Positions 1-64,000 of a DNA stretch of 64,000 nucleotides are shown one piece after another. Numbering within the stretch: the first letter of the stretch is position 1; every line of letters begins with the position of its first letter. The notes beneath the pieces were generated by a model. That model was not told where the DNA came from, searched no databases, and worked only from the letters and a program-made list of their open reading frames with translations. A program made the position numbers and the translations under genes. The DNA is from an uncultured bacterium (GTDB lineage Bacteria > Zhuqueibacterota > QNDG01 > DSAB01). The stretch spans positions 4,465 to 68,464 of the forward strand of contig CAZIAH010000005.1 in NCBI GenBank assembly GCA_964537715.1, written 5' to 3'.

Positions 1-1737
1 TCACGATCCGTTGAACAATACCGCTGCTATTTGTAACTGAGATCGCATTTTTACAGCCGGGAATCACATTGGAAACAATATAACGATCCCCTTTATGCTC
101 CACTGTCCCGCTCGTTGATTGGATTTCAGAAATTGTAGAGGCATCGAAACAGAATTCAGGCGTAATTCCAGGATTCTGGATGAAGAACCAATCCGTACGA
201 TCCCCCTGATCGATGCGGCATAAAGGTTGGGCTGTCGCATATTTTAGCAGCGTGCCATCCATATTTTTGTTGATTGGCCAGATAAAAATACAACTATCCG
301 GAATATCAACCGGTTTTGATGGAAACGCCAAATTTTCACCTGGCAACTGGATTTCAAACTGTACATTTTTCTGAACCGGTTTCTGCGCGCCGCGGTAATA
401 ATTCAATCCGAACAGGTAAGCCGAATTCCCAAGCGCGCGCACTGCGTATTGCAGCTCTTTTCGGGCGTCCCCATTCGTCGGAATCACCGGAAGCATCGGC
501 GCCAGTTCGTCCCCGAATTCATTGAGAAAATAGTGCAGTTTTTTGACTTCATGATATGATGGCGCCAGTTCACCTGTCTCGCGAATGGCGGCCTGAAAAT
601 CATAAGAGATGTCCGGATAGTCATTACTGTAACCGGTTTCATCCCGATTCTCCTCCAGAGTGGTGTAAATTCCCACGGGATTGATTCCGCCGGTAAATAC
701 ATAATAGCCCGGTAAGTTGCTGCCGGAACCAACGTTAACCGTGGCAATCGCCAGGCCATCGAATCGGCTGAGTACCGGTCTCCTGTGCCCGGACAGTTGA
801 TTGCCCACGCCCAGTTCGCACGTCAAATAGGGGTAGCGTGTGTAGTCGACCTGGTAACCTCCGAAACGCTCTGCTTCTCTGTTACCGATGGTCTCATCAT
901 TCATCGGCAATGAAAATGTAAAGCTCGAATTTTCTTCGATCTTGTCCGTATGCGCCGCCCATGGTTCAGCCGGATAGCTGCCCCATAGCGGAATCACCTC
1001 ATCTTTCGGCACAGATGCGGCACGCCAGCCTGTGACCGTGTATATCGGGACATCGAGTCCATATTTTAAAGCAGTTTGTTTTAACCAGCGGATATACTCC
1101 TCCCCCTGCTCGCCGCGCCAGTATTCATTCTCCAATTGGATGCCAATAACCGGACCGTCGTCTTTGTGCAAATACCCATGCAGCTGCTGAGCAATTTGAC
1201 TATACCATCGATCTGCATAAAACTGGTATACCGGATGATTCGTCCGGTTTTGCAGATTCTTTTTCTTAAAAATCCAATCGGGAATGCCGCCGTTGCGCAC
1301 TTCACCATGACACCAGGGACCAATCCGGGGCCAGGCATACAAATCATGTTTTTTGCACAATTTGATAAAGTCGCGCAGATCCTTGTTTCCCGACCAATCG
1401 AACTGTCCTTCAATTTCCTCATGGTGAATCCAGAATACGTAGCAGGCGATAATGTTAATGCCGTTGGCCTTCATCTTTAAGATTAAATCTTCCCAATGCT
1501 CTCTTGGACAACGAGAATAGTGAATTTCTCCCATCACCGGGATCACTGGTTTCCCGCTGAGCGTCAGGTATTGATTGTTTACAAGAATTTCCTGACCTTC
1601 AGGACCTGGGTGTCCCATTTTTAAATGCCCGGCCATAATTTGTTTGGGAGGTACCCGGGCGTCGATAGTGAAGGTTTTCGCGGAGATAGCACTAACAGCA
1701 ATTATTAGCATGCCTATTGTGAAGAGCATATTTTTCA
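1..1737 (-). CDS. Glycoside hydrolase family 35 beta-galactosidase, secreted; 3' end truncated by the window edge
   Basis: ATG at complement 1735-1737. Uninterrupted reverse-frame reading to position 1, with no stop in the window. N-terminal signal peptide MKNMLFTIGMLIIAVSAISA. GH35-type catalytic region PVIGIQLENEY and IGPWCHGEVRNGG. The ORF track lists no complete ORF here because the stop lies outside the window. Confidence 0.75.
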
Positions 1738-1764
1738 TGATATTTTCTCTAAAATATTTTCATT

Positions 1765-4653
1765 CTATTTCGGTCTTAAATCATTCGGACTATCGGATGT
1801 ATGAAAATTTAATTTATTCCTTTCTTTATTTGTAAAGATATCCTCAATAGTTTCAATATCAACATCAAATTTGGGTTGGAATTTTTGCGACGCTATATAT
1901 TTTTTCAAACTGTAGAACAATTGTCTTGCAACAATCCTTTCATCAGGATTTGTTTCCAAATCAGCGCTGCAAACCAGCAATTTCCCATTTAAAACATTGG
2001 CTTCGAATATCAATCCTAATCTGCGATTTAAAAACCAGGTGTCTATGGGTTGCACAATCGGACGAAATTCTGCCGGAAAATCATCGAGTATCATTACCTG
2101 TTGCTTGTGCAAAATTTCCCACCACTGCAAATTGCTGTGAAAATCAGTTGGGAAATCTGCGAACGCCGGATGTTCCGGGTTGCATAAAATGCCCAGCGTA
2201 TGCGGCGGCCGCATCTGGAACCATGATGTATTCCAGAATACCGGCCGGAAATATTGAACAACATCCTTGCCATTTTGGACTTTTCCTGCGCAAAGTAAAA
2301 GTACTTTTCCTCCCTTTTGCAGAACAGCTTTCGTTTCTTCATCAAATTCGTTGCTAATGGTTATATCTGTATTTATATCCGGCAGCTTTGCCGGATAGAC
2401 CCAGAAATCCCAGTCATTTTTATATTTCATTACTTTGACTTGCAGATTCAGCTTTGAAGCCTTTTTCACATTTAAAAGCGGCGCTTCCACAGTTCCCAAT
2501 TCAATGCCGTTTCCGATTGGAATGTCTTTGGCGCCCAGCTCGCCATTAAAGAGCAGATTGCCATGTTCATCAGTAATTTTCCATTGTGGTACAACGTGAT
2601 TAAGCGCTTCTTCACCAAAATGAGCAATTTCGATATCTGCTTTAAAGATTTCATTATTTGTATAAACAAATTTGGGTAAGCGTGCCAATGGCACGGTATA
2701 ATTGCAGAAACGTTTAAATCCTTCAGCCGTTATGTATCCTTTGTTGTCCCAGAAAACATCCAGCACGCCGACAAGCGCTGTGCCCTGCCCGGGGAAATCA
2801 TTCAGCGAAAGTAATTGTATTCCTGCTAATCCGCGCGTCCTCAAGGCTGCCTCAATCTCTGATTTATAACACAACGCCTGCAGTTTTCCGGACGCCATTA
2901 AAAAATCATTTGCTAAATCACTCATGTGATGATCGGCCAAATCTTCCTTAAAAAGCTCGAAATTGCGCGGTTCATAAACGCCCGTATATCTGTCCATTTC
3001 ATTGAAGTTTGGAAAGACACAATACTGCCCCATCTCATGAGCGACATAAGGGACGTTATATTTTGCGATTCTATCTTCATAATCGAAAAGGCTCTGTGGC
3101 CGTTCATCCCAGGGCAGTCCACGCGGCTCTGAACGCACAATATATTCGCTCTCAGGAACCAATGGCCAACTGCGCGCGATGGAGGCGCCTGTATATACTC
3201 GACGTTGATCTTTTTCTTTCCAGTGGTTGACAAAGTCGCCCAGATATTTCACTTGGTTATGACCTGCGGGTTCGTTGCCGTAAGCCATCATCACGAAAGA
3301 AGGATGATTCCCATAAGCGTCAACAATGCGTTCTGTTTCATCGTAAATATACTGATCGATGGGCTTACCGTCTCCGAGGGATGCGCCATGATTCGCCCAA
3401 CTTGCACCTTCGGGCTGCAAGTAAAATCCGGTTTTGTCCGCTGCATTGAAGGCAGCCTCCGGTGGACACCAGGAATGAAAGCGTATATGATTGAATCCAT
3501 ATTCGCGGCAGGTTTTAAAAATGCGCTCCCATGATCGGACATCTGTCGGCGGGCAGCCTGTTATTGGAAAAGCTGCGCAATCCACTGTTCCTCTTAGGAA
3601 GGTCTGTCTTCCATTTACTTCAAACCTGACGCCATTAACCTTAAACTCGCGCATGCCAAATTGAATCTCTTTTAAGGCTTTATTATTCAATTGATCAGCC
3701 AATTCTAAAGTAAGTTTGTAAAGCGCAGGATTAAATTCATCCCAGAGTTGAACTTCTTCCCCCATCGCATAATTGATTTTTATTATCGTGTCTGGCGTGT
3801 TGATGCTAATTTTCGTTGTAACAGATTTTATCTGATGTCTGGTATTCGAATTAAAAGATTTTGCAGATAATCGAACCGTACAAAGCGAGGATCGTTCATC
3901 CGGTTTGCTTATGTTCATAACCACTTTAACAGATTTTGTGTGTATATCGGGAAAAAGTTTAACATCCGCAAAATGGATCGGAGGCAAGGCTTCCAATTTT
4001 ATGCTGCCGACAATACCGTTCCAGTTTCCCTGTGTATGGTCGGTGAGGCTGTGCGAATCAGGACCGACGTTAATATCTTTGATGCGATTATCAACCCGAA
4101 TGACAATCGAATGCTTTCCCGGTGTTAAGCTTTTGCTTAGATCAAAGACGTGAGGTGTTGAGAGACTGTTTTGCAGTCCTTGTCTGATCGTATCTACCCA
4201 AACGATGGTTTCCCAGTGCGGACGTTCGAGGAACAATTTGATGGTCTTGTTTTCCCACGATTGTGGGATTGTTACCTCTTTACGATACCATGCAGATCCT
4301 ACATAATGTTTACGCGGCGTAAGCCAAAACGGAAATTTGATATTCCCGGGTTGTCGGTATTTTTTTAACCGTGGATCGAAAAACCAGGAGCTGTCGTAAA
4401 TAGTGCCTGTCCACCGGGTTGTCAATGACGGTTCATCACCTTTGTTGTTTTCCGCCATGGAACCGGGTAGTGTCATCTCATCGACTAAATCAAGACGATA
4501 CCATTCCTGCTTAATTCCAACATCTAAAGAATCAATCGCAAAATGCCATTTACCGGCAAGTGAAATGATATTTTTATGGTCCACATCACAACTCGCGAAC
4601 AAAATGATGATTGCAAAAAAGCTGACTGTTTTTAAAATGGATTTTTTAATCAT
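1765..4653 (-). CDS. GH2-like glycoside hydrolase (beta-galactosidase/beta-glucuronidase-type TIM barrel), lipoprotein
   Basis: ORF 1765..4686. Preferred ATG at 4653 gives MIKKSILKTVSFFAIIILFASC (lipobox). GH2 N-terminal sugar-binding signature (WYRKEVTIP..KLFLE..VWVD). TIM-barrel segment GFNHIRFHSWCPPE and acid/base motif AYGNEP. Confidence 0.7.
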   Translation of the reverse strand: MIKKSILKTVSFFAIIILFASCDVDHKNIISLAGKWHFAIDSLDVGIKQEWYRLDLVDEMTLPGSMAENNKGDEPSLTTRWTGTIYDSSWFFDPRLKKYRQPGNIKFPFWLTPRKHYVGSAWYRKEVTIPQSWENKTIKLFLERPHWETIVWVDTIRQGLQNSLSTPHVFDLSKSLTPGKHSIVIRVDNRIKDINVGPDSHSLTDHTQGNWNGIVGSIKLEALPPIHFADVKLFPDIHTKSVKVVMNISKPDERSSLCTVRLSAKSFNSNTRHQIKSVTTKISINTPDTIIKINYAMGEEVQLWDEFNPALYKLTLELADQLNNKALKEIQFGMREFKVNGVRFEVNGRQTFLRGTVDCAAFPITGCPPTDVRSWERIFKTCREYGFNHIRFHSWCPPEAAFNAADKTGFYLQPEGASWANHGASLGDGKPIDQYIYDETERIVDAYGNHPSFVMMAYGNEPAGHNQVKYLGDFVNHWKEKDQRRVYTGASIARSWPLVPESEYIVRSEPRGLPWDERPQSLFDYEDRIAKYNVPYVAHEMGQYCVFPNFNEMDRYTGVYEPRNFELFKEDLADHHMSDLANDFLMASGKLQALCYKSEIEAALRTRGLAGIQLLSLNDFPGQGTALVGVLDVFWDNKGYITAEGFKRFCNYTVPLARLPKFVYTNNEIFKADIEIAHFGEEALNHVVPQWKITDEHGNLLFNGELGAKDIPIGNGIELGTVEAPLLNVKKASKLNLQVKVMKYKNDWDFWVYPAKLPDINTDITISNEFDEETKAVLQKGGKVLLLCAGKVQNGKDVVQYFRPVFWNTSWFQMRPPHTLGILCNPEHPAFADFPTDFHSNLQWWEILHKQQVMILDDFPAEFRPIVQPIDTWFLNRRLGLIFEANVLNGKLLVCSADLETNPDERIVARQLFYSLKKYIASQKFQPKFDVDIETIEDIFTNKERNKLNFHTSDSPNDLRPK

Positions 4654-4792
4654 AGTTTTTGTATAGAATCTAATTCGGCCACACAACCACGATTCTTATC
4701 TCCATCCTTCTGCTTTTTCCAATGCCGCTAATACGGATACCAATAAAATTACTGCCATAGGCCATTTTATCGATTTCATTCGTTTAAACTCT

Positions 4793-6262
4793 CTATTTTA
4801 GCATCATCATCTTACTTGTTCTAACCTGATTAGCCGCTCTCAATTGGACGACATATAGTCCTGAAGGTACATTATTTCCAAAATTATCCTGCCCGTTCCA
4901 ATGATTCCTGTAAGTTCCTTCTTTCAATTGAGCATTTTTATAAAATGAAATAGTTTTTCGTCCTTGTAAATCATACAGGACCAAATCGACGAATGTTGGT
5001 TTTATTAAAGAAAAAGAAAGTGTTGTTGAAGAATTAAACGGATTAGGATACGCCTCATATAGTTCAATTTGGGTTGGAATTGCAGAACCACTTTGGGGAG
5101 ACACACTCATACTTTCAGCCATTTTATACATCTCACTGCCTGCAAGTAGAAATCCGCCATGCCCATATCCTTCAAAATTTGGCGCCTTATCATAAGATAA
5201 AGGCTGGCCATCGGAGGGTTGTTTGCCTGTGCTTTGGACATAACCCAAAAATCCATCGGGATGCAGCGCATCATTTACCATGCCGTTCCATCCTTTGATT
5301 GCAGAAGTGCTGTATTTGGGATCAGTTAGAATTCCATTGTTGACGCCCCATGCCAAACCATAGGTGAAAAAAGCGGTGCCCGATGTTTCTTTACCGCCAT
5401 AATTATTGGGATCGTGCAAACTCGAATTCCAGAAACCATCTTCCCTTTGCACCAGCACCAGCGCTTCAGCCATTTCCCGGAATACCGTGATATACTCGTC
5501 GCGATGAGGAGTGTCTTCCGGGATAATATCGAGAACGCGCGCAAGCGCAGTGAGCACCCATCCATTTCCACGCGACCAGTACTCATCTTCGCCGTTTGGC
5601 GCCTGACAGGGAGGATCAAAGTCCTTATCGCGCCACCATAAATGATCTACAGGATTATATAGACCATTATCGCCATGTGTGGTTTTAGTATAATTGTAAA
5701 TGCTATACATTTTCTCAAAATATTTGTCTTCGCCGGTGACCACGCCAAGTTTTGCGTACACTGGCATAGCCATTTGTACAGCGTCAATCCACGACCAGTA
5801 ATTATTCTTGTCGCTATCAACCTGTTTATCGATATTTTCTTTGATTGAAGATAATCGTTCTGGTTGAGGATCAATCTGGTAAAGTTCCAGATATGTTTGC
5901 CCGCAGCACTGATGATCTGCATCAGTCGTTTCCAAACTACCGTATGTTGGTTTCCACTGGTGACCTTCTGCCCATGTAACGGCATAATTGTAATAGTCTT
6001 GCTTTGAATCGATAAAATATAAAGCCATTAAACCCTCATAATATACGGCGCGCGTCCAGAGGTTGCTTGGGCGTACCTTATCGGTTACAATATCAGCAGT
6101 CGGGTCTGGCCATTTGTTCATAAAATAGGTGTTTGCCAAGGTCATTTTTTCAAGAATCGTTGTTTTGTCAGATAAATTCTGTGTATTAACTGCTGCTATC
6201 GGAATAAGAAAAATTAATACAATAACAAATTTGCCCAAGTCTAATTTTTTAATCGTTTTCAT
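4793..6262 (-). CDS. GH105/GH88 unsaturated rhamnogalacturonyl/glucuronyl hydrolase with T9SS C-terminal sorting domain
   Basis: 489 aa. Signal peptide present. YWSRGNGW motif typical of the YteR/YesR (GH105) fold. C-terminal tail YEAYPNPFNSSTTLSF...LK matches the T9SS CTD. Strong SD (AGGAGG) upstream of the ATG. Confidence 0.75.
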   Translation of the reverse strand: MKTIKKLDLGKFVIVLIFLIPIAAVNTQNLSDKTTILEKMTLANTYFMNKWPDPTADIVTDKVRPSNLWTRAVYYEGLMALYFIDSKQDYYNYAVTWAEGHQWKPTYGSLETTDADHQCCGQTYLELYQIDPQPERLSSIKENIDKQVDSDKNNYWSWIDAVQMAMPVYAKLGVVTGEDKYFEKMYSIYNYTKTTHGDNGLYNPVDHLWWRDKDFDPPCQAPNGEDEYWSRGNGWVLTALARVLDIIPEDTPHRDEYITVFREMAEALVLVQREDGFWNSSLHDPNNYGGKETSGTAFFTYGLAWGVNNGILTDPKYSTSAIKGWNGMVNDALHPDGFLGYVQSTGKQPSDGQPLSYDKAPNFEGYGHGGFLLAGSEMYKMAESMSVSPQSGSAIPTQIELYEAYPNPFNSSTTLSFSLIKPTFVDLVLYDLQGRKTISFYKNAQLKEGTYRNHWNGQDNFGNNVPSGLYVVQLRAANQVRTSKMMMLK

Positions 6263-6361
6263 CTTATGTGCCTCCTAAAATCATAAATTAATTATTATAA
6301 TAACAAGGTATTACGAGAGCGATGGAAGCGCTGATGCACCTTTTTAGACCGGATTCATAAG

Positions 6362-8512
6362 TTATTCTCCCATTTCAGCTGGTACTTTTCCTACAACAAT
6401 GCATTTGCTCTCCCAGGGTTCAAGTTTTAATTCAAATGCGACATGGCCGGGATCCGGTGATGATGCATCAATCTTGAGGATTTTCCCTTTCATGGCATCC
6501 CATCCCTGAGCTTGTCCTTTTCCTGTAAGTGTTACATTTCTCTCTTGTTTTACTCTACCTTCATTAAAGAAAAAAAACAAATCAGCATCTGCAAGTTTGC
6601 GATGAACATATTTAATTTCTGCACAAGCGCTGTCCAGTTTAACATCCGGTTCCGGTAACGCTTTCAATACTTCCAGGGTCAATTCTCCCGACGGTTCTTT
6701 TATCGCCCAACTCAGATCGCCAGGAGCTGTTGCATCACGGAATGTTTTGTCCACGACAAGCGATGGTTCATCACCAAGAAAAACGACTTTTCCACCTGAT
6801 GCAGCAAAAGACTTTAGACGATTAAGCGCCTGTTTCGAAATTGCAAAAGCCGATGGAATGAGTACCGTTCTGTATGTTTGGCCGCTTAGATTTTTAAATC
6901 TACCATTTTCAAGTTGCATGGCTGACGAAAGCGCTGTTTCATCAACAAAATCAAAATCATGCTGCGTTTCGAGTAGGGTTTGCATGAGTTGCAGAACATA
7001 GTCGTTGCTTTCTTTATGTCCGAGCCACAAGCTGGTTGTCGGATGATACACAGCAATATCCGCGGCCGGCCGGCCTTGTGAAAGCAAATAGCAGCAGCGG
7101 TGTATATAATTGGCAACACCTGAAAATTCTTCACTTGCAGTCCAGCCATTCAGTCCAAGCTTTCCACTCGATGATGCAGGCACAAACATTACCTCTACCA
7201 TATTGATGCCGCGAACGAGTTGATAATCCAGCACCCATTTGGCCTGGGCAACAGACGGCTTAATATGGTAAGCGGCAAAACTCTCAGTGAATGAGCGCGG
7301 CTTACCGTACACATGAGCTGACGACGATGCGTATTTGGGATAATTCGTCGCATTTGTGTTATCCGGCCAGATCTGATTCCATATTGCATCTACACCGGGC
7401 ATCTGGACGTGCCGCATACATTCAAAGAAATCCCCTTCGTGCGTTACCAATTGCATCATATCATCTTCTTTGTTCAAATGAACGAGATATTCCAGGTTAT
7501 TCTGAGCGCACCAATCGGCCTGTTGCTGGAAAAAATATTCGCCGAACATATCGGACCAGACATCCCAATAATCGGCTTTTATGCGCTTTTGCTCATCGGT
7601 TGGTTTACTTATAAAAAAAGAAGCGACATAAGGTTGGACATCATAACCTTTGCGCTTTTTGAAAATCTCGAAGATTTTCGGCGTCCAGGGAATACCACGG
7701 ATGCTGTAATCCGGCTCATCACCGCGAAAGCCCAGTACTGTTTTCCCAAATTCCGACCCGACACGTTTCTTATGTTCTTCATGAGTAAATTCGAGGAATT
7801 TTTTTGTGGCAGCGGGATCGAGATAGTCCATCAGCGAATTGCTGGTATCTTTGCCATGTGTCGGATTGTTGACAGCGCGTGTCGGCGAACTGCGGAAATC
7901 ATGTTTGATGAGTAGAATGCTCCATTCTCCTTCCGGCGCTGTCCACTGTAATTGGCCAGATTGGATTTCAAGAATTTGGTTGGTCGTATCAGCCTGATTA
8001 ATAGCAATGGCGCCTATGATATCAGTAGGCAGTTTTTGAGAAATTGTTACTTTGCCGGCTACTTCCAATGTATCAGCCACTACAAGAGCTTTCATTCTCA
8101 GCTCAGGCGCATCGATTGTAAACTTGCCCCCTGCAAATCCGCTGGGATATTTTCCCTCATCTACGATCCAGACCCGCATATCCCTTTCGCGCGCCATTTC
8201 CACAGTGCGTTTGACCAGAGCAAACCATTCGGGTGAAAGATATGGAGCGCCCATGTCGTACCCTGATTCCAGGGTAACAATGTGAACGCCCCGGGCTTTA
8301 AAAGCATCCAAGTCCCGGGCAATCACTTCATCGGTGATTTCACCATCCCATCCCCAATAGAATGTCAGGCTGTATTCAACCGGCGGCGATTGGAAGTTGG
8401 CGGCGATTTCGTCCATGCTTGTGTCGTTGAGCGCTTGCCAGGAACGGTTGGATGAGCATGCAGATAAACTCAAAAGTATAAATAGGGACAGGACAATTTT
8501 TAAAGATTTCAT
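6362..8512 (-). CDS. Secreted lipoprotein, putative glycoside hydrolase of undetermined family (TIM-barrel-like N-region, GH42-domain-B-like alpha/beta C-region)
   Basis: ORF 6362..8557. ATG at 8512 gives MKSLKIVLSLFILLSLSACSS (lipobox). Segments FYWGWDGEI..RDLDAFKARGVHIVTL and GFRGDEPDY suggest a (beta/alpha)8 barrel. C-terminal VVFLGDEPSLV region resembles a flavodoxin-like trimerisation/GATase-like domain. No family assignment possible by eye. Confidence 0.45.
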   Translation of the reverse strand: MKSLKIVLSLFILLSLSACSSNRSWQALNDTSMDEIAANFQSPPVEYSLTFYWGWDGEITDEVIARDLDAFKARGVHIVTLESGYDMGAPYLSPEWFALVKRTVEMARERDMRVWIVDEGKYPSGFAGGKFTIDAPELRMKALVVADTLEVAGKVTISQKLPTDIIGAIAINQADTTNQILEIQSGQLQWTAPEGEWSILLIKHDFRSSPTRAVNNPTHGKDTSNSLMDYLDPAATKKFLEFTHEEHKKRVGSEFGKTVLGFRGDEPDYSIRGIPWTPKIFEIFKKRKGYDVQPYVASFFISKPTDEQKRIKADYWDVWSDMFGEYFFQQQADWCAQNNLEYLVHLNKEDDMMQLVTHEGDFFECMRHVQMPGVDAIWNQIWPDNTNATNYPKYASSSAHVYGKPRSFTESFAAYHIKPSVAQAKWVLDYQLVRGINMVEVMFVPASSSGKLGLNGWTASEEFSGVANYIHRCCYLLSQGRPAADIAVYHPTTSLWLGHKESNDYVLQLMQTLLETQHDFDFVDETALSSAMQLENGRFKNLSGQTYRTVLIPSAFAISKQALNRLKSFAASGGKVVFLGDEPSLVVDKTFRDATAPGDLSWAIKEPSGELTLEVLKALPEPDVKLDSACAEIKYVHRKLADADLFFFFNEGRVKQERNVTLTGKGQAQGWDAMKGKILKIDASSPDPGHVAFELKLEPWESKCIVVGKVPAEMGE

Positions 8513-8570
8513 ATTTTTATCCATTTTATTTGAGACTACGTATGAGTGCAATTTCAAAGTATACTTATAT

Positions 8571-8617
8571 CGAAGTGGTTTTGAGATTTTGTCATAATAA
8601 ATCTCAAAACCACTTCG
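8571..8617 (-). terminator. Large perfect hairpin (18-bp stem) between the GH78 gene and the next gene; terminator or attenuator
   Basis: cgaagtggttttgagatt (8571-8588), 11-nt loop, aatctcaaaaccacttcg (8600-8617). 23 nt after the GH78 stop. The downstream tract is A/U-rich but not a clean U-run. Confidence 0.4.
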
Positions 8618-8640
8618 GAAGGAGTAAATGATGAAACGAT

Positions 8641-11361
8641 TTATTTATTTTTTAGTATGTGTTCACCGGAACCAATATTATCAAGATAAATGTAATCTCC
8701 CTCATGGATGCCTTTGATTTCTTTTTGATCAAAAATTATTGTAGAAGTACTATTATTGCATTTTGGGACATAAACTTTAGCTGTAACATTATCCGGTATT
8801 TTCACGCTTAATCTGTAATTGTTGTTTTCTTTTTTCCAGTCAACAAAAATATCACCCATATCTGTTTTGTAACTTCCCTGGGCATAAGAAAGTTTATCTC
8901 CAAAATCCAATGGTTTAATTTGTACTTTGTCATTCTGTGGAGACAGAGATTTGACACCTAATATATAGTTTTGGATTGCCAATAAACCTACAGCGCCCCA
9001 TGGATGTGATGTACTTTCGTTTTTCTCAATGGCATTCCACGATTCCCAGGTAACCGTCGCTCCCTGTGTTAAATTTTTGGCCCAGCCATCCCATTGGGTA
9101 TTGGTATACAAATCGATTAAGTGTTCTCCTTCACCTGCTTTGCCAAGAGCTTCTGGTAGCCACCGCAAACAAATCATTCCTACATTCATTTTACGGTTTT
9201 TTATCTCTTCAACTATCTTATCCTGGCTTTCCTTTGGAGCTATATCCAGTGCATAAGGAAGAATATTTGCATGCTGGGAAACATGCTTACTTTGTGATTT
9301 ATCGCTATAAATACCATCTATATAAACTCCATCTTCATTTAGCAGAAGCGCATTCATGGCTTCTTTTATCTGGTTTGCTTTTGTCTTATAAATATCACTA
9401 TCAGAAGTATTTCCTAAAGCGCTGGCAATCTTTGCCATAATTGCAAAATCAGCAGAGGCATAGGCATCAATAACCGTTCTTGATTCAACACTCATGTCAT
9501 ACCCATATCTCATATCCTTAGGCCAATCAATAATACCATACTCATAGGGACCTTTACCACCTTTTAAATCGCGGATTAATCCTGTATCGTCATTTCTATA
9601 AGTATCAACATAATCTGCAATCTTTTTTAATTGATGATAATGCATTTTCAGGAATGTTTTGTTACCTGTTTGCATGTAGTAATCCCAAACCCAAAAAAGG
9701 TATTGCTGTGTATAATCAGGAATGTCTCTCGCGCCATCACCGTTTGGGTAAACTGCATTTAAACGCCCATCCGGCCAATACTGATCCTGAGAATCAAGAA
9801 ATTCATTTAAGGATCGCATGTTCATTGTCCGATCATACATTACACTCAAACAAGGCACCGCCTGAGACCAGCTATCTCCCAAAAAGGGACCTTTTTCTCT
9901 TGTTGGCGTATCTAAAAAGCCTTCCTGCGCGCCAGCCATCAATGAATGAACCATTAAATTCCAAACATTGTTAAGAGTGGTATCAGAAGATTCAAGCTTG
10001 GCACAATTTGGCGCCAGCTCATAATGTCTTGTAATAAAGCTAACATTATCAAAGGTTAACACATTGGGAGAATTCTCGACCTGAAGATACTGCAAACCAA
10101 GATAAATATAGGGATTGAATACGGCTGTCTTTCCATTGAGAATAAAATAAAAGTGTAAATTGGTTTGTTGATTGATTTCTTCTGATACAGTTCCATCATT
10201 ATTTAAAACAAAACCGCCTAACATTTTTACCGTATCCCCTGAAGCGCCGCCTTCAAAATTGATTTTAAAACTTCCCGGATAAATTTTCCCCAAATCTATG
10301 ACATATTTTGAAGGTTCTATACGCGTCACTGAGACCGGTTTGATCTCTTTTTCAATGATCCGGACGAGGTCCGACCTTAAAATCCCGGTCCAAGGCTGAG
10401 TTGGCTGAGATCCGATCTCGGTTGCAAACTCCCAACCTGAATCATCAAGCTCCTGTGTATTCCAGTTCTCAATTGTTTTACGGCTGTCAATTTTTTCTAC
10501 CCTGCCGACACCTTCACCATTACGCTGAGGCTGACCCGTAATCCACTGAGTAACCTGTGTCTGCTTCCATGTTTTATCGGTACCCAAAATAGTGGATGTT
10601 GAATCTGTATATTCAATGATGGCTTTCATCAGAAATCCGCGCGTGCCTTTTGCCCGCCCTTGCCCAGCGCCATACCAATGCGTTAAACATGCAAACAGAT
10701 TCTCATCATTGCCGAATAGATAGGATGTGACATCCCAGGCATGATAATAACTGTATTGCGGATAATGATGATTGAAACCCTTGCCGACAAACTTTCCATT
10801 TATATAAAGTTCATAACTATGACATGCGGTTATATAAACAACGGCCCGTTTTATCTCTTTGGCGGGCAGCGTGACACGCTTCCGATAATAGGTATAATCA
10901 TCCTCTCCTTCAGTATCACGTTTTATCCATTCAGCGCCAGACCAATCGCTGTTTGAGAAGAGTCCGGTTGCAAAGGTGGCAGGATCAGAGAAAGGACTGA
11001 CATTTCCATCTTTATCCCAGATTCTGACTTTCCAGAGATATTGTGCGGCTGGTTTAAGCTTTTTTCCTTGATAGTAAACATAGTTTTGCAGCCTGGATTC
11101 GGTCTTTCCACTATCCCAGATATCACCAAGTCCTGAATCGAGTTTTGACTTGCATGAAGATACGATAACCTGGTAGGCAGTTTGAATCTCATTATTATCA
11201 GGATCACTGTTAAACCATGCAAAATAGGGCGTTTCAGAAACACCTGCCGGGTCAACTTTGTCATCACATCTTAAATTAAATGGAGCATCGGGTTCGGAAG
11301 CGCTTAGTTGAAAAGATACGCCTAATAGCAGCAGAATGAATACAATTTTATGTTTAATCAT
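8641..11361 (-). CDS. GH78 alpha-L-rhamnosidase, secreted
   Basis: ORF 8641..11379. ATG at 11361 is preceded by AAAGAGGAAACA. Signal peptide MIKHKIVFILLLLGVSFQLSA. Bacterial rhamnosidase N-terminal signature PYFAWFNSDPDNNEIQTAYQVIVSS. Six-hairpin region (WDYYMQTGN, HPWGAVGL). Confidence 0.8.
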   Translation of the reverse strand: MIKHKIVFILLLLGVSFQLSASEPDAPFNLRCDDKVDPAGVSETPYFAWFNSDPDNNEIQTAYQVIVSSCKSKLDSGLGDIWDSGKTESRLQNYVYYQGKKLKPAAQYLWKVRIWDKDGNVSPFSDPATFATGLFSNSDWSGAEWIKRDTEGEDDYTYYRKRVTLPAKEIKRAVVYITACHSYELYINGKFVGKGFNHHYPQYSYYHAWDVTSYLFGNDENLFACLTHWYGAGQGRAKGTRGFLMKAIIEYTDSTSTILGTDKTWKQTQVTQWITGQPQRNGEGVGRVEKIDSRKTIENWNTQELDDSGWEFATEIGSQPTQPWTGILRSDLVRIIEKEIKPVSVTRIEPSKYVIDLGKIYPGSFKINFEGGASGDTVKMLGGFVLNNDGTVSEEINQQTNLHFYFILNGKTAVFNPYIYLGLQYLQVENSPNVLTFDNVSFITRHYELAPNCAKLESSDTTLNNVWNLMVHSLMAGAQEGFLDTPTREKGPFLGDSWSQAVPCLSVMYDRTMNMRSLNEFLDSQDQYWPDGRLNAVYPNGDGARDIPDYTQQYLFWVWDYYMQTGNKTFLKMHYHQLKKIADYVDTYRNDDTGLIRDLKGGKGPYEYGIIDWPKDMRYGYDMSVESRTVIDAYASADFAIMAKIASALGNTSDSDIYKTKANQIKEAMNALLLNEDGVYIDGIYSDKSQSKHVSQHANILPYALDIAPKESQDKIVEEIKNRKMNVGMICLRWLPEALGKAGEGEHLIDLYTNTQWDGWAKNLTQGATVTWESWNAIEKNESTSHPWGAVGLLAIQNYILGVKSLSPQNDKVQIKPLDFGDKLSYAQGSYKTDMGDIFVDWKKENNNYRLSVKIPDNVTAKVYVPKCNNSTSTIIFDQKEIKGIHEGDYIYLDNIGSGEHILKNK

Positions 11362-11453
11362 TGTTTCCTCTTTTATCATTTTTTCTGCAATATTTTACTC
11401 ATTGTGTAAATTTAAATGCTGAACCCGGTATTTTGGGCCGGAGAATATTTGTA

Positions 11454-12992
11454 TTAAAATGCTTTATCCTTCACTTCTTCCAATTTTGTATTCTCAACCG
11501 ATTCACACTGGTTCGTCTCAAAATTTTTCACATTCTTCAACGTAAACATGGGCACATCTTTCATCTTCTGTATATCCACATTATTGAATTCTGCATTTTT
11601 TACATCTTCCAAAACAAAAGCCGGACGTGCATCATCATTCACATAATGAATTTCGACGTTGTTAAATTCAATACCATCTACGTGGCGAACGAAAAAACCA
11701 TAAGCCGGTATTTTACCAAAGAAACGGGGATCCGGGTAATGGTCTTCCAGTTCCGGGACCTCTATCGTGGTATATTCTTCAGGTGCGCCGCCTGTGACCA
11801 GAAACTGGATATTGTTGAGTTTAACATCCTCGATATTATGACCGGGAATGCCCAGAATCAGCGATGCAGACTCGGGATTGGCGTTATTCACGATGACATC
11901 GCTAATGTTGATATGGCGCATCGCTCCAATTTTCATATCCTTTGGTCCGCGCATCCGACGGCCGATCCTTAGGAAAAGTGGCGAATTGGTAATATCCCGC
12001 ATGGTGATATTGGAAATAGTAACATCTTCGAGAATACCGCCGTCTACTGTTTCCAGAGCCAATCCACGGCAATGATCGAACGTGCAATTGGTAATTGTGA
12101 TATTCTTGAAACCGCCATTGGATTCCGTACCGAATTTTATGCGTCCCGTTACACCTCCATGATCCGGCGCCTCCTTTTGTGTTTTTTGAAAAGTACCGTC
12201 AAGTAACGTGTGCAAATCATAACCGCTAACCTGACAGTTGCTAATCATCACATTTTCTGTTGCCCGGGCATAACCCAGCGCGTATGAACTTTTCAACACA
12301 ATCGCATCGTCATTCGGGGTATTGATAAGACAGTTCGATATACGCACATTTAAACAGCAGTCAATATTAATTGCATCACGATTGGTATCGATCATTAGAT
12401 TATCAATCGTGAAATTATCCACCCCGGTAGGCAAAATGGCGAAGTGCCCGCATTTCTCCATAGTAATATCACGAATAGTCACATTCCGGCAATTTTTAAG
12501 TGCAATCGCTTTGTTTCCGGCGCCCACTTCCTCGGGGTGATCCCATTTCTGCAAGCCATCTCCCTGAATTTTACCCGGACCACTTATCGAGATATTATTT
12601 AAGCACTCGCCCCAAATCAGGCTGTTTTGCCAATGGCTGTGCCCAAAATCCTGGTACATATCCCATTCGTTTGGTTCCGCCGGATCATACCCGCCATCAT
12701 AATCCATATGGCTTGCCGCCAGGATGACCGCGCCATGATCGAGATACAGACCAATATTGCTTTTTAGGCGAATAGTAAAACATAAATAGGTTCCGGCCGG
12801 GAAGTAAACAGTACCGCCGCCTGCTTCTTCGGCTGCATCGATGGCTTTATTAATTGCCGGAGAATCAATCACTTTACCGTTGCCGGTTGCGCCATAGTCT
12901 TTTACATTATACTGACTAGCGAATAAGGGCAAGGCCGTTATTGCAATTAATAACAATAAAACGGTTCGAATTTTATTTCGCTGGATAAACAT
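11454..12992 (-). CDS. GH28-family pectin-type hydrolase (rhamnogalacturonase/exo-polygalacturonase-like), secreted
   Basis: 512 aa. Signal peptide. N-terminal YNVKDYGATGNGKVIDSPAINKAIDAA..GGGTVYFPAGTYL motif of pectate-lyase-fold glycosidases. Repeated beta-helix coils (NRDAINID, NDDAIVLKS, DHGGVTGRIKFGTE). SD AAGGAAAGGAA before the ATG. Confidence 0.7.
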   Translation of the reverse strand: MFIQRNKIRTVLLLLIAITALPLFASQYNVKDYGATGNGKVIDSPAINKAIDAAEEAGGGTVYFPAGTYLCFTIRLKSNIGLYLDHGAVILAASHMDYDGGYDPAEPNEWDMYQDFGHSHWQNSLIWGECLNNISISGPGKIQGDGLQKWDHPEEVGAGNKAIALKNCRNVTIRDITMEKCGHFAILPTGVDNFTIDNLMIDTNRDAINIDCCLNVRISNCLINTPNDDAIVLKSSYALGYARATENVMISNCQVSGYDLHTLLDGTFQKTQKEAPDHGGVTGRIKFGTESNGGFKNITITNCTFDHCRGLALETVDGGILEDVTISNITMRDITNSPLFLRIGRRMRGPKDMKIGAMRHINISDVIVNNANPESASLILGIPGHNIEDVKLNNIQFLVTGGAPEEYTTIEVPELEDHYPDPRFFGKIPAYGFFVRHVDGIEFNNVEIHYVNDDARPAFVLEDVKNAEFNNVDIQKMKDVPMFTLKNVKNFETNQCESVENTKLEEVKDKAF

Positions 12993-13017
12993 GCTGGGTT
13001 CCTTTCCTTGTTGAATG

Positions 13018-14139
13018 CTATTTTACACTTACATCCCAAACTTTGGATAATCTTGACTTCCCATCCGGTCCTTTTACATCCAGAATTACAACATAGCTAT
13101 CGGCTTCCTTATATTCATGAAGCGGATTTTGTTCCGTTGATGATGTTCCATCGCCAAAATCCCAATGCCATGAAGAAATATCACCATAAGATTGATCCTT
13201 AAAGGCTACCAGACGGCGTTTCATATCAATAACCTGGAACGACCAATCCGCCTGAACAGGTTTGCGGAATTGCGGTTCGAGCGGCATAAGTTGAAAAGCG
13301 CATAAATAAGAGGCCTGGCCGTACATTAAATGGTGGCGGGAGAGGTTCCAGAAACAATTGTGATTATCATTCACATCATCATAATCCAACACCGCAAAGG
13401 ACAAACCAATGATCTTATTGACTTCCAACACAGAAGGAATGGCTCTTTCAGGCCCTTCCGGTCCGGCATAATCAAATGGTGTGATCCAGAATTCCAGTAT
13501 AAGCTTCCCCGATTCACCTGGTTTGAAATCATACTTACAAACCGCATTAGCAAAAGGAAGTTTTTTGATCCAGGGCTGAACGCCCCAAACCATGGTCCAG
13601 TCTTTATCTTTCGCCGGGGTAAAAATATGATAATTTTGCGCATGCACACCATGGATCGCCCATTTTGCATCGGTATTGCTAATCCGCTCATCGCCGGGAG
13701 CAGCCGCGCCTACGATCTCCGGTTTCCACAATTTTTCATATTCCTTTGGGATCAACGGGCCGCCGGATGCATCGCCATCGACAACCACTTCAAACTCATC
13801 ATTATGCAAAGTGGGTAATGAAAAATCCCAATAATTATCATAGGCTTCATACAGAAAATAGAGTCGATTCAGCCCTTTTACCCATCCCACACGTACGCAT
13901 ACATCAAGGTTTTTGGGATCAACCGTATCATGATTCCCGCTATCATCGACGAGTTGATCTGTGCGGATGCAATACGTTTCCGGCACCATGTTCCAATCCG
14001 TGGTATCACCATCGATCCTCGGGATCATGTTGGTGGGAAATTGGAAAATCTTGAATGTTATTTCAGGCCGATCTAGAGCGAACGCTGATGAATAAATGCT
14101 TAGAATAAGGTTTAAAATGATTATTTGTGATTGTTTCAT
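13018..14139 (-). CDS. Secreted protein with N-terminal carbohydrate-binding-like (CBM9/DOMON-like) region and C-terminal PKD domain
   Basis: 373 aa. Signal peptide. C-terminal WDFGDGTSSTEQNPLHEYKEADSYVVILDV matches the PKD domain consensus. No recognisable catalytic motifs. Confidence 0.5.
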   Translation of the reverse strand: MKQSQIIILNLILSIYSSAFALDRPEITFKIFQFPTNMIPRIDGDTTDWNMVPETYCIRTDQLVDDSGNHDTVDPKNLDVCVRVGWVKGLNRLYFLYEAYDNYWDFSLPTLHNDEFEVVVDGDASGGPLIPKEYEKLWKPEIVGAAAPGDERISNTDAKWAIHGVHAQNYHIFTPAKDKDWTMVWGVQPWIKKLPFANAVCKYDFKPGESGKLILEFWITPFDYAGPEGPERAIPSVLEVNKIIGLSFAVLDYDDVNDNHNCFWNLSRHHLMYGQASYLCAFQLMPLEPQFRKPVQADWSFQVIDMKRRLVAFKDQSYGDISSWHWDFGDGTSSTEQNPLHEYKEADSYVVILDVKGPDGKSRLSKVWDVSVK

Positions 14140-14225
14140 GTTTTGGCCTTAATTAAATAACAAACGGACAACAGAGAACGAAGAGTTTTTTCTTCCGTTT
14201 CCCATCTTCCATGTTCCGTTCTCCT

Positions 14226-15482
14226 TTATTTAGCATTCTTCAGAATAATGGCATCACCTTCTTCAACGTTGATTGTCAGACCGGAAAGATCCAGACCTTT
14301 GACATTTTCTACGATAAAACCCGTTTTCGCATTGATTTTACAATTCTCAAAGACAACATTCTCAATAGGACTTTCATCGAGTCCGTACATATCGCCTACC
14401 TTATCAACAGTACCGGAAACATTGATAATCTTTACATTGCGAACAACTGGCAATGGATCAGAGGGTGGTTTGATTGGCGGCACCATACGCCAGGCCATAT
14501 TGAATTCAAAAGCTTTACGGGTTTTTTTAAGCGTGATATCACGATAAGTGATATTTTCCACCACACCGCCGCGGCTTGGTTGCGATTTAAAGCGAATAGG
14601 CGCCCAATTATCAGCTTCAACCACGCAATTGCGAATCTCAACTTTACGGATACCACCGGACATTTCACTACCCATTGAAACGCCACCGTGACCATAACGT
14701 AAATTGCACTTTTCAACAAGAATATCCTCAGCGGATCGATTGACGCGCCTCCCATCTTCATCTTTACCGGATTTAATGGCGATGCAATCATCATTTACAT
14801 CAATATCGCAATTGGTGATGCGGACGCGGGTGCTGGAATCGACATCGATACCATCGGAACTGATGATGTTGTGTTCAGCACGGATGGTCAGGTTTTCAGC
14901 AACGACGTCTTCGGAATAGAGAATGAACAAACACCAGCATGCTTGGTTTTTTAAATTCAAGTCGGACACCAGCACATTTTTGCAGTTCTGAATGGCGATC
15001 AGGCGCGGCCGTCCAACCTTCAATTTTTCACTTCCGCGCGGATAGCGTTCCATCCACTGATCACCCGATCCATCAATAGTTCCCTCGCCTGTAAATTTGA
15101 AGTCGGTCATTTGAAATGCATTGATTAAAGCAGACGTCCATTTCTTTTCCTCACCTTCCCAACGCGTGAACACCTGGGGATAATCATCGGGATTATCTGT
15201 GCCTTTTAACACACCGTCTTTTTCAATATGGAGATTAACGCCCTGCTTAAGAAAAATGGCTCCGGTGAGAAAAACACCTTTAGGAATGACCAGCGTACCG
15301 CCGCCTTCTTCGGCGCATTTGTCAATCGCTGCCTGGATGGCTTTGGTATTTAACGTTTGACCGTCATCGACAGCGCCGTGATCTGTAATAATAGTGCGCT
15401 TGGTCGGTTTTACAGATGAGCAATTAAGAAAGGTTAGAGAAAAAATGATTAAAATGATAACTGTGATGGATTTTCGAAACAT
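14226..15482 (-). CDS. GH28 glycoside hydrolase (polygalacturonase/rhamnogalacturonan hydrolase family), lipoprotein
   Basis: 418 aa. Lipobox LTFLNCSS. Canonical GH28 motifs SDGIDVDSS, NDDCIAIKSG, GHGGVSMGSE and RFK. SD GAAGGAG before the ATG. Confidence 0.85.
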   Translation of the reverse strand: MFRKSITVIILIIFSLTFLNCSSVKPTKRTIITDHGAVDDGQTLNTKAIQAAIDKCAEEGGGTLVIPKGVFLTGAIFLKQGVNLHIEKDGVLKGTDNPDDYPQVFTRWEGEEKKWTSALINAFQMTDFKFTGEGTIDGSGDQWMERYPRGSEKLKVGRPRLIAIQNCKNVLVSDLNLKNQACWCLFILYSEDVVAENLTIRAEHNIISSDGIDVDSSTRVRITNCDIDVNDDCIAIKSGKDEDGRRVNRSAEDILVEKCNLRYGHGGVSMGSEMSGGIRKVEIRNCVVEADNWAPIRFKSQPSRGGVVENITYRDITLKKTRKAFEFNMAWRMVPPIKPPSDPLPVVRNVKIINVSGTVDKVGDMYGLDESPIENVVFENCKINAKTGFIVENVKGLDLSGLTINVEEGDAIILKNAK

Positions 15483-15552
15483 TGATTACTCCTTCAGAGA
15501 TAAAAAGGATTATCTGACATTGTTTGATATTCTGTCCGGCTGATGCCTCAAA

Positions 15553-17580
15553 TCACTTAAGCAGTACCATTTGACGGGATTGACTGACTGTTTCTCCACC
15601 TGTATTTATTTCCATTCTGTAGATATAAACACCGGAAGCCGCAAAATCGTTGTAATCATTGCGCCCATTCCAGCTTATTTCAAAGGTGCCTGCAGATTGA
15701 TGCTGATTGATAAGCGTTCGCACCTTTTCTCCCTTCAGATTGTAGATGTTCAACCGGATATCGGCCGAAGTCGGTAATGAGTAACAAATGGTGGTTGACG
15801 GATTAAAGGGATTGGGATAATTCTCTAAAAGTGTGAAAGTGTCCGGGAAATCATTGTTGATGTGTTTAACAATAGTCGGGGTATTATTTATTTTCTGAAT
15901 GAGTTCAATACCTTCACCTGTACCCAGATTGCGGCTGTACTGTTTGTCTGTAGAATTATTCCAATGTTCGTGTACTCCCAGGCTTTCTAAGCGTGTGCCA
16001 TCGCCTTCCGGATCATAGAACGTTTCTGATGGTGGATTATCAGCCTGGGCCGCTTCATGAAGATAATTATCCGCAGTACCATCCGGTACGCCCCAGTCTG
16101 AGCACCTTAAAAAATCCAGCAGCACGGACTCCATAGCGACAAAATCCTGGCTCATGAACAGACTTGATGCCGGGCCGCCATTGAAGGGTTCTATCGACCA
16201 TGGTACTTTACGAAGACGTTCGGCTAACAACAGAAAGGTTTTCCCTCCCAGCTCTTTATGCCCCATAAGATCAACCAGTACATTGTAGGAACCCATTGGA
16301 AGCTCATGCCAGTTACCAAGGGTAAGGGCGGCAACCCCATAGTGCATAAAGTACGGACACCAGCCATGGTAATAATAAGAATTCGTTCCAGGAGGGTTGG
16401 GATGGTAGACCGAGCCGAAGAAGTTCTTGGCACAGCAGGTAACACCTGCTAGTTCATGAGCGCGCGGCAGACAAAAACTGATAAGATACTTTGCCTCTGA
16501 AGCTACTGTGGGCAGACATACCTTGCCGCTGCTACCCGGTACCAGAGTTGTATCGCTATAATATATCACACAGTTAGTATCGGGTACTACCTTTTCGCGG
16601 GTACCGGGATTATCGCCAGGGCCGTTTTCATAACCATGTCCATCAACACGGTCAGTGCAATCGCCTTCGGCCCAGCGCACACCCGGAAAGTCTGTATGAC
16701 AGTAGTTATATATGGGATCGCCATGATAGAAAACGCAATCATAGAAGGTAATATCCTCATCCGGCACGCCTGCTTTACTTACAAGATGCCAGATCAGAGC
16801 ATAAATCATTTGCGGACTATGCCGGTTTTCCTGATTGTCAGTCCATTCGTAAAAACGGGACTCAATATTATTGATTTTTATGGCAATTTTATCACCAGCC
16901 TGATAGCCTGTATTATCCTGGTTGTAACGCTCTTTATTGAAGTATTTGAAAAGGGAATCCCAAGCTTCGGTTGGATCGCTAATCCCTGTCATGTTGGTTA
17001 GCGCCAGGGTCATCATGTTCCGGGCGACTTCAGGATCGGTGCGCTCATCATCCCACCAATCCCCATCCTGCCTGCCTTGATCACAGAGTAGGCTGTCATA
17101 AACCCACACAACGCGTCCGGGATGAATCCCTTTGGCCGTACCTATCGGAGTATTGGGCGAATCAGTGGGGGTAAAATTTGTTGTACCGAAAATGTTTGCA
17201 GCTGATGCAGAAACATCGCGTATATCATTCATAGTGAAAAAACAAACCAGTACAGCCGTTACAAATGAGATTGCCCCAACGATATACTGCCGTTTTTGGA
17301 AGAGGTGACGGGCCTTACACACTATAAAAGTGGACCCCAACAATCCTAACAACCAGGTGATAAAACCCGCTGCTATTGGTTGTGCTACCCGTTGGCAGGG
17401 ATAGGCCGCGCGGCTGGGCTTGGGTACTACCCGGATAAGAACCCAGACAACAGAGGCCAGACCAATCACAATCCACAACCATGGCGTCTTTCCTTCTACT
17501 TTTTTAAGTCCGGTTATTTTACCGGTTCTGGAGCACACTGTGAACCGTTTCATGATCAGTCGTCTGATATTTGAAAACAT
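15553..17580 (-). CDS. Membrane-anchored protein with DUF362-like central domain and T9SS C-terminal sorting domain, function unknown
   Basis: 675 aa. ATG 17580 is preceded by the SD CAGGAGTAA. Three hydrophobic N-terminal segments (WLWIVIGLASVVWVLIRVV, IAAGFITWLLGLLGSTF, IVGAISFVTAVLVCFF). Central region with GDKIAIKINNIE and Cys/His-rich stretch. C-terminal LLENYPNPFNPSTTICYSL...LLK matches the T9SS CTD. Confidence 0.4.
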   Translation of the reverse strand: MFSNIRRLIMKRFTVCSRTGKITGLKKVEGKTPWLWIVIGLASVVWVLIRVVPKPSRAAYPCQRVAQPIAAGFITWLLGLLGSTFIVCKARHLFQKRQYIVGAISFVTAVLVCFFTMNDIRDVSASAANIFGTTNFTPTDSPNTPIGTAKGIHPGRVVWVYDSLLCDQGRQDGDWWDDERTDPEVARNMMTLALTNMTGISDPTEAWDSLFKYFNKERYNQDNTGYQAGDKIAIKINNIESRFYEWTDNQENRHSPQMIYALIWHLVSKAGVPDEDITFYDCVFYHGDPIYNYCHTDFPGVRWAEGDCTDRVDGHGYENGPGDNPGTREKVVPDTNCVIYYSDTTLVPGSSGKVCLPTVASEAKYLISFCLPRAHELAGVTCCAKNFFGSVYHPNPPGTNSYYYHGWCPYFMHYGVAALTLGNWHELPMGSYNVLVDLMGHKELGGKTFLLLAERLRKVPWSIEPFNGGPASSLFMSQDFVAMESVLLDFLRCSDWGVPDGTADNYLHEAAQADNPPSETFYDPEGDGTRLESLGVHEHWNNSTDKQYSRNLGTGEGIELIQKINNTPTIVKHINNDFPDTFTLLENYPNPFNPSTTICYSLPTSADIRLNIYNLKGEKVRTLINQHQSAGTFEISWNGRNDYNDFAASGVYIYRMEINTGGETVSQSRQMVLLK

Positions 17581-17615
17581 GGATTACTCCTGTTGAAATA
17601 ATATCTTCGGTTAAA

Positions 17616-19088
17616 TTATGAAGATTTTTTCCGTTTCTGCAAATCTTTTTCAATTGTTATCAACAAGTTATCATTGACCGGATAAAAGAACAGCAATAGA
17701 CCACAAACTGCTAAAAAACCAGCAGGAATAAGACTAAACAACCATTTAATACCATTTAGCGTATGGGGCATGATCGTTTCACCTTTGATGTAGCCGAATT
17801 GGCCCAACATATAAAGCGCCAGAAATCCACCAACAGCCACACCCGCCTTGATTGCAAACATGATCCCGGCAGTGACCAGTCCTGTTGCGCGTTGTTTAAA
17901 TTTCCATTCGTGAAAATCGGCCACATCGGCGAACATGGCAAACAGAAACACCGGCATAGCGCCGGCCAATATCGCCCAGATAAAATTCATAACACAGAGC
18001 AGTATAAAATTAGACTCCGGCAACCAGTAGAAAATCGCACCGAAAAAAGCACCCGCCAATGTGACCACAATGATAGTCAATTTTTTATCAAAATATTTTT
18101 TAAGCGGTGTGCTCAAGAAAACACCGACCATCATACCCACCGTACCAACAGTAAGAAATGTCGTGGTTTGGTCGAAATCGAGTTTGAGCGTACCAATAGT
18201 AAATGACCACAACACCTTGCTGCCCTCGCCGTTCACATAATCAAAATAATAAGCAACCATACCGTTGCGAATCATGTTATGGATGAGCCAGAATATGGAG
18301 GCAACAAATATCACGATCCAGGGGATGTTTTTTGATACATTTTTCAGATCACCAATAAAGGAACTTTTCTGCTCTTTGGGTGGTGCTACACGTTCACGTG
18401 TGGTGAGAAATGTAATGAGCAGCAGAATAATGGCAATAGTTCCGAATACGCCCATCGTTACCTGGAAACCCAATGCCTGGCTGTAACCCAGATCAGGATT
18501 GTAGCCCGGATGTGACGGATTATTTCCAAAGAACCGAGCCAAAGGCAGAGTGAACGTCGTAATCAGCATCGCACCAACAAAGGCGAAAAAGAAGCGGTAC
18601 TGTGCCAGCGTCGTCCGCTCTTTGGGATTTGGCGTCATCACTGCCATCATCGAGGAGTAGGGAATGTTGATAGCCGTGTACGCCATGGTGGCTAAAATAT
18701 AGGTGACATAGGCATAAACCACTTTCATACTTTGGCTGAGGTCCGGCGTGATGAACATAGCGAAGGCCAGAATACCGTAGGGAACAGCCATCCACAATAA
18801 ATAGGGGCGAAATTTACCCCAGCGGGTATTGGTTCTGTCCGCAATCATCCCCATGATAGGATCGTTAATCATATCCCAAACACGAGTGATGAGGAACATG
18901 AAACTGGCCACTTTTGCGTCGATACCAAACACATCCGTGTAAAAAATCATCAGAAAGAAGCTCCAGGCCTGGTACAGAATATTGGACGCCGTATCCCCAA
19001 GTCCGTAGCCGATCTTTTCGACAACGGATAAGTGATTGCCTAAGCCACTAAAGTTTACTTCCGAAGCCGAATTTTTGTGTTCGTTCAC
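17616..19088 (-). CDS. GPH-family glycoside-pentoside-hexuronide:cation symporter (MFS superfamily)
   Basis: 490 aa. 12 predicted TM segments. GPH signature region GYGLGD..NILYQ..FFLMIFYTDVFGI...DRTNTRWGKFRPYLL. Confidence 0.85.
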   Translation of the reverse strand: MNEHKNSASEVNFSGLGNHLSVVEKIGYGLGDTASNILYQAWSFFLMIFYTDVFGIDAKVASFMFLITRVWDMINDPIMGMIADRTNTRWGKFRPYLLWMAVPYGILAFAMFITPDLSQSMKVVYAYVTYILATMAYTAINIPYSSMMAVMTPNPKERTTLAQYRFFFAFVGAMLITTFTLPLARFFGNNPSHPGYNPDLGYSQALGFQVTMGVFGTIAIILLLITFLTTRERVAPPKEQKSSFIGDLKNVSKNIPWIVIFVASIFWLIHNMIRNGMVAYYFDYVNGEGSKVLWSFTIGTLKLDFDQTTTFLTVGTVGMMVGVFLSTPLKKYFDKKLTIIVVTLAGAFFGAIFYWLPESNFILLCVMNFIWAILAGAMPVFLFAMFADVADFHEWKFKQRATGLVTAGIMFAIKAGVAVGGFLALYMLGQFGYIKGETIMPHTLNGIKWLFSLIPAGFLAVCGLLLFFYPVNDNLLITIEKDLQKRKKSS

Positions 19089-19108
19089 TCTTAATTTTTC
19101 CTTCCGCC

Positions 19109-21292
19109 TTACAAATCAACAATTTGAATACCATGGGGTTCAAGGCTTACTTCAACCGTATTCCCTTTATCATCAAATACCTTTGTTGTTTCCACATAGT
19201 CACTGCTGCTTATGACAACAAGTTTTTTATTTTTGGGATACCAGGCACAGTCGGTTTGAACATTACTGCATGTCCATGCTTTATATTCCGGTTCCATCCC
19301 GGCGCTGGTAAAAAGTGATCGATGCAGTAGGCGTGAGTTTTCTGGTGAAAATTTAAATCCGGACAGGTAGATTGCTTTTCCTTTGCCGAATGAATGCAGG
19401 GTAATTTGTGGGGAACCATCTTTCTCTGCCAATACAGTTGTCTCTTTGCTAAGCACAAAAATGTTATCAATATCTTTACCAAAATCGATGTCGCCACTTA
19501 TATCTTCCAGAATAAAATGCTTTGATGAAGCCGTGACCGGCAATTTAACATTACACATCGTCAACCCAATTTCGCGGTCAACACCAAGCAGATGCGCCAA
19601 CTGGAAATATTGACTCGAACATTTTACCGCTGAGGGTTCACCGATTCCTATAAATCCGCCGCCATTCGCAACCCATTTGGTGATCGCTTCAATCACTTTC
19701 GCGTCTTTCCAGTAATCACCGCCGCTCCATGCGGTTCCACCCTTTCCGGCATTGATGATAACATCTGTACCTTCGGGAATGCCATTTTCCAGAATATCCC
19801 TGAAACCTGTAAACGAAACATCCACTGGTAATCCGGCAAGGGATTCCGTAACCTCATAAATTTCAACGCCGGGTATAAAGTGACCGACGTAATCCCATGA
19901 ACGCCATTTACCCCACGCAGTAAGAACAACAACTTTCAGCGGTGCAACATATGGCCCTCCATCTGCGTGAAATTGTTGAAACGTGCGGAACTCATTGGCA
20001 ATATGATCAATCGCTTCAACAAACTCAGGAAAGTCCTGCACAAGATGCAGGTAGCCACCCAAACCGATACGGTCAATGGGTATGCGAAGCAGACCGCGGC
20101 GTATGTTGGCCCAGAAATGCTTGGCATCCAGCGCCGGATCGCCTCCTTCCATAAAAGTTGGTTCGCCTTTTAAACCAGTTGGGAACAGGTAAGGATGCAA
20201 ACGCAGCTCTTTGGTTTTTACACCTTTCACACCTGCGCAAAGTCTGGCTTCAAACGCATTGAATACACACTTGATTAAACCATCAAATCCAAACTCTTTA
20301 TACCGATCGCCCCAGGGCTCGGTGCCAACCCAATGATCATCGTAAAACATATAAGCCACTTTACCGGATTCGTGGACTAAGTCAATACACTTGCGACCAA
20401 AACTGACGACAAACTCATTCATAAAATCCATCCAGTCCCACAAGCGGTCGGAAGGTACATTATGGCTGGAGCAGTAAGCACCGTTGCTGACAAAATCTTC
20501 ACTGGTCATCTGGTAGCCTTTGGTTTCGGCAAACAAACGCATGGCACGCGGGCTTACAGTCATCTCGTATGATCCCCAGTCGGCATAACGGAATTTCTGG
20601 ATTGAAGGATCGCCCCAGAACCAGGCAAAATTATAAAACAGGGATGTGAAGCGTACGATTTTTGTTTTGGGACGTTCATCAAGCCACTTTTTCAGTGTGC
20701 TGAGAATGGCTTCTTGCGCTTCCGGATAAATGGGATCGACGGGCATTTGGTGTTCGCGGTCACCCCAGTCATTGGTAATATGGTTGTACATGGAAATACC
20801 TTCCCATATACGGTAGGCTAAAAAGTTAATCGTGTATTTGTGCCACCTTTGGACATTTTTAATAGTCACACTACCATTCGTTGTATCAAATACCCATAAC
20901 TCTTTCGGTACTTCTTCGCCGGTCGTACGGTCAAACACCTGCCACCATGCTTTGGGATCATCATTGGCATTCACTTCAAATTGTTCACGGAAGAAACCTT
21001 TCAGCAAATCGATTGTAATCGTTTTACTTTCTGCCACTACCGGATCGCTCATCAGATAGTTCTGTTGAAGTTTATCACGATTTGCTTTGGCCCACTCGTT
21101 ATCTGAACGGATCAGGCATATTGTAGAATAGATGGGATAATCCGCCTGAATAATTTTTTCAGATAATTGTATGCCGTCACTATCGCGAATAGCATCTGCA
21201 CCCCAACGTTCCGCAAGTTCCAGGGTTAAATTTTCATATCCTGCCTCACCAGGCAAGGTAAAATTTCCTTTTAAATTCTGTTTATCAGTCAT
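19109..21292 (-). CDS. GH112 phosphorylase (lacto-N-biose / D-galactosyl-beta-1,4-L-rhamnose phosphorylase family), cytoplasmic
   Basis: 727 aa, no signal peptide. Many blocks recalled from Bifidobacterium LnpA are conserved: LELAERWGADAIRDSDG, VFDRTTGEEV, INFLAYRIWEGISMYNHITNDWGDREH, IVRFTSLFYNF, MTVSPRAM, HWVGTEPWGD, IDRIGLGGYLHLVQDFPEFVEAIDHIANEFR. Confidence 0.8.
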   Translation of the reverse strand: MTDKQNLKGNFTLPGEAGYENLTLELAERWGADAIRDSDGIQLSEKIIQADYPIYSTICLIRSDNEWAKANRDKLQQNYLMSDPVVAESKTITIDLLKGFFREQFEVNANDDPKAWWQVFDRTTGEEVPKELWVFDTTNGSVTIKNVQRWHKYTINFLAYRIWEGISMYNHITNDWGDREHQMPVDPIYPEAQEAILSTLKKWLDERPKTKIVRFTSLFYNFAWFWGDPSIQKFRYADWGSYEMTVSPRAMRLFAETKGYQMTSEDFVSNGAYCSSHNVPSDRLWDWMDFMNEFVVSFGRKCIDLVHESGKVAYMFYDDHWVGTEPWGDRYKEFGFDGLIKCVFNAFEARLCAGVKGVKTKELRLHPYLFPTGLKGEPTFMEGGDPALDAKHFWANIRRGLLRIPIDRIGLGGYLHLVQDFPEFVEAIDHIANEFRTFQQFHADGGPYVAPLKVVVLTAWGKWRSWDYVGHFIPGVEIYEVTESLAGLPVDVSFTGFRDILENGIPEGTDVIINAGKGGTAWSGGDYWKDAKVIEAITKWVANGGGFIGIGEPSAVKCSSQYFQLAHLLGVDREIGLTMCNVKLPVTASSKHFILEDISGDIDFGKDIDNIFVLSKETTVLAEKDGSPQITLHSFGKGKAIYLSGFKFSPENSRLLHRSLFTSAGMEPEYKAWTCSNVQTDCAWYPKNKKLVVISSSDYVETTKVFDDKGNTVEVSLEPHGIQIVDL

Positions 21293-21310
21293 TGCTATCT
21301 TTCAGGAAGT

Positions 21311-24214
21311 TTAATTCAATTCTCCAAAATAAAAATACAATGTCCGTTCATAAGTACTGTCAATCGTATTCTTTTTACTTGTTGGCCCCATCTGTTCGGG
21401 ATGCATATTGATACGTGTTGCCATCTGTGTACAGGTTGGCGGAATAAAATCGAGAAACGAAATATCGCCTGGTGGCAAAGATGGATAAGATTCTTTCCCA
21501 CGTAGTGAATAAAATTCAAATAATCGAACGAATAAATCATCCTGTTTGCTGGCAATATAGATTCTACCTTCAACTGTGTTCAACTCCATCCAGGCAACAT
21601 CTGAAAAGTAACCCTTAAATTCCGGGTACTTCCACGGCGATGTGCCGGTGAAGGTATTATTGTATGCGTCCTCCCACACATTAAGAGTCACACCTTGCAT
21701 CCTGTTTTTCCAGACACGGTATGGACCATTACCGAGCCATTTGGCGCTCAACACAAACTCCTCAGGATAATTAAAGCTGACACCGCTAAAATTGTATTGC
21801 CCATGCAATTCATACGAATAGGTCATTTCCAGCCAGCCGCTTGGGAACAGCTCCCAGCGCACCGTTTTCATACCACCTTCATACGCCGTTTCAACCACAT
21901 AGCCACCTTTTTCCCGGTGATGTTTCAATCCTGTAAAAGTTGAATTTCCTGTGCAAAAAACCGGACCGTTATTGAAATGAATTTCACGGTCTTTTTCACT
22001 AATATTAATTTTAATGTGCGTTAATAAGCCGTTTAGTTTACTTAAAGTAAGAAACTTACTACCTACGGTTAACACAAGCGATGTATCGTTCTCATCGATG
22101 TCGATTGAATTTTCATCTTCTCTTTTCACAATGGATTTTATTAACGATTCGTTGTTTTGAATCTTCCAGGACCATGTGTAAATATCCTGTCCGGTTGGAT
22201 CGACAGCCTTCAATAGCAAAGCTTCTGCATTTTGCCAGTCATCCGGTAAGGAAAAATTTAAATGACCACTGGTGTGCGGTTTTATATCTACTCCATTAAC
22301 CGATCCTTCGTTGATCAGGTTATAGCCCTTCCGCGTCTCTTCCGGTTTGGGGAACTCTACTAATTTCCAGTTAAACGAGCACTGGTTGAGATTGATAAAA
22401 TCGAACCGGTTTTCCACAGGAATATTTCCGTCAAATGAATCCGGCAATTCATTCATTTCGATGTGAACAGGAGAAAAAATCTGCTTTATCGCATTGAAGC
22501 TGCCTTCCTTTTCACGATGTGGACCCAAAATGCCATCCGGGGCATTGACACCATTCACATCGATGATGCCGCCAAGATCGGTTCGGACAACGCCTTCATC
22601 TAATAACGCCCAAATAAATCCACCACCTGATTTCGCCGCTTTCCACATCAGTTCCCAGTAATCATACAACCCTGCGCCGCCACCCCCATCAAACTGGCTG
22701 TGCTGGAATTCCGTTGGCATATAAATATTCTCTTGCTTAAAAAGCCATTGCATGCCGCTGTACTTTTCATAATGATTGGTGTCAATATGATTAAAAGCAT
22801 ATCCCGGTTTAAAATGCGGATGAATCACTGTTCTGTTTGAAGGATCATATCTTAAGAAATCGTCATCCAACTCTTTATTGGTTCCCCCTTCATTGCCATT
22901 GCTCCAGAAAATCACCGAAGGATGATTCACATCGCGGATAACCATTTCACGAACCAATATTTCTCCAATCGCTGTATCATAAGCATTGTGCCAGCCAGCT
23001 AATTCATCAATTACATACAATCCAAGCGAATCGCAATAATCTAGAAAACTCTGATCCGGTGGATAATGTGAGCAACGCACGGCATTCATATTCATTTCTT
23101 TGATAAGCTTTACATCCATCAAATCGATGCCTTTGTTGAGACAACGTCCTGTTTCCGGCCAAAAGGCATGACGGTTGATGCCTTTCATTTTGACTTTAAC
23201 CCCATTAATATAGATACCATCTTCCGGCCGGACCTCTATCATCCGAAAACCAAATTTTTCCTTTGTTTGATAAAGAATATGTTCACTGTCTTTTAAATAA
23301 ATATCAGCCTTATATAAAGTTGGTGATTCACTACTCCACAGATATGGATCATTTAATTTTGTTCTTAGGGTTACTTTAGAATTGCCTTTGCCTGTCTTTA
23401 CAGAAATGGATTTTACAATCTTGTTCTCAGGCTCAATAATTTCTGCAATGATCTCTCTTTCATCCTGCACGTTTTGGGGAAAAACATCTATACTAAACGA
23501 ACCATCTGCTTTGGCCACGATAGCCGTTCGCTCAATGTGTTCCCTGGGATAGGCTTCTAAGTACACCGGACGAAAAATCCCACCGAAAATCCAATAATCT
23601 GCATAGCGTTCAGAGCGGTTCACGGATTCGTTGGATGACATCTTACTCACCATAACTTCAAGCTGATTGGACTTATCAAAATAAAGCGCATCGGTTATGT
23701 TATAAGTGAACCTGTAAAAAGCGCCCTGGTGCACATCGCCCGCAGATTGGCCATTAATTTTAACTTCCGTATCCGTCATAGAGCCTTCAAATACAATAAA
23801 TATCTCTTTGCCGCGCCATGATTCAGGAACGGAAAATGTGTGTTTATAAAGTCCTTCTTCATTCGCATATTTGAATTGCGGGCCATACGTATAATAATCT
23901 CGACCATAATTGTAACTGCCAAAACCCTGTTGTTCCCAATGAGACGGAACTTCAATTTTTGTCCAGTAACCGCTCTTGCGCCCGCCGGTACAGAAAAAAT
24001 CCCAGGTAACAGTTCTCTCATTATCGATTCCTGAAAGGTATTGAATCTGCTTTTCAGACGATGGTTTTGAAAAGATACTGACAGGGTATAAAGCGCAAGT
24101 AAGAATCAGAGTGAAAAAATAATTGATTAAAACCTTAATATTGTATTTACCTTTCTTGAAATCATTTCCAACCAAATCAAAAGCTCTAAGTAAAATAAAC
24201 TCTGACAAGGGCAT
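21311..24214 (-). CDS. GH2 beta-galactosidase-type glycoside hydrolase, secreted; start codon uncertain
   Basis: 967 aa. GH2 motifs GINRHAFWPETGRCL, VIFWSNGNEG and ELAGWH. Hydrophobic signal-like segment only after residue ~25 (NIKVLINYFFTLILTCALYPVSIFS). The annotated ATG (24212-24214) lies inside the loop of an upstream terminator hairpin. A TTG at about 24175 is an alternative start. Confidence 0.8.
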   Translation of the reverse strand: MPLSEFILLRAFDLVGNDFKKGKYNIKVLINYFFTLILTCALYPVSIFSKPSSEKQIQYLSGIDNERTVTWDFFCTGGRKSGYWTKIEVPSHWEQQGFGSYNYGRDYYTYGPQFKYANEEGLYKHTFSVPESWRGKEIFIVFEGSMTDTEVKINGQSAGDVHQGAFYRFTYNITDALYFDKSNQLEVMVSKMSSNESVNRSERYADYWIFGGIFRPVYLEAYPREHIERTAIVAKADGSFSIDVFPQNVQDEREIIAEIIEPENKIVKSISVKTGKGNSKVTLRTKLNDPYLWSSESPTLYKADIYLKDSEHILYQTKEKFGFRMIEVRPEDGIYINGVKVKMKGINRHAFWPETGRCLNKGIDLMDVKLIKEMNMNAVRCSHYPPDQSFLDYCDSLGLYVIDELAGWHNAYDTAIGEILVREMVIRDVNHPSVIFWSNGNEGGTNKELDDDFLRYDPSNRTVIHPHFKPGYAFNHIDTNHYEKYSGMQWLFKQENIYMPTEFQHSQFDGGGGAGLYDYWELMWKAAKSGGGFIWALLDEGVVRTDLGGIIDVNGVNAPDGILGPHREKEGSFNAIKQIFSPVHIEMNELPDSFDGNIPVENRFDFINLNQCSFNWKLVEFPKPEETRKGYNLINEGSVNGVDIKPHTSGHLNFSLPDDWQNAEALLLKAVDPTGQDIYTWSWKIQNNESLIKSIVKREDENSIDIDENDTSLVLTVGSKFLTLSKLNGLLTHIKINISEKDREIHFNNGPVFCTGNSTFTGLKHHREKGGYVVETAYEGGMKTVRWELFPSGWLEMTYSYELHGQYNFSGVSFNYPEEFVLSAKWLGNGPYRVWKNRMQGVTLNVWEDAYNNTFTGTSPWKYPEFKGYFSDVAWMELNTVEGRIYIASKQDDLFVRLFEFYSLRGKESYPSLPPGDISFLDFIPPTCTQMATRINMHPEQMGPTSKKNTIDSTYERTLYFYFGELN

Positions 24215-24230
24215 GAAACCCTTGTCAGAG
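24186..24230 (-). terminator. Rho-independent terminator downstream of the duplicated-domain T9SS protein gene
   Basis: Perfect 12-bp stem CTCTGACAAGGG / CCCTTGTCAGAG (24200-24211 and 24219-24230) with 7-nt loop. On the minus strand it is followed by UUUAUUUUACUU. 13 nt after the stop at 24243. Confidence 0.7.
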
Positions 24231-24242
24231 TTGTTGTCTTCC

Positions 24243-26558
24243 TTATTTCAGCAACATCATCTTCTTAACTTTAACGAAGTCACCAGATTCAATGCGGTAA
24301 AAATAGATACCAGATGAAAATGATGCAGCTTTGAATGAAACAGTGTAGACACCGGCAGCCTTTTCCTGATCTACTAATGTAGTAACAACTTGACCTAACG
24401 CATTATAGATCTTTAATGTTGTCTTGCCTGCTTTCGGTAAGCTATACTTAATAATGGTCTCCGGGTTAAACGGATTTGGATAGTTTTGCTCAAGAGCATA
24501 AACTGTCGGGATTGTACTGTTAGCTTCAGCAACCGAAGTCGGTTCTTCAACTTTCCCAAGCTCAGCCATACGGGCAACTTCATTGAAGAAGACTTGCTGG
24601 GCATCATCAGAGAAGTTATCGTAATTGAATGGGCCTGCTGCCGTTTCATAAAAATGGTCATTACCGTTTCCAATTAAAGTACGGTAGCCAGCAGCATAGT
24701 CACCCGCGCCATCGTAAAACTCTGTCCACGGATCCCAACGTACAAAGAACACATTGGAGTTGCTGGCAGAGCGCGCTAATACTGTGCCGTTACCGCCATC
24801 TGTGGTCACAATATAATCGTATGGAGTAGAACACCAATCCATCGTACTATCCGCTGCAAGAGTGGCACCGGCGAATACAGCATCATCCGGGGTTTCTATT
24901 TTGGCGCTAACGGTTTCACCAGCAACATCGTACGTAGTGATCGAGGTTGATTGTAGCCAGTTTAATCTGTTGCTGCGAGCAGCCCATGGCGTCATCAGCA
25001 CTAAAGGAGAAGTGATGGCGTTCCATGTCGGTTTTTTTGATGCATCAAAGTTTCCGCTAAGAGGTGAACGTGCGACGATAACCAAATCAGCAGCATTCAA
25101 AGTATCAATCAGGCCCTGGGAAGCTTGGCTAAGATCTGCGCTGAATACTGTGCTAACAGCATATCCCTGTGCTTCTAATCCATCAATTAAATATTGGTCA
25201 GCGTGTTCTTGTATATCAGGATTCATCTTGGCGGGATCGCTGAAAAGAACAATTTCTTTGTCCAAACCTACCGGTTTTTCAACTTTTCCAAGCTCAGCCA
25301 TACGGGCAACTTCATTGAAGAAGACTTGCTGGGCATCATCAGAGAAGTTATCGTAATTGAATGGGCCTGCTGCCGTTTCATAAAAATGGTCATTACCGTT
25401 TCCAATTAAAGTACGGTAGCCAGCAGCATAGTCACCCGCGCCATCGTAAAACTCTGTCCACGGATCCCAACGTACAAAGAACACATTGGAGTTGCTGGCA
25501 GAGCGCGCTAATACTGTGCCGTTACCGCCATCTGTGGTCACAATATAATCGTATGGAGTAGAACACCAATCCATCGTACTATCCGCTGCAAGAGTGGCAC
25601 CGGCGAATACAGCATCATCCGGGGTTTCTATTTTGGCGCTAACGGTTTCACCAGCAACATCGTACGTAGTGATCGAGGTTGATTGTAGCCAGTTTAATCT
25701 GTTGCTGCGAGCAGCCCATGGCGTCATCAGCACTAAAGGAGAAGTGATGGCGTTCCATGTCGGTTTTTTTGATGCATCAAAGTTTCCGCTAAGAGGTGAA
25801 CGTGCGACGATAACCAAATCAGCAGCATTCAAAGTATCAATCAGGCCCTGGGAAGCTTGGCTAAGATCTGCGCTGAATACTGTGCTAACAGCATATCCCT
25901 GTGCTTCTAATCCATCAATTAAATATTGGTCAGCGTGTTCTTGTATATCAGGATTCATCTTGGCGGGATCGCTGACAAGAACGATTTCTTTAGGATTCCA
26001 ATCAGTACTAGGATTAAAAGTATCGCTGGTTGTTACAATGATATGATCTATGGCAGCCCCTCTTTCTCTGAGATAAATTGTCAATGTATGAGCTCCTGCA
26101 GTAGGAATATTAAAGGAAGTAGGTCCCTTTACCCATTCCCATACTCCGTAACTTCCATGTGGAATCATATCGTTTTGACTAGCAATACTATCACCTAGGC
26201 CATAGTAGAATGAGTCATTCTGTCCATCAATAAAATACTTGCGGACCCAGATGTAGTGTGCGCCGGTTTTCGTGAAGTTTATATTATAAGATAAAGCAGG
26301 CGCATCAGTCTCAGCCGTTGTATTTGGATTATAAACTCCAGCATCCGTACCTTGCATATAGCTTGAACCTAAAAATCCTGCAAAAGTGGTTGAATCAGCA
26401 AAAGTATCACCCTTGGATCCATCGCGCAGCGAATCATAGTCTTCAGCCGGCATTGTGACTAAACCAAGAAAATCAGATTTCTGGGTGAAGTCGGCGTATG
26501 CGCTGCTAAAACAAAGCAGCACTAATGATAACAGAATGAAAGATAACTTATCTCGCAT
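24243..26558 (-). CDS. T9SS-secreted protein: N-terminal beta-sandwich (CBM-like) domain, two near-identical 244-aa alpha/beta repeat domains, T9SS CTD; no recognisable catalytic domain
   Basis: ORF track start is GTG 26636. Preferred ATG at 26558 is preceded by AAGGAGGAGGAA and gives signal peptide MRDKLSFILLSLVLLCFSSAYA. Internal 732-bp tandem duplication (see the repeat feature). C-terminal LEQNYPNPFNPETIIKYSL...LLK. Confidence 0.6.
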   Translation of the reverse strand: MRDKLSFILLSLVLLCFSSAYADFTQKSDFLGLVTMPAEDYDSLRDGSKGDTFADSTTFAGFLGSSYMQGTDAGVYNPNTTAETDAPALSYNINFTKTGAHYIWVRKYFIDGQNDSFYYGLGDSIASQNDMIPHGSYGVWEWVKGPTSFNIPTAGAHTLTIYLRERGAAIDHIIVTTSDTFNPSTDWNPKEIVLVSDPAKMNPDIQEHADQYLIDGLEAQGYAVSTVFSADLSQASQGLIDTLNAADLVIVARSPLSGNFDASKKPTWNAITSPLVLMTPWAARSNRLNWLQSTSITTYDVAGETVSAKIETPDDAVFAGATLAADSTMDWCSTPYDYIVTTDGGNGTVLARSASNSNVFFVRWDPWTEFYDGAGDYAAGYRTLIGNGNDHFYETAAGPFNYDNFSDDAQQVFFNEVARMAELGKVEKPVGLDKEIVLFSDPAKMNPDIQEHADQYLIDGLEAQGYAVSTVFSADLSQASQGLIDTLNAADLVIVARSPLSGNFDASKKPTWNAITSPLVLMTPWAARSNRLNWLQSTSITTYDVAGETVSAKIETPDDAVFAGATLAADSTMDWCSTPYDYIVTTDGGNGTVLARSASNSNVFFVRWDPWTEFYDGAGDYAAGYRTLIGNGNDHFYETAAGPFNYDNFSDDAQQVFFNEVARMAELGKVEEPTSVAEANSTIPTVYALEQNYPNPFNPETIIKYSLPKAGKTTLKIYNALGQVVTTLVDQEKAAGVYTVSFKAASFSSGIYFYRIESGDFVKVKKMMLLK
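24538..26001 (-). repeat. In-frame tandem duplication, two copies of 732 bp (244 aa), inside CDS 24243..26558
   Basis: Copy A about 24538-25269, copy B about 25270-26001. The copies are identical except about 5 substitutions clustered at the copy boundaries. Plus-strand antisense ORFs are duplicated with an offset of exactly 732 (24629/25361 and 24862/25594). Confidence 0.9.
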
Positions 26559-26758
26559 TTCCTCCTCCTTCATTTTGTTGTACGAGTTAATGTGATTCAT
26601 GACCTTTACTTCCTGAATTGTTATAAGAAATCTCACCTCCTTTCTTCAATAAATTTTTGATGAAAATATTAAAGCAAATGATAGATTTAAAAATAAATAT
26701 ATATTTGCCTTCACCGATAATCATACACCTGGCATATATTAATTATGGATGTACGAAC

Positions 26759-28456
26759 TTACTTTAAAAGTAGCATCTTCTTTTGAATCCAATAAGATCC
26801 TGATGAGTTTAAAATTTTTAAACGATAAAAATAAATTCCCGATGAAACTTGCTCCCCTGAATCATTTCTGCTGTCCCATTGTACTCTGAATTCACCTTCA
26901 TTCTGGTATTGTTGAGCAAGAGTCTTTACTTTTTGACCAGCACAGTTATAAACATTTAAAGTTACATGAGCAGGTTTATCCAGAGCATAACGAATTGTAG
27001 TTGTCGGATTGAATGGATTCGGATAATTCTGAAATAAGCTCATATTATCAGGCACGATTTTATTTTTATCCTCAACGGCTGTAGTGTTCTCAACTTCAAA
27101 TGCTCCAAGATCGGGTGCATTATTAAGAAAGGGGAATCCAATATCCACACCGGCGTCAATAATGGCACTTCCGGGAGCCGGACGTAAAAAATCAATGTCA
27201 GGTAAACTGCCATTCTCTTTGCGGGGCGACGTTAATAAATCCATATCAAGACTTATAAAATCGTCATCTGATAGAGTGATTGGCAAATCAAATGAATTGT
27301 ATTCCGAAGTATTTTGGGCGGTATCGATATACGCTGTATGCTTATATCCTATTACCTTCTGATAACTTAGGTTGTTTTTAAGCACATGATCATAGCCATC
27401 ACCGTCAATATTATCTGCATCGTCACGGCTTGGACGGTTTAACATATTAAAATTGGTTACATTCAGATAGGCTGAATTGTTGAACCAGTCATTTCCTGCT
27501 AAATGATGGTTAGAATAGAATCCATTAGCTTTATTCTTCACGGCAACACAAAACCTGACAGTATTTCTTGGAACCGGATCAGGGATTTTATCTGCTGTAT
27601 CATGCGCATATCCGCCTGCTTTAAAACCGTTTCCATCTCCCAGACTTTGAAAGTTTGATGAATATCCGTTATAAAAAGCCCAGCAACTGTCAAAAACAAC
27701 GGATTCATCGGCGCGGATAATATCAAAGCCGTCATCACTGTTAAACCAGGCGCGGCAGCCTCTAAAAACATTACCGGCGCCACCAGCATCGGGATGACAG
27801 CCAAAACCATCACAATTGCTGCCCAATCCATCTTCCGAAACATTATCCCAATTTCGATACGAATCACAATTTAAAAACAAATTGCCGCCACCTTTATAGT
27901 GACGCAGCCCGGTGCCAACATTGTTGTGCATGCTGATCTGTTCATATATATTATTATTCCCCCGGCTGTAAATACAATAAGACTCGGTGTGTGTTGTAAT
28001 GGTTACCTGAATGCCGGTCATTTCCAGCCCTTTAAGGTGAATATAACTTCCGGCCATCCAGATACCTACCACACGTTGATCGGCCGGCTTAACAGCGGAA
28101 AAATCAAAAACAGGCTGCTCACCCGGATATGCCCAGTACTTTATAGTTTGTCCGGCCAGGCCGCTTTTATCCAGATAACTAATACAGGCAAATAAATTCT
28201 GTTGAACGCTGGATATCTGGTTTTCCCGAACATTGTATAATCCGCCACGAATGTAAACTGTGTCACCTGGATTAACGAAGGTCTGAGCTTGTTGAATGGA
28301 TTCGACAGGTTGATCGATTGTTCCCGGATTTGAATCGTCTCCATCCGGCGCCACAAAATATTGAGATGCGAAAGAAAGATTTAGAATTGCCAAGATAAAT
28401 ATGGTGATTAAAATCAATCTCATAATTTCCCCATTTTTTTCAACTGGTTTTTTCAT
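26759..28456 (-). CDS. Right-handed beta-helix pectate-lyase-like protein (PL9-like candidate) with T9SS CTD
   Basis: 565 aa. Signal peptide. N-terminal YFVAPDGDDSNPGTIDQPVESIQQAQTFVNPGDTVYIRGGLY cap typical of PL9/pectate-lyase-fold proteins. Asn/Gly-rich coil repeats. C-terminal LFQNYPNPFNPTTTIRYAL tail. ATGA overlap with the downstream gene. An alternative ATG at 28423 is possible. Confidence 0.55.
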   Translation of the reverse strand: MKKPVEKNGEIMRLILITIFILAILNLSFASQYFVAPDGDDSNPGTIDQPVESIQQAQTFVNPGDTVYIRGGLYNVRENQISSVQQNLFACISYLDKSGLAGQTIKYWAYPGEQPVFDFSAVKPADQRVVGIWMAGSYIHLKGLEMTGIQVTITTHTESYCIYSRGNNNIYEQISMHNNVGTGLRHYKGGGNLFLNCDSYRNWDNVSEDGLGSNCDGFGCHPDAGGAGNVFRGCRAWFNSDDGFDIIRADESVVFDSCWAFYNGYSSNFQSLGDGNGFKAGGYAHDTADKIPDPVPRNTVRFCVAVKNKANGFYSNHHLAGNDWFNNSAYLNVTNFNMLNRPSRDDADNIDGDGYDHVLKNNLSYQKVIGYKHTAYIDTAQNTSEYNSFDLPITLSDDDFISLDMDLLTSPRKENGSLPDIDFLRPAPGSAIIDAGVDIGFPFLNNAPDLGAFEVENTTAVEDKNKIVPDNMSLFQNYPNPFNPTTTIRYALDKPAHVTLNVYNCAGQKVKTLAQQYQNEGEFRVQWDSRNDSGEQVSSGIYFYRLKILNSSGSYWIQKKMLLLK

Positions 28457-29184
28457 TTCAGTTCGTACACTTTAAAATGTTCCACTTCCTGATGCGATTT
28501 CACCGTTCGAAAGCCAAAATAACCTTCAGTTAAGGGCTCGTTATCCTTAAAAGAAAAATACGGCTCACTATCCACAAAAACCTGAGTCGTTCCATTGTAA
28601 ACCACAATTTGAATCAAATAATTTCTATTGGGTTGAAGCAGGTGCTGCTCATCTTGTAAATCAAATAAAAGCGAGCGTTCACCGGTTCCCTGATATTTCC
28701 GGAAACGAGTGGTGCTATTACTGTTGCCGCCAATACCGGCATAATAAAGCCGCAGAGAATCATATTGTGAAAATATTCCGTTTCGTGTAAACACATTTTC
28801 CTGTCGAGGATCGATTGCCATCCAAAATTGATTGAGATCGGACAAACGATCGTTTTTTCCATTGTTCATGACCACTTTTCGATGGTACTCAATCATGATG
28901 TTCCCTGACAGCTTTTTATTAAACCAGACAGTGGCGCCGTTATCGACATCAATGACCAGCTTGCCTTTCTCAATCCCCACTTTTGAGTTGGGTGAGTTCG
29001 GCGTCTCAACTATCCAATTATTCATATCCTGTTCAAAATTATCATTATAAAGTAGCTGGACTTTTTTATACTGCTCAACAGAACCTGAATCAGCAACGTT
29101 TTGGGCCTGTATTGTGTTCTGAAATCCACATGTAAACAAAAAGCACAATAAAATCAATAAAATAGTGAAATCAATTTGTCTCAA
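28453..29184 (-). CDS. Small secreted beta-sandwich (ConA-like lectin/glucanase-fold) protein, possibly DUF1961/YesU-like
   Basis: 243 aa. TTG start at 29184 with strong SD TTAAGGAGGT 5 nt upstream. Signal peptide MRQIDFTILLILLCFLFTCG. Mostly beta composition. Family call is from weak recollection only. Confidence 0.35.
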   Translation of the reverse strand: MRQIDFTILLILLCFLFTCGFQNTIQAQNVADSGSVEQYKKVQLLYNDNFEQDMNNWIVETPNSPNSKVGIEKGKLVIDVDNGATVWFNKKLSGNIMIEYHRKVVMNNGKNDRLSDLNQFWMAIDPRQENVFTRNGIFSQYDSLRLYYAGIGGNSNSTTRFRKYQGTGERSLLFDLQDEQHLLQPNRNYLIQIVVYNGTTQVFVDSEPYFSFKDNEPLTEGYFGFRTVKSHQEVEHFKVYELK

Positions 29185-29199
29185 GGATACCTCCTTAAT

Positions 29200-30540
29200 C
29201 TATTCGATTGTCACCTTAACTTTTGCCGAAAGTTGTTGCACCAAATTTGTGATATAGTCTTTGAAAAAATCAGCGTCTTTAAAACGTTCATCGCTCAATT
29301 CCCATCCCGCCGCTGCATAGTAGGTAACAGGTTTATCATTTTCAACTTTCAACCTGGCCAAGTATGTATTGCTCAATGGCCCCTGTTTCGGCGCCTCCGT
29401 ATAACCAAGATACAGATCACTTGGTACAATCAGCGCCATTCCAAGCCACCATTGACGGTTATAAGTCTGCATATCATGAGTCAACAAGACCTGCCATTGA
29501 TCATTAACGGAGATGACCTGCAGCGGATTTTGGTTATTGCTGTTCACCAGGCCGACGATCAGTTCTTCATCGCCCTGCAATCCAGAAAACTGTACTGTAT
29601 TTTGATAGGCATACATACCCGGCCAGATGCTGGTGGTTTCATCTACCTGGTAGTTTCGTCCTTCATCCGGTTGCCAGTTTTCATAATGATAGCTTAAAAC
29701 CGATTTCACAGGACCTTCCGCCATAATGCGGAATGTGGTTTTCTCAACATTGTTGATCGAATCATCAACCGTTACACCCAGACGCAGCAATTGGTCACTG
29801 GTTTTCAAACCATAACCCCCAAGTCCCACAGAGTTGCCGACCGACAGGATATCGCGCCCCCAATCCGCCATGACATGATAGTTATCTTCGACGGCACCCT
29901 GTTCATTTATCCCAACATTTTCTGGTGACATAAATGAAGCCGTTTTCCCAAACAAATCGTTGGCATTGCGACCATCCAGATAATGGCGGAAACCAATTTT
30001 ATCATTTTCCCATGAAGGGCCATCGGTCTGGTAGCGCTGGAAACCGATACTCTTTGGCAAATCCCCAGCATATAAAGTCTCGCTGACCGCAGGTTCTACC
30101 GGGGTATCAGTAGAACTGCGCTTTCCAAAACGGGCGCTGGTACGCACGATATATTTGGGCTCTTTATTTACCCACAGTAAAAAATATGTTTCCGTTGTAT
30201 TTGCAGGCAAATTGACTACAAAAAATAATTCATCCCATTTTTTATCTCCATTAAGATCATTCAATTGAGAAGCAACCGTATCGCCCTTATCAGAGATAAT
30301 CAACGGGTAATGGGTACCTGCCCCAGGACTTTCAATTTGTGAGCGGTCAATAGATATGGCCTTATCAGTCAGGACAATCGCAAAGTTGTTTGCAAGAGTC
30401 ATCTTTGTCTTTCCAGGCACAGGCTGACATTGGTTAAGAAGAAAGATTGAAATCAACACAGCACTTGTGGTTAATGCAAAATGATTTTTTATTTTGCCTA
30501 ATGTTGCCCCTTTATTTGGGTGTTTTAAATTATTCTTCAT
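29200..30540 (-). CDS. Lipoprotein of unknown function (possibly DUF4861-like)
   Basis: ORF 29200..30597. ATG at 30540 gives MKNNLKHP...ISIFLLNQC (lipobox). It overlaps the upstream gene stop by 11 nt. No catalytic motifs recognised. Confidence 0.35.
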   Translation of the reverse strand: MKNNLKHPNKGATLGKIKNHFALTTSAVLISIFLLNQCQPVPGKTKMTLANNFAIVLTDKAISIDRSQIESPGAGTHYPLIISDKGDTVASQLNDLNGDKKWDELFFVVNLPANTTETYFLLWVNKEPKYIVRTSARFGKRSSTDTPVEPAVSETLYAGDLPKSIGFQRYQTDGPSWENDKIGFRHYLDGRNANDLFGKTASFMSPENVGINEQGAVEDNYHVMADWGRDILSVGNSVGLGGYGLKTSDQLLRLGVTVDDSINNVEKTTFRIMAEGPVKSVLSYHYENWQPDEGRNYQVDETTSIWPGMYAYQNTVQFSGLQGDEELIVGLVNSNNQNPLQVISVNDQWQVLLTHDMQTYNRQWWLGMALIVPSDLYLGYTEAPKQGPLSNTYLARLKVENDKPVTYYAAAGWELSDERFKDADFFKDYITNLVQQLSAKVKVTIE

Positions 30541-33292
30541 CTTGTATCCTTGGGTTATCTTCAGGAAGTTGGTCGCCGATAAAATCCAGCAATTCAATAG
30601 CGTTCAGACACCATTGTGCAGTGTTATTGGTGGAAACTCCCTTCACCTCATACACCGGCTGCAGGCTTTGAACTCCGTCAAATAGCTGCATAGTGAAATC
30701 AGTATAATAATATCTGTCTCCGGTATTAAAAAACTCATCCCAGGCTCTTTCTGCATAGGTTTTGTCCCCCGTCATTTTCGCATAATAGGCCGGAAGACGG
30801 GCATACCATGGGCCAGGTTTCCCCAACTCAACCGCTATACCGAATTCTTTTTCAATTTCATTTTCAGGTGCGGCATATAATCTACAGAACTGCATCCAAA
30901 GTTTGTCCCATTTTTTATCCTGAAGAAGATGGGTCAATTCAAAAGCAACTTCAGGACCTCCCATCAAAACAGATAAATGTAGATAGCCGATATCATTTTC
31001 ATCCAGTTGATGCAATTTGTAGGTTTCCGGATCGTATCCAAAGGCCGCTCGCTTGCCGGAATAGAAACCATAGGGCATGTCATACAAACTGTTCACTCCG
31101 GCCATGATTCGGTCACGATACATTGTATTCCCTGTGCGTTCCCATTCAGTCATCCAGTTGCCAACCAAGGCCAGCCAGTCAGGGCCAACGCGGGCGTGGG
31201 TTGGGTATTTGCTTTTTTCCAATATCAAACGAAGCGGATCAATTTTGCCAATTGCTTCGTTGGAAGCATCCACAGTCGCACGCATCAAATCGCCTGTTCG
31301 TTCATCCGTGGTGAGATAATAATAAAATCGACCTAAAGCTGCCTGCGAAATACGCACCTCTTTGGCGCCGCAGCCCCAATGAATCACGTTGTGACGGGAA
31401 CCCAATCCCTTAAACCGTCCCAAATGATAGACATCGACTTCGCCCGTGTGACGCATCATCGCCTCTGCCATGCGGAAAATATCTTCACGTCCAGATCTCA
31501 GATAACTGTACCACAACCACAGGTTGGGCATCAATTCGGTATTGTCCCAGGCATAGCCTCCCATATCGTATTTCCAGGTGTGCCGGTCATGATCGTAACT
31601 ATGCCTTATGTCACCATAATTCCAGAAGCCATACCAATGCCTCTGCTCCACTTCCAACTGATAGTATTTAATCGCATTGTCAAGCTGATCCTCTATCCAG
31701 CGCTTTCCTTTTGTACTTCGGTCAGGTAAACTCCACACGCCGAAAACAGGAATGCTGTGGATATATTCCGAAGAGACAATAAGTAAAGGTGGTTGATTCC
31801 CCAGGTGTACAATTTTATTCAAGGTTCCATAAGACGGTACTTCGGGTGATGCATACAGCAGAATTTCGCTTGTGCGAGCTACCCCGGTGGCTGTGCTGAA
31901 TCCCGGTTGAACATCTTCATAACTGGCCTGGAGTGTGTGGCCCCAGGCAAGTGTGTCGTAATGACGCATGTCCATGGCCTCGGCCTCAGGAGACCAGAGC
32001 CAGGCCATCAGTTGGGCCTCATCATCTTTAACATTGCGAATTTCCAACGCTGATGGAAAGGATTGCCAAAAATCACGAACACAAACCGTCAATCCGCCGG
32101 ACACATCCCCGACAAAAGCCATTCCTTCGGAACGTTTGCCATAGCCGGCGTCAATCCAGGCGCTTTCATTGTTGGTTCTTTTTTGCACCCGAAATCCATC
32201 GGCATTCAATTGTTCCAGCCTGAAATCATTCCAGCTTGCCCAGTGCTCAAACAGGAATTGTACTTTTTCAGGGAAACTATCAGGTTCGGCAATCCGTTCG
32301 CCTGTAAGCTGTTTGGCGTAAAAGTTTTCACGGGTTTCAAAATTAAAGAGCGGGAAACTGCCGTTGAGCGGCTGGCATGGTTCATCCCACAATCCTCCGT
32401 TTACTCCCGAAAAACGAATATGCCGGTTATATAACTGTTCATCCAACGGCACGTTAAAAACCAGCCCCAGACCACGGATAAAATCTTTTTGTTGATCCCC
32501 ATCGTAAACAATGGTATTTACCATACGAATCGATTGCAGTCCGGCATAAAAATACAACCGGACAATAAATGGCAACCAGCTTCGGTTGGTTGAGTCCGAC
32601 ACGTGCCTGCCTTCAATTTTAACCACTGCCCTGACCGGACCACTCTGCTCGATGGTTACTCTTTCGACTATACCTGTGAACTTTTCTTTGGATGGCTGAA
32701 CACCGAATTCCTGATCCGGTCCATTCTGAAGAATACAAATCAGTTTTCCATCGGAAGAAATTACTTTTCCATTCATTTTTATAGAACGAATTAAGAGTCT
32801 GCCAATTTTTGGAATTTCGCATTGCATAATACCGGTACTAATCAGTAAAGCATCATTGGATTCAGATAATTCGACCTTTGTTTTTGGCAGATTAGCGCCG
32901 GACTTTTTTACATGTTCCAGTACGAAAGCAGTTCCGGCATTGGAATCGACTACAGCGCTTAGGCCTACCCATTTTAGGGAACCATCCGGCCAATATGCCA
33001 AAGGCCAGGATTGCACAGGCAAAGCCTCTCCCTGTTCATTTTTCAATATATAACTGCTCGATGGATCAATCTCCCCTTCCGGCAGCGGCACACCCCAACT
33101 TACTCCTGCTGAAATCGACGGGGCCTTTCCTCCAAGCCATGATAGTTTAATCGGGTCGACTTCCCGGGCAAATAGCGTATCCTGATCAATACCAACAATG
33201 ATTAATAACCAGCAAAATAGAATTAGCCAAATTCTTTGCTTACATCGATAATGATGTTGTAAGGTTATCAAATTATTTCTTATGAATTGCAT
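30530..33292 (-). CDS. Large secreted protein of unknown family (candidate polysaccharide lyase/hydrolase with alpha-helical toroid-like C-region)
   Basis: 920 aa. Signal peptide IWLILFCWLLIIVGIDQDTLFA. Trp/Tyr-rich helical segments (HWYGFWNYGDIRHSYDHDRHTWKYDMGGYAWDN, NLWLWYSYLRSG). No family recognised. Confidence 0.4.
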   Translation of the reverse strand: MQFIRNNLITLQHHYRCKQRIWLILFCWLLIIVGIDQDTLFAREVDPIKLSWLGGKAPSISAGVSWGVPLPEGEIDPSSSYILKNEQGEALPVQSWPLAYWPDGSLKWVGLSAVVDSNAGTAFVLEHVKKSGANLPKTKVELSESNDALLISTGIMQCEIPKIGRLLIRSIKMNGKVISSDGKLICILQNGPDQEFGVQPSKEKFTGIVERVTIEQSGPVRAVVKIEGRHVSDSTNRSWLPFIVRLYFYAGLQSIRMVNTIVYDGDQQKDFIRGLGLVFNVPLDEQLYNRHIRFSGVNGGLWDEPCQPLNGSFPLFNFETRENFYAKQLTGERIAEPDSFPEKVQFLFEHWASWNDFRLEQLNADGFRVQKRTNNESAWIDAGYGKRSEGMAFVGDVSGGLTVCVRDFWQSFPSALEIRNVKDDEAQLMAWLWSPEAEAMDMRHYDTLAWGHTLQASYEDVQPGFSTATGVARTSEILLYASPEVPSYGTLNKIVHLGNQPPLLIVSSEYIHSIPVFGVWSLPDRSTKGKRWIEDQLDNAIKYYQLEVEQRHWYGFWNYGDIRHSYDHDRHTWKYDMGGYAWDNTELMPNLWLWYSYLRSGREDIFRMAEAMMRHTGEVDVYHLGRFKGLGSRHNVIHWGCGAKEVRISQAALGRFYYYLTTDERTGDLMRATVDASNEAIGKIDPLRLILEKSKYPTHARVGPDWLALVGNWMTEWERTGNTMYRDRIMAGVNSLYDMPYGFYSGKRAAFGYDPETYKLHQLDENDIGYLHLSVLMGGPEVAFELTHLLQDKKWDKLWMQFCRLYAAPENEIEKEFGIAVELGKPGPWYARLPAYYAKMTGDKTYAERAWDEFFNTGDRYYYTDFTMQLFDGVQSLQPVYEVKGVSTNNTAQWCLNAIELLDFIGDQLPEDNPRIQDEE

Positions 33293-33471
33293 GGCTATCT
33301 GAGTTTTATATTTTTAAGCACATCTCAAACACAACTCGTGTTTTGAACTGCAATTACATATATCATAGAGTCGGTATCAATGGGCTAACCGCAAATCCCA
33401 GTTATCAATGGTGGTTAAACTTTTTCCATCTTTATCACTCAGGGTAACATAAATATCATTATATATTTTTT

Positions 33472-34704
33472 TTATTTTGAATTCTTTAAACGGATAATCT
33501 CTATACCTGCATCAATCACAGGCCCCAGACCGTGTTTTTCATTTGGTCGTGCCGGACGGTTGTAATAAAAAACCATATCATCCTCAATTCCTGTACCTAC
33601 GCAAATATCTTTTACCTGGCCGTTGGGCAGGATCTTTTCTTTCTTGAGTCCGTTCCATCCTGTAATCGCTATTGAGCTGTATCTTTTATCAATCCAGCCT
33701 TCATTCACTGCGCGGGCAATTCCATATACAAACATAGCTGAACATGAAGATTCTGTATATGAATCTGTCCGGTCTAACACCTGGTGCCATAATCCATCCG
33801 GCCCCTGGTATTTGGAAATGCCAATAATTTGTCTTTCCAGATTTTTAATAATCAATTCTCTTTTGGGATAATCAGCAGGTAAAATATTTAACAAATGCAC
33901 CTGGGCCATCATAACCCAACCATTGCATCTACCCCAATGGGCAACGCCGTTTCTTTTAAGATCGCTGTAATAACAGTGCCAATAGATTTCTTTATTTTCA
34001 TCCCAAAGATACTCAGAGAAATTCAATACCTGGTGAATGGCGTCATCGTAGTATTTAGTTTCGCCAGTAAACTTTCCCAGCCTGACAAGAAAAGGCACGC
34101 TCATGTATAAATCATCGGCCCATAATGTCATTTTATGCGGAAACGTACGTACCAGTGTGCCGTCTTCCAGGCGTTCCTGTCCTTCAGATATACGTTTGGC
34201 GCCTTTTAGGACATATTCTTTGTACTCAGGATGTTTAACTTTTTCATAAACATCCATGATACTGGCCCCCATAGCTCCAAAATCATCCAGTTCTTTCATA
34301 GTCCATAGCTGGCCAAAAGGATACAGATAATGGGGCCGGTCATTCTTAAATCTTTCCTGGAAAAACTTATAGTTGTCAAATCCAAAAGCGATATGCCTGG
34401 CGGCGAAATCAAAATACTTGTCATCATTTAGAAATATGCTCAGGTTGATCATTGCCATGTTGAGCACGCCCATAGTATAATGCCACTCTCCAAATGGACT
34501 TTTGAATTTCACATCTATATCATCCGGTATTTCATTGGTGGTATTATATATTTTTCCGTCGTCTACGCCTACAAATTTAAACTCGGCATGAATTATAATG
34601 TTATCTGCAACTCTTCTTACAACAGCTTCATCCGAATCACTGTTTTGTGCGCTTAGTAATGAAACAAGCATAAATATCAGGCAGATCGGAATTATTTTTT
34701 TCAT
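33472..34704 (-). CDS. GH105/GH88 unsaturated rhamnogalacturonyl/glucuronyl hydrolase, secreted
   Basis: ORF 33472..34767. ATG at 34704 is preceded by GGAGAAGAAG and gives MKKIIPICLIFMLVSLLSA. Motifs LWADDLYM and HWGRCNGWVMMA typical of the YteR/GH105 fold. Confidence 0.8.
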   Translation of the reverse strand: MKKIIPICLIFMLVSLLSAQNSDSDEAVVRRVADNIIIHAEFKFVGVDDGKIYNTTNEIPDDIDVKFKSPFGEWHYTMGVLNMAMINLSIFLNDDKYFDFAARHIAFGFDNYKFFQERFKNDRPHYLYPFGQLWTMKELDDFGAMGASIMDVYEKVKHPEYKEYVLKGAKRISEGQERLEDGTLVRTFPHKMTLWADDLYMSVPFLVRLGKFTGETKYYDDAIHQVLNFSEYLWDENKEIYWHCYYSDLKRNGVAHWGRCNGWVMMAQVHLLNILPADYPKRELIIKNLERQIIGISKYQGPDGLWHQVLDRTDSYTESSCSAMFVYGIARAVNEGWIDKRYSSIAITGWNGLKKEKILPNGQVKDICVGTGIEDDMVFYYNRPARPNEKHGLGPVIDAGIEIIRLKNSK

Positions 34705-34774
34705 CTTCTTCTCCAATTTGTTGGGTAATGAAACAATCTTCATATTGTAAGAAATAACGTATTTCAATAGTGCT

Positions 34775-34950
34775 TACTTTTTCTTATTCATCCAGAAAGG
34801 TGATGTACCAAACCATAGAATTGTTCCGAGCAGCATGAGATTCTTGCAGGAATCCAAATCAAATCCATTAGAAAAAACCATGATAGATGGAATAAGAGTT
34901 AATGCCAAACCAGTAAATGAAACGATCTTTAAACTTATTTTAAACATTTT
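34775..34950 (-). CDS. Small two-TM membrane protein (58 aa) immediately downstream of the NCS1 permease
   Basis: Below the 60-aa threshold of the ORF track. ATG 34950, TAA at 34775. Translation MFKISLKIVSFTGLALTLIPSIMVFSNGFDLDSCKNLMLLGTILWFGTSPFWMNKKK. Its start is 9 nt after the permease stop. Confidence 0.35.
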
Positions 34951-34958
34951 ATGACTCC

Positions 34959-36359
34959 TTATGCTGACTTGATTTTAGATTTTTGAATCATCATGCTTAC
35001 AACTAAGTATACAATTGATGCCACAAACCACCCCGGAAGACCAAGGAAAAATATTTCGATACCCAAGGATCTATTAAGATAAACACTAAAACCAAGTGTT
35101 AACACCCAGGCCAGCGCAGCGGCAACATTAAAACTCTTATTAAATATTTCCGCATAATTGGATTTTAATCCCATTTTGGGAATGATATAAACATCCATGA
35201 GAATGACCGCTCCCATCGGCATCAGGATCAATCCATACAGAGCCACAAATTCCAATAACTTCATAACCAATGCCGGGAAAAGGGCTGCTGTGGTTGTTAT
35301 TGCTCCAACAACGGCCGTTACACGCCATGTTTGCCAGGATGGTTTGATGGCTTGCAAAGCCAAACCGGCCCGGTAAATTGTTGGATTAGCCGTTGTCCAT
35401 CCGGCGATGACCACACACAAGGCTCCAGCGATACCAGCCGCACGAAAAGCAACAGGACCAGGGGCAAATTGAGTACTGCCTGCAGATTCCAGAAGGAAAA
35501 GCGAATATAAAATTCCGGACGCCAGCCATGCGATATAATGCCCCAAATACATACCTGTTGCCGAAGAGAGACCATAATACCATTTTTTGGCATAACGCAA
35601 AATAGAGAGATCGGCCATACCTATGTGCATCGCCATATTGACAAACCAGGCGAAAAAGAGCACATGCCAAAAAGTGAATTTACTCTGACCAGCAAGCGGT
35701 GTACCTGTCCAAATGGTATCATTTGCTTTTGTCCAAAAATCTGACAGAGAGTGAACGCCCAAATCCGGCAAAACAGCAACAGCTGCTGCTACAAATACCA
35801 TTATCATCCAGGGAGCGGCTATATTTGCAACCCTTGAGATTTGAGTATAACCAAACATGGCAACAAGTGTGGTCACAATTCCTACAGCGAGAACAGTAAC
35901 AACCCAGCTTACGCTATTTGGATAGAAATCATTTAATGAAGGCATTGCCATATGAAAAGGAATACCAACTGCTGTTGCCGACACGGCAATCATTGAACCG
36001 GCAAGAAAACAAAACATAAGCGCATTTACTATGTTATAAATTGATGTAACTTTTTTTCCGCCGATTTTTTCAAGTAAATAATAAAGAGTCAATCTTTTTT
36101 GGGTAGCAACCGGACCGGTAATAAAAGCCCAGCTTAAAACAGCTAACAGATTTCCCAGTAACAGACCTAAAATTAAATCACCTGCTGCAACGCCATGTGC
36201 TACGAACAGTGGTCCAATAACAAATTCTGTCCCAGCCGTATGTTCGCCTGCGTACATTCCGATAAAACTTCCCCAACCTTTCCGGCTTTTTTCCGGAACC
36301 GGGATTCGCTCAAATTCCTCAACAGAATCCAACTGCCCTTTAATTGATTTTTTTGCCAT
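34959..36359 (-). CDS. NCS1-family permease (cytosine/purine/uracil/thiamine/allantoin permease family)
   Basis: 466 aa. 12 TM segments. N-terminal PEKSRKGWGSFIGMYAGE...LLGNLLAVLSW aligns with the CodB-type P..SRKG...LIGNLLL block. SD GAGGAGAAAAGT before the ATG. Confidence 0.65.
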   Translation of the reverse strand: MAKKSIKGQLDSVEEFERIPVPEKSRKGWGSFIGMYAGEHTAGTEFVIGPLFVAHGVAAGDLILGLLLGNLLAVLSWAFITGPVATQKRLTLYYLLEKIGGKKVTSIYNIVNALMFCFLAGSMIAVSATAVGIPFHMAMPSLNDFYPNSVSWVVTVLAVGIVTTLVAMFGYTQISRVANIAAPWMIMVFVAAAVAVLPDLGVHSLSDFWTKANDTIWTGTPLAGQSKFTFWHVLFFAWFVNMAMHIGMADLSILRYAKKWYYGLSSATGMYLGHYIAWLASGILYSLFLLESAGSTQFAPGPVAFRAAGIAGALCVVIAGWTTANPTIYRAGLALQAIKPSWQTWRVTAVVGAITTTAALFPALVMKLLEFVALYGLILMPMGAVILMDVYIIPKMGLKSNYAEIFNKSFNVAAALAWVLTLGFSVYLNRSLGIEIFFLGLPGWFVASIVYLVVSMMIQKSKIKSA

Positions 36360-36401
36360 ACTTTTCTCCTCTACAAAATCCGGTACTGTTTTGCAATAAA
36401 G

Positions 36402-37040
36402 TCAATAAATAATTAAATGTTGTTCTTTAGGGCCATGCATACCAAGGATTAATTCCATGGAAATGTCCGCTGTACGACTTGGGCCCGAAATAACAATCGT
36501 ATTACTCGGGTTTGTAAATTTTTCTATACCTTTACAACGACAATCTTCAATCCAGCTTTCAAAGTCAGCGAAAATCTGCCCTTTTTTGATCAGGGCAATA
36601 TGAACTTCCGGCAACAAAGAAGCTGTACGTTGGCGACCTTTCCCGGAACGAAGTACGATACTACCGGTTGCTGCCAAAGCTGCACTGACACCTGTTATGC
36701 CAAACCGGATACTTTCTTGTTGTGTAATTTCGATTCCATTGTCTTCTAAAGACTGGTAAAGATTTTTAATCGGCAAATTTTCTGAACTCCAGCAATTGAC
36801 CTGCTGGTCGTTGCCAATAATTTTAAAAAGTGTTTTTTGTGCATCCTTTTCATTGGTGCAGATCGTTACCTGGGCAGAGAGTTTTTCTGCTTCTGATTTA
36901 AAATATTCCAAAAGTGATGCGGGATCCTTCTTGTCCAGTTTAACCATTGGTAAATAGTTTTCAACCCGGCTTTTCTCTGGAAAGGGAACCGCAATATTTT
37001 TGAGCTTATTTAAAATATCATCCCGACTGTTACTCATCAT
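36402..37040 (-). CDS. lutC: LutC-like lactate utilisation protein C (LUD/YkgG domain)
   Basis: 212 aa. ATGA overlap with the LutB stop. Size, composition and position are typical of LutC. Confidence 0.65.
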   Translation of the reverse strand: MMSNSRDDILNKLKNIAVPFPEKSRVENYLPMVKLDKKDPASLLEYFKSEAEKLSAQVTICTNEKDAQKTLFKIIGNDQQVNCWSSENLPIKNLYQSLEDNGIEITQQESIRFGITGVSAALAATGSIVLRSGKGRQRTASLLPEVHIALIKKGQIFADFESWIEDCRCKGIEKFTNPSNTIVISGPSRTADISMELILGMHGPKEQHLIIY

Positions 37041-38446
37041 TATTTGCTCCCATCTTTTAATCCATTTTTCCAGAGTTCATAAAAACTTTTAGCAGCAGGT
37101 TTCGGTACTTTGCGGTAACGGGTCCATTTTTTTACTAAACCAGGCATCTTATTTAGGGGAAGCAGGCGTGATACTTTCATCATTATTCCTGTCAAGCCAT
37201 ACAACTTTTCTGACTGATTCGATTTGGCCCAAATCCACATACCGGCTTTCCAGATTTTGGAGCTTTTTTTCTGCTTCGTCAAATCATGACGCAGATCCAG
37301 CAGCATGTGTGGGATATCAATATCGACAGAACAGACCTGTTTACAACTTCCACATAAGGAACTTGCATTGGGCAACTGCGAGGCTTTGTTCAATCCAACC
37401 AGTAAAGGTGTCACCACAGCACCGATGGGTCCGGGATAAACCCAGCCATAGGAATGGCCGCCACTGACACGGTAAACCGGGCAGGCATTCAAACAGGCGC
37501 CACAACGGATGCAGGCCAATGCCTCGGTGTAGCCACTCCTATAAATATCAGACCTGCCGTTATCGATTATGATAACATAGACTTCAAGTGGGCCATCTTC
37601 TTCATCACTGCGGCGTGGTCCGTTTATGATATTGGTATAAACCGTCATCGATTGACCGGTTGCGTTGCGCGGTAGTATTTGGGCCAGAGTCGCATAATCT
37701 TCCAGCGTAGGAATGATTTTTTCAATACCAACAACGGCAATATGTATCGGCGGCAGAGATGTAACCATCCGACCGTTCCCCTCGTTGGTGGCCAAGCAAA
37801 GGGAGCCGCTTTCGGCAATTATAAAGTTACCGCCACTGATCCCCACATCCGCCTGCAGGAACTCTTTGCGCATATGACCACGCACAAAATGTGTCATAGT
37901 CTGGGTATCGTCGGTAGGGGGCATGCCGATTTTCTCCACCAGCGTATCACGGATGCTTGCTTTTGTGCGGTGAATCACCGGCACAACAATATGACTGGGA
38001 TGATCACCGCTTATCTGGATAATATATTCACCCAGATCGCTTTCAACCACCTGTACATCGTTCTTTTCGAGAAAGTCGTTCAGTGCGATTTCTTCAGTGA
38101 CCATACTTTTGCTTTTAATCACTTTTTTAGCCTGTTTCTGCCGAATGATCTCCAGAACTTTACTGTTTGCTTCAGCAGCATCTTTCGCCCATAAAACATT
38201 AATGCCGTTTTTTTGCATTTGTTTTTCAGCCTGTTCTAAAAGCTGTGGCAGGTTATTTAAAGCATTCCGTTTAATTTGAGCGGCTTGCTGGCGTATTTTT
38301 TCGCCATGATCCTGCCCGGAAATAAACACAGCGGATTTCCTATTGGTATAGGCGAGATTCGTTCCAAAGCTGATCGCAGATTGCAGATCAGCATCGGCAA
38401 TGGCTTTTCGTGCTTCCTTCGTAAAATTTTCAGACTTGATTTTCAT
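37040..38446 (-). CDS. lutB: LutB-like iron-sulfur lactate utilisation protein (4Fe-4S ferredoxin domain, YkgF family)
   Basis: 468 aa. CIRCGACLNACPVYRVSGGHSYGWVYPGPIGAVVTPLL 4Fe-4S cluster motif typical of LutB/YkgF. Confidence 0.85.
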   Translation of the reverse strand: MKIKSENFTKEARKAIADADLQSAISFGTNLAYTNRKSAVFISGQDHGEKIRQQAAQIKRNALNNLPQLLEQAEKQMQKNGINVLWAKDAAEANSKVLEIIRQKQAKKVIKSKSMVTEEIALNDFLEKNDVQVVESDLGEYIIQISGDHPSHIVVPVIHRTKASIRDTLVEKIGMPPTDDTQTMTHFVRGHMRKEFLQADVGISGGNFIIAESGSLCLATNEGNGRMVTSLPPIHIAVVGIEKIIPTLEDYATLAQILPRNATGQSMTVYTNIINGPRRSDEEDGPLEVYVIIIDNGRSDIYRSGYTEALACIRCGACLNACPVYRVSGGHSYGWVYPGPIGAVVTPLLVGLNKASQLPNASSLCGSCKQVCSVDIDIPHMLLDLRHDLTKQKKSSKIWKAGMWIWAKSNQSEKLYGLTGIMMKVSRLLPLNKMPGLVKKWTRYRKVPKPAAKSFYELWKNGLKDGSK

Positions 38447-39209
38447 TGCTTATCGCTTCCGCCAGAACACTGGCAAAGTGTTTTACTTTTTTTGTATATC
38501 CCTGTTTGTCCAAACCGCCCTGTATATGCATCATACAGCTTGCATCGCCAAGCAGGATGGTATCTGCTTTGCAGGAAATAATATTATCGATTTTTTTCTG
38601 CAGCATGGCACCGCTTACATCAGCCATCTTTACACTAAACAAACCTCCGAAGCCACAACATGAATCAGAATCGGTCAACTCACTAATTTCAACATTCTGA
38701 ATTCCACCAATCAATTTGCGTGCTTGCAGTCCCAAATTAAGCTGGCGCAGACCATGACAGGAATCATGAAAGGCAACGTGACAGGGCTCAGACAATTTTC
38801 CACCCATTTTTTCAATGCCAAGGCCATCAACAATGAAGGCGCTTAATTCCCAGGTTTTTTCAGCTACATCCAAAGCACGCTGGTAATTTTTCGGATCATC
38901 TTTAAACAGCATCGGATACTCATGCTTTACCATGGCAACACAACTCCCGGAAGGCGATACGATAATTTCGCTTCCGACAAATACATCCAAAAAGTGTTCA
39001 GCCACCAATAATGCATCTTCGCGATAGCCGGCGTTAAAAGCGGGCTGACCGCAGCATGTCTGTTCCTTTGGAAAATCCACTTCAACACCCAGGTGCCGTA
39101 GAATTTTTACCGTAGCAACACCGATATCAGGGAAAAGCGAATCAATAAGACATGTAACAAAGAGTGATACTTTTTTACCCTTAAGATTTTTAGAACTTGA
39201 TTCGGCCAT
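38430..39209 (-). CDS. lutA: LutA-like (Fe-S)-binding oxidoreductase (cysteine-rich CCG domains, YkgE family)
   Basis: 259 aa. Two CCG motifs (TCCGQPAFNAGY, DSCCGFGGLFS). It overlaps the lutB start by 17 nt. Confidence 0.85.
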   Translation of the reverse strand: MAESSSKNLKGKKVSLFVTCLIDSLFPDIGVATVKILRHLGVEVDFPKEQTCCGQPAFNAGYREDALLVAEHFLDVFVGSEIIVSPSGSCVAMVKHEYPMLFKDDPKNYQRALDVAEKTWELSAFIVDGLGIEKMGGKLSEPCHVAFHDSCHGLRQLNLGLQARKLIGGIQNVEISELTDSDSCCGFGGLFSVKMADVSGAMLQKKIDNIISCKADTILLGDASCMMHIQGGLDKQGYTKKVKHFASVLAEAISNENQV

Positions 39210-39242
39210 TGAGGTTATCCTATTTTTTGATTTTAAAAAGGT

Positions 39243-39977
39243 TTAGTTACTGCCAAAAAAACGGGCATATAATTTATCAACTTCGTCTTTACCAATGGGC
39301 ACCAGATTCCCGATTGACTGCATATCAATAATCGAACGGACAATAAAATCAGTCACTTCAAGCTGGTCAAAAGCTTCCAAGATGCTACCGCCGGCCAACA
39401 AAATACATTCATTTTTAATAAGCAGCACCGAGTTATTGTGTGAGATGATATCAACAATTTCCTTGCGCAACTCACGTTCACGGCTGGAATGTTTTTCTAT
39501 TTCAAATTCCGGCAACCTGTCTTGGCGATGATCAAAAAAAGTGTTGGCGATATTTTCGCCAAGTTGTTCACTGGAGGGCAAAGCATAAGGCGCATAGCCG
39601 ACTTTACCACAAATATGGTTTGCTTGTGGGATAATATTTGTGTCGGAAATTTGGCGCATAATACTGAAGGAAACCAATGCTGGTGAATGCGCATGAACAA
39701 TTGCATTAAGATCGGGCCGTTTCTTATAAATCCAACAGTGAAAAGGATACTCTGACGAAACCTTGTTTTTTCCGACCACCGTTCCGTCTTTTTTTACACA
39801 CATGATATCTGACGGCTGCAATTTTCCCTTATCGATACCGGCGGGTGTAATCCAGGTATCGCCATTTTCATCGCGAATGGAAAAATTTCCCCCGTAAAGC
39901 GTCGTCATGCCGTTGTTATAAATGCGATTCATGAAGTGCACAATCTGATCGCGCGGATGTAAAAGATATAATTTCAT
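39243..39977 (-). CDS. rhaD: Class II aldolase (rhamnulose-1-phosphate / fuculose-1-phosphate aldolase family)
   Basis: 244 aa. FucA-like blocks GGNFSIR, SSEYPFHCWIY and DLNAIVHAHSPA. 4-nt overlap with the rhamnulokinase stop, so the rhaD call is by context. Confidence 0.55.
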   Translation of the reverse strand: MKLYLLHPRDQIVHFMNRIYNNGMTTLYGGNFSIRDENGDTWITPAGIDKGKLQPSDIMCVKKDGTVVGKNKVSSEYPFHCWIYKKRPDLNAIVHAHSPALVSFSIMRQISDTNIIPQANHICGKVGYAPYALPSSEQLGENIANTFFDHRQDRLPEFEIEKHSSRERELRKEIVDIISHNNSVLLIKNECILLAGGSILEAFDQLEVTDFIVRSIIDMQSIGNLVPIGKDEVDKLYARFFGSN

Positions 39978-41404
39978 AATGTCTGATATTTCCGATAAGC
40001 TGCTTCCCAGTCTGCCTGTTCCGCAGGTTGATATTGTTCAATTTCAACCAATTGGCTTACAAGTTTACGGCCTTCATCGAGGTTTTTAATTTCTCCCAGG
40101 CTGATCAACTGAACCAAAGCATTCCCCATCACTGTTGCCTCCACCGGACCTGCCTGGACTGGCAAACCGGTCGCATTGGCGGTCATCTGGTTTAATAATT
40201 TGTTTTGTGTGCCTCCGCCAACAATATGTAAAACATCAATTTGTTTGGCTGCTACACTTTTTACTTTATCCAGAACTTCGCGGTAAGCCAGAGCCAGGAT
40301 TTCCAATGCGCAACGAATGATCTCCCCTTCCGATTCAGGAACAGGTTGTTTGCTTTCCCGGCAGATGGTTCGGATGATTTCCGGGTGGTCGCCCGGTGCC
40401 AGCAAGCGTTCACCATTGGGATTGATAATCGATTTTAATGGAGTAGCCTGTTCCGCAAGCTTGGTTAACTCTGCATAGGAATACGATTTTCCTTTTTCCT
40501 GCCAGGTCTTGCGGCACTGTTGCACAATCCACAAACCAACCACGTTTTTGAGCAAACGGAAGGTATTATTCACACCACCTTCGTTGGTGATATTGGCTTG
40601 CAAAGCACTTTCGTTGATGACCGGAGTCTTACTTTCAATCCCGACCAGGCTCCAGGTGCCGCTGCTGATATAAGCAAAATTTGGAGTTTTCGCAGGCACG
40701 GACGTCACCGCGCTGCCTGTGTCGTGACAAGCCGGTGCAATGACCGGGATACCATCGTATTCACCAATTTTTGTTCCCGGCATAACAATTTCCGGAAAAA
40801 TATCTTTGGGGATCCCCAAGGCTGTTATTAGCTCATAGTCCCAGTTTTTCGCGATAGGATTGTACAACTGCGTCGTTGTCGCATTGCTGAACTCGCAGAT
40901 TTTATTTCCGGTGAACCAAAAGTTTAACAAATCCGGGATTGTCAGGAAGGTTTTCGCTGCGGATAAATGAGCGGAATGCTGCACAACAAGGCTTTTCAAT
41001 TGGTAGATCGTGTTAAATGGCAAAAACTGTATGCCTGTTTTTTTAAACACTTCGGCTTTGGGAACCGAAGCAAAAACTTTATCCATCATGCCATCGTTTC
41101 GTGTATCGCGGTAATGGACCGGAATTCCCAGCAAATCGCCTTTTTCGTCGAGCAAGGCAAAATCTATGCCCCAGGTATCAACTCCCAACGATGCCGGTTT
41201 GTATTTCTTGCCTTTTTCAACACCGGTTAAAATATCATGCCAGAGTTGCAGGATGTTCCAGTGCAATGTTCCATTCAGCATCACGGGAATATTAGAGAAG
41301 CGATGCAGTTCTTCAATTTGCAGGGAATTGCTGTCGAAATGAACAGCCATTACCCGGCCTGATTCAGCACCAAGATCTATTGCTAATACTGTTTTCTTCT
41401 TCAT
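39974..41404 (-). CDS. rhaB: Rhamnulokinase (FGGY carbohydrate kinase)
   Basis: 476 aa. Extensive block conservation with E. coli RhaB: AIDLGAESGRVM, HRFSN, GVDTWGIDFALLD, YRDTRN, GIQFLPFNTIYQL, NATTTQL, ISSGTWSL, ANITNEGG, LHIVGGGTQNKLLNQ, GPVEAT. Confidence 0.9.
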   Translation of the reverse strand: MKKKTVLAIDLGAESGRVMAVHFDSNSLQIEELHRFSNIPVMLNGTLHWNILQLWHDILTGVEKGKKYKPASLGVDTWGIDFALLDEKGDLLGIPVHYRDTRNDGMMDKVFASVPKAEVFKKTGIQFLPFNTIYQLKSLVVQHSAHLSAAKTFLTIPDLLNFWFTGNKICEFSNATTTQLYNPIAKNWDYELITALGIPKDIFPEIVMPGTKIGEYDGIPVIAPACHDTGSAVTSVPAKTPNFAYISSGTWSLVGIESKTPVINESALQANITNEGGVNNTFRLLKNVVGLWIVQQCRKTWQEKGKSYSYAELTKLAEQATPLKSIINPNGERLLAPGDHPEIIRTICRESKQPVPESEGEIIRCALEILALAYREVLDKVKSVAAKQIDVLHIVGGGTQNKLLNQMTANATGLPVQAGPVEATVMGNALVQLISLGEIKNLDEGRKLVSQLVEIEQYQPAEQADWEAAYRKYQTL

Positions 41405-41491
41405 TTTTTCTCAAAATTATATGATTTAAGGTTCATCAAATAGATTGCTACACCTGTCACAAACGGACGCGCTATGACAATTTCCGCTCAC

Positions 41492-41512
41492 TGCGATCGC
41501 GATAATATCGCA
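41492..41512 (-). promoter_or_regulatory. Composite palindrome TGCGAT-N9-ATCGCA with nested GCGATCGC and GCGATA-N-TATCGC, upstream of the rhaB operon
   Basis: Plus strand tgcgatcgcgataatatcgca. About 88 nt upstream of the rhaB ATG. A TATAAT -10 (complement 41416-41421) lies about 12 nt from the ATG. Confidence 0.35.
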
Positions 41513-41538
41513 AATTTTTGACGCCATTCTTCTAAAAG

Positions 41539-44500
41539 TCATCGAATCAGCGCCATTTTTCTGGTTTTATTAAAATAGCCGGTTTTTATTGTATAAAAGT
41601 AAATACCTGACGGCAAGTTTTTCATATCAAAAGTAAAATGATGCGCACCGGCTGGAATTTCTTCATTTATAAGCGTCTGAACTTCTTCACCAAGTACATT
41701 ATAGATCGATAATTTTACATGATCCTTTTTTGGTAAATCATAACGAATCGTTGTGGACGGATTAAATGGATTGGGAAAGTTTTGATATAACTGAAATTCA
41801 GTTGGAATACTATTATTGTTATCCGCAATTTCAATACCGGTTAAGGGCTCTGGCAAGATTGTTATTTCATCCAGGTTACCGAAATCATTTCCGGTAGCTG
41901 CAAAGCTGATCGTATTGTCATAACCCGTATTCAGAGTGACGCCAACGCTGTCATACACCCAATTTGTCCATTCACCTGTGCCTTGCATAGTTAAGTTTTG
42001 CGTTGTGCCATTCACAACTAAATTTCCAGTCCGGTTGGCATCACCTAAGGCGTATCGGAAAACCAGCGTACGCTCACCGCCACCGAAACCGGGCATATTG
42101 GTAAATTGGACGGCACTGTTACTGCTATTGGCTTCAAAGTTGGTAAAAGCAGTCCCGTGATAACCCAAATGATTATTTTCAACATATACGGTGCCAATGA
42201 GGGTGGCGTCTTCAGACTGAAATGTGAAATATAACCAGGGTCTGATACTTTGTATAGCAGTTGGGAATGATTCAATTTCACTTGTATCTGTGACGCTAAG
42301 TGTATAATAATATGTTCTTCCATATGTTAGGCCATCGTCAATATATGTATTCAAACTTTTATCCTGAGTATTAATTAATTCAAAGTCCATTCCACCTGTT
42401 TCGGAACGATAAATATTGACAGTGGAAATATTTTCGAAATCCTGAGTGTCCCAAATCAATATGATAGAATTTGTGTCATACCGGTAAGAAACACCGGTAG
42501 GAGTAGCTGGACGAATCGTAGGTGTTGCCTGTACGATATTAGAGTAGACAGACTCATTGTTTTCAATATCATAAGCCGTCACAGCGTAATAATAGGTAGA
42601 ATCGTTTGTAACGTTTGTATCCAGATAGGCGATAGCGGTTCCGACATCACTTAACAATGAAAGACTGTCCGCACTCTTTCCGCGATAAAGCCTGTATCCA
42701 GCCAGATCCAAATCTGAATTTTCGTCCCATTCAATTTGAACAGTATCATCCCAGGCCTGCGTTCGAATGTTCATAGGCTTTGATGGCGGCCTCAAACTAT
42801 CGGGAATGAACATACCAAATCCCAAATAAAATGATGTATGGGGAGGCTGGTTATAACTATCGTTCTGCCAGGCAATGCCTAACCTGTATACCGGATCATG
42901 CATCAGGGTTTTGATGCGATACTCTGTCAAATCAGTTGTAGTATAAATACGCAGATTATTATTGTCCTCTGTTCGCCAAATCACCTCTTCACGCCAGTCG
43001 CCAAAAAGATCCGCCTGCAAGCACGGATTAGCTTTTGTGTCGTTATTGGATGAACAACCATTTGCAAGAAGCAAAATACCGCCGCCATATTTACGGATAT
43101 TTGTGGCATCAAGTAGCTCCCGGCCAAGATCGCCATCCCACCACACAACATGGTTGGTTGATGACGGAACGGGCCCAACATATTCATTGTTCGCGCTTCT
43201 TAAACCATCGGTCCAGCCCCAGCATTCCATGCCAAAAAAACCTTCAACCAGATCACCGGCCGTTGCTCGTTTACCATCGGCATTGGCCGTTAACCAGAGA
43301 ACTTCTCCGGTACGGGCATCAACCAGGCCTGATCCAGGTCCGCTTCCTTCAAAACAACCCCATTTTTCCAATCCAGGTCTATCAGGGAGTATATCCGCTA
43401 AATGCATAGCGTCGCCTGTTTGTTTTCCGATGGCGCTTCTCAGTGTCCAAAGTCCGGTCCCGTCATCATCAATGGCACAGTTTCCATAAATGATCTCATC
43501 TTTATTGTCGCCATCCACATCAGCTACACTTAGGTTATGACTCCCCATTCCTGCCCAATTGGGATATCCTTCAGTGCTTTTAAAATGCCATCGCTTGACC
43601 AGTTCGCCATCAATCAAATCCCAGGCAGCAATTTCTATTTTTTCATAGATACCTCTTGCCCAAATAAAGCTTGGATTTTCACTGCCTAAATAAAGTACTG
43701 CGGCAAGAAAACGGTCCACACGGTTACCCCATGAATCTCCCCAGGAGCTTACACTGCCCCTCGCAGGCTCAAGATTGGTGGTAATCATTTCTGTACCATC
43801 TGTACCATTAAAAACAGTCAGGTATTCCGGCCCGGTGAGAATACGGCCGGTACCGTTTCTGTAATCAGCCGAATGATCAGCGCTGTCAGCGGGACCGGTA
43901 CTGATAAATTCCCCTGTACCATCTTTCGTACCGGGTGCCGTTCGGCACACAACTTCCGCTTTCCCATCTCCATTAAGATCATACACCATAAACGGGGTGT
44001 AATGGGCGCCGGCTCTGATATTAACTCCCAGATCGAGACGCCATAAAAGTGTGCCGTCCATTTCAAGCCCATCCATGATAATATCACCGGTATGTCCGTC
44101 ATGTGCATTATCCTTTGAATTGGATGGGTCCCACTTTAGAACAATTTCATATTCTCCATCACCATCCAAATCTCCGACGCTGCAATCGTTGGGACTGTAA
44201 GAATAGGATACGTCATCAGGTGTTGTTCCCCCTGCCGGCCTTTGCAAGGGGATAGTCAGATAGTTTTGTTGCCAGGGATAGACTATTTTTGACAAATCCT
44301 GCTCAACGCCATCCAGAACGCTGACTACAAAATATTGATCAGAGACCGTTCCGGTACTGTCCAGGAAATTTGTAGAAGCTGTAATTGGTTCTGTATTAAT
44401 CCTTTCCTGTCCACGATAAATATTGAAAGCAATCGTATCCGGATCTGTTGCCAGCAGCCTCCATCCAATGTAAACTCCGCCCTCTGTTGCGACAGCGACC

Positions 44501-44601
44501 AATCCGCGGTTCAATTCTTCTATCTGATATTGAGCATTTGCTACACCAAAAAATAGCAGGCATAATGCTAAAATAGAAAAGAATGATTTTGCTGGTTTCA
44601 T
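41539..44601 (-). CDS. PL11 rhamnogalacturonan lyase (beta-propeller) with fibronectin-III-like and carbohydrate-binding domains and T9SS CTD
   Basis: ORF 41539..44619. ATG 44601 gives MKPAKSFFSILALCLLFFGVANA. Repeated calcium-binding propeller motifs DLDGDGEYEIV, YDLNGDGKAEVV and DVDGDNKDEII typical of YesW/YesX. C-terminal LYQNFPNPFNPSTTIRYDL tail. Confidence 0.75.
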   Translation of the reverse strand: MKPAKSFFSILALCLLFFGVANAQYQIEELNRGLVAVATEGGVYIGWRLLATDPDTIAFNIYRGQERINTEPITASTNFLDSTGTVSDQYFVVSVLDGVEQDLSKIVYPWQQNYLTIPLQRPAGGTTPDDVSYSYSPNDCSVGDLDGDGEYEIVLKWDPSNSKDNAHDGHTGDIIMDGLEMDGTLLWRLDLGVNIRAGAHYTPFMVYDLNGDGKAEVVCRTAPGTKDGTGEFISTGPADSADHSADYRNGTGRILTGPEYLTVFNGTDGTEMITTNLEPARGSVSSWGDSWGNRVDRFLAAVLYLGSENPSFIWARGIYEKIEIAAWDLIDGELVKRWHFKSTEGYPNWAGMGSHNLSVADVDGDNKDEIIYGNCAIDDDGTGLWTLRSAIGKQTGDAMHLADILPDRPGLEKWGCFEGSGPGSGLVDARTGEVLWLTANADGKRATAGDLVEGFFGMECWGWTDGLRSANNEYVGPVPSSTNHVVWWDGDLGRELLDATNIRKYGGGILLLANGCSSNNDTKANPCLQADLFGDWREEVIWRTEDNNNLRIYTTTDLTEYRIKTLMHDPVYRLGIAWQNDSYNQPPHTSFYLGFGMFIPDSLRPPSKPMNIRTQAWDDTVQIEWDENSDLDLAGYRLYRGKSADSLSLLSDVGTAIAYLDTNVTNDSTYYYAVTAYDIENNESVYSNIVQATPTIRPATPTGVSYRYDTNSIILIWDTQDFENISTVNIYRSETGGMDFELINTQDKSLNTYIDDGLTYGRTYYYTLSVTDTSEIESFPTAIQSIRPWLYFTFQSEDATLIGTVYVENNHLGYHGTAFTNFEANSSNSAVQFTNMPGFGGGERTLVFRYALGDANRTGNLVVNGTTQNLTMQGTGEWTNWVYDSVGVTLNTGYDNTISFAATGNDFGNLDEITILPEPLTGIEIADNNNSIPTEFQLYQNFPNPFNPSTTIRYDLPKKDHVKLSIYNVLGEEVQTLINEEIPAGAHHFTFDMKNLPSGIYFYTIKTGYFNKTRKMALIR

Positions 44602-44649
44602 AACTCTCTGCATTCTCAAATTTTCAAGCTACTGTTGCTTTTGTATCTG

Positions 44650-47565
44650 CTACTCAACCTGCGTTGATTCCGGCCCGGTATATGAATCTTTCAGGCCACC
44701 TAAATCAATGACAATCTTTTGAATGACAATCCCCTGAGTTCGCCCCATGATTTTTAATGTATGCTTACCCGTTGAGGGTAAATAGATTTCTGACGCACTG
44801 ATCGTACAATTTCTCAGGACATTCTGTTTCCACTCATCCGAATATTCGGGGGCTGAAATATCAGGAATGAAAATTAATCCGTCGTCGATGGTGAATGCGT
44901 ATGTTGCATGCTCCAGTGGATTTAATCGGAATATCGGGAGTGCATATACATAAACATGCGCTGTGCCAGAATTGAATGTGTAAAAATCGTACTCAGAGCT
45001 GACATCGATGGATGCTTGTGGATTTAGAATACGAGTTTTGGGATCACCGAATTGTATTGATTTGTTTTCAATGCCAAGTCCGTCAATAACAAGGAGCGGT
45101 ACTTCTTTACTATCTGTCTTTCGACGGAAATCAGCAGCGGGAATAGAAATGGTTCCATTCTGCTCCACAAACAGCCCTTTTAAATCGTCATGAGTAATAT
45201 GTTCAGGTTTAAAGGTCGACACAATAACCTGCTTTTTTTCATCACCCGAAGCAAATTCGATTTCACCAAAAACATATTTACCCGCAGGACGTTTATCCCA
45301 ATCAACAGACACAAAAATCCGTTGCTCGGATGGCGTTTCACCCGATGTTTGACTTAATGCGATCCATGCATCTGCAGAATTGATATACCACTTTAAAACG
45401 TCGCCTCCCTTATTTACAACATCAATATAATAGGCCTTTGGGGCATACGAATTAAAGGTTGGCAATACGGAAAATGGTGTGGGAGCGAAGCTGTTCTGTT
45501 CGTCACCTTCGGCACAAATGCCAAGCACTGGCTCATGCGGCAGTGTTATTGTGGAGACAGGCGGCATCCGGTGCACAGAAGAATGCCAGCCTTGTTTCAA
45601 TGACATCATTCCATTCCACTTACCATTTAAAAGTGCATTGTATTGGTCGGTAATCAATTGAAGACTATCTTGATATGCTTGTGTTAATTCTGCAAGTTCA
45701 TTTGTAATGGCCCGACCTTGTTTCGTGTACAAGCGGTTCTGCTGGGCGGTTAACATTTTTTTGTTCATTAAAGCTGCGGCTCTAACCGGATAGTATACCA
45801 ACTGGAAAAACGCCGGTTTTAAAGCAGCTGGCAGCTCCGCCAACATTCGGCTTGCTCTGCGTGCGATGGTGTCATAGGAATGAAGTCTTTTCTCCGCTTC
45901 ATGAAATTGAAAAAACGAAAAATCGGTATCGACGATGATTTCGGTATTTGCTTGTGGGCTATTCCATTCGTATCCCCAGCCCATATACTCGGGTTTACGG
46001 ATAAATGCCAGGTGATTGAAATTATCCCAGATGTCCTGAAGTTCACGTTCATACTGATTGCCCACCATTTGAGCACACCAATGGGCATGATATTTATTCA
46101 CGACATCGTAATCAAATTTATCTATATCCCATGCCATATCCAGAAATAAATTCATTGAATATTCACACGCTTTAATGTCACCCACATTTACCACCCAGAC
46201 ACGATCGGCTCCGGTACGATATGCTTTGCTCAATTCTTCATACATAAATGCAGGGGATGTGGTACTCATCCACAGGTAATTGTGCGGCGAACCAAGATAT
46301 GAGACATGATAATAAACACCAGCGCGCCCAGATCGTTTTTGCTCGTCGGGTGTGCTCAATCGCTTTATATATCCATAATTGTCATCCGGCCAAACCAGGG
46401 TTACGTCATCGGGAACCTTAACGCCTTGCTCATATAGCTCCATCACCTCTTTGTATGGTATTAGTACCTGCGGTATGGATTCGAGTGGGGCGTTGATATA
46501 TTTTTTTAGAATTGCGCGTTGGTCGGCAATGGCATGTTCCAGATTGAGCACCTTCTCACCCAATGTAAGGTCCCCAATCATTGCTGCATCATGCAGGCCC
46601 CGCAAAGCTAAGGTATAAACATTTTCGAAAGCGGCATTGGATTTTACGCGTTGTTCCAACTGTTTCAATATTCCGGCTTTATTCGTTTTATAGTTCCATT
46701 CGCCCATTGTTTTCTTGTCCCATTCACTCGCGTTATTGAACAACAGAGGTTCGCAATGGGATGATCCCATGACAATGGCAAAACTATCAGCAACCATTTT
46801 ATTGGTGGGATATTTATTGAATGCGCCGCTGCATTCATGCATCGCGGGCCAGAGATAATTGGCTTTCAAGCGCAACAGGAGTTCACATACTTTTGCGTAT
46901 GTTTTGGGGCCAATGTCATTCAGAGTTGGATCCATTAATTTCGACGCCCAGGGTTTCATTCCCCAATCTTCGTCATTAATGAAAACACCCCGATATTTAA
47001 CTGATGGTGCTTTGGAGATATAATAGGGTGTATTTACATAAGCAGATTCACGTTTCTGAGCAGGCACATCGGCCCACCAATACCAGGGTGATACACCCAA
47101 TGCTTCTGAAATTGAAAAAACACCATAAGCTGTACCACGGCGATCACTGCCGGCAATGACTAACGCCTTTTTTACAGAGGGAAAAGGGTTATCAACACTT
47201 TGAATGATAAATCGTTCCCACTTCGATAGAATGGGATCGACGTCTATTTTGTGCAATTGGATTAACGTGTCGATTAGCTGACTATGACCGATCGTACCAA
47301 TTAATACAACATTATTCCCAAATAAATTTTTAGATGTCGTCAAGGTTGCCTTCTTGCCGGTCATTTGCTCAATATCCTGAACGAAGAAAACCGCCACTTT
47401 TTTAACCACTGCATAATCCGCAGGATCATAATATACATTACACACTTTTGTACCATTGCATATAGGAAATACACGCTTTCCATGATCAGGTTGATTGTCG
47501 ATTTTTATTTGTGAAAACACAATTTGCGGTATTAGAACTATGCCTAATAGCAAACTTTTTCTCAT
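44650..47565 (-). CDS. GH115 alpha-(4-O-methyl)-glucuronidase family protein, secreted
   Basis: 971 aa. Signal peptide. N-terminal GTAYGVFSISEALGVSPWYWWADVP block recalled as GH115-specific. 4-nt overlap with the upstream GH2 stop. Confidence 0.65.
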   Translation of the reverse strand: MRKSLLLGIVLIPQIVFSQIKIDNQPDHGKRVFPICNGTKVCNVYYDPADYAVVKKVAVFFVQDIEQMTGKKATLTTSKNLFGNNVVLIGTIGHSQLIDTLIQLHKIDVDPILSKWERFIIQSVDNPFPSVKKALVIAGSDRRGTAYGVFSISEALGVSPWYWWADVPAQKRESAYVNTPYYISKAPSVKYRGVFINDEDWGMKPWASKLMDPTLNDIGPKTYAKVCELLLRLKANYLWPAMHECSGAFNKYPTNKMVADSFAIVMGSSHCEPLLFNNASEWDKKTMGEWNYKTNKAGILKQLEQRVKSNAAFENVYTLALRGLHDAAMIGDLTLGEKVLNLEHAIADQRAILKKYINAPLESIPQVLIPYKEVMELYEQGVKVPDDVTLVWPDDNYGYIKRLSTPDEQKRSGRAGVYYHVSYLGSPHNYLWMSTTSPAFMYEELSKAYRTGADRVWVVNVGDIKACEYSMNLFLDMAWDIDKFDYDVVNKYHAHWCAQMVGNQYERELQDIWDNFNHLAFIRKPEYMGWGYEWNSPQANTEIIVDTDFSFFQFHEAEKRLHSYDTIARRASRMLAELPAALKPAFFQLVYYPVRAAALMNKKMLTAQQNRLYTKQGRAITNELAELTQAYQDSLQLITDQYNALLNGKWNGMMSLKQGWHSSVHRMPPVSTITLPHEPVLGICAEGDEQNSFAPTPFSVLPTFNSYAPKAYYIDVVNKGGDVLKWYINSADAWIALSQTSGETPSEQRIFVSVDWDKRPAGKYVFGEIEFASGDEKKQVIVSTFKPEHITHDDLKGLFVEQNGTISIPAADFRRKTDSKEVPLLVIDGLGIENKSIQFGDPKTRILNPQASIDVSSEYDFYTFNSGTAHVYVYALPIFRLNPLEHATYAFTIDDGLIFIPDISAPEYSDEWKQNVLRNCTISASEIYLPSTGKHTLKIMGRTQGIVIQKIVIDLGGLKDSYTGPESTQVE

Positions 47566-50537
47566 TGACCAATTCCTCGAGAATTATAAACTTCGATTTC
47601 CACAATGCCCAACATGCCTTTACCTTCGTTTTCACGCATGGAAATTTCGGCTGCCTGTTTTGCAGGATCGAGTTCCTCATACTCGTAGCCGTCCTTGTCA
47701 GAATGGGTGCCTGTTAATTCAATTTTTAAATGCTTGCCTTTTGCACTATGACACGAAATTGTAATGTAACCAAGGCTTTTGTCTGTATTCCCTGCATATA
47801 CTTGTTTACCATCAACGCTCATACGAACCGGATAGGTGCGACGACGCCAGTTATCAAGCTTCAGAACGACTTCATCAATTTTAGAAGGCGTATCAAATTC
47901 ATATTCAATCCACCCGGTTTTAATATTTCCATCGTTCGTCCATTTTGTCAGTTCATTATCGTCATAAGAGAAACGAGTTTGTTCAGGATTTGAACCGGCA
48001 GTTGCACTAATAATTTTAACTGGATCGCGGGTTACTTTGAATGATTGTCCCGCAGGTGTTGGTCCACGGTCGAGATAAGAAGCCAATTCAGTTCCCGGAA
48101 TATTTTCCGACAATCCGTCCACCACTTTGACCGGGTTGGTTTTAATCTGAATGGAAGCAGATTCGAGACCAGGTGATTTTGCTGACAGTTTAATTATACC
48201 GGGTTTCGTGGCTGAGCGAATAAGAATACGATTGACACCTAATTCAACAGGTAAAGTTTTCGACAGGATATAATTGTCCGGTCCCTGGGCAATTCCCCCA
48301 AGCCATTCGGCAGGTCCTTCAAGTTCAAAGTCAATCTTATTAAAAGCGATGGGATTACGGTCTCCATTTTTGTCAACCACTTCCACATCAACCAGAACCA
48401 GATCAGCACCATTGGCCAGCATGCCACCAGGTGCAACGTGGGGAGTTAATTTTATCTTTACAGGATCGCCTGTCGTTTTCTTTTGTGCTGAGCAAAGCTT
48501 ATTACCATCTTTGTCATAACCGATCGCTTCAATTTTGCCCGGCTTAAATTCAACATCTTTAAACATATAGAGAAATCGATATTGCTGTTTGCCAAATCCC
48601 AAAGATTGACCATTGACAAACAGCTCAACCTTGTCCGCGCTGGATGCCACATAAATATCCTTAACCACACCTGTTTGATAATTCCAGTGTCCCATAATAT
48701 GAATCCGCGGGACTTCATTTTCCACCCAGCCATCCCACATCACCTGGTTGCAGAAATAATTGTCCTTCGGAATACGCATGGGATCAACCTCACCGCTACG
48801 GCGATAGTTTTCAGCGCCGCGATGGTGCGTATTTGTGTCCGAAAATATGATATTTACACCACCGGCACTCACACGTTTGCCTGTTCCAGGACGCGCCAGC
48901 CAATAGTCATACCAGCGCATGATATCTTCAATAGCATGTGAATCCTGGTTGCGATTGTACCGGTAAGCCGGTTTGTTGCGATATAAAGGGCCTTCGCCAT
49001 CTTTGTGATAGGGCGGACTATATTCATCCCAGTACTTTCTCAACCCTTCATCCCGGGAATATTCCATCGCCCAAAATGGAATACCCGCGCTTTTGTTAAT
49101 ATAGAGCATTTCACCGCCATATTCGGCGACTTGACTATCAAGCATTTCACGGGAACCGATGGCACGACCTCCATAAGGATCGTATTGGTCGCGGAGATCT
49201 TTTAATTCCTGCATATGTTTTTCAGAGATAGACTTGTTGCCCCCCTCAAAAAAAAGGATGCTTGGATTGTTGCGGTTGTAAATAATCGCATCGCGCATCA
49301 ATTCCACACGTTGTTCCCATTGCCTTCCGTTCACATCACTTTCGGCGTCTCCCGCAGGCATCGCTTCAATCAATCCCACCCGGTCACAAGATTCGACATC
49401 CTGTTTCCAGGGAGTGACATGCATCCAACGCACTAAATTTCCATTTCCCACCACAATCAACCGATTGCTAAAATCGCTGAGCCATGGGGGCACCGACATC
49501 CCCACAGCCGGCCATTCGTTGCTTGTGCGCTGGGCATATCCCTTCACCATCAGTACTCTGTCATTGAGGCGAATCAAGCCGTTTCCAAACTCGGTTTTAC
49601 GGAATCCGGTTCGTGTCTTGACCTCATCCACCGTTTCGCCCTTAATTTTTAAACGGGTGAATACGTCATAAAGATAGCCATACCCCCAACTCCAGAAGTG
49701 TAGATCGTCGACTTCAGCGCTGGCCTTAACCGTCTTTGTGCCACCGGGAGAAACCAAAGTTTGCCCGCCATTGATGGTTTTTATGATATGGCCTTCCATA
49801 TCTTTGATTACTGCTTCAAACTCAAACGTTTTGGCTGCGGGATATTCATTTCTGGCTTGTGCCGTTGCAGTAACTGTTGCTTTACGGGCCTGTATGTTAA
49901 TATCCCGCGCGAAAATATAAACACCTTCAGTACCCAGCGTGGAATATAACGGCAGTGTCTGGTACAATTTGTCTGTGACATGAAGCCATACATTCTTTGG
50001 GATGCCGCCATAATTCGCATTGAAGTTATCATTATTCCATTGGAATAGTGTATTGTAATATTTTTCTTTGTAGTTCCAATCATTGTCTATGCGGACGGCT
50101 ATGACATTTTCTGCAGGATATGATTTTATGAGGTCAGTTATGTCAAATCCAAACGCCATCACACCATTTTCATGCCGTCCGATAAAAATGCCATTGAGAT
50201 AAAATTTCCCGTCCTGTCTTATCCCCTCAAATTCCAGGAATACTTTTTTTCCCTTATTTGATTCAGGGATTTTAAAATGCTTCCGATACCAGGCAATACC
50301 TGTGGATAAATTATGAATATCAAGTTTGAACGCTTCTTCCTGATTCCAGGCATAGGGCAGGCTGACCGATTTCCAATCGCTATCGTTAAAGTCAGTACTT
50401 TCAGCACCTTTAGGATCGCCGACAACTATTTTCCAATTCGGATTAAAGTTGTATTTCACCCGATTGTTTGCGAATAAAATTGTAGTCACAAAAAAGCAAA
50501 TTACAAAAAATAATAATATTTGTAATGCTTTTGGCAT
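47562..50537 (-). CDS. GH2 glycoside hydrolase with C-terminal F5/8-type C (discoidin-like) domain, secreted
   Basis: 991 aa. Signal peptide. GH2 sugar-binding domain signature NFNPNWKIVVGDP..FNDSDWKSVSLPYAWN, AWYRKHF and LEFEG. C-terminal galactose-binding-like region. Confidence 0.75.
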   Translation of the reverse strand: MPKALQILLFFVICFFVTTILFANNRVKYNFNPNWKIVVGDPKGAESTDFNDSDWKSVSLPYAWNQEEAFKLDIHNLSTGIAWYRKHFKIPESNKGKKVFLEFEGIRQDGKFYLNGIFIGRHENGVMAFGFDITDLIKSYPAENVIAVRIDNDWNYKEKYYNTLFQWNNDNFNANYGGIPKNVWLHVTDKLYQTLPLYSTLGTEGVYIFARDINIQARKATVTATAQARNEYPAAKTFEFEAVIKDMEGHIIKTINGGQTLVSPGGTKTVKASAEVDDLHFWSWGYGYLYDVFTRLKIKGETVDEVKTRTGFRKTEFGNGLIRLNDRVLMVKGYAQRTSNEWPAVGMSVPPWLSDFSNRLIVVGNGNLVRWMHVTPWKQDVESCDRVGLIEAMPAGDAESDVNGRQWEQRVELMRDAIIYNRNNPSILFFEGGNKSISEKHMQELKDLRDQYDPYGGRAIGSREMLDSQVAEYGGEMLYINKSAGIPFWAMEYSRDEGLRKYWDEYSPPYHKDGEGPLYRNKPAYRYNRNQDSHAIEDIMRWYDYWLARPGTGKRVSAGGVNIIFSDTNTHHRGAENYRRSGEVDPMRIPKDNYFCNQVMWDGWVENEVPRIHIMGHWNYQTGVVKDIYVASSADKVELFVNGQSLGFGKQQYRFLYMFKDVEFKPGKIEAIGYDKDGNKLCSAQKKTTGDPVKIKLTPHVAPGGMLANGADLVLVDVEVVDKNGDRNPIAFNKIDFELEGPAEWLGGIAQGPDNYILSKTLPVELGVNRILIRSATKPGIIKLSAKSPGLESASIQIKTNPVKVVDGLSENIPGTELASYLDRGPTPAGQSFKVTRDPVKIISATAGSNPEQTRFSYDDNELTKWTNDGNIKTGWIEYEFDTPSKIDEVVLKLDNWRRRTYPVRMSVDGKQVYAGNTDKSLGYITISCHSAKGKHLKIELTGTHSDKDGYEYEELDPAKQAAEISMRENEGKGMLGIVEIEVYNSRGIGQ

Positions 50538-50574
50538 TAGCTACTCCATGAAACACCAAAGTGTTTCAGCAGAA

Positions 50575-52191
50575 TTATTGTGGTTCAACAACTTTTAAAT
50601 ATTTCTTTAAATCGAGTCCTTCGGTTGATTTTATCACTTCTGAAATAATTGCCGCATTCACCTGGGCTCCCGCCGCATTGGTATGTGTGGTTTCATCTCC
50701 GTCAAAATAGAGGGCAGTTACCCGTTCCTTACCAATATGATCATAATGATCGGCTATTAACTTATTCAAGGGGATAAAATATGCTCCTTCCTGCTCGGCC
50801 GCTTGTTCAGCCCATTGGGCATAGCTGTCCACTGAACGATTGATTTTGCCATCAGTCCAGTGGTTGCGTGGAATGAGCGAACACACAATAGGTGTGGCGC
50901 CTTTGGCTTTGATTTCTTTTATATATTGGCGTATGTACCAGCCGTAGCTATGCACAATTTCGTGTTCGCCGGTGAGCATATTATCGATTTCTTCGGTCTC
51001 TTCGCCGTTACCTTTAATAGTACCGCGCGCGCGGCGATCATCGTTAATCGTACTGGAATCATTATGTCCGAATTGCATGATAACAAAATCACCCTTTTTT
51101 AATTTGGGATAGACTTTGTCCCAAAATCCCAGGCTTCGAAAGGTACGGCTACTCGTGCCACCCCAGGCTTTGTTTTCGACATTCAGACGGGTCCGATCGA
51201 AAAAGTCCGCAATAGGTGCTCCCCAACCCCATTGGCCATTGGAGCCATCTCCTTTCGTACCGTTCCTGACGGTAGAGTTACCAATTGTATAGAGTGTAGG
51301 CTTTGTAGGTTCTGATACTGGCTGTACATCCGGCATCCATGGGGCAGTCAACCAATTCTTTACCTGCTCTACCATCACATTTGGGCCATATGCATTGACA
51401 CTTTGCCCAAGGTCAGACAGCATTTGAGTTAGTGGACTCTTTACCGCTTTCAGCCCGGAAACAAGGATGGCTGCGTTAAGAAAGGCGCCTTCCGGCTTAT
51501 TGTGGGTATGGTCTTTAGGAAAAAATTCCCTGACGCGAATGGGCCCAAGTAGTTCATACTGGTCCGCGATCATATTACGCAGATCAATGAATGTGACCTG
51601 AGTACCTACGGCGACTTCTTTGGCTAGGGTACAAAAAATGTTTTGTCGTTCTATCTTTCCATCAGGCCAGACATTGCGGGCTGTCATGCTCAGTACAATG
51701 GGAATAGCGCCCTTTTCTTTTGTTTCATTAATCATTTTACGCATGTACCAGCCAAATGTATGGACAATCTCGTGTTTTCCGGTTTTTAAATTATCTATCT
51801 CAAGAGTTTCATCTCCCAGGCTTGGAATAGAACCTCGTGCCCTGCTGCTGTCATTAATCTGACCGGCGTCGTTATGACCAAATTGAATCAGAACATAGTC
51901 ACCCGGTCTGAGTTCACTATGGATATCTTCCCACAAACCTTCAGTTATAAACGTACGGCTACTACGGCCGGCTTTCGCCATATTTACAACCGTCAATTTT
52001 TCTGAATCAAAATATTTTTGCAGGTGACTGCCCCAACCATTCTCCGCTTCGTTTTTTGCGGTAGAATTTCCGGCAATGAATAACTTAGTTCCATTGTTAT
52101 CGGATTGTATTGATGTTTTTTGAGATGTTGCTGATACATCCGCCAGAGTACTGAACAGAAAACCCATTAAAAAGCAAATAAACCAATGCAT
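50575..52191 (-). CDS. Tandem two-domain SGNH hydrolase, CE12 rhamnogalacturonan acetylesterase-like
   Basis: 538 aa. Two homologous halves. Each has the Ser block (LFIAGNSTAKN..GWGS / LYTIGNSTVRN..GWGWGA), a GHND block (IQFGHNDAG / MQFGHNDSS) and a D..H block (DHTHN / DETTHTN). Confidence 0.75.
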   Translation of the reverse strand: MHWFICFLMGFLFSTLADVSATSQKTSIQSDNNGTKLFIAGNSTAKNEAENGWGSHLQKYFDSEKLTVVNMAKAGRSSRTFITEGLWEDIHSELRPGDYVLIQFGHNDAGQINDSSRARGSIPSLGDETLEIDNLKTGKHEIVHTFGWYMRKMINETKEKGAIPIVLSMTARNVWPDGKIERQNIFCTLAKEVAVGTQVTFIDLRNMIADQYELLGPIRVREFFPKDHTHNKPEGAFLNAAILVSGLKAVKSPLTQMLSDLGQSVNAYGPNVMVEQVKNWLTAPWMPDVQPVSEPTKPTLYTIGNSTVRNGTKGDGSNGQWGWGAPIADFFDRTRLNVENKAWGGTSSRTFRSLGFWDKVYPKLKKGDFVIMQFGHNDSSTINDDRRARGTIKGNGEETEEIDNMLTGEHEIVHSYGWYIRQYIKEIKAKGATPIVCSLIPRNHWTDGKINRSVDSYAQWAEQAAEQEGAYFIPLNKLIADHYDHIGKERVTALYFDGDETTHTNAAGAQVNAAIISEVIKSTEGLDLKKYLKVVEPQ

Positions 52192-52330
52192 TTGTATACT
52201 TATTATTAATTTTATATTTTTTATTTCTATTATTTATTCTCAATTAACGGAGAAGGATTTATGACCACTAATAGTATCGAGGACACAGACTCCCTTCGTC
52301 CCGCATGCGGGATTAGGACAGGTTTGATCA

Positions 52331-52384
52331 CAATAAAAACAGAATTGCCTGTTGTTAATTGGTTTTATACCAATCAACAACAGG
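52331..52384 (-). terminator. Rho-independent terminator downstream of the beta-helix T9SS protein gene
   Basis: 16-bp stem cctgttgttaattggt / accaatcaacaacagg (one mismatch), 5-nt loop. It is followed on the minus strand by caauucUGUUUUUAUU. Confidence 0.5.
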
Positions 52385-52414
52385 CGTTAAGTAAATACTA
52401 CCGAGAGTATTCCC

Positions 52415-54121
52415 TTACTTGAGCAGCATTAATTTCTTGCTCATTACAGTATTACCTGATTTTAGTCTATATAAATATAGACCGCTAGGTAAATGTGTTG
52501 CGTTGAATTCCACAGTATAGCTGCCAGCCAAACGATATTCATCAACGAGTGTTGTAACAGCCTGTCCCGTAAGATTATAAACAACCAGCTTCACTTTGCC
52601 ATTTACAGGAACCGTAAAGCGAATATTGGTAGTCGGGTTAAATGGGTTAGGATAGTTTTGGGCGAGGTCAAAAACTCTGGCTACCTTAGCACCTTTTTTA
52701 ACTGACACGACATCTTCAGGCTTTATTTTCGCTGATTCTTCATCACCAGGAACATAAACATACGTTGCATTTACCATTGAATCCCGCAATGCTGCAATAT
52801 ATGCATCTCTGTTAGCCAGATAAGTGGCTTTGTCATTCGGGTACCAGTTTAAGTCACCAAGTGGCAGTCCATCCGTACCGGCTGTCTGCAGATAGGTATT
52901 TGAATAGCTTAAATCCATATCCGGCGGCCAGTTTAAAGTTGGCAGACCAGTAGTTGGATCCCAGGTTACAGGTGGTGTAATACGCCAATCCGGGTAATGA
53001 GTCTCGTCTGTCCAATTAGCCAAATCCCATCCACACATACTATCGATTTTACTCGGATCATTAGTAAACCCGATATCAAATTGCCAGTAGTTTTTACCTA
53101 TTGTAAAGTTATCATCTTCAGTAATAGTCGTGTCAACACCTGTATCCCATAAAAAACATTGAATTACATGAGCAGAATCATCCGCCCTTAGAGGGTTAAT
53201 TGTATTGTCCCAATATTCTGGAAAAGCAGGATCCAGATAAAATAAGTTGCTTCCTTCATATAGTGAAAGAGAATCAAGTTGATTTTCTACATCATAAAAA
53301 TGATCCCATGTTGTAAAAGGTGCTTCATAATGGTTAGTCCTTAAATCACGTCCTCTCCAGCTCCAGTTATAATAAATATTGTTTGCCTGTAGCCCTTCTA
53401 ACCAATGAAGTTCATGACCGTTTACCTGTTGATTACAAACGGTATTATGTATCTCGGTCATTTTTGAAGTAAAAAAGTTACCGCCATTACCCAGCATTCT
53501 AGCTGCATTAAAAACGGTATTATTTTCGAACGTTAGCTGCGTACAGGCAGCATCCAAACGGAAAGGCATACCTCCAAATGGTGAACCGCCCCTTCGATCA
53601 CCATTTATAAAAACACAGTTGGTAATCGTGATTTCATCAGTTGGACCTGTACTTCTAGTACAGTGATCTCTATGGTCGGAGAATGCGCAATTATCCCACA
53701 CAATTTTGTAACCACCGTAATTGCGAACAAAAGATGAGATATTTACATCATTGGGATGAAGTCCAGTTAGTAGGATATTTTTTAGCGTTGCACTTCCTCC
53801 TTCTCTAAGGTTAATCATATCTCTTGCCGAGCCGTCAGATGCAGGTGTTTGGAAAAATACAGGCGGTGTGGCGTCATGCAATATCCAGCCATTATCAGGA
53901 CCTTCTATTACCAAGTCAAAATCACATTCTAAAGTCCCGTCAAAAGCATAGTATGTACCGCTTTCTACTTTATAAACTGAGTGCGCCTGTGTACCATCTG
54001 CCAGTGTGTCTGCATTAATTTGCGCATTGACAAACTGCTGTGGATCAAGTGTTAATTCCTGGGCTGCGACAGTTCCAAGCCCTAAAAAAAATACCAGCAT
54101 TATTGTCATTAATTTGTTCAT
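52415..54121 (-). CDS. Secreted beta-helix-like protein of unknown function with T9SS CTD
   Basis: ORF 52415..54133. ATG 54121 is preceded by ATGGAGGATGTG (SD GGAGGA) and gives MNKLMTIMLVFFLGLGTVAA. Asn/Gly/Thr-rich coil repeats (ITITNCVFINGD, TFENNTVFNA). C-terminal LAQNYPNPFNPTTNIRFTV tail. Confidence 0.4.
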   Translation of the reverse strand: MNKLMTIMLVFFLGLGTVAAQELTLDPQQFVNAQINADTLADGTQAHSVYKVESGTYYAFDGTLECDFDLVIEGPDNGWILHDATPPVFFQTPASDGSARDMINLREGGSATLKNILLTGLHPNDVNISSFVRNYGGYKIVWDNCAFSDHRDHCTRSTGPTDEITITNCVFINGDRRGGSPFGGMPFRLDAACTQLTFENNTVFNAARMLGNGGNFFTSKMTEIHNTVCNQQVNGHELHWLEGLQANNIYYNWSWRGRDLRTNHYEAPFTTWDHFYDVENQLDSLSLYEGSNLFYLDPAFPEYWDNTINPLRADDSAHVIQCFLWDTGVDTTITEDDNFTIGKNYWQFDIGFTNDPSKIDSMCGWDLANWTDETHYPDWRITPPVTWDPTTGLPTLNWPPDMDLSYSNTYLQTAGTDGLPLGDLNWYPNDKATYLANRDAYIAALRDSMVNATYVYVPGDEESAKIKPEDVVSVKKGAKVARVFDLAQNYPNPFNPTTNIRFTVPVNGKVKLVVYNLTGQAVTTLVDEYRLAGSYTVEFNATHLPSGLYLYRLKSGNTVMSKKLMLLK

Positions 54122-54138
54122 CACATCCTCCATTTTAT

Positions 54139-54305
54139 GTGTTAGATTAGCTGTTTACGAAATTGGTTCCTCTAATCTATTACAATTAATTCTATATCAC
54201 ATATCACCTCCTTCATGCTTTTAGTTTTGAGCGTGTTAGATTAGCCGATTACGAAATTGGTTCCTCTAATCTGTTACAATTAATTCTATGTCACATATCA
54301 CCTCC
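54139..54305 (-). repeat. Two 73-bp direct repeats (about 90% identical) separated by 21 bp, in the 5' leader of the beta-helix gene, each with an internal 8-bp-stem hairpin
   Basis: Copy 1 54139-54211, copy 2 54233-54305. Each contains TAGATTAG...CTAATCTA (stem) around a 21-nt loop. In gene orientation each begins GGAGGTGATATGTGA (SD-ATG-TGA). The same GGAGG..ATG architecture reappears at the true start 54121. Confidence 0.8.
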
Positions 54306-54342
54306 TGTATACTTAAGGTTTGAATGGAAAATATATATATTG

Positions 54343-57339
54343 TTAAAACGTATAACGAATCCCTAAGTCTGCAGTTCGTCCATAATATTCCACCGCAGAC
54401 AATTTTTCCAAAACACTTACAAATTGGCGATCCGGTCTGTTGGTAATGTTGTTTACATTCAAATATAATTGAAGTCCTTCAATCCAGGGAAGTTTTTGGT
54501 AAGCTGTAAAATCCCATCTGTAATAAGGAGCTGTATATGAATCAAGTTCTTGATAAGTTGGATCTGCCTTTCTTAAAACATTGTCCTGGTATAAAAATGA
54601 TAACCGCGCTGAAAAACCGCCAATATCATAACCCAATGTTAAGTTCAGGATATCATCCGGTTGATTGATCAACCTGCCTGTCCGGGTTGTATCTACGGTT
54701 GTATATGTATAAAATGGGAAAACACCTGTTTTCTTTGTGTAGTAATATGGATAGCGCGTTTCAGACTTAATGTGCGTATAATTAATGTTGAAAACCAAAC
54801 CCCTAAGGTAGGAGGGAAGGTACCAAAAGTTGGTCTGCCAGTCTAACTCAATACCCCTTACGTAAGAGGTTTCCTCCAAATTAGTCCAGGTATGAATTTC
54901 TGGAGCTTCACTCCCCGATTGGGGTAATTGAAACCTGTTATGAATCTTTGAAGCATCTGTAGTTTTATACTTAATAGAAACAATTAAATTATCTATTTCT
55001 TTATAAAAGAATCCTGCTGTGAATAACCCGATATGATTTTCATATACCGAAGCATAAATATCATAATTTTGAGTTAATGCAGGCTTTATATATGGATTGC
55101 CTAAGCGTACTACTACCGGAATGGCATACGTATCAGCAAACAAATAAGGAGAAACAGCGCGGTAATCCGGGTATATTATACTTTTAGTACTTGCTAACCG
55201 TATATCAAACCAGTCTGTCGGTTTAATACGCATTTGCATCTGCGGAAACCAGTTTTCTGCTTTTGTAGAATCCCAATGTAATTCTGCATAGTCATAATAA
55301 TACTCACCTGGCGTTGTCAATCGACCAAATACAAATGTAGAATCTGCAGTATAATCGAAATTAAATTTTTCGTATCTTACTCCAGGCAATAATGTAATAT
55401 ATTTACTAATATTCAATTCCGACATAAGATAAAATGCATAGTAATCTCGAGTATAATGATAATCATATTGAGTTGATTGTTGCGGCCATGGAAGATAATA
55501 GCCAGATTCCTTGGCTAATTCTTCCAAATGATGCATTTTCCAAACTGAAACTTTGTTGTAGAAGATATCACTACTAACACCCTCTTTACCTGAAAGAAAA
55601 TCGCCGATATCATAATTCGGATCCGCAAATAAAGAAGCTTTTATACCATTATCATCTGCCTTCATACCAAGGTCTGGCCATAAAGTTTCCCTCAATAGAG
55701 TATTAAAATCTAGTGAAAGCCCTCCCCTATCTGTATCAAGTCCCCATTGCGTCTCATCATTTTTTCTTGTATTACGTACATATTTACCACCCAACTTAAG
55801 GTTACCTGCCAAATAACTTGAAAAAGTAAAAGGCACTTTAAAATTGAGCACAGCCGATTGCGCAGTTTCATCAACATCCCGCTTCAGAGTAGATAAGTTA
55901 TTTAGGATTTTATCTTTACTTATAATTTGAGCATGATTTAGTAATACACTCGGTGATACCTTATTCTCTTTACCGCTTATAACTGAATCTGGATCCCATC
56001 CTTTTGTCCCGCCTGATCTGGTTCTAAAATCTAATGTTAAATCGCCAGGAGTGCGTTGCTTTGTAATTGAATTTGAAAGTGAAAAATCCATGCTAATGTT
56101 AAAAAATTCAAATTCACCTTGAAGTGCATTGCTGATTACGGTATTTGTAAATTCCCTGTCATATCCATAACCTCTCCAATCATAATCAGAAGTTAAATAA
56201 TTTCTCTGTTCTGTTTGAGTCTGATGTATACTACTTATAAAATTATTCATTAACAATGATCCGTTTGAAAATTGGTAATCTAAAACCAGGCTGCCGCCGG
56301 CTCTTTTTCTATCTGTAACTAGATCATTTATGGTAACATTAGACAGGTAGGTCGGAAGAAGTCCATTCACTCTTTTATCTTCTTCATTTGTCTTATAAAC
56401 GGCTGTTAATGAATCGGAGCTTCTATTGTATTTATCCAGGAAACCCGAAAGCTGTACGCCTAACTTGTTATCAAAAAAACGGTTGCTAAGCAATCCATTA
56501 GCCCTGTAATTGCCATAAGTATCTGCTAATGATCCGTATCCATCCTGTATAGAAAACTTACTATGAAATCCTTTGGCAGCTTTGCTTATTTTAAGATTAA
56601 CTATTCCTCCAACAGCATCGGCATCCATATCAGCGGTCAGCACTTTGATCACTTCAATGCCGGAAAGTATATTGGGCGAGATCATATTCAGGTCTGTACT
56701 CCGGTCATCACGGTCAGTAGATTCCATCCGGACATTATTAACCATCATCACGTTATATTTTGGTGAAAGCCCACGAATAGTAACCTTTTGTCCTTCTCCA
56801 CCATCCCTGACCAACGATACTCCTGGTAATCGACTTACTGATTCCGCAGCATTTGCATCAGGCACGTCCTGTATACGATCCGCAGCAACTATATTTGTTA
56901 TTGTCCTAGCTGATATTTGCTGGTTAATTGCAGCCATCTGTCCGTCAGCCTGAGCAGTTATTTCGACCGCTTCACCTTTTATAGCTGCATACTCCAGTTC
57001 AATAGTTTGAGTTTTAACCTCGCCTTCTTTGATAACTATCGGCAACTTTACTTCTTTGTACCCGATGTATGTAACAACAATGGTATAGGTACCGGGCCAA
57101 ATATTGGGGATATAATACTCACCGTGCATATCCGTTGCAGATCCTATGGATGTCCCTTCCAACAAAACATTGGCGCCAGGTAAAGGTTCGCTTGTTACTT
57201 TGTCCAGAACAACACCGGTAATTCGACAGGATCCGGCTGCCTGAACATGAGTCGCCCCTAAAAAGAATACTGTAAAAAGGACAGTGCAGATCAATCCTTT
57301 CAAGTACAAAGAGCGTTTAGAATGGTAAATAGCTTTCAT
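54343..57339 (-). CDS. TonB-dependent outer-membrane receptor with N-terminal carboxypeptidase-regulatory-like domain (no SusD partner)
   Basis: 998 aa. Signal peptide. CarbopepD_reg-like region ITGVVLDKVTSEPLPGANVLLEGTSIGSATDMHGEYYIPNIWPGTYTIVVTYIGYK. Plug region. Beta-barrel ending in a terminal F (GIRYTF). SD GTGAGGGAAAGG before the ATG. Confidence 0.85.
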   Translation of the reverse strand: MKAIYHSKRSLYLKGLICTVLFTVFFLGATHVQAAGSCRITGVVLDKVTSEPLPGANVLLEGTSIGSATDMHGEYYIPNIWPGTYTIVVTYIGYKEVKLPIVIKEGEVKTQTIELEYAAIKGEAVEITAQADGQMAAINQQISARTITNIVAADRIQDVPDANAAESVSRLPGVSLVRDGGEGQKVTIRGLSPKYNVMMVNNVRMESTDRDDRSTDLNMISPNILSGIEVIKVLTADMDADAVGGIVNLKISKAAKGFHSKFSIQDGYGSLADTYGNYRANGLLSNRFFDNKLGVQLSGFLDKYNRSSDSLTAVYKTNEEDKRVNGLLPTYLSNVTINDLVTDRKRAGGSLVLDYQFSNGSLLMNNFISSIHQTQTEQRNYLTSDYDWRGYGYDREFTNTVISNALQGEFEFFNISMDFSLSNSITKQRTPGDLTLDFRTRSGGTKGWDPDSVISGKENKVSPSVLLNHAQIISKDKILNNLSTLKRDVDETAQSAVLNFKVPFTFSSYLAGNLKLGGKYVRNTRKNDETQWGLDTDRGGLSLDFNTLLRETLWPDLGMKADDNGIKASLFADPNYDIGDFLSGKEGVSSDIFYNKVSVWKMHHLEELAKESGYYLPWPQQSTQYDYHYTRDYYAFYLMSELNISKYITLLPGVRYEKFNFDYTADSTFVFGRLTTPGEYYYDYAELHWDSTKAENWFPQMQMRIKPTDWFDIRLASTKSIIYPDYRAVSPYLFADTYAIPVVVRLGNPYIKPALTQNYDIYASVYENHIGLFTAGFFYKEIDNLIVSIKYKTTDASKIHNRFQLPQSGSEAPEIHTWTNLEETSYVRGIELDWQTNFWYLPSYLRGLVFNINYTHIKSETRYPYYYTKKTGVFPFYTYTTVDTTRTGRLINQPDDILNLTLGYDIGGFSARLSFLYQDNVLRKADPTYQELDSYTAPYYRWDFTAYQKLPWIEGLQLYLNVNNITNRPDRQFVSVLEKLSAVEYYGRTADLGIRYTF

Positions 57340-57441
57340 GGCCTTTCCCTCACTTTTCTTAGTATGTAATAAATATTAGGTTTTTTTATATGAAAAAAAT
57401 TCAACATTTGTATGATTTCCGTTCAGTTAATACATTTTAAT

Positions 57442-58479
57442 TTATCCAGTAATCTGGCTAAGTTTTTGTACACCCAAATTTCGATAGACAATCTCATGTT
57501 CAATTTCAACATTGATAGATTTCAGACAATGAATATCATCATTAAGGCATTTAATAAGCAAATTTACAGCTTCCTTTCCTATTTGATATGGGTTTTGGTT
57601 AACAGAATAGAAAGAAATTCCCAGTCTAGAGATTATATCGTTGTCTCCAAATTCACCAAGCATAATATCATCTGGAATCCTGAAATTACTTTCCAATATG
57701 GCGTTGCCGGCACCGAAAGCTACGAGCCCCCCGACGCAAACAATTGCATCAATATCAACACCCTTTTGTAATGCTTTGTATAAAATATTATGAGCGCTTT
57801 CAAACGTAAGTCCCGTTTCTATAATTAAATTTTCATCAATACTGATATTATTCTCCTTAAGCGCCTTCAAATAACCTTCAAATCTGTACCTTGCCACCGG
57901 GATTCCATTATGGGGGCCAATAAACATAATTTTTCTTCTGCCGGCTTGAATAAATTTATTTGTTAATTCAAAGGCAGCTTCATTATCATTAATTGTTACT
58001 GAATTAAAATTCGTATTTCCAATTTTTCGGTCCCAACAAACGATTTTTATTCCTTCTCTTTGAAGTTGTTTATAGAAATCAAGATTCGTGGTTTCATCAA
58101 CTGCGTTTAACAAAATGCCATCGACATTAATATCAGATAAAAACTCCAGCTTTTTCCGTTCATTTTGAGGCTTCTCATCGTGAACCAAAAGAATAGTCTC
58201 ATACCCTTTTTGGGTGGCCTCCTCGTAAATGCCCCGAGTGGCCTCAGAAAAAAAGGAAATCCTCAAATCAGGAATTAAAACACCTATGATGCCACTCTTC
58301 TTGTTAATCAACGATTTAGCGAGCAGATTAGGTCTATATCCCAGTTCCCCAGAAACGCGCTTTACTTTTTCCTTCATCTTATTTGAAATATCAGAGCTTT
58401 CTCGCAATGCCTTTGAGACAGTGGATGGGGTTACTCCCACTTTTTTTGCGATGTCTTTAAGTGTTACTTTCTTTTTCAT
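57442..58479 (-). CDS. LacI-family transcriptional regulator
   Basis: ORF 57442..58506. ATG 58479 gives MKKKVTLKDIAKKVGVTPSTVSKALRE (HTH). Periplasmic-binding-protein-like sugar-binding core. Confidence 0.85.
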   Translation of the reverse strand: MKKKVTLKDIAKKVGVTPSTVSKALRESSDISNKMKEKVKRVSGELGYRPNLLAKSLINKKSGIIGVLIPDLRISFFSEATRGIYEEATQKGYETILLVHDEKPQNERKKLEFLSDINVDGILLNAVDETTNLDFYKQLQREGIKIVCWDRKIGNTNFNSVTINDNEAAFELTNKFIQAGRRKIMFIGPHNGIPVARYRFEGYLKALKENNISIDENLIIETGLTFESAHNILYKALQKGVDIDAIVCVGGLVAFGAGNAILESNFRIPDDIMLGEFGDNDIISRLGISFYSVNQNPYQIGKEAVNLLIKCLNDDIHCLKSINVEIEHEIVYRNLGVQKLSQITG

Positions 58480-58540
58480 AGTTTTATCTTCATATAAACC
58501 AATCATTTAAAGAGAGCATCTCTATAACGAAGAAAGCTCT

Positions 58541-58556
58541 CATAACGTTATGTCAA
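58541..58556 (-). promoter_or_regulatory. Candidate LacI-family operator (CATAACGTTATG palindrome) abutting a TTGACA -35-like hexamer upstream of the LacI regulator gene
   Basis: Perfect 12-bp palindrome 58541-58552 with central CG. TTGACA (minus orientation) at 58551-58556. A second AACGTT palindrome (CAACGTTG) lies at 58589-58596. Confidence 0.45.
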
Positions 58557-58606
58557 TAATTTTTCTTGAACATTTTCATTCCATTGAGCAACGTTGGAGA
58601 ATATTC

Positions 58607-59821
58607 TCATTTTCTTTCTTTTTCTATTTGATCTTGATATCCACTTTTAACATATGCATCAACAGGATCGAGAGGTAAATTTTTACTGTATCTCGCCATT
58701 GCAACTATGGGTCGAACGTCAGCGAGCAACAGGGCGTTATTAAATAGACGATTCGCTAAAATGATCTTATCATCGTTTTGATAGGAAAGCAGCTTCTCCT
58801 GGTCTACCAGCATTGCCTTTGCTAATGATATTTGCAACGAATCAATGGAATGAATGACTGCTTCAATTCTTTTTTCTCTGCTACTGCACTGGTCAATCAT
58901 TAAATCCCATTTGTTTGGACCATTTAAGACATCAGCTTTTACTAATTCGTAAAAAATTCTCGCCATTTCTGGCCCTGGTTCCACTGAGTGATCATCATCA
59001 GCAGCATATCGTGTGTTAAAGTGGAATCCACCGGGGATATTATTTACAATTAATCGCGCGACAATCTGCTCAATATTTGTTGAATGATGATGATGCCCCA
59101 TATCAATAAGTACTCCAGCATTAGGACCAAAATTTTGAGCCATCAAAATCACACTACCCCAATCGGGCAATACAGTACTGTAAGTACCAGGTTCAAAAAC
59201 CTTATATTCTATCAGCACTTTTACCGATTGAGATATACTTTTCGCTATTAACCTAAGCGATTCCATTGTGTTGTCGATCACTTTGCTCAATTCCAACTGT
59301 CCAGGATAATTAGAGCCATCAGGAAGCCAGATTGTTAATAGTTTATTAGACAACTCCTCTGCAATTTTTCCGGACAATATGGTTTGATCGATATATCTTT
59401 CTCTCACTTTATCATCATAGGAACTTAAACTTCCCGTATGGGAACCTTTTAAAAAATAGGTTGGATTAATCGAACCGAGTTTTAGCCCTCTCGATTCTGC
59501 GGCATTTTTAACTTCTACGGCCAAATCATAAGAGCCATTCATTCCATCCTCAGAAAAATCCCATAGGGTGTGAGTCGCAATTTGTTTTGCTGCACCGGTC
59601 AGCTCATTTACGAATGCGGCATCATCTAATTTTTCAAAGATACTCCTTGCAAAACCAGGGGGCATATAATCGCCGAACCGACCACCACCGAAAGAACCAA
59701 AAATCCAGCTAGGAATTTCAACTTGAAATTTTTCAACAGCTTCAATTGCGGCGTTTATTTTTTCGTTACCAAATTCTTTCTTGAGATTGATAAGCGATTC
59801 CTTGAGATTTTTAGAATTCAT
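58607..59821 (-). CDS. rhaA: L-rhamnose isomerase, Pseudomonas stutzeri type (xylose-isomerase-like TIM barrel)
   Basis: 404 aa. Block conservation with P. stutzeri L-RhI as recalled: VEIPSWIFGSFGGGRF, IFEKLDD, LTIWLPDGSNYPGQ, YKVFEPGTYSTVLPDWG, LIDMGHHHHSTNIEQIVARLI, GGFHFN, ADDD. Confidence 0.8.
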   Translation of the reverse strand: MNSKNLKESLINLKKEFGNEKINAAIEAVEKFQVEIPSWIFGSFGGGRFGDYMPPGFARSIFEKLDDAAFVNELTGAAKQIATHTLWDFSEDGMNGSYDLAVEVKNAAESRGLKLGSINPTYFLKGSHTGSLSSYDDKVRERYIDQTILSGKIAEELSNKLLTIWLPDGSNYPGQLELSKVIDNTMESLRLIAKSISQSVKVLIEYKVFEPGTYSTVLPDWGSVILMAQNFGPNAGVLIDMGHHHHSTNIEQIVARLIVNNIPGGFHFNTRYAADDDHSVEPGPEMARIFYELVKADVLNGPNKWDLMIDQCSSREKRIEAVIHSIDSLQISLAKAMLVDQEKLLSYQNDDKIILANRLFNNALLLADVRPIVAMARYSKNLPLDPVDAYVKSGYQDQIEKERK

Positions 59822-59956
59822 TTTCTTCTATCATCCTTCAATAAAATTAAAGAAAATTATTGAAACAGCATGAGAAAACGCATGCAAATATTCATATCAA
59901 TTCCAGATGAGATAATACTTACGTTGAAAAGTATTTATTGGGAAAAAACCTGAAAA

Positions 59957-59998
59957 ATTATACTAAAACCTTTTCGAAAAGGTTTTCGAAAACCTTTT
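59957..59998 (-). promoter_or_regulatory. rhaA upstream region: -10 TATAAT plus overlapping 22-bp palindromes AAAACCTTTTCGAAAAGGTTTT / AAAAGGTTTTCGAAAACCTTTT (operator candidate)
   Basis: TATAAT (minus orientation) at 59957-59962. Immediately upstream, 59965-59986 and 59977-59998 are each perfect 22-bp palindromes centred on TTCGAA. About 140 nt upstream of the rhaA ATG. Confidence 0.5.
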
Positions 59999-60348
59999 CT
60001 TAAAATAATAAAATAAAATTCATTTGTCAAGAGAAAATTAATACTTTGTGAATTCAAGTTCCAAACGGATTGACTCATAAATCAGTCACTGTCTTTTAGA
60101 AGGGATTATGTAGGAATACTAATGATATGAAATCGTCGAAAATTTTTCATGAAGTGAATAAATCTTTACATAGATCCAAAACAGAAGTTACCTGTACTAA
60201 TTGAATTTACATGGCCATGACCATACTGACACTAAAATATTTTTGTAATAGAGTTTTTATATTGAAGTTTTCCGAATTCAATGACTAAGACGTGTCATAA
60301 TCTTGATTTTACTACAATATTTGACACAGCTCAATATCTATAATCTTC

Positions 60349-61779
60349 TTAACACAAATCCACGATCTTTCCGGGATTCAGAATATTGTCGGGATCGAAC
60401 ACTTTTTTGATCGACTTCATCAACTCGATCTGTTTCGGACCGAGAAAGGATTTTAGAAATTCCCTCTTGATTAGTCCGATACCGTGCTCTCCGGAGACCG
60501 TACCGCAGTATTTTTTCCCCAACTCATGCAGCATCTCTCGAACAGCAGGGGCTTTTTCACGGCAATTTTTGATTTCATTCCAGACGCCGTCTTCCCAGAA
60601 ATGGCTCATGATGTGGATATGAACATTTCCGTCTGCGGCATGTCCATAACTGGGAATCCACATTTTCTGCTCTTCCTCGACCCGGTGAATATCATTCACG
60701 AAATTGGCGATTTCCGCTCGCGGCACAGTGATGTCGAGATCTTCTAACATGTAATTCTTGATGGCCTCATAAGTGTGACTGCGAATATCCAGAATGTTTT
60801 GTTGTTTCTGGGGTGTGTCGGCTACAAATACATCCATGGCCTGATGTTTCAGACAGATTTCACTGATGCCTTCGGCAAGCGTCATGACCTCTTCGTCCGA
60901 ACTGCCGTCTACGATGATCATGAGATAGGCTTCGCCTTCGGAACAGGGCCACTTCTTATTGAGAAACTCCTCACTGATCAGGATCGGTTTTTTCTCGACG
61001 AACTCGATAGCCATCGGCAGAATCTTGTTCCGCAGAATGTCGGGAACCGTTCCGATTGCATCGTTGAGATTTTGAAAGGGAGCCACAAGTGTATAGACCA
61101 CGGCCGGAGGAGGCATCAGAGAGAGCGTGGCCTTCGTGATGATTCCAAGAGTCCCCTCCGAACCCACCATCAAATGCATAAGGCTGTAGCCACTGCTGTT
61201 CTTAACAAACTTGCCACCGAGACGGATCACCTCTCCGTCCGGCAGGACAACTTCAATACCTTTGACGAAATTGCGGACCACACCGTATTTCACGGCCCGC
61301 GCGCCACCGGCATTGGTGGCAATCACGCCGCCGATCGTGGCCGATTCGTCTCCGGGATGCGGTGGGAAAAACAATCCGGAATCTTTCAGAGCTTCGTAAA
61401 AATCCATGAGCATGACCCCGGCTTCCACGGTGGCCGTGAGATTGTTCATATCGATTTCGATCACCCGCTGCATATTCTCGAAACTTAGCACCACACCACC
61501 ATGGATCGGCACGGAACCACCGCATAATCCGGTTCCCGAACCGCGAACCGTGAGCGGAACCCTTTCGGTATGGCACAACCGGACAATTTGCGATACCTCT
61601 TCGGTCGTTTTGGGTCTGACCACGACTTCAGGATAACTGTGGATCTCTTCGCCCACATATTCGTCATGTGAATAATCGATCATATCCTCGCGCTTTGTAA
61701 TCACGTGCTTCGAATCGACAATCTCTCTGAAACGATGGATCAAATCTTCATCTACTTTTCGATAAGCCATTTCGGCCAT
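60349..61779 (-). CDS. FAD-linked oxidase (GlcD / D-lactate dehydrogenase family)
   Basis: 476 aa. FAD-binding PCMH-type domain (RGSGTGLCGGSVPIHGGVVLS) and C-terminal FAD-oxidase domain (GTVSGEHGIGLIKREFL). Confidence 0.8.
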   Translation of the reverse strand: MAEMAYRKVDEDLIHRFREIVDSKHVITKREDMIDYSHDEYVGEEIHSYPEVVVRPKTTEEVSQIVRLCHTERVPLTVRGSGTGLCGGSVPIHGGVVLSFENMQRVIEIDMNNLTATVEAGVMLMDFYEALKDSGLFFPPHPGDESATIGGVIATNAGGARAVKYGVVRNFVKGIEVVLPDGEVIRLGGKFVKNSSGYSLMHLMVGSEGTLGIITKATLSLMPPPAVVYTLVAPFQNLNDAIGTVPDILRNKILPMAIEFVEKKPILISEEFLNKKWPCSEGEAYLMIIVDGSSDEEVMTLAEGISEICLKHQAMDVFVADTPQKQQNILDIRSHTYEAIKNYMLEDLDITVPRAEIANFVNDIHRVEEEQKMWIPSYGHAADGNVHIHIMSHFWEDGVWNEIKNCREKAPAVREMLHELGKKYCGTVSGEHGIGLIKREFLKSFLGPKQIELMKSIKKVFDPDNILNPGKIVDLC

Positions 61780-61836
61780 GTTTGCCTTTCTATGAATATA
61801 TTGTTCTATTTTACTGAGGAAAATGAATACTGCAGA

Positions 61837-61864
61837 CTGTAAACTGTATACTGTTTACTGTAAA
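61837..61864 (-). repeat. Four tandem heptamers CTGTWWA (TWWACAG in gene orientation) upstream of the FAD-oxidase gene
   Basis: ctgtaaa ctgtata ctgttta ctgtaaa at 61837-61864, inside the 85-nt intergenic region. It abuts the ribokinase stop codon. Confidence 0.6.
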
Positions 61865-62806
61865 CTAATAAAGTAATGAAACCGAAACCTTTTCGATCTC
61901 TTCTTTTCTTGGGGCGGAAATCTGACCGCCCAACCGTGTAACAGAGAGCGCAGCCGCCGCACTGGCATACCGAACAGCCTCTCTGAGGATTTTTCCTTCG
62001 GCGAGAGCCACAGCCAATACGCCGTTGAAAATATCACCGACGCCTGTATTATCCACTGTCTTGACCTTGAAACTCGGGATGTGTTCCACCCCACCCACAT
62101 CAATCAGGAACGATCCTTTGGCGCCCAAGGTCAGAACAACAGACTCAATTCCTTTCGCAATCAGCATCCGTCCGGCCTCTTCCGCAGACTGATGATCGTG
62201 AATCCGAATTCCGGTGAGCAGTTCCATTTCACTCTGGTTGGGCGTGAGAACGGAAATATATCGAAGCACGTCATCGCTCAACGTTCGCGGGGGTGAAGGT
62301 TTCAGAATAACTTTCACATTATACTGCATGGCAATGGAAGCCGCTTCTTTAATCGTTTCGATAGGAGTTTCAAGCTGAATGAGCATCACATCGTTCTTTG
62401 CAATCGTTTCATTAACGGAATGGATATCGTCCGGCGACAAATTCGCATTGGCACCCGAAGCCAGCGCACTGCACTTTTCACCTTTCTCCGATAAAAATAC
62501 GGAAGCACATCCGGTGGGAGCTTTGGCATCTTTGATCACATGCTCGATTTTGATGCCCTCCTTTTGCAATTGCTCGATAGCGCTGAGCCCCAGAATATCG
62601 TTTCCCACACGAGCAATCAACGTAACCTCTCCATCGGCATGATTGGCCGCAATCGCCTGATTGACTCCTTTCCCTCCGGCACTGGTAAAAAATCTTCCCC
62701 CGACCACAGTCTCCCCGGATTTTGGAAGCCTCGGAACCATCATTACCGCATCCATACTCAAACTTCCAACCACAACAACCTTGCCGCGTGATTTCTGTGC
62801 AACCAT
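61865..62806 (-). CDS. rbsK: PfkB-family carbohydrate kinase, ribokinase-like
   Basis: ORF 61865..62815. ATG 62806 lies 6 nt after SD GAGGTG. Ribokinase motifs VVVGSLSMD, GGKGVNQA and DNTGVGD. Confidence 0.7.
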   Translation of the reverse strand: MVAQKSRGKVVVVGSLSMDAVMMVPRLPKSGETVVGGRFFTSAGGKGVNQAIAANHADGEVTLIARVGNDILGLSAIEQLQKEGIKIEHVIKDAKAPTGCASVFLSEKGEKCSALASGANANLSPDDIHSVNETIAKNDVMLIQLETPIETIKEAASIAMQYNVKVILKPSPPRTLSDDVLRYISVLTPNQSEMELLTGIRIHDHQSAEEAGRMLIAKGIESVVLTLGAKGSFLIDVGGVEHIPSFKVKTVDNTGVGDIFNGVLAVALAEGKILREAVRYASAAAALSVTRLGGQISAPRKEEIEKVSVSLLY

Positions 62807-62826
62807 CTCATTCACCTCGATGAATT

Positions 62827-62855
62827 ATTATATTGTCAACGTTATATTATATAAA
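62827..62855 (-). promoter_or_regulatory. Candidate promoter of the ribokinase / FAD-oxidase operon with a TATAACGTTGACA operator-like site in the spacer
   Basis: Minus orientation: TTTATA (62850-62855), 17-nt spacer, TATAAT (62827-62832). The spacer contains the AACGTT-centred site at 62834-62846, which is similar to the palindrome upstream of the LacI gene. Confidence 0.45.
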
Positions 62856-63071
62856 TTTTTTACATTTTGTCAAGTGATTTACATCTTACAGAATTTGAAA
62901 TTCCCGCTCGAAGATACACTGAAATTTTATACTTTGAGCAAGGATGAATTGTGTTTGAACCATTATACGCTCCAATTAGTGATTTCTTTCAGTCGGATTA
63001 ATTACATAAACAATTGACCCTCTTTCACTAACTGTAGCATTTAATATTTTAACTTACGAAACAAAAAAAAC

Positions 63072-63100
63072 TTGACTTTGAAGATAAAAATATTTAAAAT
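63072..63100 (+). promoter_or_regulatory. Sigma70-type promoter for the plus-strand TonB-dependent receptor gene
   Basis: TTGACT (63072-63077), 17-nt spacer, TAAAAT (63095-63100). About 80 nt upstream of the ATG at 63181. Confidence 0.5.
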
Positions 63101-63180
63101 GCCTTACAATTATTAGACTAATCTTATGTACATATACTTATCTCACAATTTACCGTTAACAAAAACTGAGGAGTGAACAA

Positions 63181-64000
63181 TATGAAAAAGTACACCACCA
63201 TTGTGATATCACTCATCCTGTTCTGCACTGTTTTTCTTTTCACAGGAAATTTGCTCATCGCAGGCACCACAGGTAAACTAACCGGGAAAGTGATTGATGT
63301 GAGCACAAAAGAAGCCTTACCCGGAACCAATGTTGTCCTTGAAGGAACTTCAATGGGAGCCGCAACGGACATGGACGGCAATTATACAATATTGAATGTT
63401 CCCCCTGGCATTTACAGTTTAAAGTTCACCATGATGGGCTACAAAAACAGTGTAATCACGGATGTTCGCGTCTCAATCGACCTCACCACTACAATCGATG
63501 TCGATATGAACCAGACGGTTCTTGAAGCAGAAGAAACTGTTACAGTGGTCGCGGAAAGACCTCTTGTTCGTGCAGACATGACATCGGCTCTTTCTTCTGT
63601 AGGAGCCGATGAAATCGCCAAACTGCCGGTACAAAATGTCAACGATGTACTGGAAATACAAGCCGGGATCATTCGATCAGGCAATGATCTTCATATCCGT
63701 GGCGGAAGATCCGGAGAAGTCGCCTACTGGGTAGATGGTGTTGCCACAACCGATGTCTATGCCGGTGGAATGGGCGTGTCGGTGGAAAATTCGGCGGTTC
63801 AGGAACTTCAGGTAGTGAGCGGAACATTCAATGCCGAATACGGCCAGGCCATGTCGGGCATCGTAAACATCATTACAAAAGAAGGCGGTAAACGCTATAC
63901 AGGCGAAATCACGGGATACGTCGGCGATTATATGGGACATAGCAGTGTTTTCGACGTTCTTGAAAGTGTCGAAGTTACAAAGAACGCGGCCAACCAGACC
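63181..64000 (+). CDS. TonB-dependent receptor with N-terminal carboxypeptidase-regulatory-like domain; 3' end truncated by window edge
   Basis: ATG 63181 is preceded by SD GAGGAGTGA. Signal peptide. TGKVIDVSTKEALPGTNVVLEGTSMGAATDMDGNYTILNVPPGIYSLKFTMMGYK (CarbopepD_reg-like) then plug-domain sequence. No stop before position 64000. Confidence 0.8.

Follow-up and report, generated by a model that had tools for sequence, protein, structure and literature searches.

What do three adjacent genes of uncertain function contribute to the pectin locus that surrounds them? The genes lie at positions 28453 to 33292 of the window, by which we mean the whole 64,000-nucleotide stretch that was analyzed, and an earlier note on this DNA had called their products three proteins of unknown function. 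We found that all three ORFs are real, co-directional on the minus strand, and tightly packed in the core of a rhamnogalacturonan-I (RG-I) and rhamnose utilization locus of roughly 60 kb. As had been proposed, the products appear to be secreted or periplasmic. In this locus, about 30 genes for CAZymes and catabolic proteins run in one direction, among them those for LacI, TBDR, CE12-like, GH2, GH115, PL11 with a T9SS tail, RhaA/B/D, LutABC, GH105, PL9 with a T9SS tail, GH112, two GH28, GH78, and GH106 proteins.

The flanking genes are a GH105 gene upstream and a PL9 gene downstream, both of which had been recognized from the sequence. The first (33472 to 34767, minus strand) encodes a GH105-type unsaturated rhamnogalacturonyl hydrolase (Pfam Glyco_hydro_88, E 2.9e-76), and GH105 genes recur beside all three families of the block in related loci. 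The second (26759 to 28456, minus strand) encodes a Pel9A/PelN-like beta-helix lyase (Pfam Pel9A-like_beta_helix, E 2e-89) with a T9SS C-terminal sorting domain (Por_Secre_tail); against NCBIfam PelN it scores 360 bits, which is under the model cut-off. Translational coupling had been claimed for the whole block on the basis of two overlaps. We confirmed that the start of the middle gene overlaps the stop of the first by 11 nt. The ATGA overlap, in contrast, joins the stop of the third gene to the start of PL9 (ATG at 28456), so that it is PL9 that is translationally coupled to the third gene. Direct reading of the sequence showed that the middle and third genes are separated by a 15-nt spacer (29185 to 29199, minus strand). 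This spacer contains the Shine-Dalgarno sequence AAGGAGG (29196 to 29190), which is separated by 5 nt from the TTG that starts the third gene, as the note had read it. The resulting 243-aa product and its N terminus were seen again in homologues, and the order of this gene followed by PL9 was also found in L001 and L002.

The first gene of the block (30530 to 33292, minus strand, ATG start) encodes a protein of 920 aa. We found that it matches three Pfam domains, PcRGLX_1st (E 1.8e-25), PcRGLX_2nd (E 9.4e-126), and PcRGLX_3rd (E 1.6e-164), which span residues 47 to 909 and score far over their gathering thresholds. A phmmer search against the PDB aligned residues 50 to 911 with residues 10 to 903 of PcRGLX chain 5xq3_A (E 5.1e-179, 600 bits). 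On these alignments, we are highly confident that the protein is a full-length PL26 family member. The earlier guess of a PL26-like enzyme was therefore correct, and the label of unknown function does not hold for this protein. It adds one more ordinary sequence to a CAZy family in which a member has already been solved and characterized, and it does not found a new one. Its description as a helical protein fits residues 501 to 909, which form an alpha/alpha toroid, but not the N-terminal ~500 residues, which form a RIFT barrel and a beta-sandwich. PL26 enzymes remove unsaturated GalA-Rha from RG-I oligosaccharides by exolytic beta-elimination (EC 4.2.2.24) (PMC13501991). Since its N terminus has a hydrophobic, signal-like segment and a T9SS tail is missing, the 920-aa protein is probably periplasmic.

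The third gene (28453 to 29184, minus strand) encodes a signal peptide and a domain that matches Pfam DUF6250 (PF19763) over the entire model (positions 1 to 165 of 165, E 1e-67, 227.5 bits with the cut-off at 26.9). We used an AF2 model of the protein (pLDDT 87.7) in a Foldseek search. The top match was Bacillus subtilis YesU (PDB 1oq1; E 5e-13, TMq 0.70, TMt 0.76, rmsd 2.8 Å over ~232 columns). It leads the next group, CBM66 and the L-type lectins, by about three orders of magnitude. GH16 enzymes and the DUF1080-type 3-keto-2-hydroxy-glucal hydratase 8tda were also matched. We found no jelly-roll polysaccharide lyase among the top 50 structural matches. The predicted structure is a ConA-like/galectin fold superposable on 1oq1, which agrees with the ConA-like jelly-roll proposed from the sequence. 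Mean column identity is 57% across phyla, and the invariant residues are R113, R134, R160, R162, R226, Y147, Y148, Y164, D112, D116, and N118. The core of this set is retained in divergent multidomain members too, and R160-x-R162-x-Y164 forms an alternating pattern on a single strand.

DUF6250 is encoded in 410 GTDB species genomes among those scanned. Among the best 80 loci and L001, PL26 lies within 10 kb of DUF6250 in 45, usually immediately upstream. The two form a single ORF in at least 14 loci (at least 13 of the best 80 genome loci, and L001), and in one such fusion (P0123) the PL26 part is 87% identical to the 920-aa protein. Fusions of DUF6250 to PL11, CE12, and PL26 were confirmed by Pfam. 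Almost a third of the best 50%-identity cluster representatives (47 of 150) are multidomain, with partners that include PL4, PL9, PL11, GDSL and alpha/beta esterases, GH78, and GH29. DUF6250 is thus a discrete module appended to diverse catalytic modules at either terminus, as CBMs are, and this pattern suggests a carbohydrate-binding module. We somewhat favor the view that DUF6250 binds carbohydrate, and its specificity is probably for RG-I.

The middle gene (29200 to 30540, minus strand) encodes a 446-aa protein that matches Pfam DUF4861 (PF16153; E 2e-95, 320 bits with the cut-off at 22.3, positions 2 to 380 of the 380 in the model). The longest version of the ORF starts at 30597; the product from the ATG at 30540 is an exact match to an entry of NCBI source in the public protein collection. 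A nearly invariant Cys38 behind a hydrophobic N-terminal segment identifies it as a putative lipoprotein, in agreement with the earlier note. With the NCBIfam equivalog BT_3233_fam (NF058564), whose cut-off is 320 bits, the protein reached only 85.4 bits, and the match is partial: it covers model positions 94 to 354 and residues 190 to 462 of the 465-residue ORF scanned. Judged by these scores, the protein belongs to a DUF4861 subfamily other than that of BT3233.

The AF2 model of the DUF4861 protein (pLDDT 78.8) has an N-terminal Ig-like sandwich and what may be a galactose-mutarotase-like supersandwich. Foldseek returned no close solved structure for it. The best matches were GH38 C-terminal domains (TMq at most 0.47); accessory domains of the mutarotase type in GH38 and GH65 enzymes gave TMq values of 0.40 to 0.47 with the conserved core modeled at low confidence, and true aldose epimerases reached only E ~0.03 to 0.06. 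This core, residues 160 to 245, is densely packed with invariant polar residues and is the region in which the model has its lowest confidence. H222, E178, D173, and D230 are among the invariant residues, and identity between KSB1/Ignavibacteria and Bacteroidota members is about 57 to 60%. In 17 loci DUF4861 is placed next to PL26 and DUF6250 or between them, and in other genomes the neighbors that accompany it most constantly are PL26 and the GH105/GH88 hydrolases. Of seven loci that were chosen independently, three have DUF4861 immediately beside a GH88/GH105 gene; in another two it comes directly after PL26, and a GH88/GH105 gene lies three genes upstream. Bacteroides thetaiotaomicron needs BT3233 to grow on three glycosaminoglycans, which are likewise degraded by way of lyases and GH88. 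We tentatively suggest that DUF4861 may act at the GH105/GH88 step.

Other functions are conceivable for both of these proteins. DUF6250 could be a small catalytic domain that works as a lyase, hydratase, or tautomerase on RG-I fragments that contain uronate or are unsaturated, and this would make the fusions bifunctional. Its conservation is unusually high for a CBM, and the invariant Arg/Tyr/Asp/Asn constellation, with two arginines and a tyrosine spaced along one strand and its core kept in multidomain relatives, would fit an enzyme too. The catalytic ConA-fold proteins among the Foldseek matches (GH16 and 8tda) are consistent with this, as is the fact that YesU is a cytoplasmic, stand-alone protein. 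However, DUF6250 is joined, at one terminus or the other, to no fewer than eight unrelated catalytic families, which is classical behavior for a CBM and rare for a catalytic domain. In addition, the closest structures after YesU are CBM66 and lectins, jelly-roll lyases are absent from the top 50, and for YesU itself lectin activity has been measured and no catalysis is known. We consider a catalytic DUF6250 unlikely and retain the binding module as the preferred reading. A noncatalytic role has in turn to be considered for DUF4861, which could be an SGBP-like glycan-binding lipoprotein, at the surface or in the periplasm, that captures unsaturated RG oligosaccharides for PL26 and GH105. The lipoprotein cysteine, N-terminal Ig-like domain, and large beta-sandwich have the layout of such a protein. 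No catalytic domain was detected in it, its structural matches are accessory beta-sandwich domains of GH38, GH65, and PL enzymes, and in L082 and L087 its gene stands directly behind SusC/SusD-type genes. On the other hand, SGBPs are usually far less conserved than this family is across phyla, and the dense invariant polar core speaks against such a role. The BT3233 phenotype on three chemically different glycosaminoglycans also points to a shared downstream intermediate rather than to recognition of a particular polymer. A purely binding DUF4861 therefore seems to us doubtful.

It could also be that the three genes are merely co-regulated within a large pectin locus and coupled only by their substrate. 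The size of the co-directional locus would allow this, gene order differs among genomes, and many PL26-DUF6250 loci are without DUF4861. Against this stand the PL26::DUF6250 fusions and the PL26-DUF4861-DUF6250 order, which we found again in KSB1, Ignavibacteria, and Bacteroidota. Furthermore, in L083 and L086 a DUF1961 (YesU-family) gene takes the place of DUF6250 beside PL26-DUF4861, and this substitution at the same position argues for selection of the combination. We regard an incidental juxtaposition as very improbable. The note had named absence from other pectin loci as grounds for rejecting its proposal; the block is conserved in such loci across phyla, and the proposal survives. Its suggestion of new or poorly described families holds in part, for DUF4861 and DUF6250, the only two still functionally undescribed. 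It does not hold for PL26, and the DUF6250 fusions favor a binding module over a new catalytic CAZyme.

Taking the observed family memberships, folds, fusions, and gene neighborhoods together, we infer a compartment, ligands, and activities for the three proteins, and we lean toward a model in which the block is a periplasmic "finishing" module of the RG-I utilization locus. According to this model, the T9SS-exported endolyases PL11 and PL9 would cleave extracellular RG-I, and the oligosaccharides would enter through a TonB-dependent receptor. The 920-aa PL26 exolyase would then take unsaturated GalA-Rha disaccharides off these by beta-elimination, and the adjacent GH105 would convert the disaccharide to rhamnose and unsaturated uronate. 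DUF6250 would serve as a YesU-like lectin-fold CBM that recognizes either the backbone of RG-I or its unsaturated ends, acting in trans here and in cis in the many relatives in which it is fused to PL26 and other RG-I enzymes. In the weakest step of the model, the DUF4861 lipoprotein would be a membrane-anchored partner of the unsaturated-uronyl hydrolase reaction. It might bind the unsaturated oligosaccharide or uronate, or it might accelerate the opening of the ring, or the interconversion of anomers, once the 4,5-unsaturated uronate is released. The assignments of DUF6250 and DUF4861 are thus offered as testable leads.

Several characterized systems resemble parts of the block. The exo-rhamnogalacturonan lyase PcRGLX of Penicillium chrysogenum (PDB 5xq3, 5xqg, and 5xqj) has the same three-domain architecture and association with RG-I as the 920-aa protein and aligns with it end to end; in the toroid domain the two sequences are identical over long stretches. 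PcRGLX is fungal and secreted, whereas its counterpart here comes from a diderm bacterium and is probably periplasmic. Close relatives of the 920-aa protein carry an extra C-terminal DUF6250, for which the PcRGLX chains (906 to 908 residues) leave no room. BT3233 shares its Pfam family with the DUF4861 protein, and both are tied to pathways that pair lyases with GH88/GH105 unsaturated-uronyl hydrolases. The BT3233 phenotype concerns glycosaminoglycans, whereas the context here is pectin, and since the DUF4861 protein scores far under the BT3233 cut-off, that phenotype may not transfer.

The levan-binding module of B. subtilis SacC (CBM66, PDB 4b1m) and other ConA-fold CBMs and lectins have a beta-sandwich fold like that of DUF6250. 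DUF6250 also resembles CBMs in being appended to many catalytic families. Identity to this group is 12 to 13%, TMq is about 0.5, and the context of CBM66 is fructan rather than RG-I. YesU (Pfam DUF1961) is only about 17% identical to the DUF6250 protein of the window, and the DUF1961 HMM (PF09224) did not match the 243-aa protein even at E ≤10. An hhalign comparison of DUF6250 (A1) with one DUF1961 protein was weak (21% probability); that same protein has a sub-threshold DUF6250 match (E 1e-3). YesU is cytoplasmic and stands alone without a signal peptide, whereas DUF6250 proteins are secreted and often fused. The missing signal peptide and stand-alone state of YesU are odd for a polysaccharide-binding module. 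YesU binds glycans in vitro, as seen by glycan array and SPR, and the only ligands measured are fucosylated mammalian glycans, not RG-I. The two families nevertheless have motifs in common, and lectin-like YesU is encoded in the yes RG-I cluster; like DUF6250, it is found in an RG-I locus beside CE12, PL, or GH105 genes.

On its sequence, we assign the 920-aa protein (30530..33292, minus strand, ATG start) to PL26 as an ordinary new member of the family. Pfam matched it to PcRGLX_1st (E 1.8e-25), PcRGLX_2nd (E 9.4e-126), and PcRGLX_3rd (E 1.6e-164), and its residues 50-911 align with the crystal-structure sequence of the P. chrysogenum exo-rhamnogalacturonan lyase (E 5e-179). An earlier note had guessed that the protein was PL26-like, which is correct, and had listed it as of unknown function, which is not; its description of the protein as helical fits the C-terminal toroid but not the remainder. 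The interpretation in that note is partly supported. We found a hydrophobic signal-like segment at the N terminus and no T9SS sorting domain, unlike in PL11, PL9, and the second GH105. Together, these features suggest that the protein is periplasmic. To our knowledge, the sole characterized member of PL26 is fungal. For the annotation of pectin loci, a bacterial PL26 that is periplasmic and has defined partners would serve as a useful point of comparison. The two smaller proteins of the trio belong to existing, uncharacterized Pfam families, DUF4861 for the 446-aa protein (E 2e-95) and DUF6250 for the 243-aa protein (E 1e-67).

The whole gene set of the region lies on the minus strand, and we found all three ORFs as originally described. 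The longest ORF of the DUF4861 gene spans 29200..30597 (minus strand); when translation begins with the ATG at 30540, the product has 446 aa and is identical to an NCBI-sourced entry in a public protein collection. As had been claimed, there is an 11-nt overlap between this start and the stop of the 920-aa gene. The DUF6250 gene (28453..29184, minus strand) has the proposed TTG start, preceded by AAGGAGG at 29196..29190 with a 5-nt spacer, and the resulting N terminus is also found in homologues. The reported ATGA overlap exists, but it joins the 243-aa gene to PL9 (ATG at 28456) and not two genes of the trio; the DUF4861 and DUF6250 genes are set apart by a 15-nt spacer. Plus-strand ORFs in the block (29176..29697, 31007..31336, and others) were set aside as antisense within strongly supported minus-strand genes. 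In a promoter scan, promoter-like matches were no more frequent than in shuffled controls. Terminator-like matches numbered 19, versus 11.4 +/- 3.6 in shuffled controls, and the sole convincing terminator-like hairpin of the neighborhood lies well downstream of the block at 24232..24198. Clear Shine-Dalgarno sequences stand 5' of internal genes at 29190..29196 and 30545..30549 (minus strand). Such initiation is generally missing in Bacteroidota. Shine-Dalgarno-led internal genes together with T9SS sorting domains fit a non-Bacteroidota FCB member (KSB1, Calditrichota, or Ignavibacteria-like).

We defined the locus content by Pfam scans of all ORFs of at least 150 aa in the window and found one long co-directional locus for rhamnogalacturonan-I (RG-I) and rhamnose use. 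It encodes a LacI regulator, a TonB-dependent receptor, and a GDSL/CE12-like esterase; several GH2 proteins, GH115, and PL11 with a T9SS tail; rhamnulokinase, class II aldolase, LutABC, and rhamnose isomerase; GH105, the trio, and then PL9 with a T9SS tail; a GH112 phosphorylase and an MFS_2 transporter; and two GH28 proteins, GH78, GH106, and a second GH105 with a T9SS tail. Among related genomic loci, the nearest comes from a MAG of candidate division KSB1 (L002); its genes stand in the same order, and its third protein is 83% identical. The GH112 phosphorylase (19109..21292, minus strand; TIGR02336, 797 bits) adjoins the MFS_2 transporter (17616..19088, minus strand). Their presence in an RG-I locus suggests cytoplasmic phosphorolysis of a Gal-Rha-type galactosyl disaccharide stub rather than lacto-N-biose use.

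Other genes of the locus also drew our attention. LutABC-type lactate utilization genes (36402..39209, minus strand) and an FAD-linked oxidase gene (60349..61779, minus strand) lie amid the rhamnose catabolic genes, consistent with lactaldehyde and lactate derived from rhamnose being handled by this one locus. Directly upstream of GH105-PL26 is a gene for a 466-aa polytopic membrane protein (34959..36359, minus strand), which had no Pfam or NCBIfam match and is syntenic in the KSB1 loci L002 and L016; we consider this protein a candidate transporter for rhamnose or for unsaturated uronate or disaccharide. A 797-aa T9SS-tailed protein (24243..26636, minus strand) contains a tandem duplication with a period of 732 nt. 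The two reported 300-nt stretches are 99% identical, the repeated protein segments look identical in translation, and the repeated unit matched no convincing Pfam family. A domain that duplicated very recently could account for this, as could an assembly artifact.

The 446-aa protein scored 85 bits against the NCBIfam equivalog model for BT3233, the DUF4861 protein of B. thetaiotaomicron. This is below the 320-bit cut-off and places it in a different DUF4861 subfamily. An almost invariant Cys38 follows the hydrophobic N terminus, which supports predicted lipidation. In the AlphaFold2 model (pLDDT 78.8), the N-terminal sandwich is Ig-like and is joined to a large beta-supersandwich. The structures that it matches best, though weakly, are mutarotase-like accessory domains found in GH38 and GH65 enzymes (TMq <=0.47); matches to aldose epimerases and to the sandwich domains of PL26, PL33, and PL17 are weaker still. 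Searches of the PDB with the sequence and the profile gave chance-level matches only. Residues 160-245 hold the densest invariant polar block and are the least confident part of the model.

BT3233 is important for growth of B. thetaiotaomicron on chondroitin sulfate, hyaluronan, and heparin (PMC8121099); we found nothing in the DUF4861 literature beyond this fitness screen by Liu et al. In 17 of the loci gathered here, a member of the window protein's DUF4861 subfamily is encoded between PL26 and DUF6250 or next to them. When seven loci were chosen irrespective of DUF6250, DUF4861 directly adjoined a GH88/GH105-type hydrolase in three and directly followed PL26, with GH88/GH105 three genes upstream, in two more. 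In one SusC/SusD locus (L082), a 598-aa protein with no Pfam match (8170..9966) is encoded between a metallophosphatase and DUF4861-GH105. Pectin and glycosaminoglycan pathways both use a lyase and then an unsaturated-uronyl hydrolase, and we therefore place DUF4861 at that step. The pairing with GH105/GH88 and PL26 narrows the search for an activity to the unsaturated-uronate step that is common to both. There, DUF4861 might bind unsaturated oligosaccharides, or it might act as a mutarotase-like catalyst on the unsaturated uronate once this is released; of all the steps in our model, we regard this one as the least secure.

The third protein is highly conserved. A homologue search gave 1,199 proteins. 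Over KSB1, Ignavibacteria, Bacteroidota, and Oxalobacteraceae, the mean column identity is 57%, and Arg, Tyr, Asp, and Asn residues form an invariant set to which the motifs NDRLSDLNxFWM and TTRFRKY belong. The AlphaFold2 model is a beta-sandwich (pLDDT 87.7). We ran the Foldseek comparison that the earlier note had proposed and found that the best PDB match is 1oq1, the B. subtilis DUF1961 protein YesU (E 5e-13, TM 0.70/0.76), clearly above CBM66, L-type lectins, GH16, and DUF1080-type proteins. A jelly-roll lyase, suggested by a loose resemblance of YYAGIGGN to the PL7 motif YFKAGVYNQ, was rejected: there is no invariant His, and no PL7, PL14, or PL18 structure was among the top 50 Foldseek matches. 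The JGI label "rhamnogalacturonan endolyase" on some DUF6250 proteins is probably an annotation transfer, perhaps from fused proteins, since a PL11::DUF6250 fusion exists; we did not count it toward an activity.

At the sequence level, single-sequence and profile searches with DUF6250 against the PDB gave chance-level matches only, and the window protein did not score as a DUF1961 member. Alignment of the DUF6250 profile to one DUF1961 protein with hhalign gave 21% probability over 57 columns, by itself too weak for a claim of homology. Two large genomes have the order GH105-DUF1961-PL26-DUF4861 (DUF1961 at 6297..7085 in L083 and 4307..5098 in L086); their DUF1961 proteins have a signal peptide and take the place that DUF6250 has in the window lineage. 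The L083 protein matches DUF6250 below threshold and shares with it the motifs W..K.[FL]SG...IEY and R.R[RK]Y. The case for homology rests on the fold, the shared motifs, and the subthreshold Pfam cross-match. With the equivalent locus position added, we concluded that DUF6250 branches divergently within a YesU-like superfamily tied to RG-I in Firmicutes and Gram-negative phyla.

Conservation of the block in other pectin loci, the absence of which would have counted against the earlier note, was seen across phyla. DUF6250 is present in 410 genomes in a scan of one genome per GTDB species. When L001 is added to the best 80 loci, 45 of the set have PL26 no more than 10 kb from DUF6250, in most cases immediately upstream. 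A single PL26::DUF6250 ORF is encoded by at least 13 of the best 80 loci and, in addition, by L001; one of the 80 has a CE12::DUF6250 fusion and one a PL11::DUF6250 fusion, both verified by Pfam. The L001 protein (P0123, 1136 aa; 1059..4469, GCA_016294925.1) shares a 90%-identity cluster with the window PL26, and its PL26 part is 87% identical. It is followed by PL9, with no DUF4861 gene. At the DNA junction, the DUF4861 start-codon region is joined to the mature DUF6250 N terminus, which implies precise loss or gain of the DUF4861 gene: this gene and the DUF6250 signal peptide were either deleted in L001 or inserted in the window. An exhaustive search of 1.8 billion cluster representatives gave 641 DUF6250 clusters. 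Multidomain proteins make up 47 of the best 150; they carry the module at one end or the other, and their partners include PL4, PL9, PL11, other lyase families, GDSL and alpha/beta-hydrolase esterases, GH78, and GH29.

A small domain that folds independently and turns up on a range of unrelated catalytic families, all directed at a single polysaccharide, is the signature of a carbohydrate-binding module (CBM). Given the spread of DUF6250 fusions over unrelated RG-I catalytic families, our preferred reading is that DUF6250 is a module that binds the RG-I backbone or unsaturated ends, in trans in the window. We keep alive the rival that it is catalytic rather than binding, for which its very high conservation speaks, as does the fact that YesU is cytoplasmic and stand-alone; the fusion spread weighs on the side of binding. 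By fusion pattern and the YesU link, the candidacy of DUF6250 as a new CBM family that targets RG-I is strong; this, if true, would explain YesU as well.

In the pathway that we propose around the observed family assignments, folds, fusions, and synteny, the compartments, ligands, and activities would be as follows. T9SS-exported PL11 and PL9 would fragment RG-I outside the cell, and a TonB-dependent receptor would import the oligosaccharides. PL26, helped by the DUF6250 module, would peel off unsaturated GalA-Rha, which GH105, with DUF4861, would convert to rhamnose and keto-uronate; the rhamnose catabolic genes of the locus would act next. A broader joint reading, which we regard as tentative and on balance doubtful, is that DUF6250 and YesU/DUF1961 form an unrecognized RG-I-specific CBM superfamily, acting in cis (PL26, PL11, PL4, PL9, CE12, GH78) or in trans, and that DUF4861 is a new mutarotase-like periplasmic enzyme acting on the 4,5-unsaturated uronate released by GH105/GH88. 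If true, its first part would assign a function to YesU, a gene so far unexplained in the RG-I cluster of Bacillus, and its second would add a step common to pectin and glycosaminoglycan catabolism.

The locus itself is unsurprising; the leads are concrete and testable. What we add is the YesU link and the wide DUF6250 fusion repertoire, which point to a candidate new RG-I CBM family, together with the substitution of DUF1961 for DUF6250 and the association of DUF4861 with GH105/GH88. Our literature search found nothing on the function of DUF6250 or DUF1961. YesU, termed uncharacterized in a 2018 study, shows glycan binding in vitro, and in B. subtilis its gene neighbors a DUF624 gene and the gene for RhgT, a CE12 esterase (PMC6120924). 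Betaproteobacterial loci share the order GH106-GH28-GH105-...-CE12-DUF6250. In one group, from Undibacterium and other Burkholderiales (Oxalobacteraceae; L040, L043, L047, L048, L052, L054, and L059), a second GH105 follows; in another, from Pseudoduganella and Massilia (L051, L053, L058, L063, and L071), PL26 or PL11 lies on the opposite strand a few kilobases downstream. This CE12-DUF6250 adjacency echoes the RhgT-YesU pair of B. subtilis.

Follow-up and report, generated by a model that had tools for sequence, protein, structure and literature searches.

The gene pair and its operon

A permease gene and a small open reading frame (ORF) lie side by side on the minus strand of the 64-kb stretch of DNA that was analysed here as a whole (hereafter, the window; Table 1). 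An earlier reading of the window made from its letters alone (the sequence-only reading) had described a permease and a 58-aa ORF with two transmembrane segments; both are present, the small ORF comprising 57 aa plus a stop, i.e., 58 codons. The gap between lutC and the permease measures 42 nt and that between the permease and the small ORF 11 nt, indicating tight linkage, though the genes do not overlap. Direct reading of the sequence shows that the AAGGAG motif of the small ORF overlaps the TAA stop codon of the permease. Nucleotide identity for the small ORF was 0.575, 0.75 and 0.386 at the three codon positions, as is the pattern for coding sequence. Both ORFs are real genes.

Table 1. Positions of the gene pair, its ribosome-binding sites and neighbouring genes in the window.
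Feature	Position	Strand	Evidence or remark
Permease, 466 aa, 12-helix LeuT fold, RhaT2-type; predicted L-rhamnose importer core	34959-36359	-	ORF and translation; ATG start
Small ORF, 57-aa two-helix membrane protein; predicted accessory subunit that corresponds to helices 13-14 in the fused homologues	34774-34947	-	Translation; HMM
Shine-Dalgarno AAGGAG of small ORF	34955-34960	-	Sequence reading; overlaps permease stop codon (34959-34961), 7 nt before small-ORF ATG
Shine-Dalgarno GAGGAG of permease	36366-36371	-	Sequence reading; 6 nt before permease ATG
Rhamnulokinase RhaB, first operon gene	39974-41404	-	TIGR02627 523 bits (cut-off 528); FGGY_N and FGGY_C domains
Class II aldolase, presumed rhamnulose-1-phosphate aldolase	39243-39977	-	PF00596 E 1e-39
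lutABC, L-lactate oxidation complex	36402-39209	-	CCG, LUD_dom, Fer4 and LutB_C domains; TIGR00273 475 bits, above cut-off
lutA	38430-39209	-
lutB	37040-38446	-
lutC	36402-37040	-
GH105 unsaturated rhamnogalacturonyl hydrolase with N-terminal signal peptide, last operon gene	33472-34704	-	PF07470 E 3e-76
RhaI-type L-rhamnose isomerase, first cytoplasmic step after uptake	58607-59821	-	TIGR02635 E 2e-95; PF06134, PF01261
LacI-family regulator	57442-58506	-	In Ignavibacteria loci, the orthologue immediately follows the permease pair
GPH-family symporter	17616-19088		Adjoins GH112 phosphorylase

The pair belongs to an operon in the order rhaB, class II aldolase, lutA, lutB, lutC, permease, small ORF and GH105. 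This is the order given by the sequence-only reading, and the domain and family assignments bear it out. No equivalog-level match was found for the aldolase in the NCBIfam scan. The operon sits inside a large rhamnogalacturonan-degradation locus, and the window further contains RhaI, GH106 and GH78 enzymes. The same reading had considered the permease the only candidate for L-rhamnose uptake in the operon; it is indeed the only transporter there, but the window also holds a GPH-family symporter. The start of the GH105 gene is most likely the ATG at 34704 rather than the TTG at 34767. Translation from this ATG gives MKKIIPICLIFMLVSLLSAQ, and the protein then has a signal peptide; on the identical contig L091, the gene is called at the same length of 410 aa. 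A promoter and terminator scan of positions 33000-42000 yielded counts at chance level (19 versus 22 expected, and 13 versus 8) and found no internal terminator; it is uninformative as to operon structure.

The small protein and its fused homologues

More than 7,900 homologues of the permease exist, and the pair of permease and small ORF recurs in Ignavibacteriota, Calditrichota, KSB1, Gemmatimonadota and Bacteroidota. Conservation of the small ORF beside orthologous permeases, a check proposed by the sequence-only reading, was assessed with an HMM of the 57-aa protein. Of 87 loci, 86 had a copy adjoining the permease, and none was detected elsewhere in those loci; 85 of the matches were located within 300 nt downstream of the permease on the same strand. 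The spacing of the two genes is about 0-28 nt.

The same HMM matched the extreme C-terminus of permease homologues of 560-595 aa. These fused homologues, which are 33-45% identical to the permease, end in a linker and two helices that match the HMM over its full length. The E-value was 4e-8 for P0138 (HMM positions 3-57), 7e-15 for P0224, and 1e-3 to 6e-3 for P0135, P0133 and P0161. Roughly 3,000 such homologues make up a sister subfamily whose genes lie in clusters for inositol catabolism and in which the small module forms helices 13-14. In the AlphaFold2 (AF2) model of P0138 (overall pTM 0.85), the hairpin had a pLDDT of 84-97, a score that says nothing on where it packs. Because the module is fused to the permease C-terminus in the sister subfamily, we take the small ORF to encode a genuine subunit of a predicted 12+2-helix transporter, in which the two proteins would be physically associated. 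The natural fusions thus strengthen the earlier suggestion of an accessory subunit.

It is unlikely that the permease imports rhamnose on its own while the small ORF encodes an independent membrane protein (a regulator, chaperone or insertion aid) whose gene simply accompanies that of the permease. Such a role would fit the lack of detectable similarity between the 57-aa protein, which matched no Pfam or NCBIfam family, and known transporter subunits. It sits poorly with the fusion of the same two-helix module in thousands of homologues, with the very high confidence at which AF2 models it there, and with an adjacency that is near-universal and so closely spaced.

Rhamnose genes around the pair

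Gene neighbourhoods were tallied for 55 loci of other species, each with 5 kb or more of sequence to either side. Of these well-flanked loci, 45 have one or more rhamnose-specific genes as neighbours: RhaI in 30, RhaM in 27, GH106 in 21, RhaEW in 10, the long aldolase in seven and RhaB in six. RhaI was encoded directly upstream of the pair in 18 loci. Crude clustering found no rhamnose gene in the remaining 10 loci. No other transporter family recurred beside the pair in the examined loci. Given these recurrent rhamnose-specific neighbours, the predicted uptake of L-rhamnose by the permease pair, which the sequence-only reading had put forward, is well supported by context.

A rhamnose role for the permease is not new, having been predicted in 2013 by independent curators. 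RhaT2, a predicted L-rhamnose permease of the NCS1 family, is a SEED role in the supplement of Rodionova 2013 (PMC3870299), where it is a name in the supplementary list only, absent from the text and tables of the paper and without an experiment. No small subunit is among the 47 roles of that supplement (PMC3870299). The window permease and the RhaT2-named protein of Lunatimonas lonarensis (EON78443.1/WP_010853201.1) share 67% identity and 83% positives over 462 of 466 residues, ungapped. The RhaT2 proteins and the window permease belong to one family, and the function predicted for both is identical and rests on evidence of one type: their genes cluster on the chromosome with those of L-rhamnose catabolism, in the window as well as in the 45 loci above. 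The window permease comes from a different phylum-level lineage than the RhaT2 example, and the closest of its named relatives is from a Calditrichaceae metagenome-assembled genome. What appears to have gone undescribed is the small second protein and how far the family stands from true nucleobase transporters. Our search of the searchable literature found no experimental report of L-rhamnose transport by any member of the family. Several Echinicola species carry an orthologue; E. vietnamensis, for which public transposon fitness data exist, was absent among the best 120 matches.

We consider it improbable that the transporter imports another product of rhamnogalacturonan degradation instead of free L-rhamnose, be it the unsaturated uronate that GH105 sets free or its keto-deoxy derivative, galacturonate, or a small oligosaccharide containing rhamnose. 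In the window, GH105 directly follows the pair, with lyase genes around them, and GH105 is nearby in a few related loci as well, but it is near the pair in only six of 84 loci. The recurrent neighbours are instead rhamnose isomerase, mutarotase and rhamnosidase, often without any lyase (e.g., in L001 and L003). The signal peptide of GH105 argues that monosaccharides are released outside the cytoplasm, and the putative binding region appears to have no pattern of basic residues that would hint at an anion.

Uptake of lactate or another pathway intermediate was another suggestion of the sequence-only reading, considered here as transport of L-lactate or lactaldehyde, in or out, for the adjacent LutABC. 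The permease does follow lutABC immediately in the window, and some other loci, among them L010, L016, L047 and L075, have lutB and lutC in the vicinity of the pair. We regard this role as very unlikely because lutB or lutC was present in only seven of the 55 well-flanked loci, compared to 45 for rhamnose-specific genes. Moreover, the Rodionova 2013 supplement (PMC3870299) counts LutABC, as role YkgF, among the components of rhamnose catabolism, which explains its linkage to the pair.

Relation of the permease to CodB and the NCS1 family

The permease matched no Pfam or NCBIfam family, PF02133 included, at E up to 0.001, and a rerun against Pfam at E up to 10 returned noise matches only, PF02133 again being absent. 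The comparison with PF02133 that the sequence-only reading had recommended thus came back empty; ten distant full-length relatives of the permease likewise matched no Pfam or NCBIfam family, PF02133 included. Matches to DUF997 (E 0.0096) and Mycobacteriophage_TM (E 8.2) were rejected as noise from hydrophobic helices. Sequence searches of the PDB with the single protein and with two family profiles found no NCS1 chain. The sole PDB sequence match, to a Borrelia lipoprotein (E 0.13), was dismissed as chance.

More sensitive comparisons were made at the level of structure and profiles. The AF2 model of the permease (pLDDT 78.7, pTM 0.79) has 12 helices. In a Foldseek search with this model, CodB (7qoa) ranked first (E 2.6e-12, TM-score 0.73/0.83) and Mhp1 second, followed by sugar and sialic-acid symporters of the SSS family; the fused homologue gave the same ranking of CodB and then Mhp1. 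A diverse family profile (A2) was aligned by hhalign to Escherichia coli CodB with a probability of 96.4% and an E-value of 1e-9 when rounded (1.1e-9) over 396 columns at 19% identity. This alignment pairs PVPEKSRKG of the permease with PVPQSARKG of E. coli CodB, and LLLGNLL with VLIGNLL, so the CodB-like N-terminal motifs noted earlier are real.

All residue-level comparisons with CodB rest on this hhalign alignment at 19% identity, which is uncertain in helix 3. Throughout NCS1, an aromatic pair consisting of a Trp in helix 3 and a Phe or Trp in helix 6 is conserved and sandwiches the planar substrate (PMC9379551). CodB Phe204 is aligned with Ala243 of the permease, a residue that does not vary in alignment A1. 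Opposite CodB Trp108 there is an alignment gap, and helix 3 of the family (residues 102-135) contains no Trp. Thus, the aromatic sandwich appears not to be conserved in the permease family, a reading that we hold to be moderately secure. In CodB, the hydroxyls of two threonines of the Na2 site on helix 8 bind Na+ (PMC9379551). Residues W321-T322-T323 of the permease are aligned with CodB W277-T278-T279 by hhalign, and conservation of T323 reaches at least 90% over the entire permease family. Invariant polar residues specific to the family are H40 and E45 in helix 1, H245 and D250 at the helix-6 break, R255, and H274.

Taken together, the permease shares with CodB and Mhp1 (TC 2.A.39; PDB 7QOA, 2JLN), its best structural matches, the 12-helix LeuT fold, the N-terminal PVPxxxRKG, the helix-2 GNLL and the helix-8 WTT with its Na2-site hydroxyls. 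Unlike them, it has no family-HMM match, is only ~18-19% identical, carries its own invariant polar residues, has a two-helix partner (presumably required, or else fused) and occurs in the context of sugar or polyol catabolism. The permease is a remote homologue of CodB, and "NCS1 family" is true only in that sense. The earlier NCS1 label accordingly holds as to remote homology, detected by both hhalign and Foldseek, but not as to membership by PF02133 or the aromatic stacking pair.

That the permease is an ordinary nucleobase or nucleoside transporter placed in a sugar operon by coincidence is scarcely credible: its remote homology to CodB, the similarity of their folds and the automatic names given by JGI, NCBI and UniRef ("purine-cytosine permease-like", "cytosine permease") are outweighed by the failure of PF02133 and the NCBIfam NCS1 models to match even at E up to 10, by the low identity to CodB, by the substitution at Phe204 and the Trp-free helix 3, and by neighbourhoods of the family that consistently concern sugar or inositol catabolism and were never found to concern nucleobase metabolism. 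The sequence-only reading had named a place within a nucleobase clade and non-sugar contexts for the pair as the findings that would speak against a rhamnose role; the protein does not fall in such a clade, and the pair is found in sugar contexts.

Proposed function

We think it likely that the gene pair encodes a two-polypeptide secondary transporter that imports free L-rhamnose across the inner membrane, with substrate, coupling ion and association of the chains all predicted. The 12-helix LeuT-fold core, distantly related to CodB and Mhp1, and the two-helix hairpin subunit would form one transporter. Secreted or periplasmic PL11, PL26-like and PL9 lyases, GH105, and GH106 and GH78 rhamnosidases would free L-rhamnose from rhamnogalacturonan-I, and the sugar would then enter the cytoplasm via the permease. 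There, RhaI isomerase, RhaB kinase and the class II aldolase would convert it to DHAP and L-lactaldehyde, and LutABC would oxidise lactate derived from the latter. Transport is probably coupled to a cation via the Na2 site between helices 1 and 8.

The window offers a second possible entry for rhamnose, as a disaccharide of the galactosyl-rhamnose type, via the GPH-family symporter and the GH112 phosphorylase, and this counts against the reading of the pair as the rhamnose importer.

Comparison with known transporters

L-rhamnose is a major pectin sugar. E. coli RhaT (an L-rhamnose:H+ symporter of the DMT superfamily), the RhaSTPQ ABC system and RhaY (MFS) have the job proposed for the permease pair and occur in the same kind of operon, but their folds and families are unrelated to it. 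To our knowledge, these three systems are missing from many pectin degraders among Ignavibacteria, Calditrichota, KSB1 and Cyclobacteriaceae. If confirmed, the permease pair would represent a fourth way of taking up rhamnose, non-orthologous to the other three, and would fill a gap in carbon-cycle and metabolic-model reconstructions. We know of no earlier sugar substrate for an NCS1-like protein, so L-rhamnose would be the first.

On balance, we lean towards regarding the pair and its relatives as a distinct, uncatalogued LeuT-fold family that transports neutral sugars and polyols (L-rhamnose in the case of the pair, inositol-type compounds in that of the fused homologues), sister to NCS1, with 12+2 helices that are either split or fused. 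If this is true, thousands of database entries that carry the name "cytosine permease" or "nucleoside transporter" are misannotated, including the roughly 3,000 fused homologues.

A LeuT-fold core for a neutral sugar with a very small membrane partner, as proposed for the pair, is also seen in human SGLT1/SGLT2-MAP17, and SGLT-MAP17 chains were among the Foldseek structural matches of the permease. MAP17 is single-pass, whereas the 57-aa protein has two helices and is fused in the sister subfamily; the permease core is more similar to NCS1 than to SSS. Small membrane proteins are also encoded next to some bacterial SSS permeases. If confirmed, the permease pair and its fused relatives would provide a clean natural split-versus-fused system for the role of helices 13-14 in LeuT-fold transporters.

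The permease operon

The permease and the small ORF lie in an operon ordered rhamnulokinase, class II aldolase, LutA, LutB, LutC, permease, small ORF and GH105, and domain matches confirmed each neighbour from rhamnulokinase to GH105 as named in the sequence-only reading. Every gene in this part of the window is on the minus strand. The genes are closely spaced, with 42 nt separating the permease from the gene upstream, 11 nt for the small ORF and 69 nt for GH105, and a terminator scan detected no terminator-like site between operon genes (counts at chance). The longest GH105 ORF starts at a TTG (34767), with an alternative ATG at 34704. Because the ATG yields the N-terminus MKKIIPICLIFMLVSLLSAQ, a typical signal peptide, and the gene is called at that length on a 100%-identical public contig, GH105 is predicted to be an exported enzyme, in contrast to the cytoplasmic YteR and YesR of Bacillus. 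LutABC requires lactate, yet the operon showed no gene for a lactaldehyde dehydrogenase; a GlcD-like FAD oxidase encoded near RhaI, one gene position away on the upstream side, might contribute.

Coordinates and properties of features in the window and in homologous loci
Feature	Location	Strand	Remarks
Permease ORF	34959-36359	minus	466 aa
Permease ribosome-binding site	6 nt 5' of ATG	minus	GAGGAG, strong; read in sequence
Small ORF	34774-34947	minus	57 aa
Small-ORF ribosome-binding site	7 nt 5' of ATG, overlapping permease stop codon	minus	AAGGAG, strong
GH105 hydrolase	33472-34704	minus	PF07470
Class II aldolase	39243-39977	minus	244 aa, plain, without fused dehydrogenase
Rhamnulokinase			TIGR02627, 523 bits, slightly below 528-bit cut-off
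RhaI-type rhamnose isomerase	within window		TIGR02635, E 2e-95
LacI regulator	within window		
TonB-dependent receptor	within window		
PL11, PL26-like, PL9 lyases	within window		several with T9SS sorting domains
GH2, GH28, GH78, GH105, GH106, GH115 enzymes	within window		
GH106 and GH78 rhamnosidases, second GH105, two GH28, one GH2	1765-15482		downstream third; second GH105 with T9SS sorting domain
GH112 phosphorylase and adjoining GPH-family cation symporter	17616-21292	minus	symporter TIGR00792
GlcD-like FAD oxidase	60349-61779		
Fused homologues in inositol-catabolism clusters	L086 8001-9752; L088 5272-6984; L089 8001-9728; L090 7421-9148		
Other unfused branch	L085 110-4781		44% identity
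Small ORF, exceptional position	L055 3721-3936		just upstream of permease
Small ORF, exceptional position	L057 11976-12182		~570 nt downstream of permease
1,318-aa protein	L082 11690-15646		

Relation to NCS1

The permease had been assigned to NCS1. No model of Pfam, among them PF02133, or of NCBIfam matched it; PDB sequence searches returned no transporter chain and two family-profile searches returned nothing. Its AlphaFold model (pLDDT 78.7, pTM 0.79) is a 12-helix LeuT fold whose closest solved structures are CodB (E 2.6e-12, TM 0.73/0.83, 18% identity) and Mhp1, followed by sodium:solute symporters such as SiaT, NIS and SGLT. A profile built from 27 diverse members of the permease family matched E. 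coli CodB with 96.4% probability (E 1e-9, 396 columns), and the CodB-like motifs noticed earlier held in this alignment, PVPEKSRKG corresponding to CodB PVPQSARKG and LLLGNLL to VLIGNLL. W321-T322-T323 aligned with CodB W277-T278-T279, of which T278 and T279 bind Na+ in the crystal structure (PMC9379551). The nucleobase-sandwiching aromatic pair, described as conserved throughout NCS1 (PMC9379551), is not conserved in this alignment: CodB Phe204 falls opposite an invariant Ala243, and tryptophan is absent from helix 3. Invariant polar residues particular to the permease family occur in helices 1 and 6 (H40, E45, H245, D250). The permease is therefore a remote relative of NCS1 and not a member by that family's own sequence criteria; the assignment stood for remote homology and fold only, and the label should be taken as 'remote NCS1-like'.

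Gene company and substrate

A word-indexed search found >7,900 permease homologues (838 representatives at 50% clustering). The best 120 of these were 73-100% identical to the permease, carried no Pfam domain and were named 'hypothetical' or 'purine-cytosine permease-like'. When species-representative genomes were scanned, relatives were confirmed at 549 places; the genomes belonged to Ignavibacteria, Calditrichota, KSB1, Gemmatimonadota, Marinimicrobia and Saprospiraceae, as well as to numerous Cyclobacteriaceae isolates, including Algoriphagus, Echinicola, Cyclobacterium and Belliella.

We called and clustered ORFs in 84 loci and named the recurrent clusters. The most frequent neighbours were RhaI-type rhamnose isomerase (35 loci, 18 directly upstream), a GntR-type regulator (32, 25 directly upstream), rhamnose mutarotase (27), GH106 alpha-L-rhamnosidase (23), FGGY kinases (two clusters, 14 and 7), a LacI regulator (14) and bifunctional RhaEW aldolase/dehydrogenase (11). 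At least one rhamnose-specific gene was present in 45 of the 55 loci flanked by at least 5 kb on each side. Lactate or uronates are the rival substrates, but lutB or lutC occurred in just seven of these 55 loci, and no other recurring transporter family was found in the permease loci examined. These counts argue against lactate or uronates and favour L-rhamnose, supporting the rhamnose uptake proposed from the sequence as the predicted role. Eight loci, L082 and seven more from Cyclobacterium, encode a 1,318-aa protein immediately downstream of the permease-small ORF pair and on its strand; this protein has ~11 hydrophobic segments and matched no Pfam family.

The small protein and its fused forms

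Two stretches of the 57-aa protein are hydrophobic (approximately residues 8-25 and 37-53), and basic residues flanking both ends fit a predicted in-out-in hairpin. An HMM built from 53 ORFs downstream of the permease found a copy in 86/87 loci; 85 of 87 matches shared the permease strand and lay ≤300 nt downstream, most of them at 0-28 nt, and none occurred elsewhere in ~1.4 Mb of six-frame ORFs. Two loci, L055 and L057, depart from this arrangement. Nucleotide identities to the window small ORF at codon positions 1, 2 and 3 (0.575, 0.75 and 0.386) are as expected of a protein under selection, and the motif K.LM..GT..WF.TAPFWMNK is conserved.

The sole locus lacking a separate small ORF carries a longer permease homologue. 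Relatives of 33-45% identity, 560-595 aa in length, finish with a hydrophilic linker and two helices, and it is precisely this C-terminal module that the small-ORF HMM matched at full length (P0224, E 7e-15; P0138, residues 508-562, E 4e-8; P0135, P0133 and P0161, 1e-3 to 6e-3). The fused P0138 was modelled by AlphaFold with pLDDT 86.6 and pTM 0.85 (terminal hairpin 84-97). Where two genes are separate in one lineage but joined in another, their products are classically taken to work as a unit, and these split and fused forms make the small protein a predicted subunit of the permease, as had been proposed.

About 3,000 database entries have the fused form; they come from Alteromonadales, Cellvibrionales, Vibrio and Bacillales and go under the names 'nucleoside transporter' and 'purine-cytosine permease family protein'. 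All three independent contexts examined were made up of inositol-catabolism genes around the fused gene (IolC/IolD/IolE/IolG/IolA/IolJ type), and these homologues are probably misnamed inositol transporters. The unfused L085 homologue has its own 60-aa partner; its downstream neighbours, a 625-aa ADP-ribosylglycohydrolase-like protein, ribulose-phosphate 3-epimerase and RpiB, suggest a third sugar substrate. Given the rhamnose, inositol and L085-type contexts, the whole family looks like one of sugar and polyol transporters. Among nine distant homologues (P0124, P0125, P0126, P0127, P0129, P0130, P0143, P0153 and P0165), P0125, P0126, P0129 and P0130 are 657-789 aa long; in some of the set a large insertion cuts the match into two stretches, and others show low-complexity acidic tails and, in helix 1, the motif variant GRHTAAPE.

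Existing annotation

RhaT2, a predicted L-rhamnose permease, is role 43 on the functional-role sheet of Table S1 in Rodionova et al. 2013 (PMC3870299), and the database name of relatives is identical to that role string, typo included. EON78443.1 of Lunatimonas lonarensis, which bears this name, is 67% identical to the window permease over its whole length; UniRef gives the identical name to an entry from Cyclobacterium amurskyense. The text and tables of that study name only RhaT, RhaY and RhaFGHJ as rhamnose transporters, and its 47-role list has no small subunit (PMC3870299). The literature searched contained no experimental test of RhaT2-type rhamnose transport. Since the role covers a 67%-identical protein on the same type of evidence, curators had already reached the central idea of the sequence-only reading: the permease-small ORF pair is confirmed and its interpretation supported, but the assignment to rhamnose rediscovers an unvalidated annotation that already existed. 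Beyond that annotation are a permease family with no Pfam or NCBIfam model, a near-universal two-helix partner, a predicted subunit by its split and fused forms, and a fused sister subfamily tied to inositol catabolism despite nucleoside-transporter names. It is reasonably likely that these permeases should be recognised as a family of their own, with a 12+2-helix architecture and sugars and polyols as substrates.

The wider locus

The 64-kb window is, nearly throughout, a single large rhamnogalacturonan-I (pectin) utilisation locus. The organism has a T9SS, and no SusD-like gene was noticed next to the TonB-dependent receptor. The GH105 signal peptide implies that free rhamnose is made outside the cytoplasm, and therefore that an inner-membrane importer is needed. 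GH112 includes galactosyl-rhamnose phosphorylases, and the window GH112 protein scored 797 bits against TIGR02336, above the cut-off. With the adjoining GPH symporter it is a possible second entry route for rhamnose, as a disaccharide; the permease is therefore not the sole transporter of the locus.
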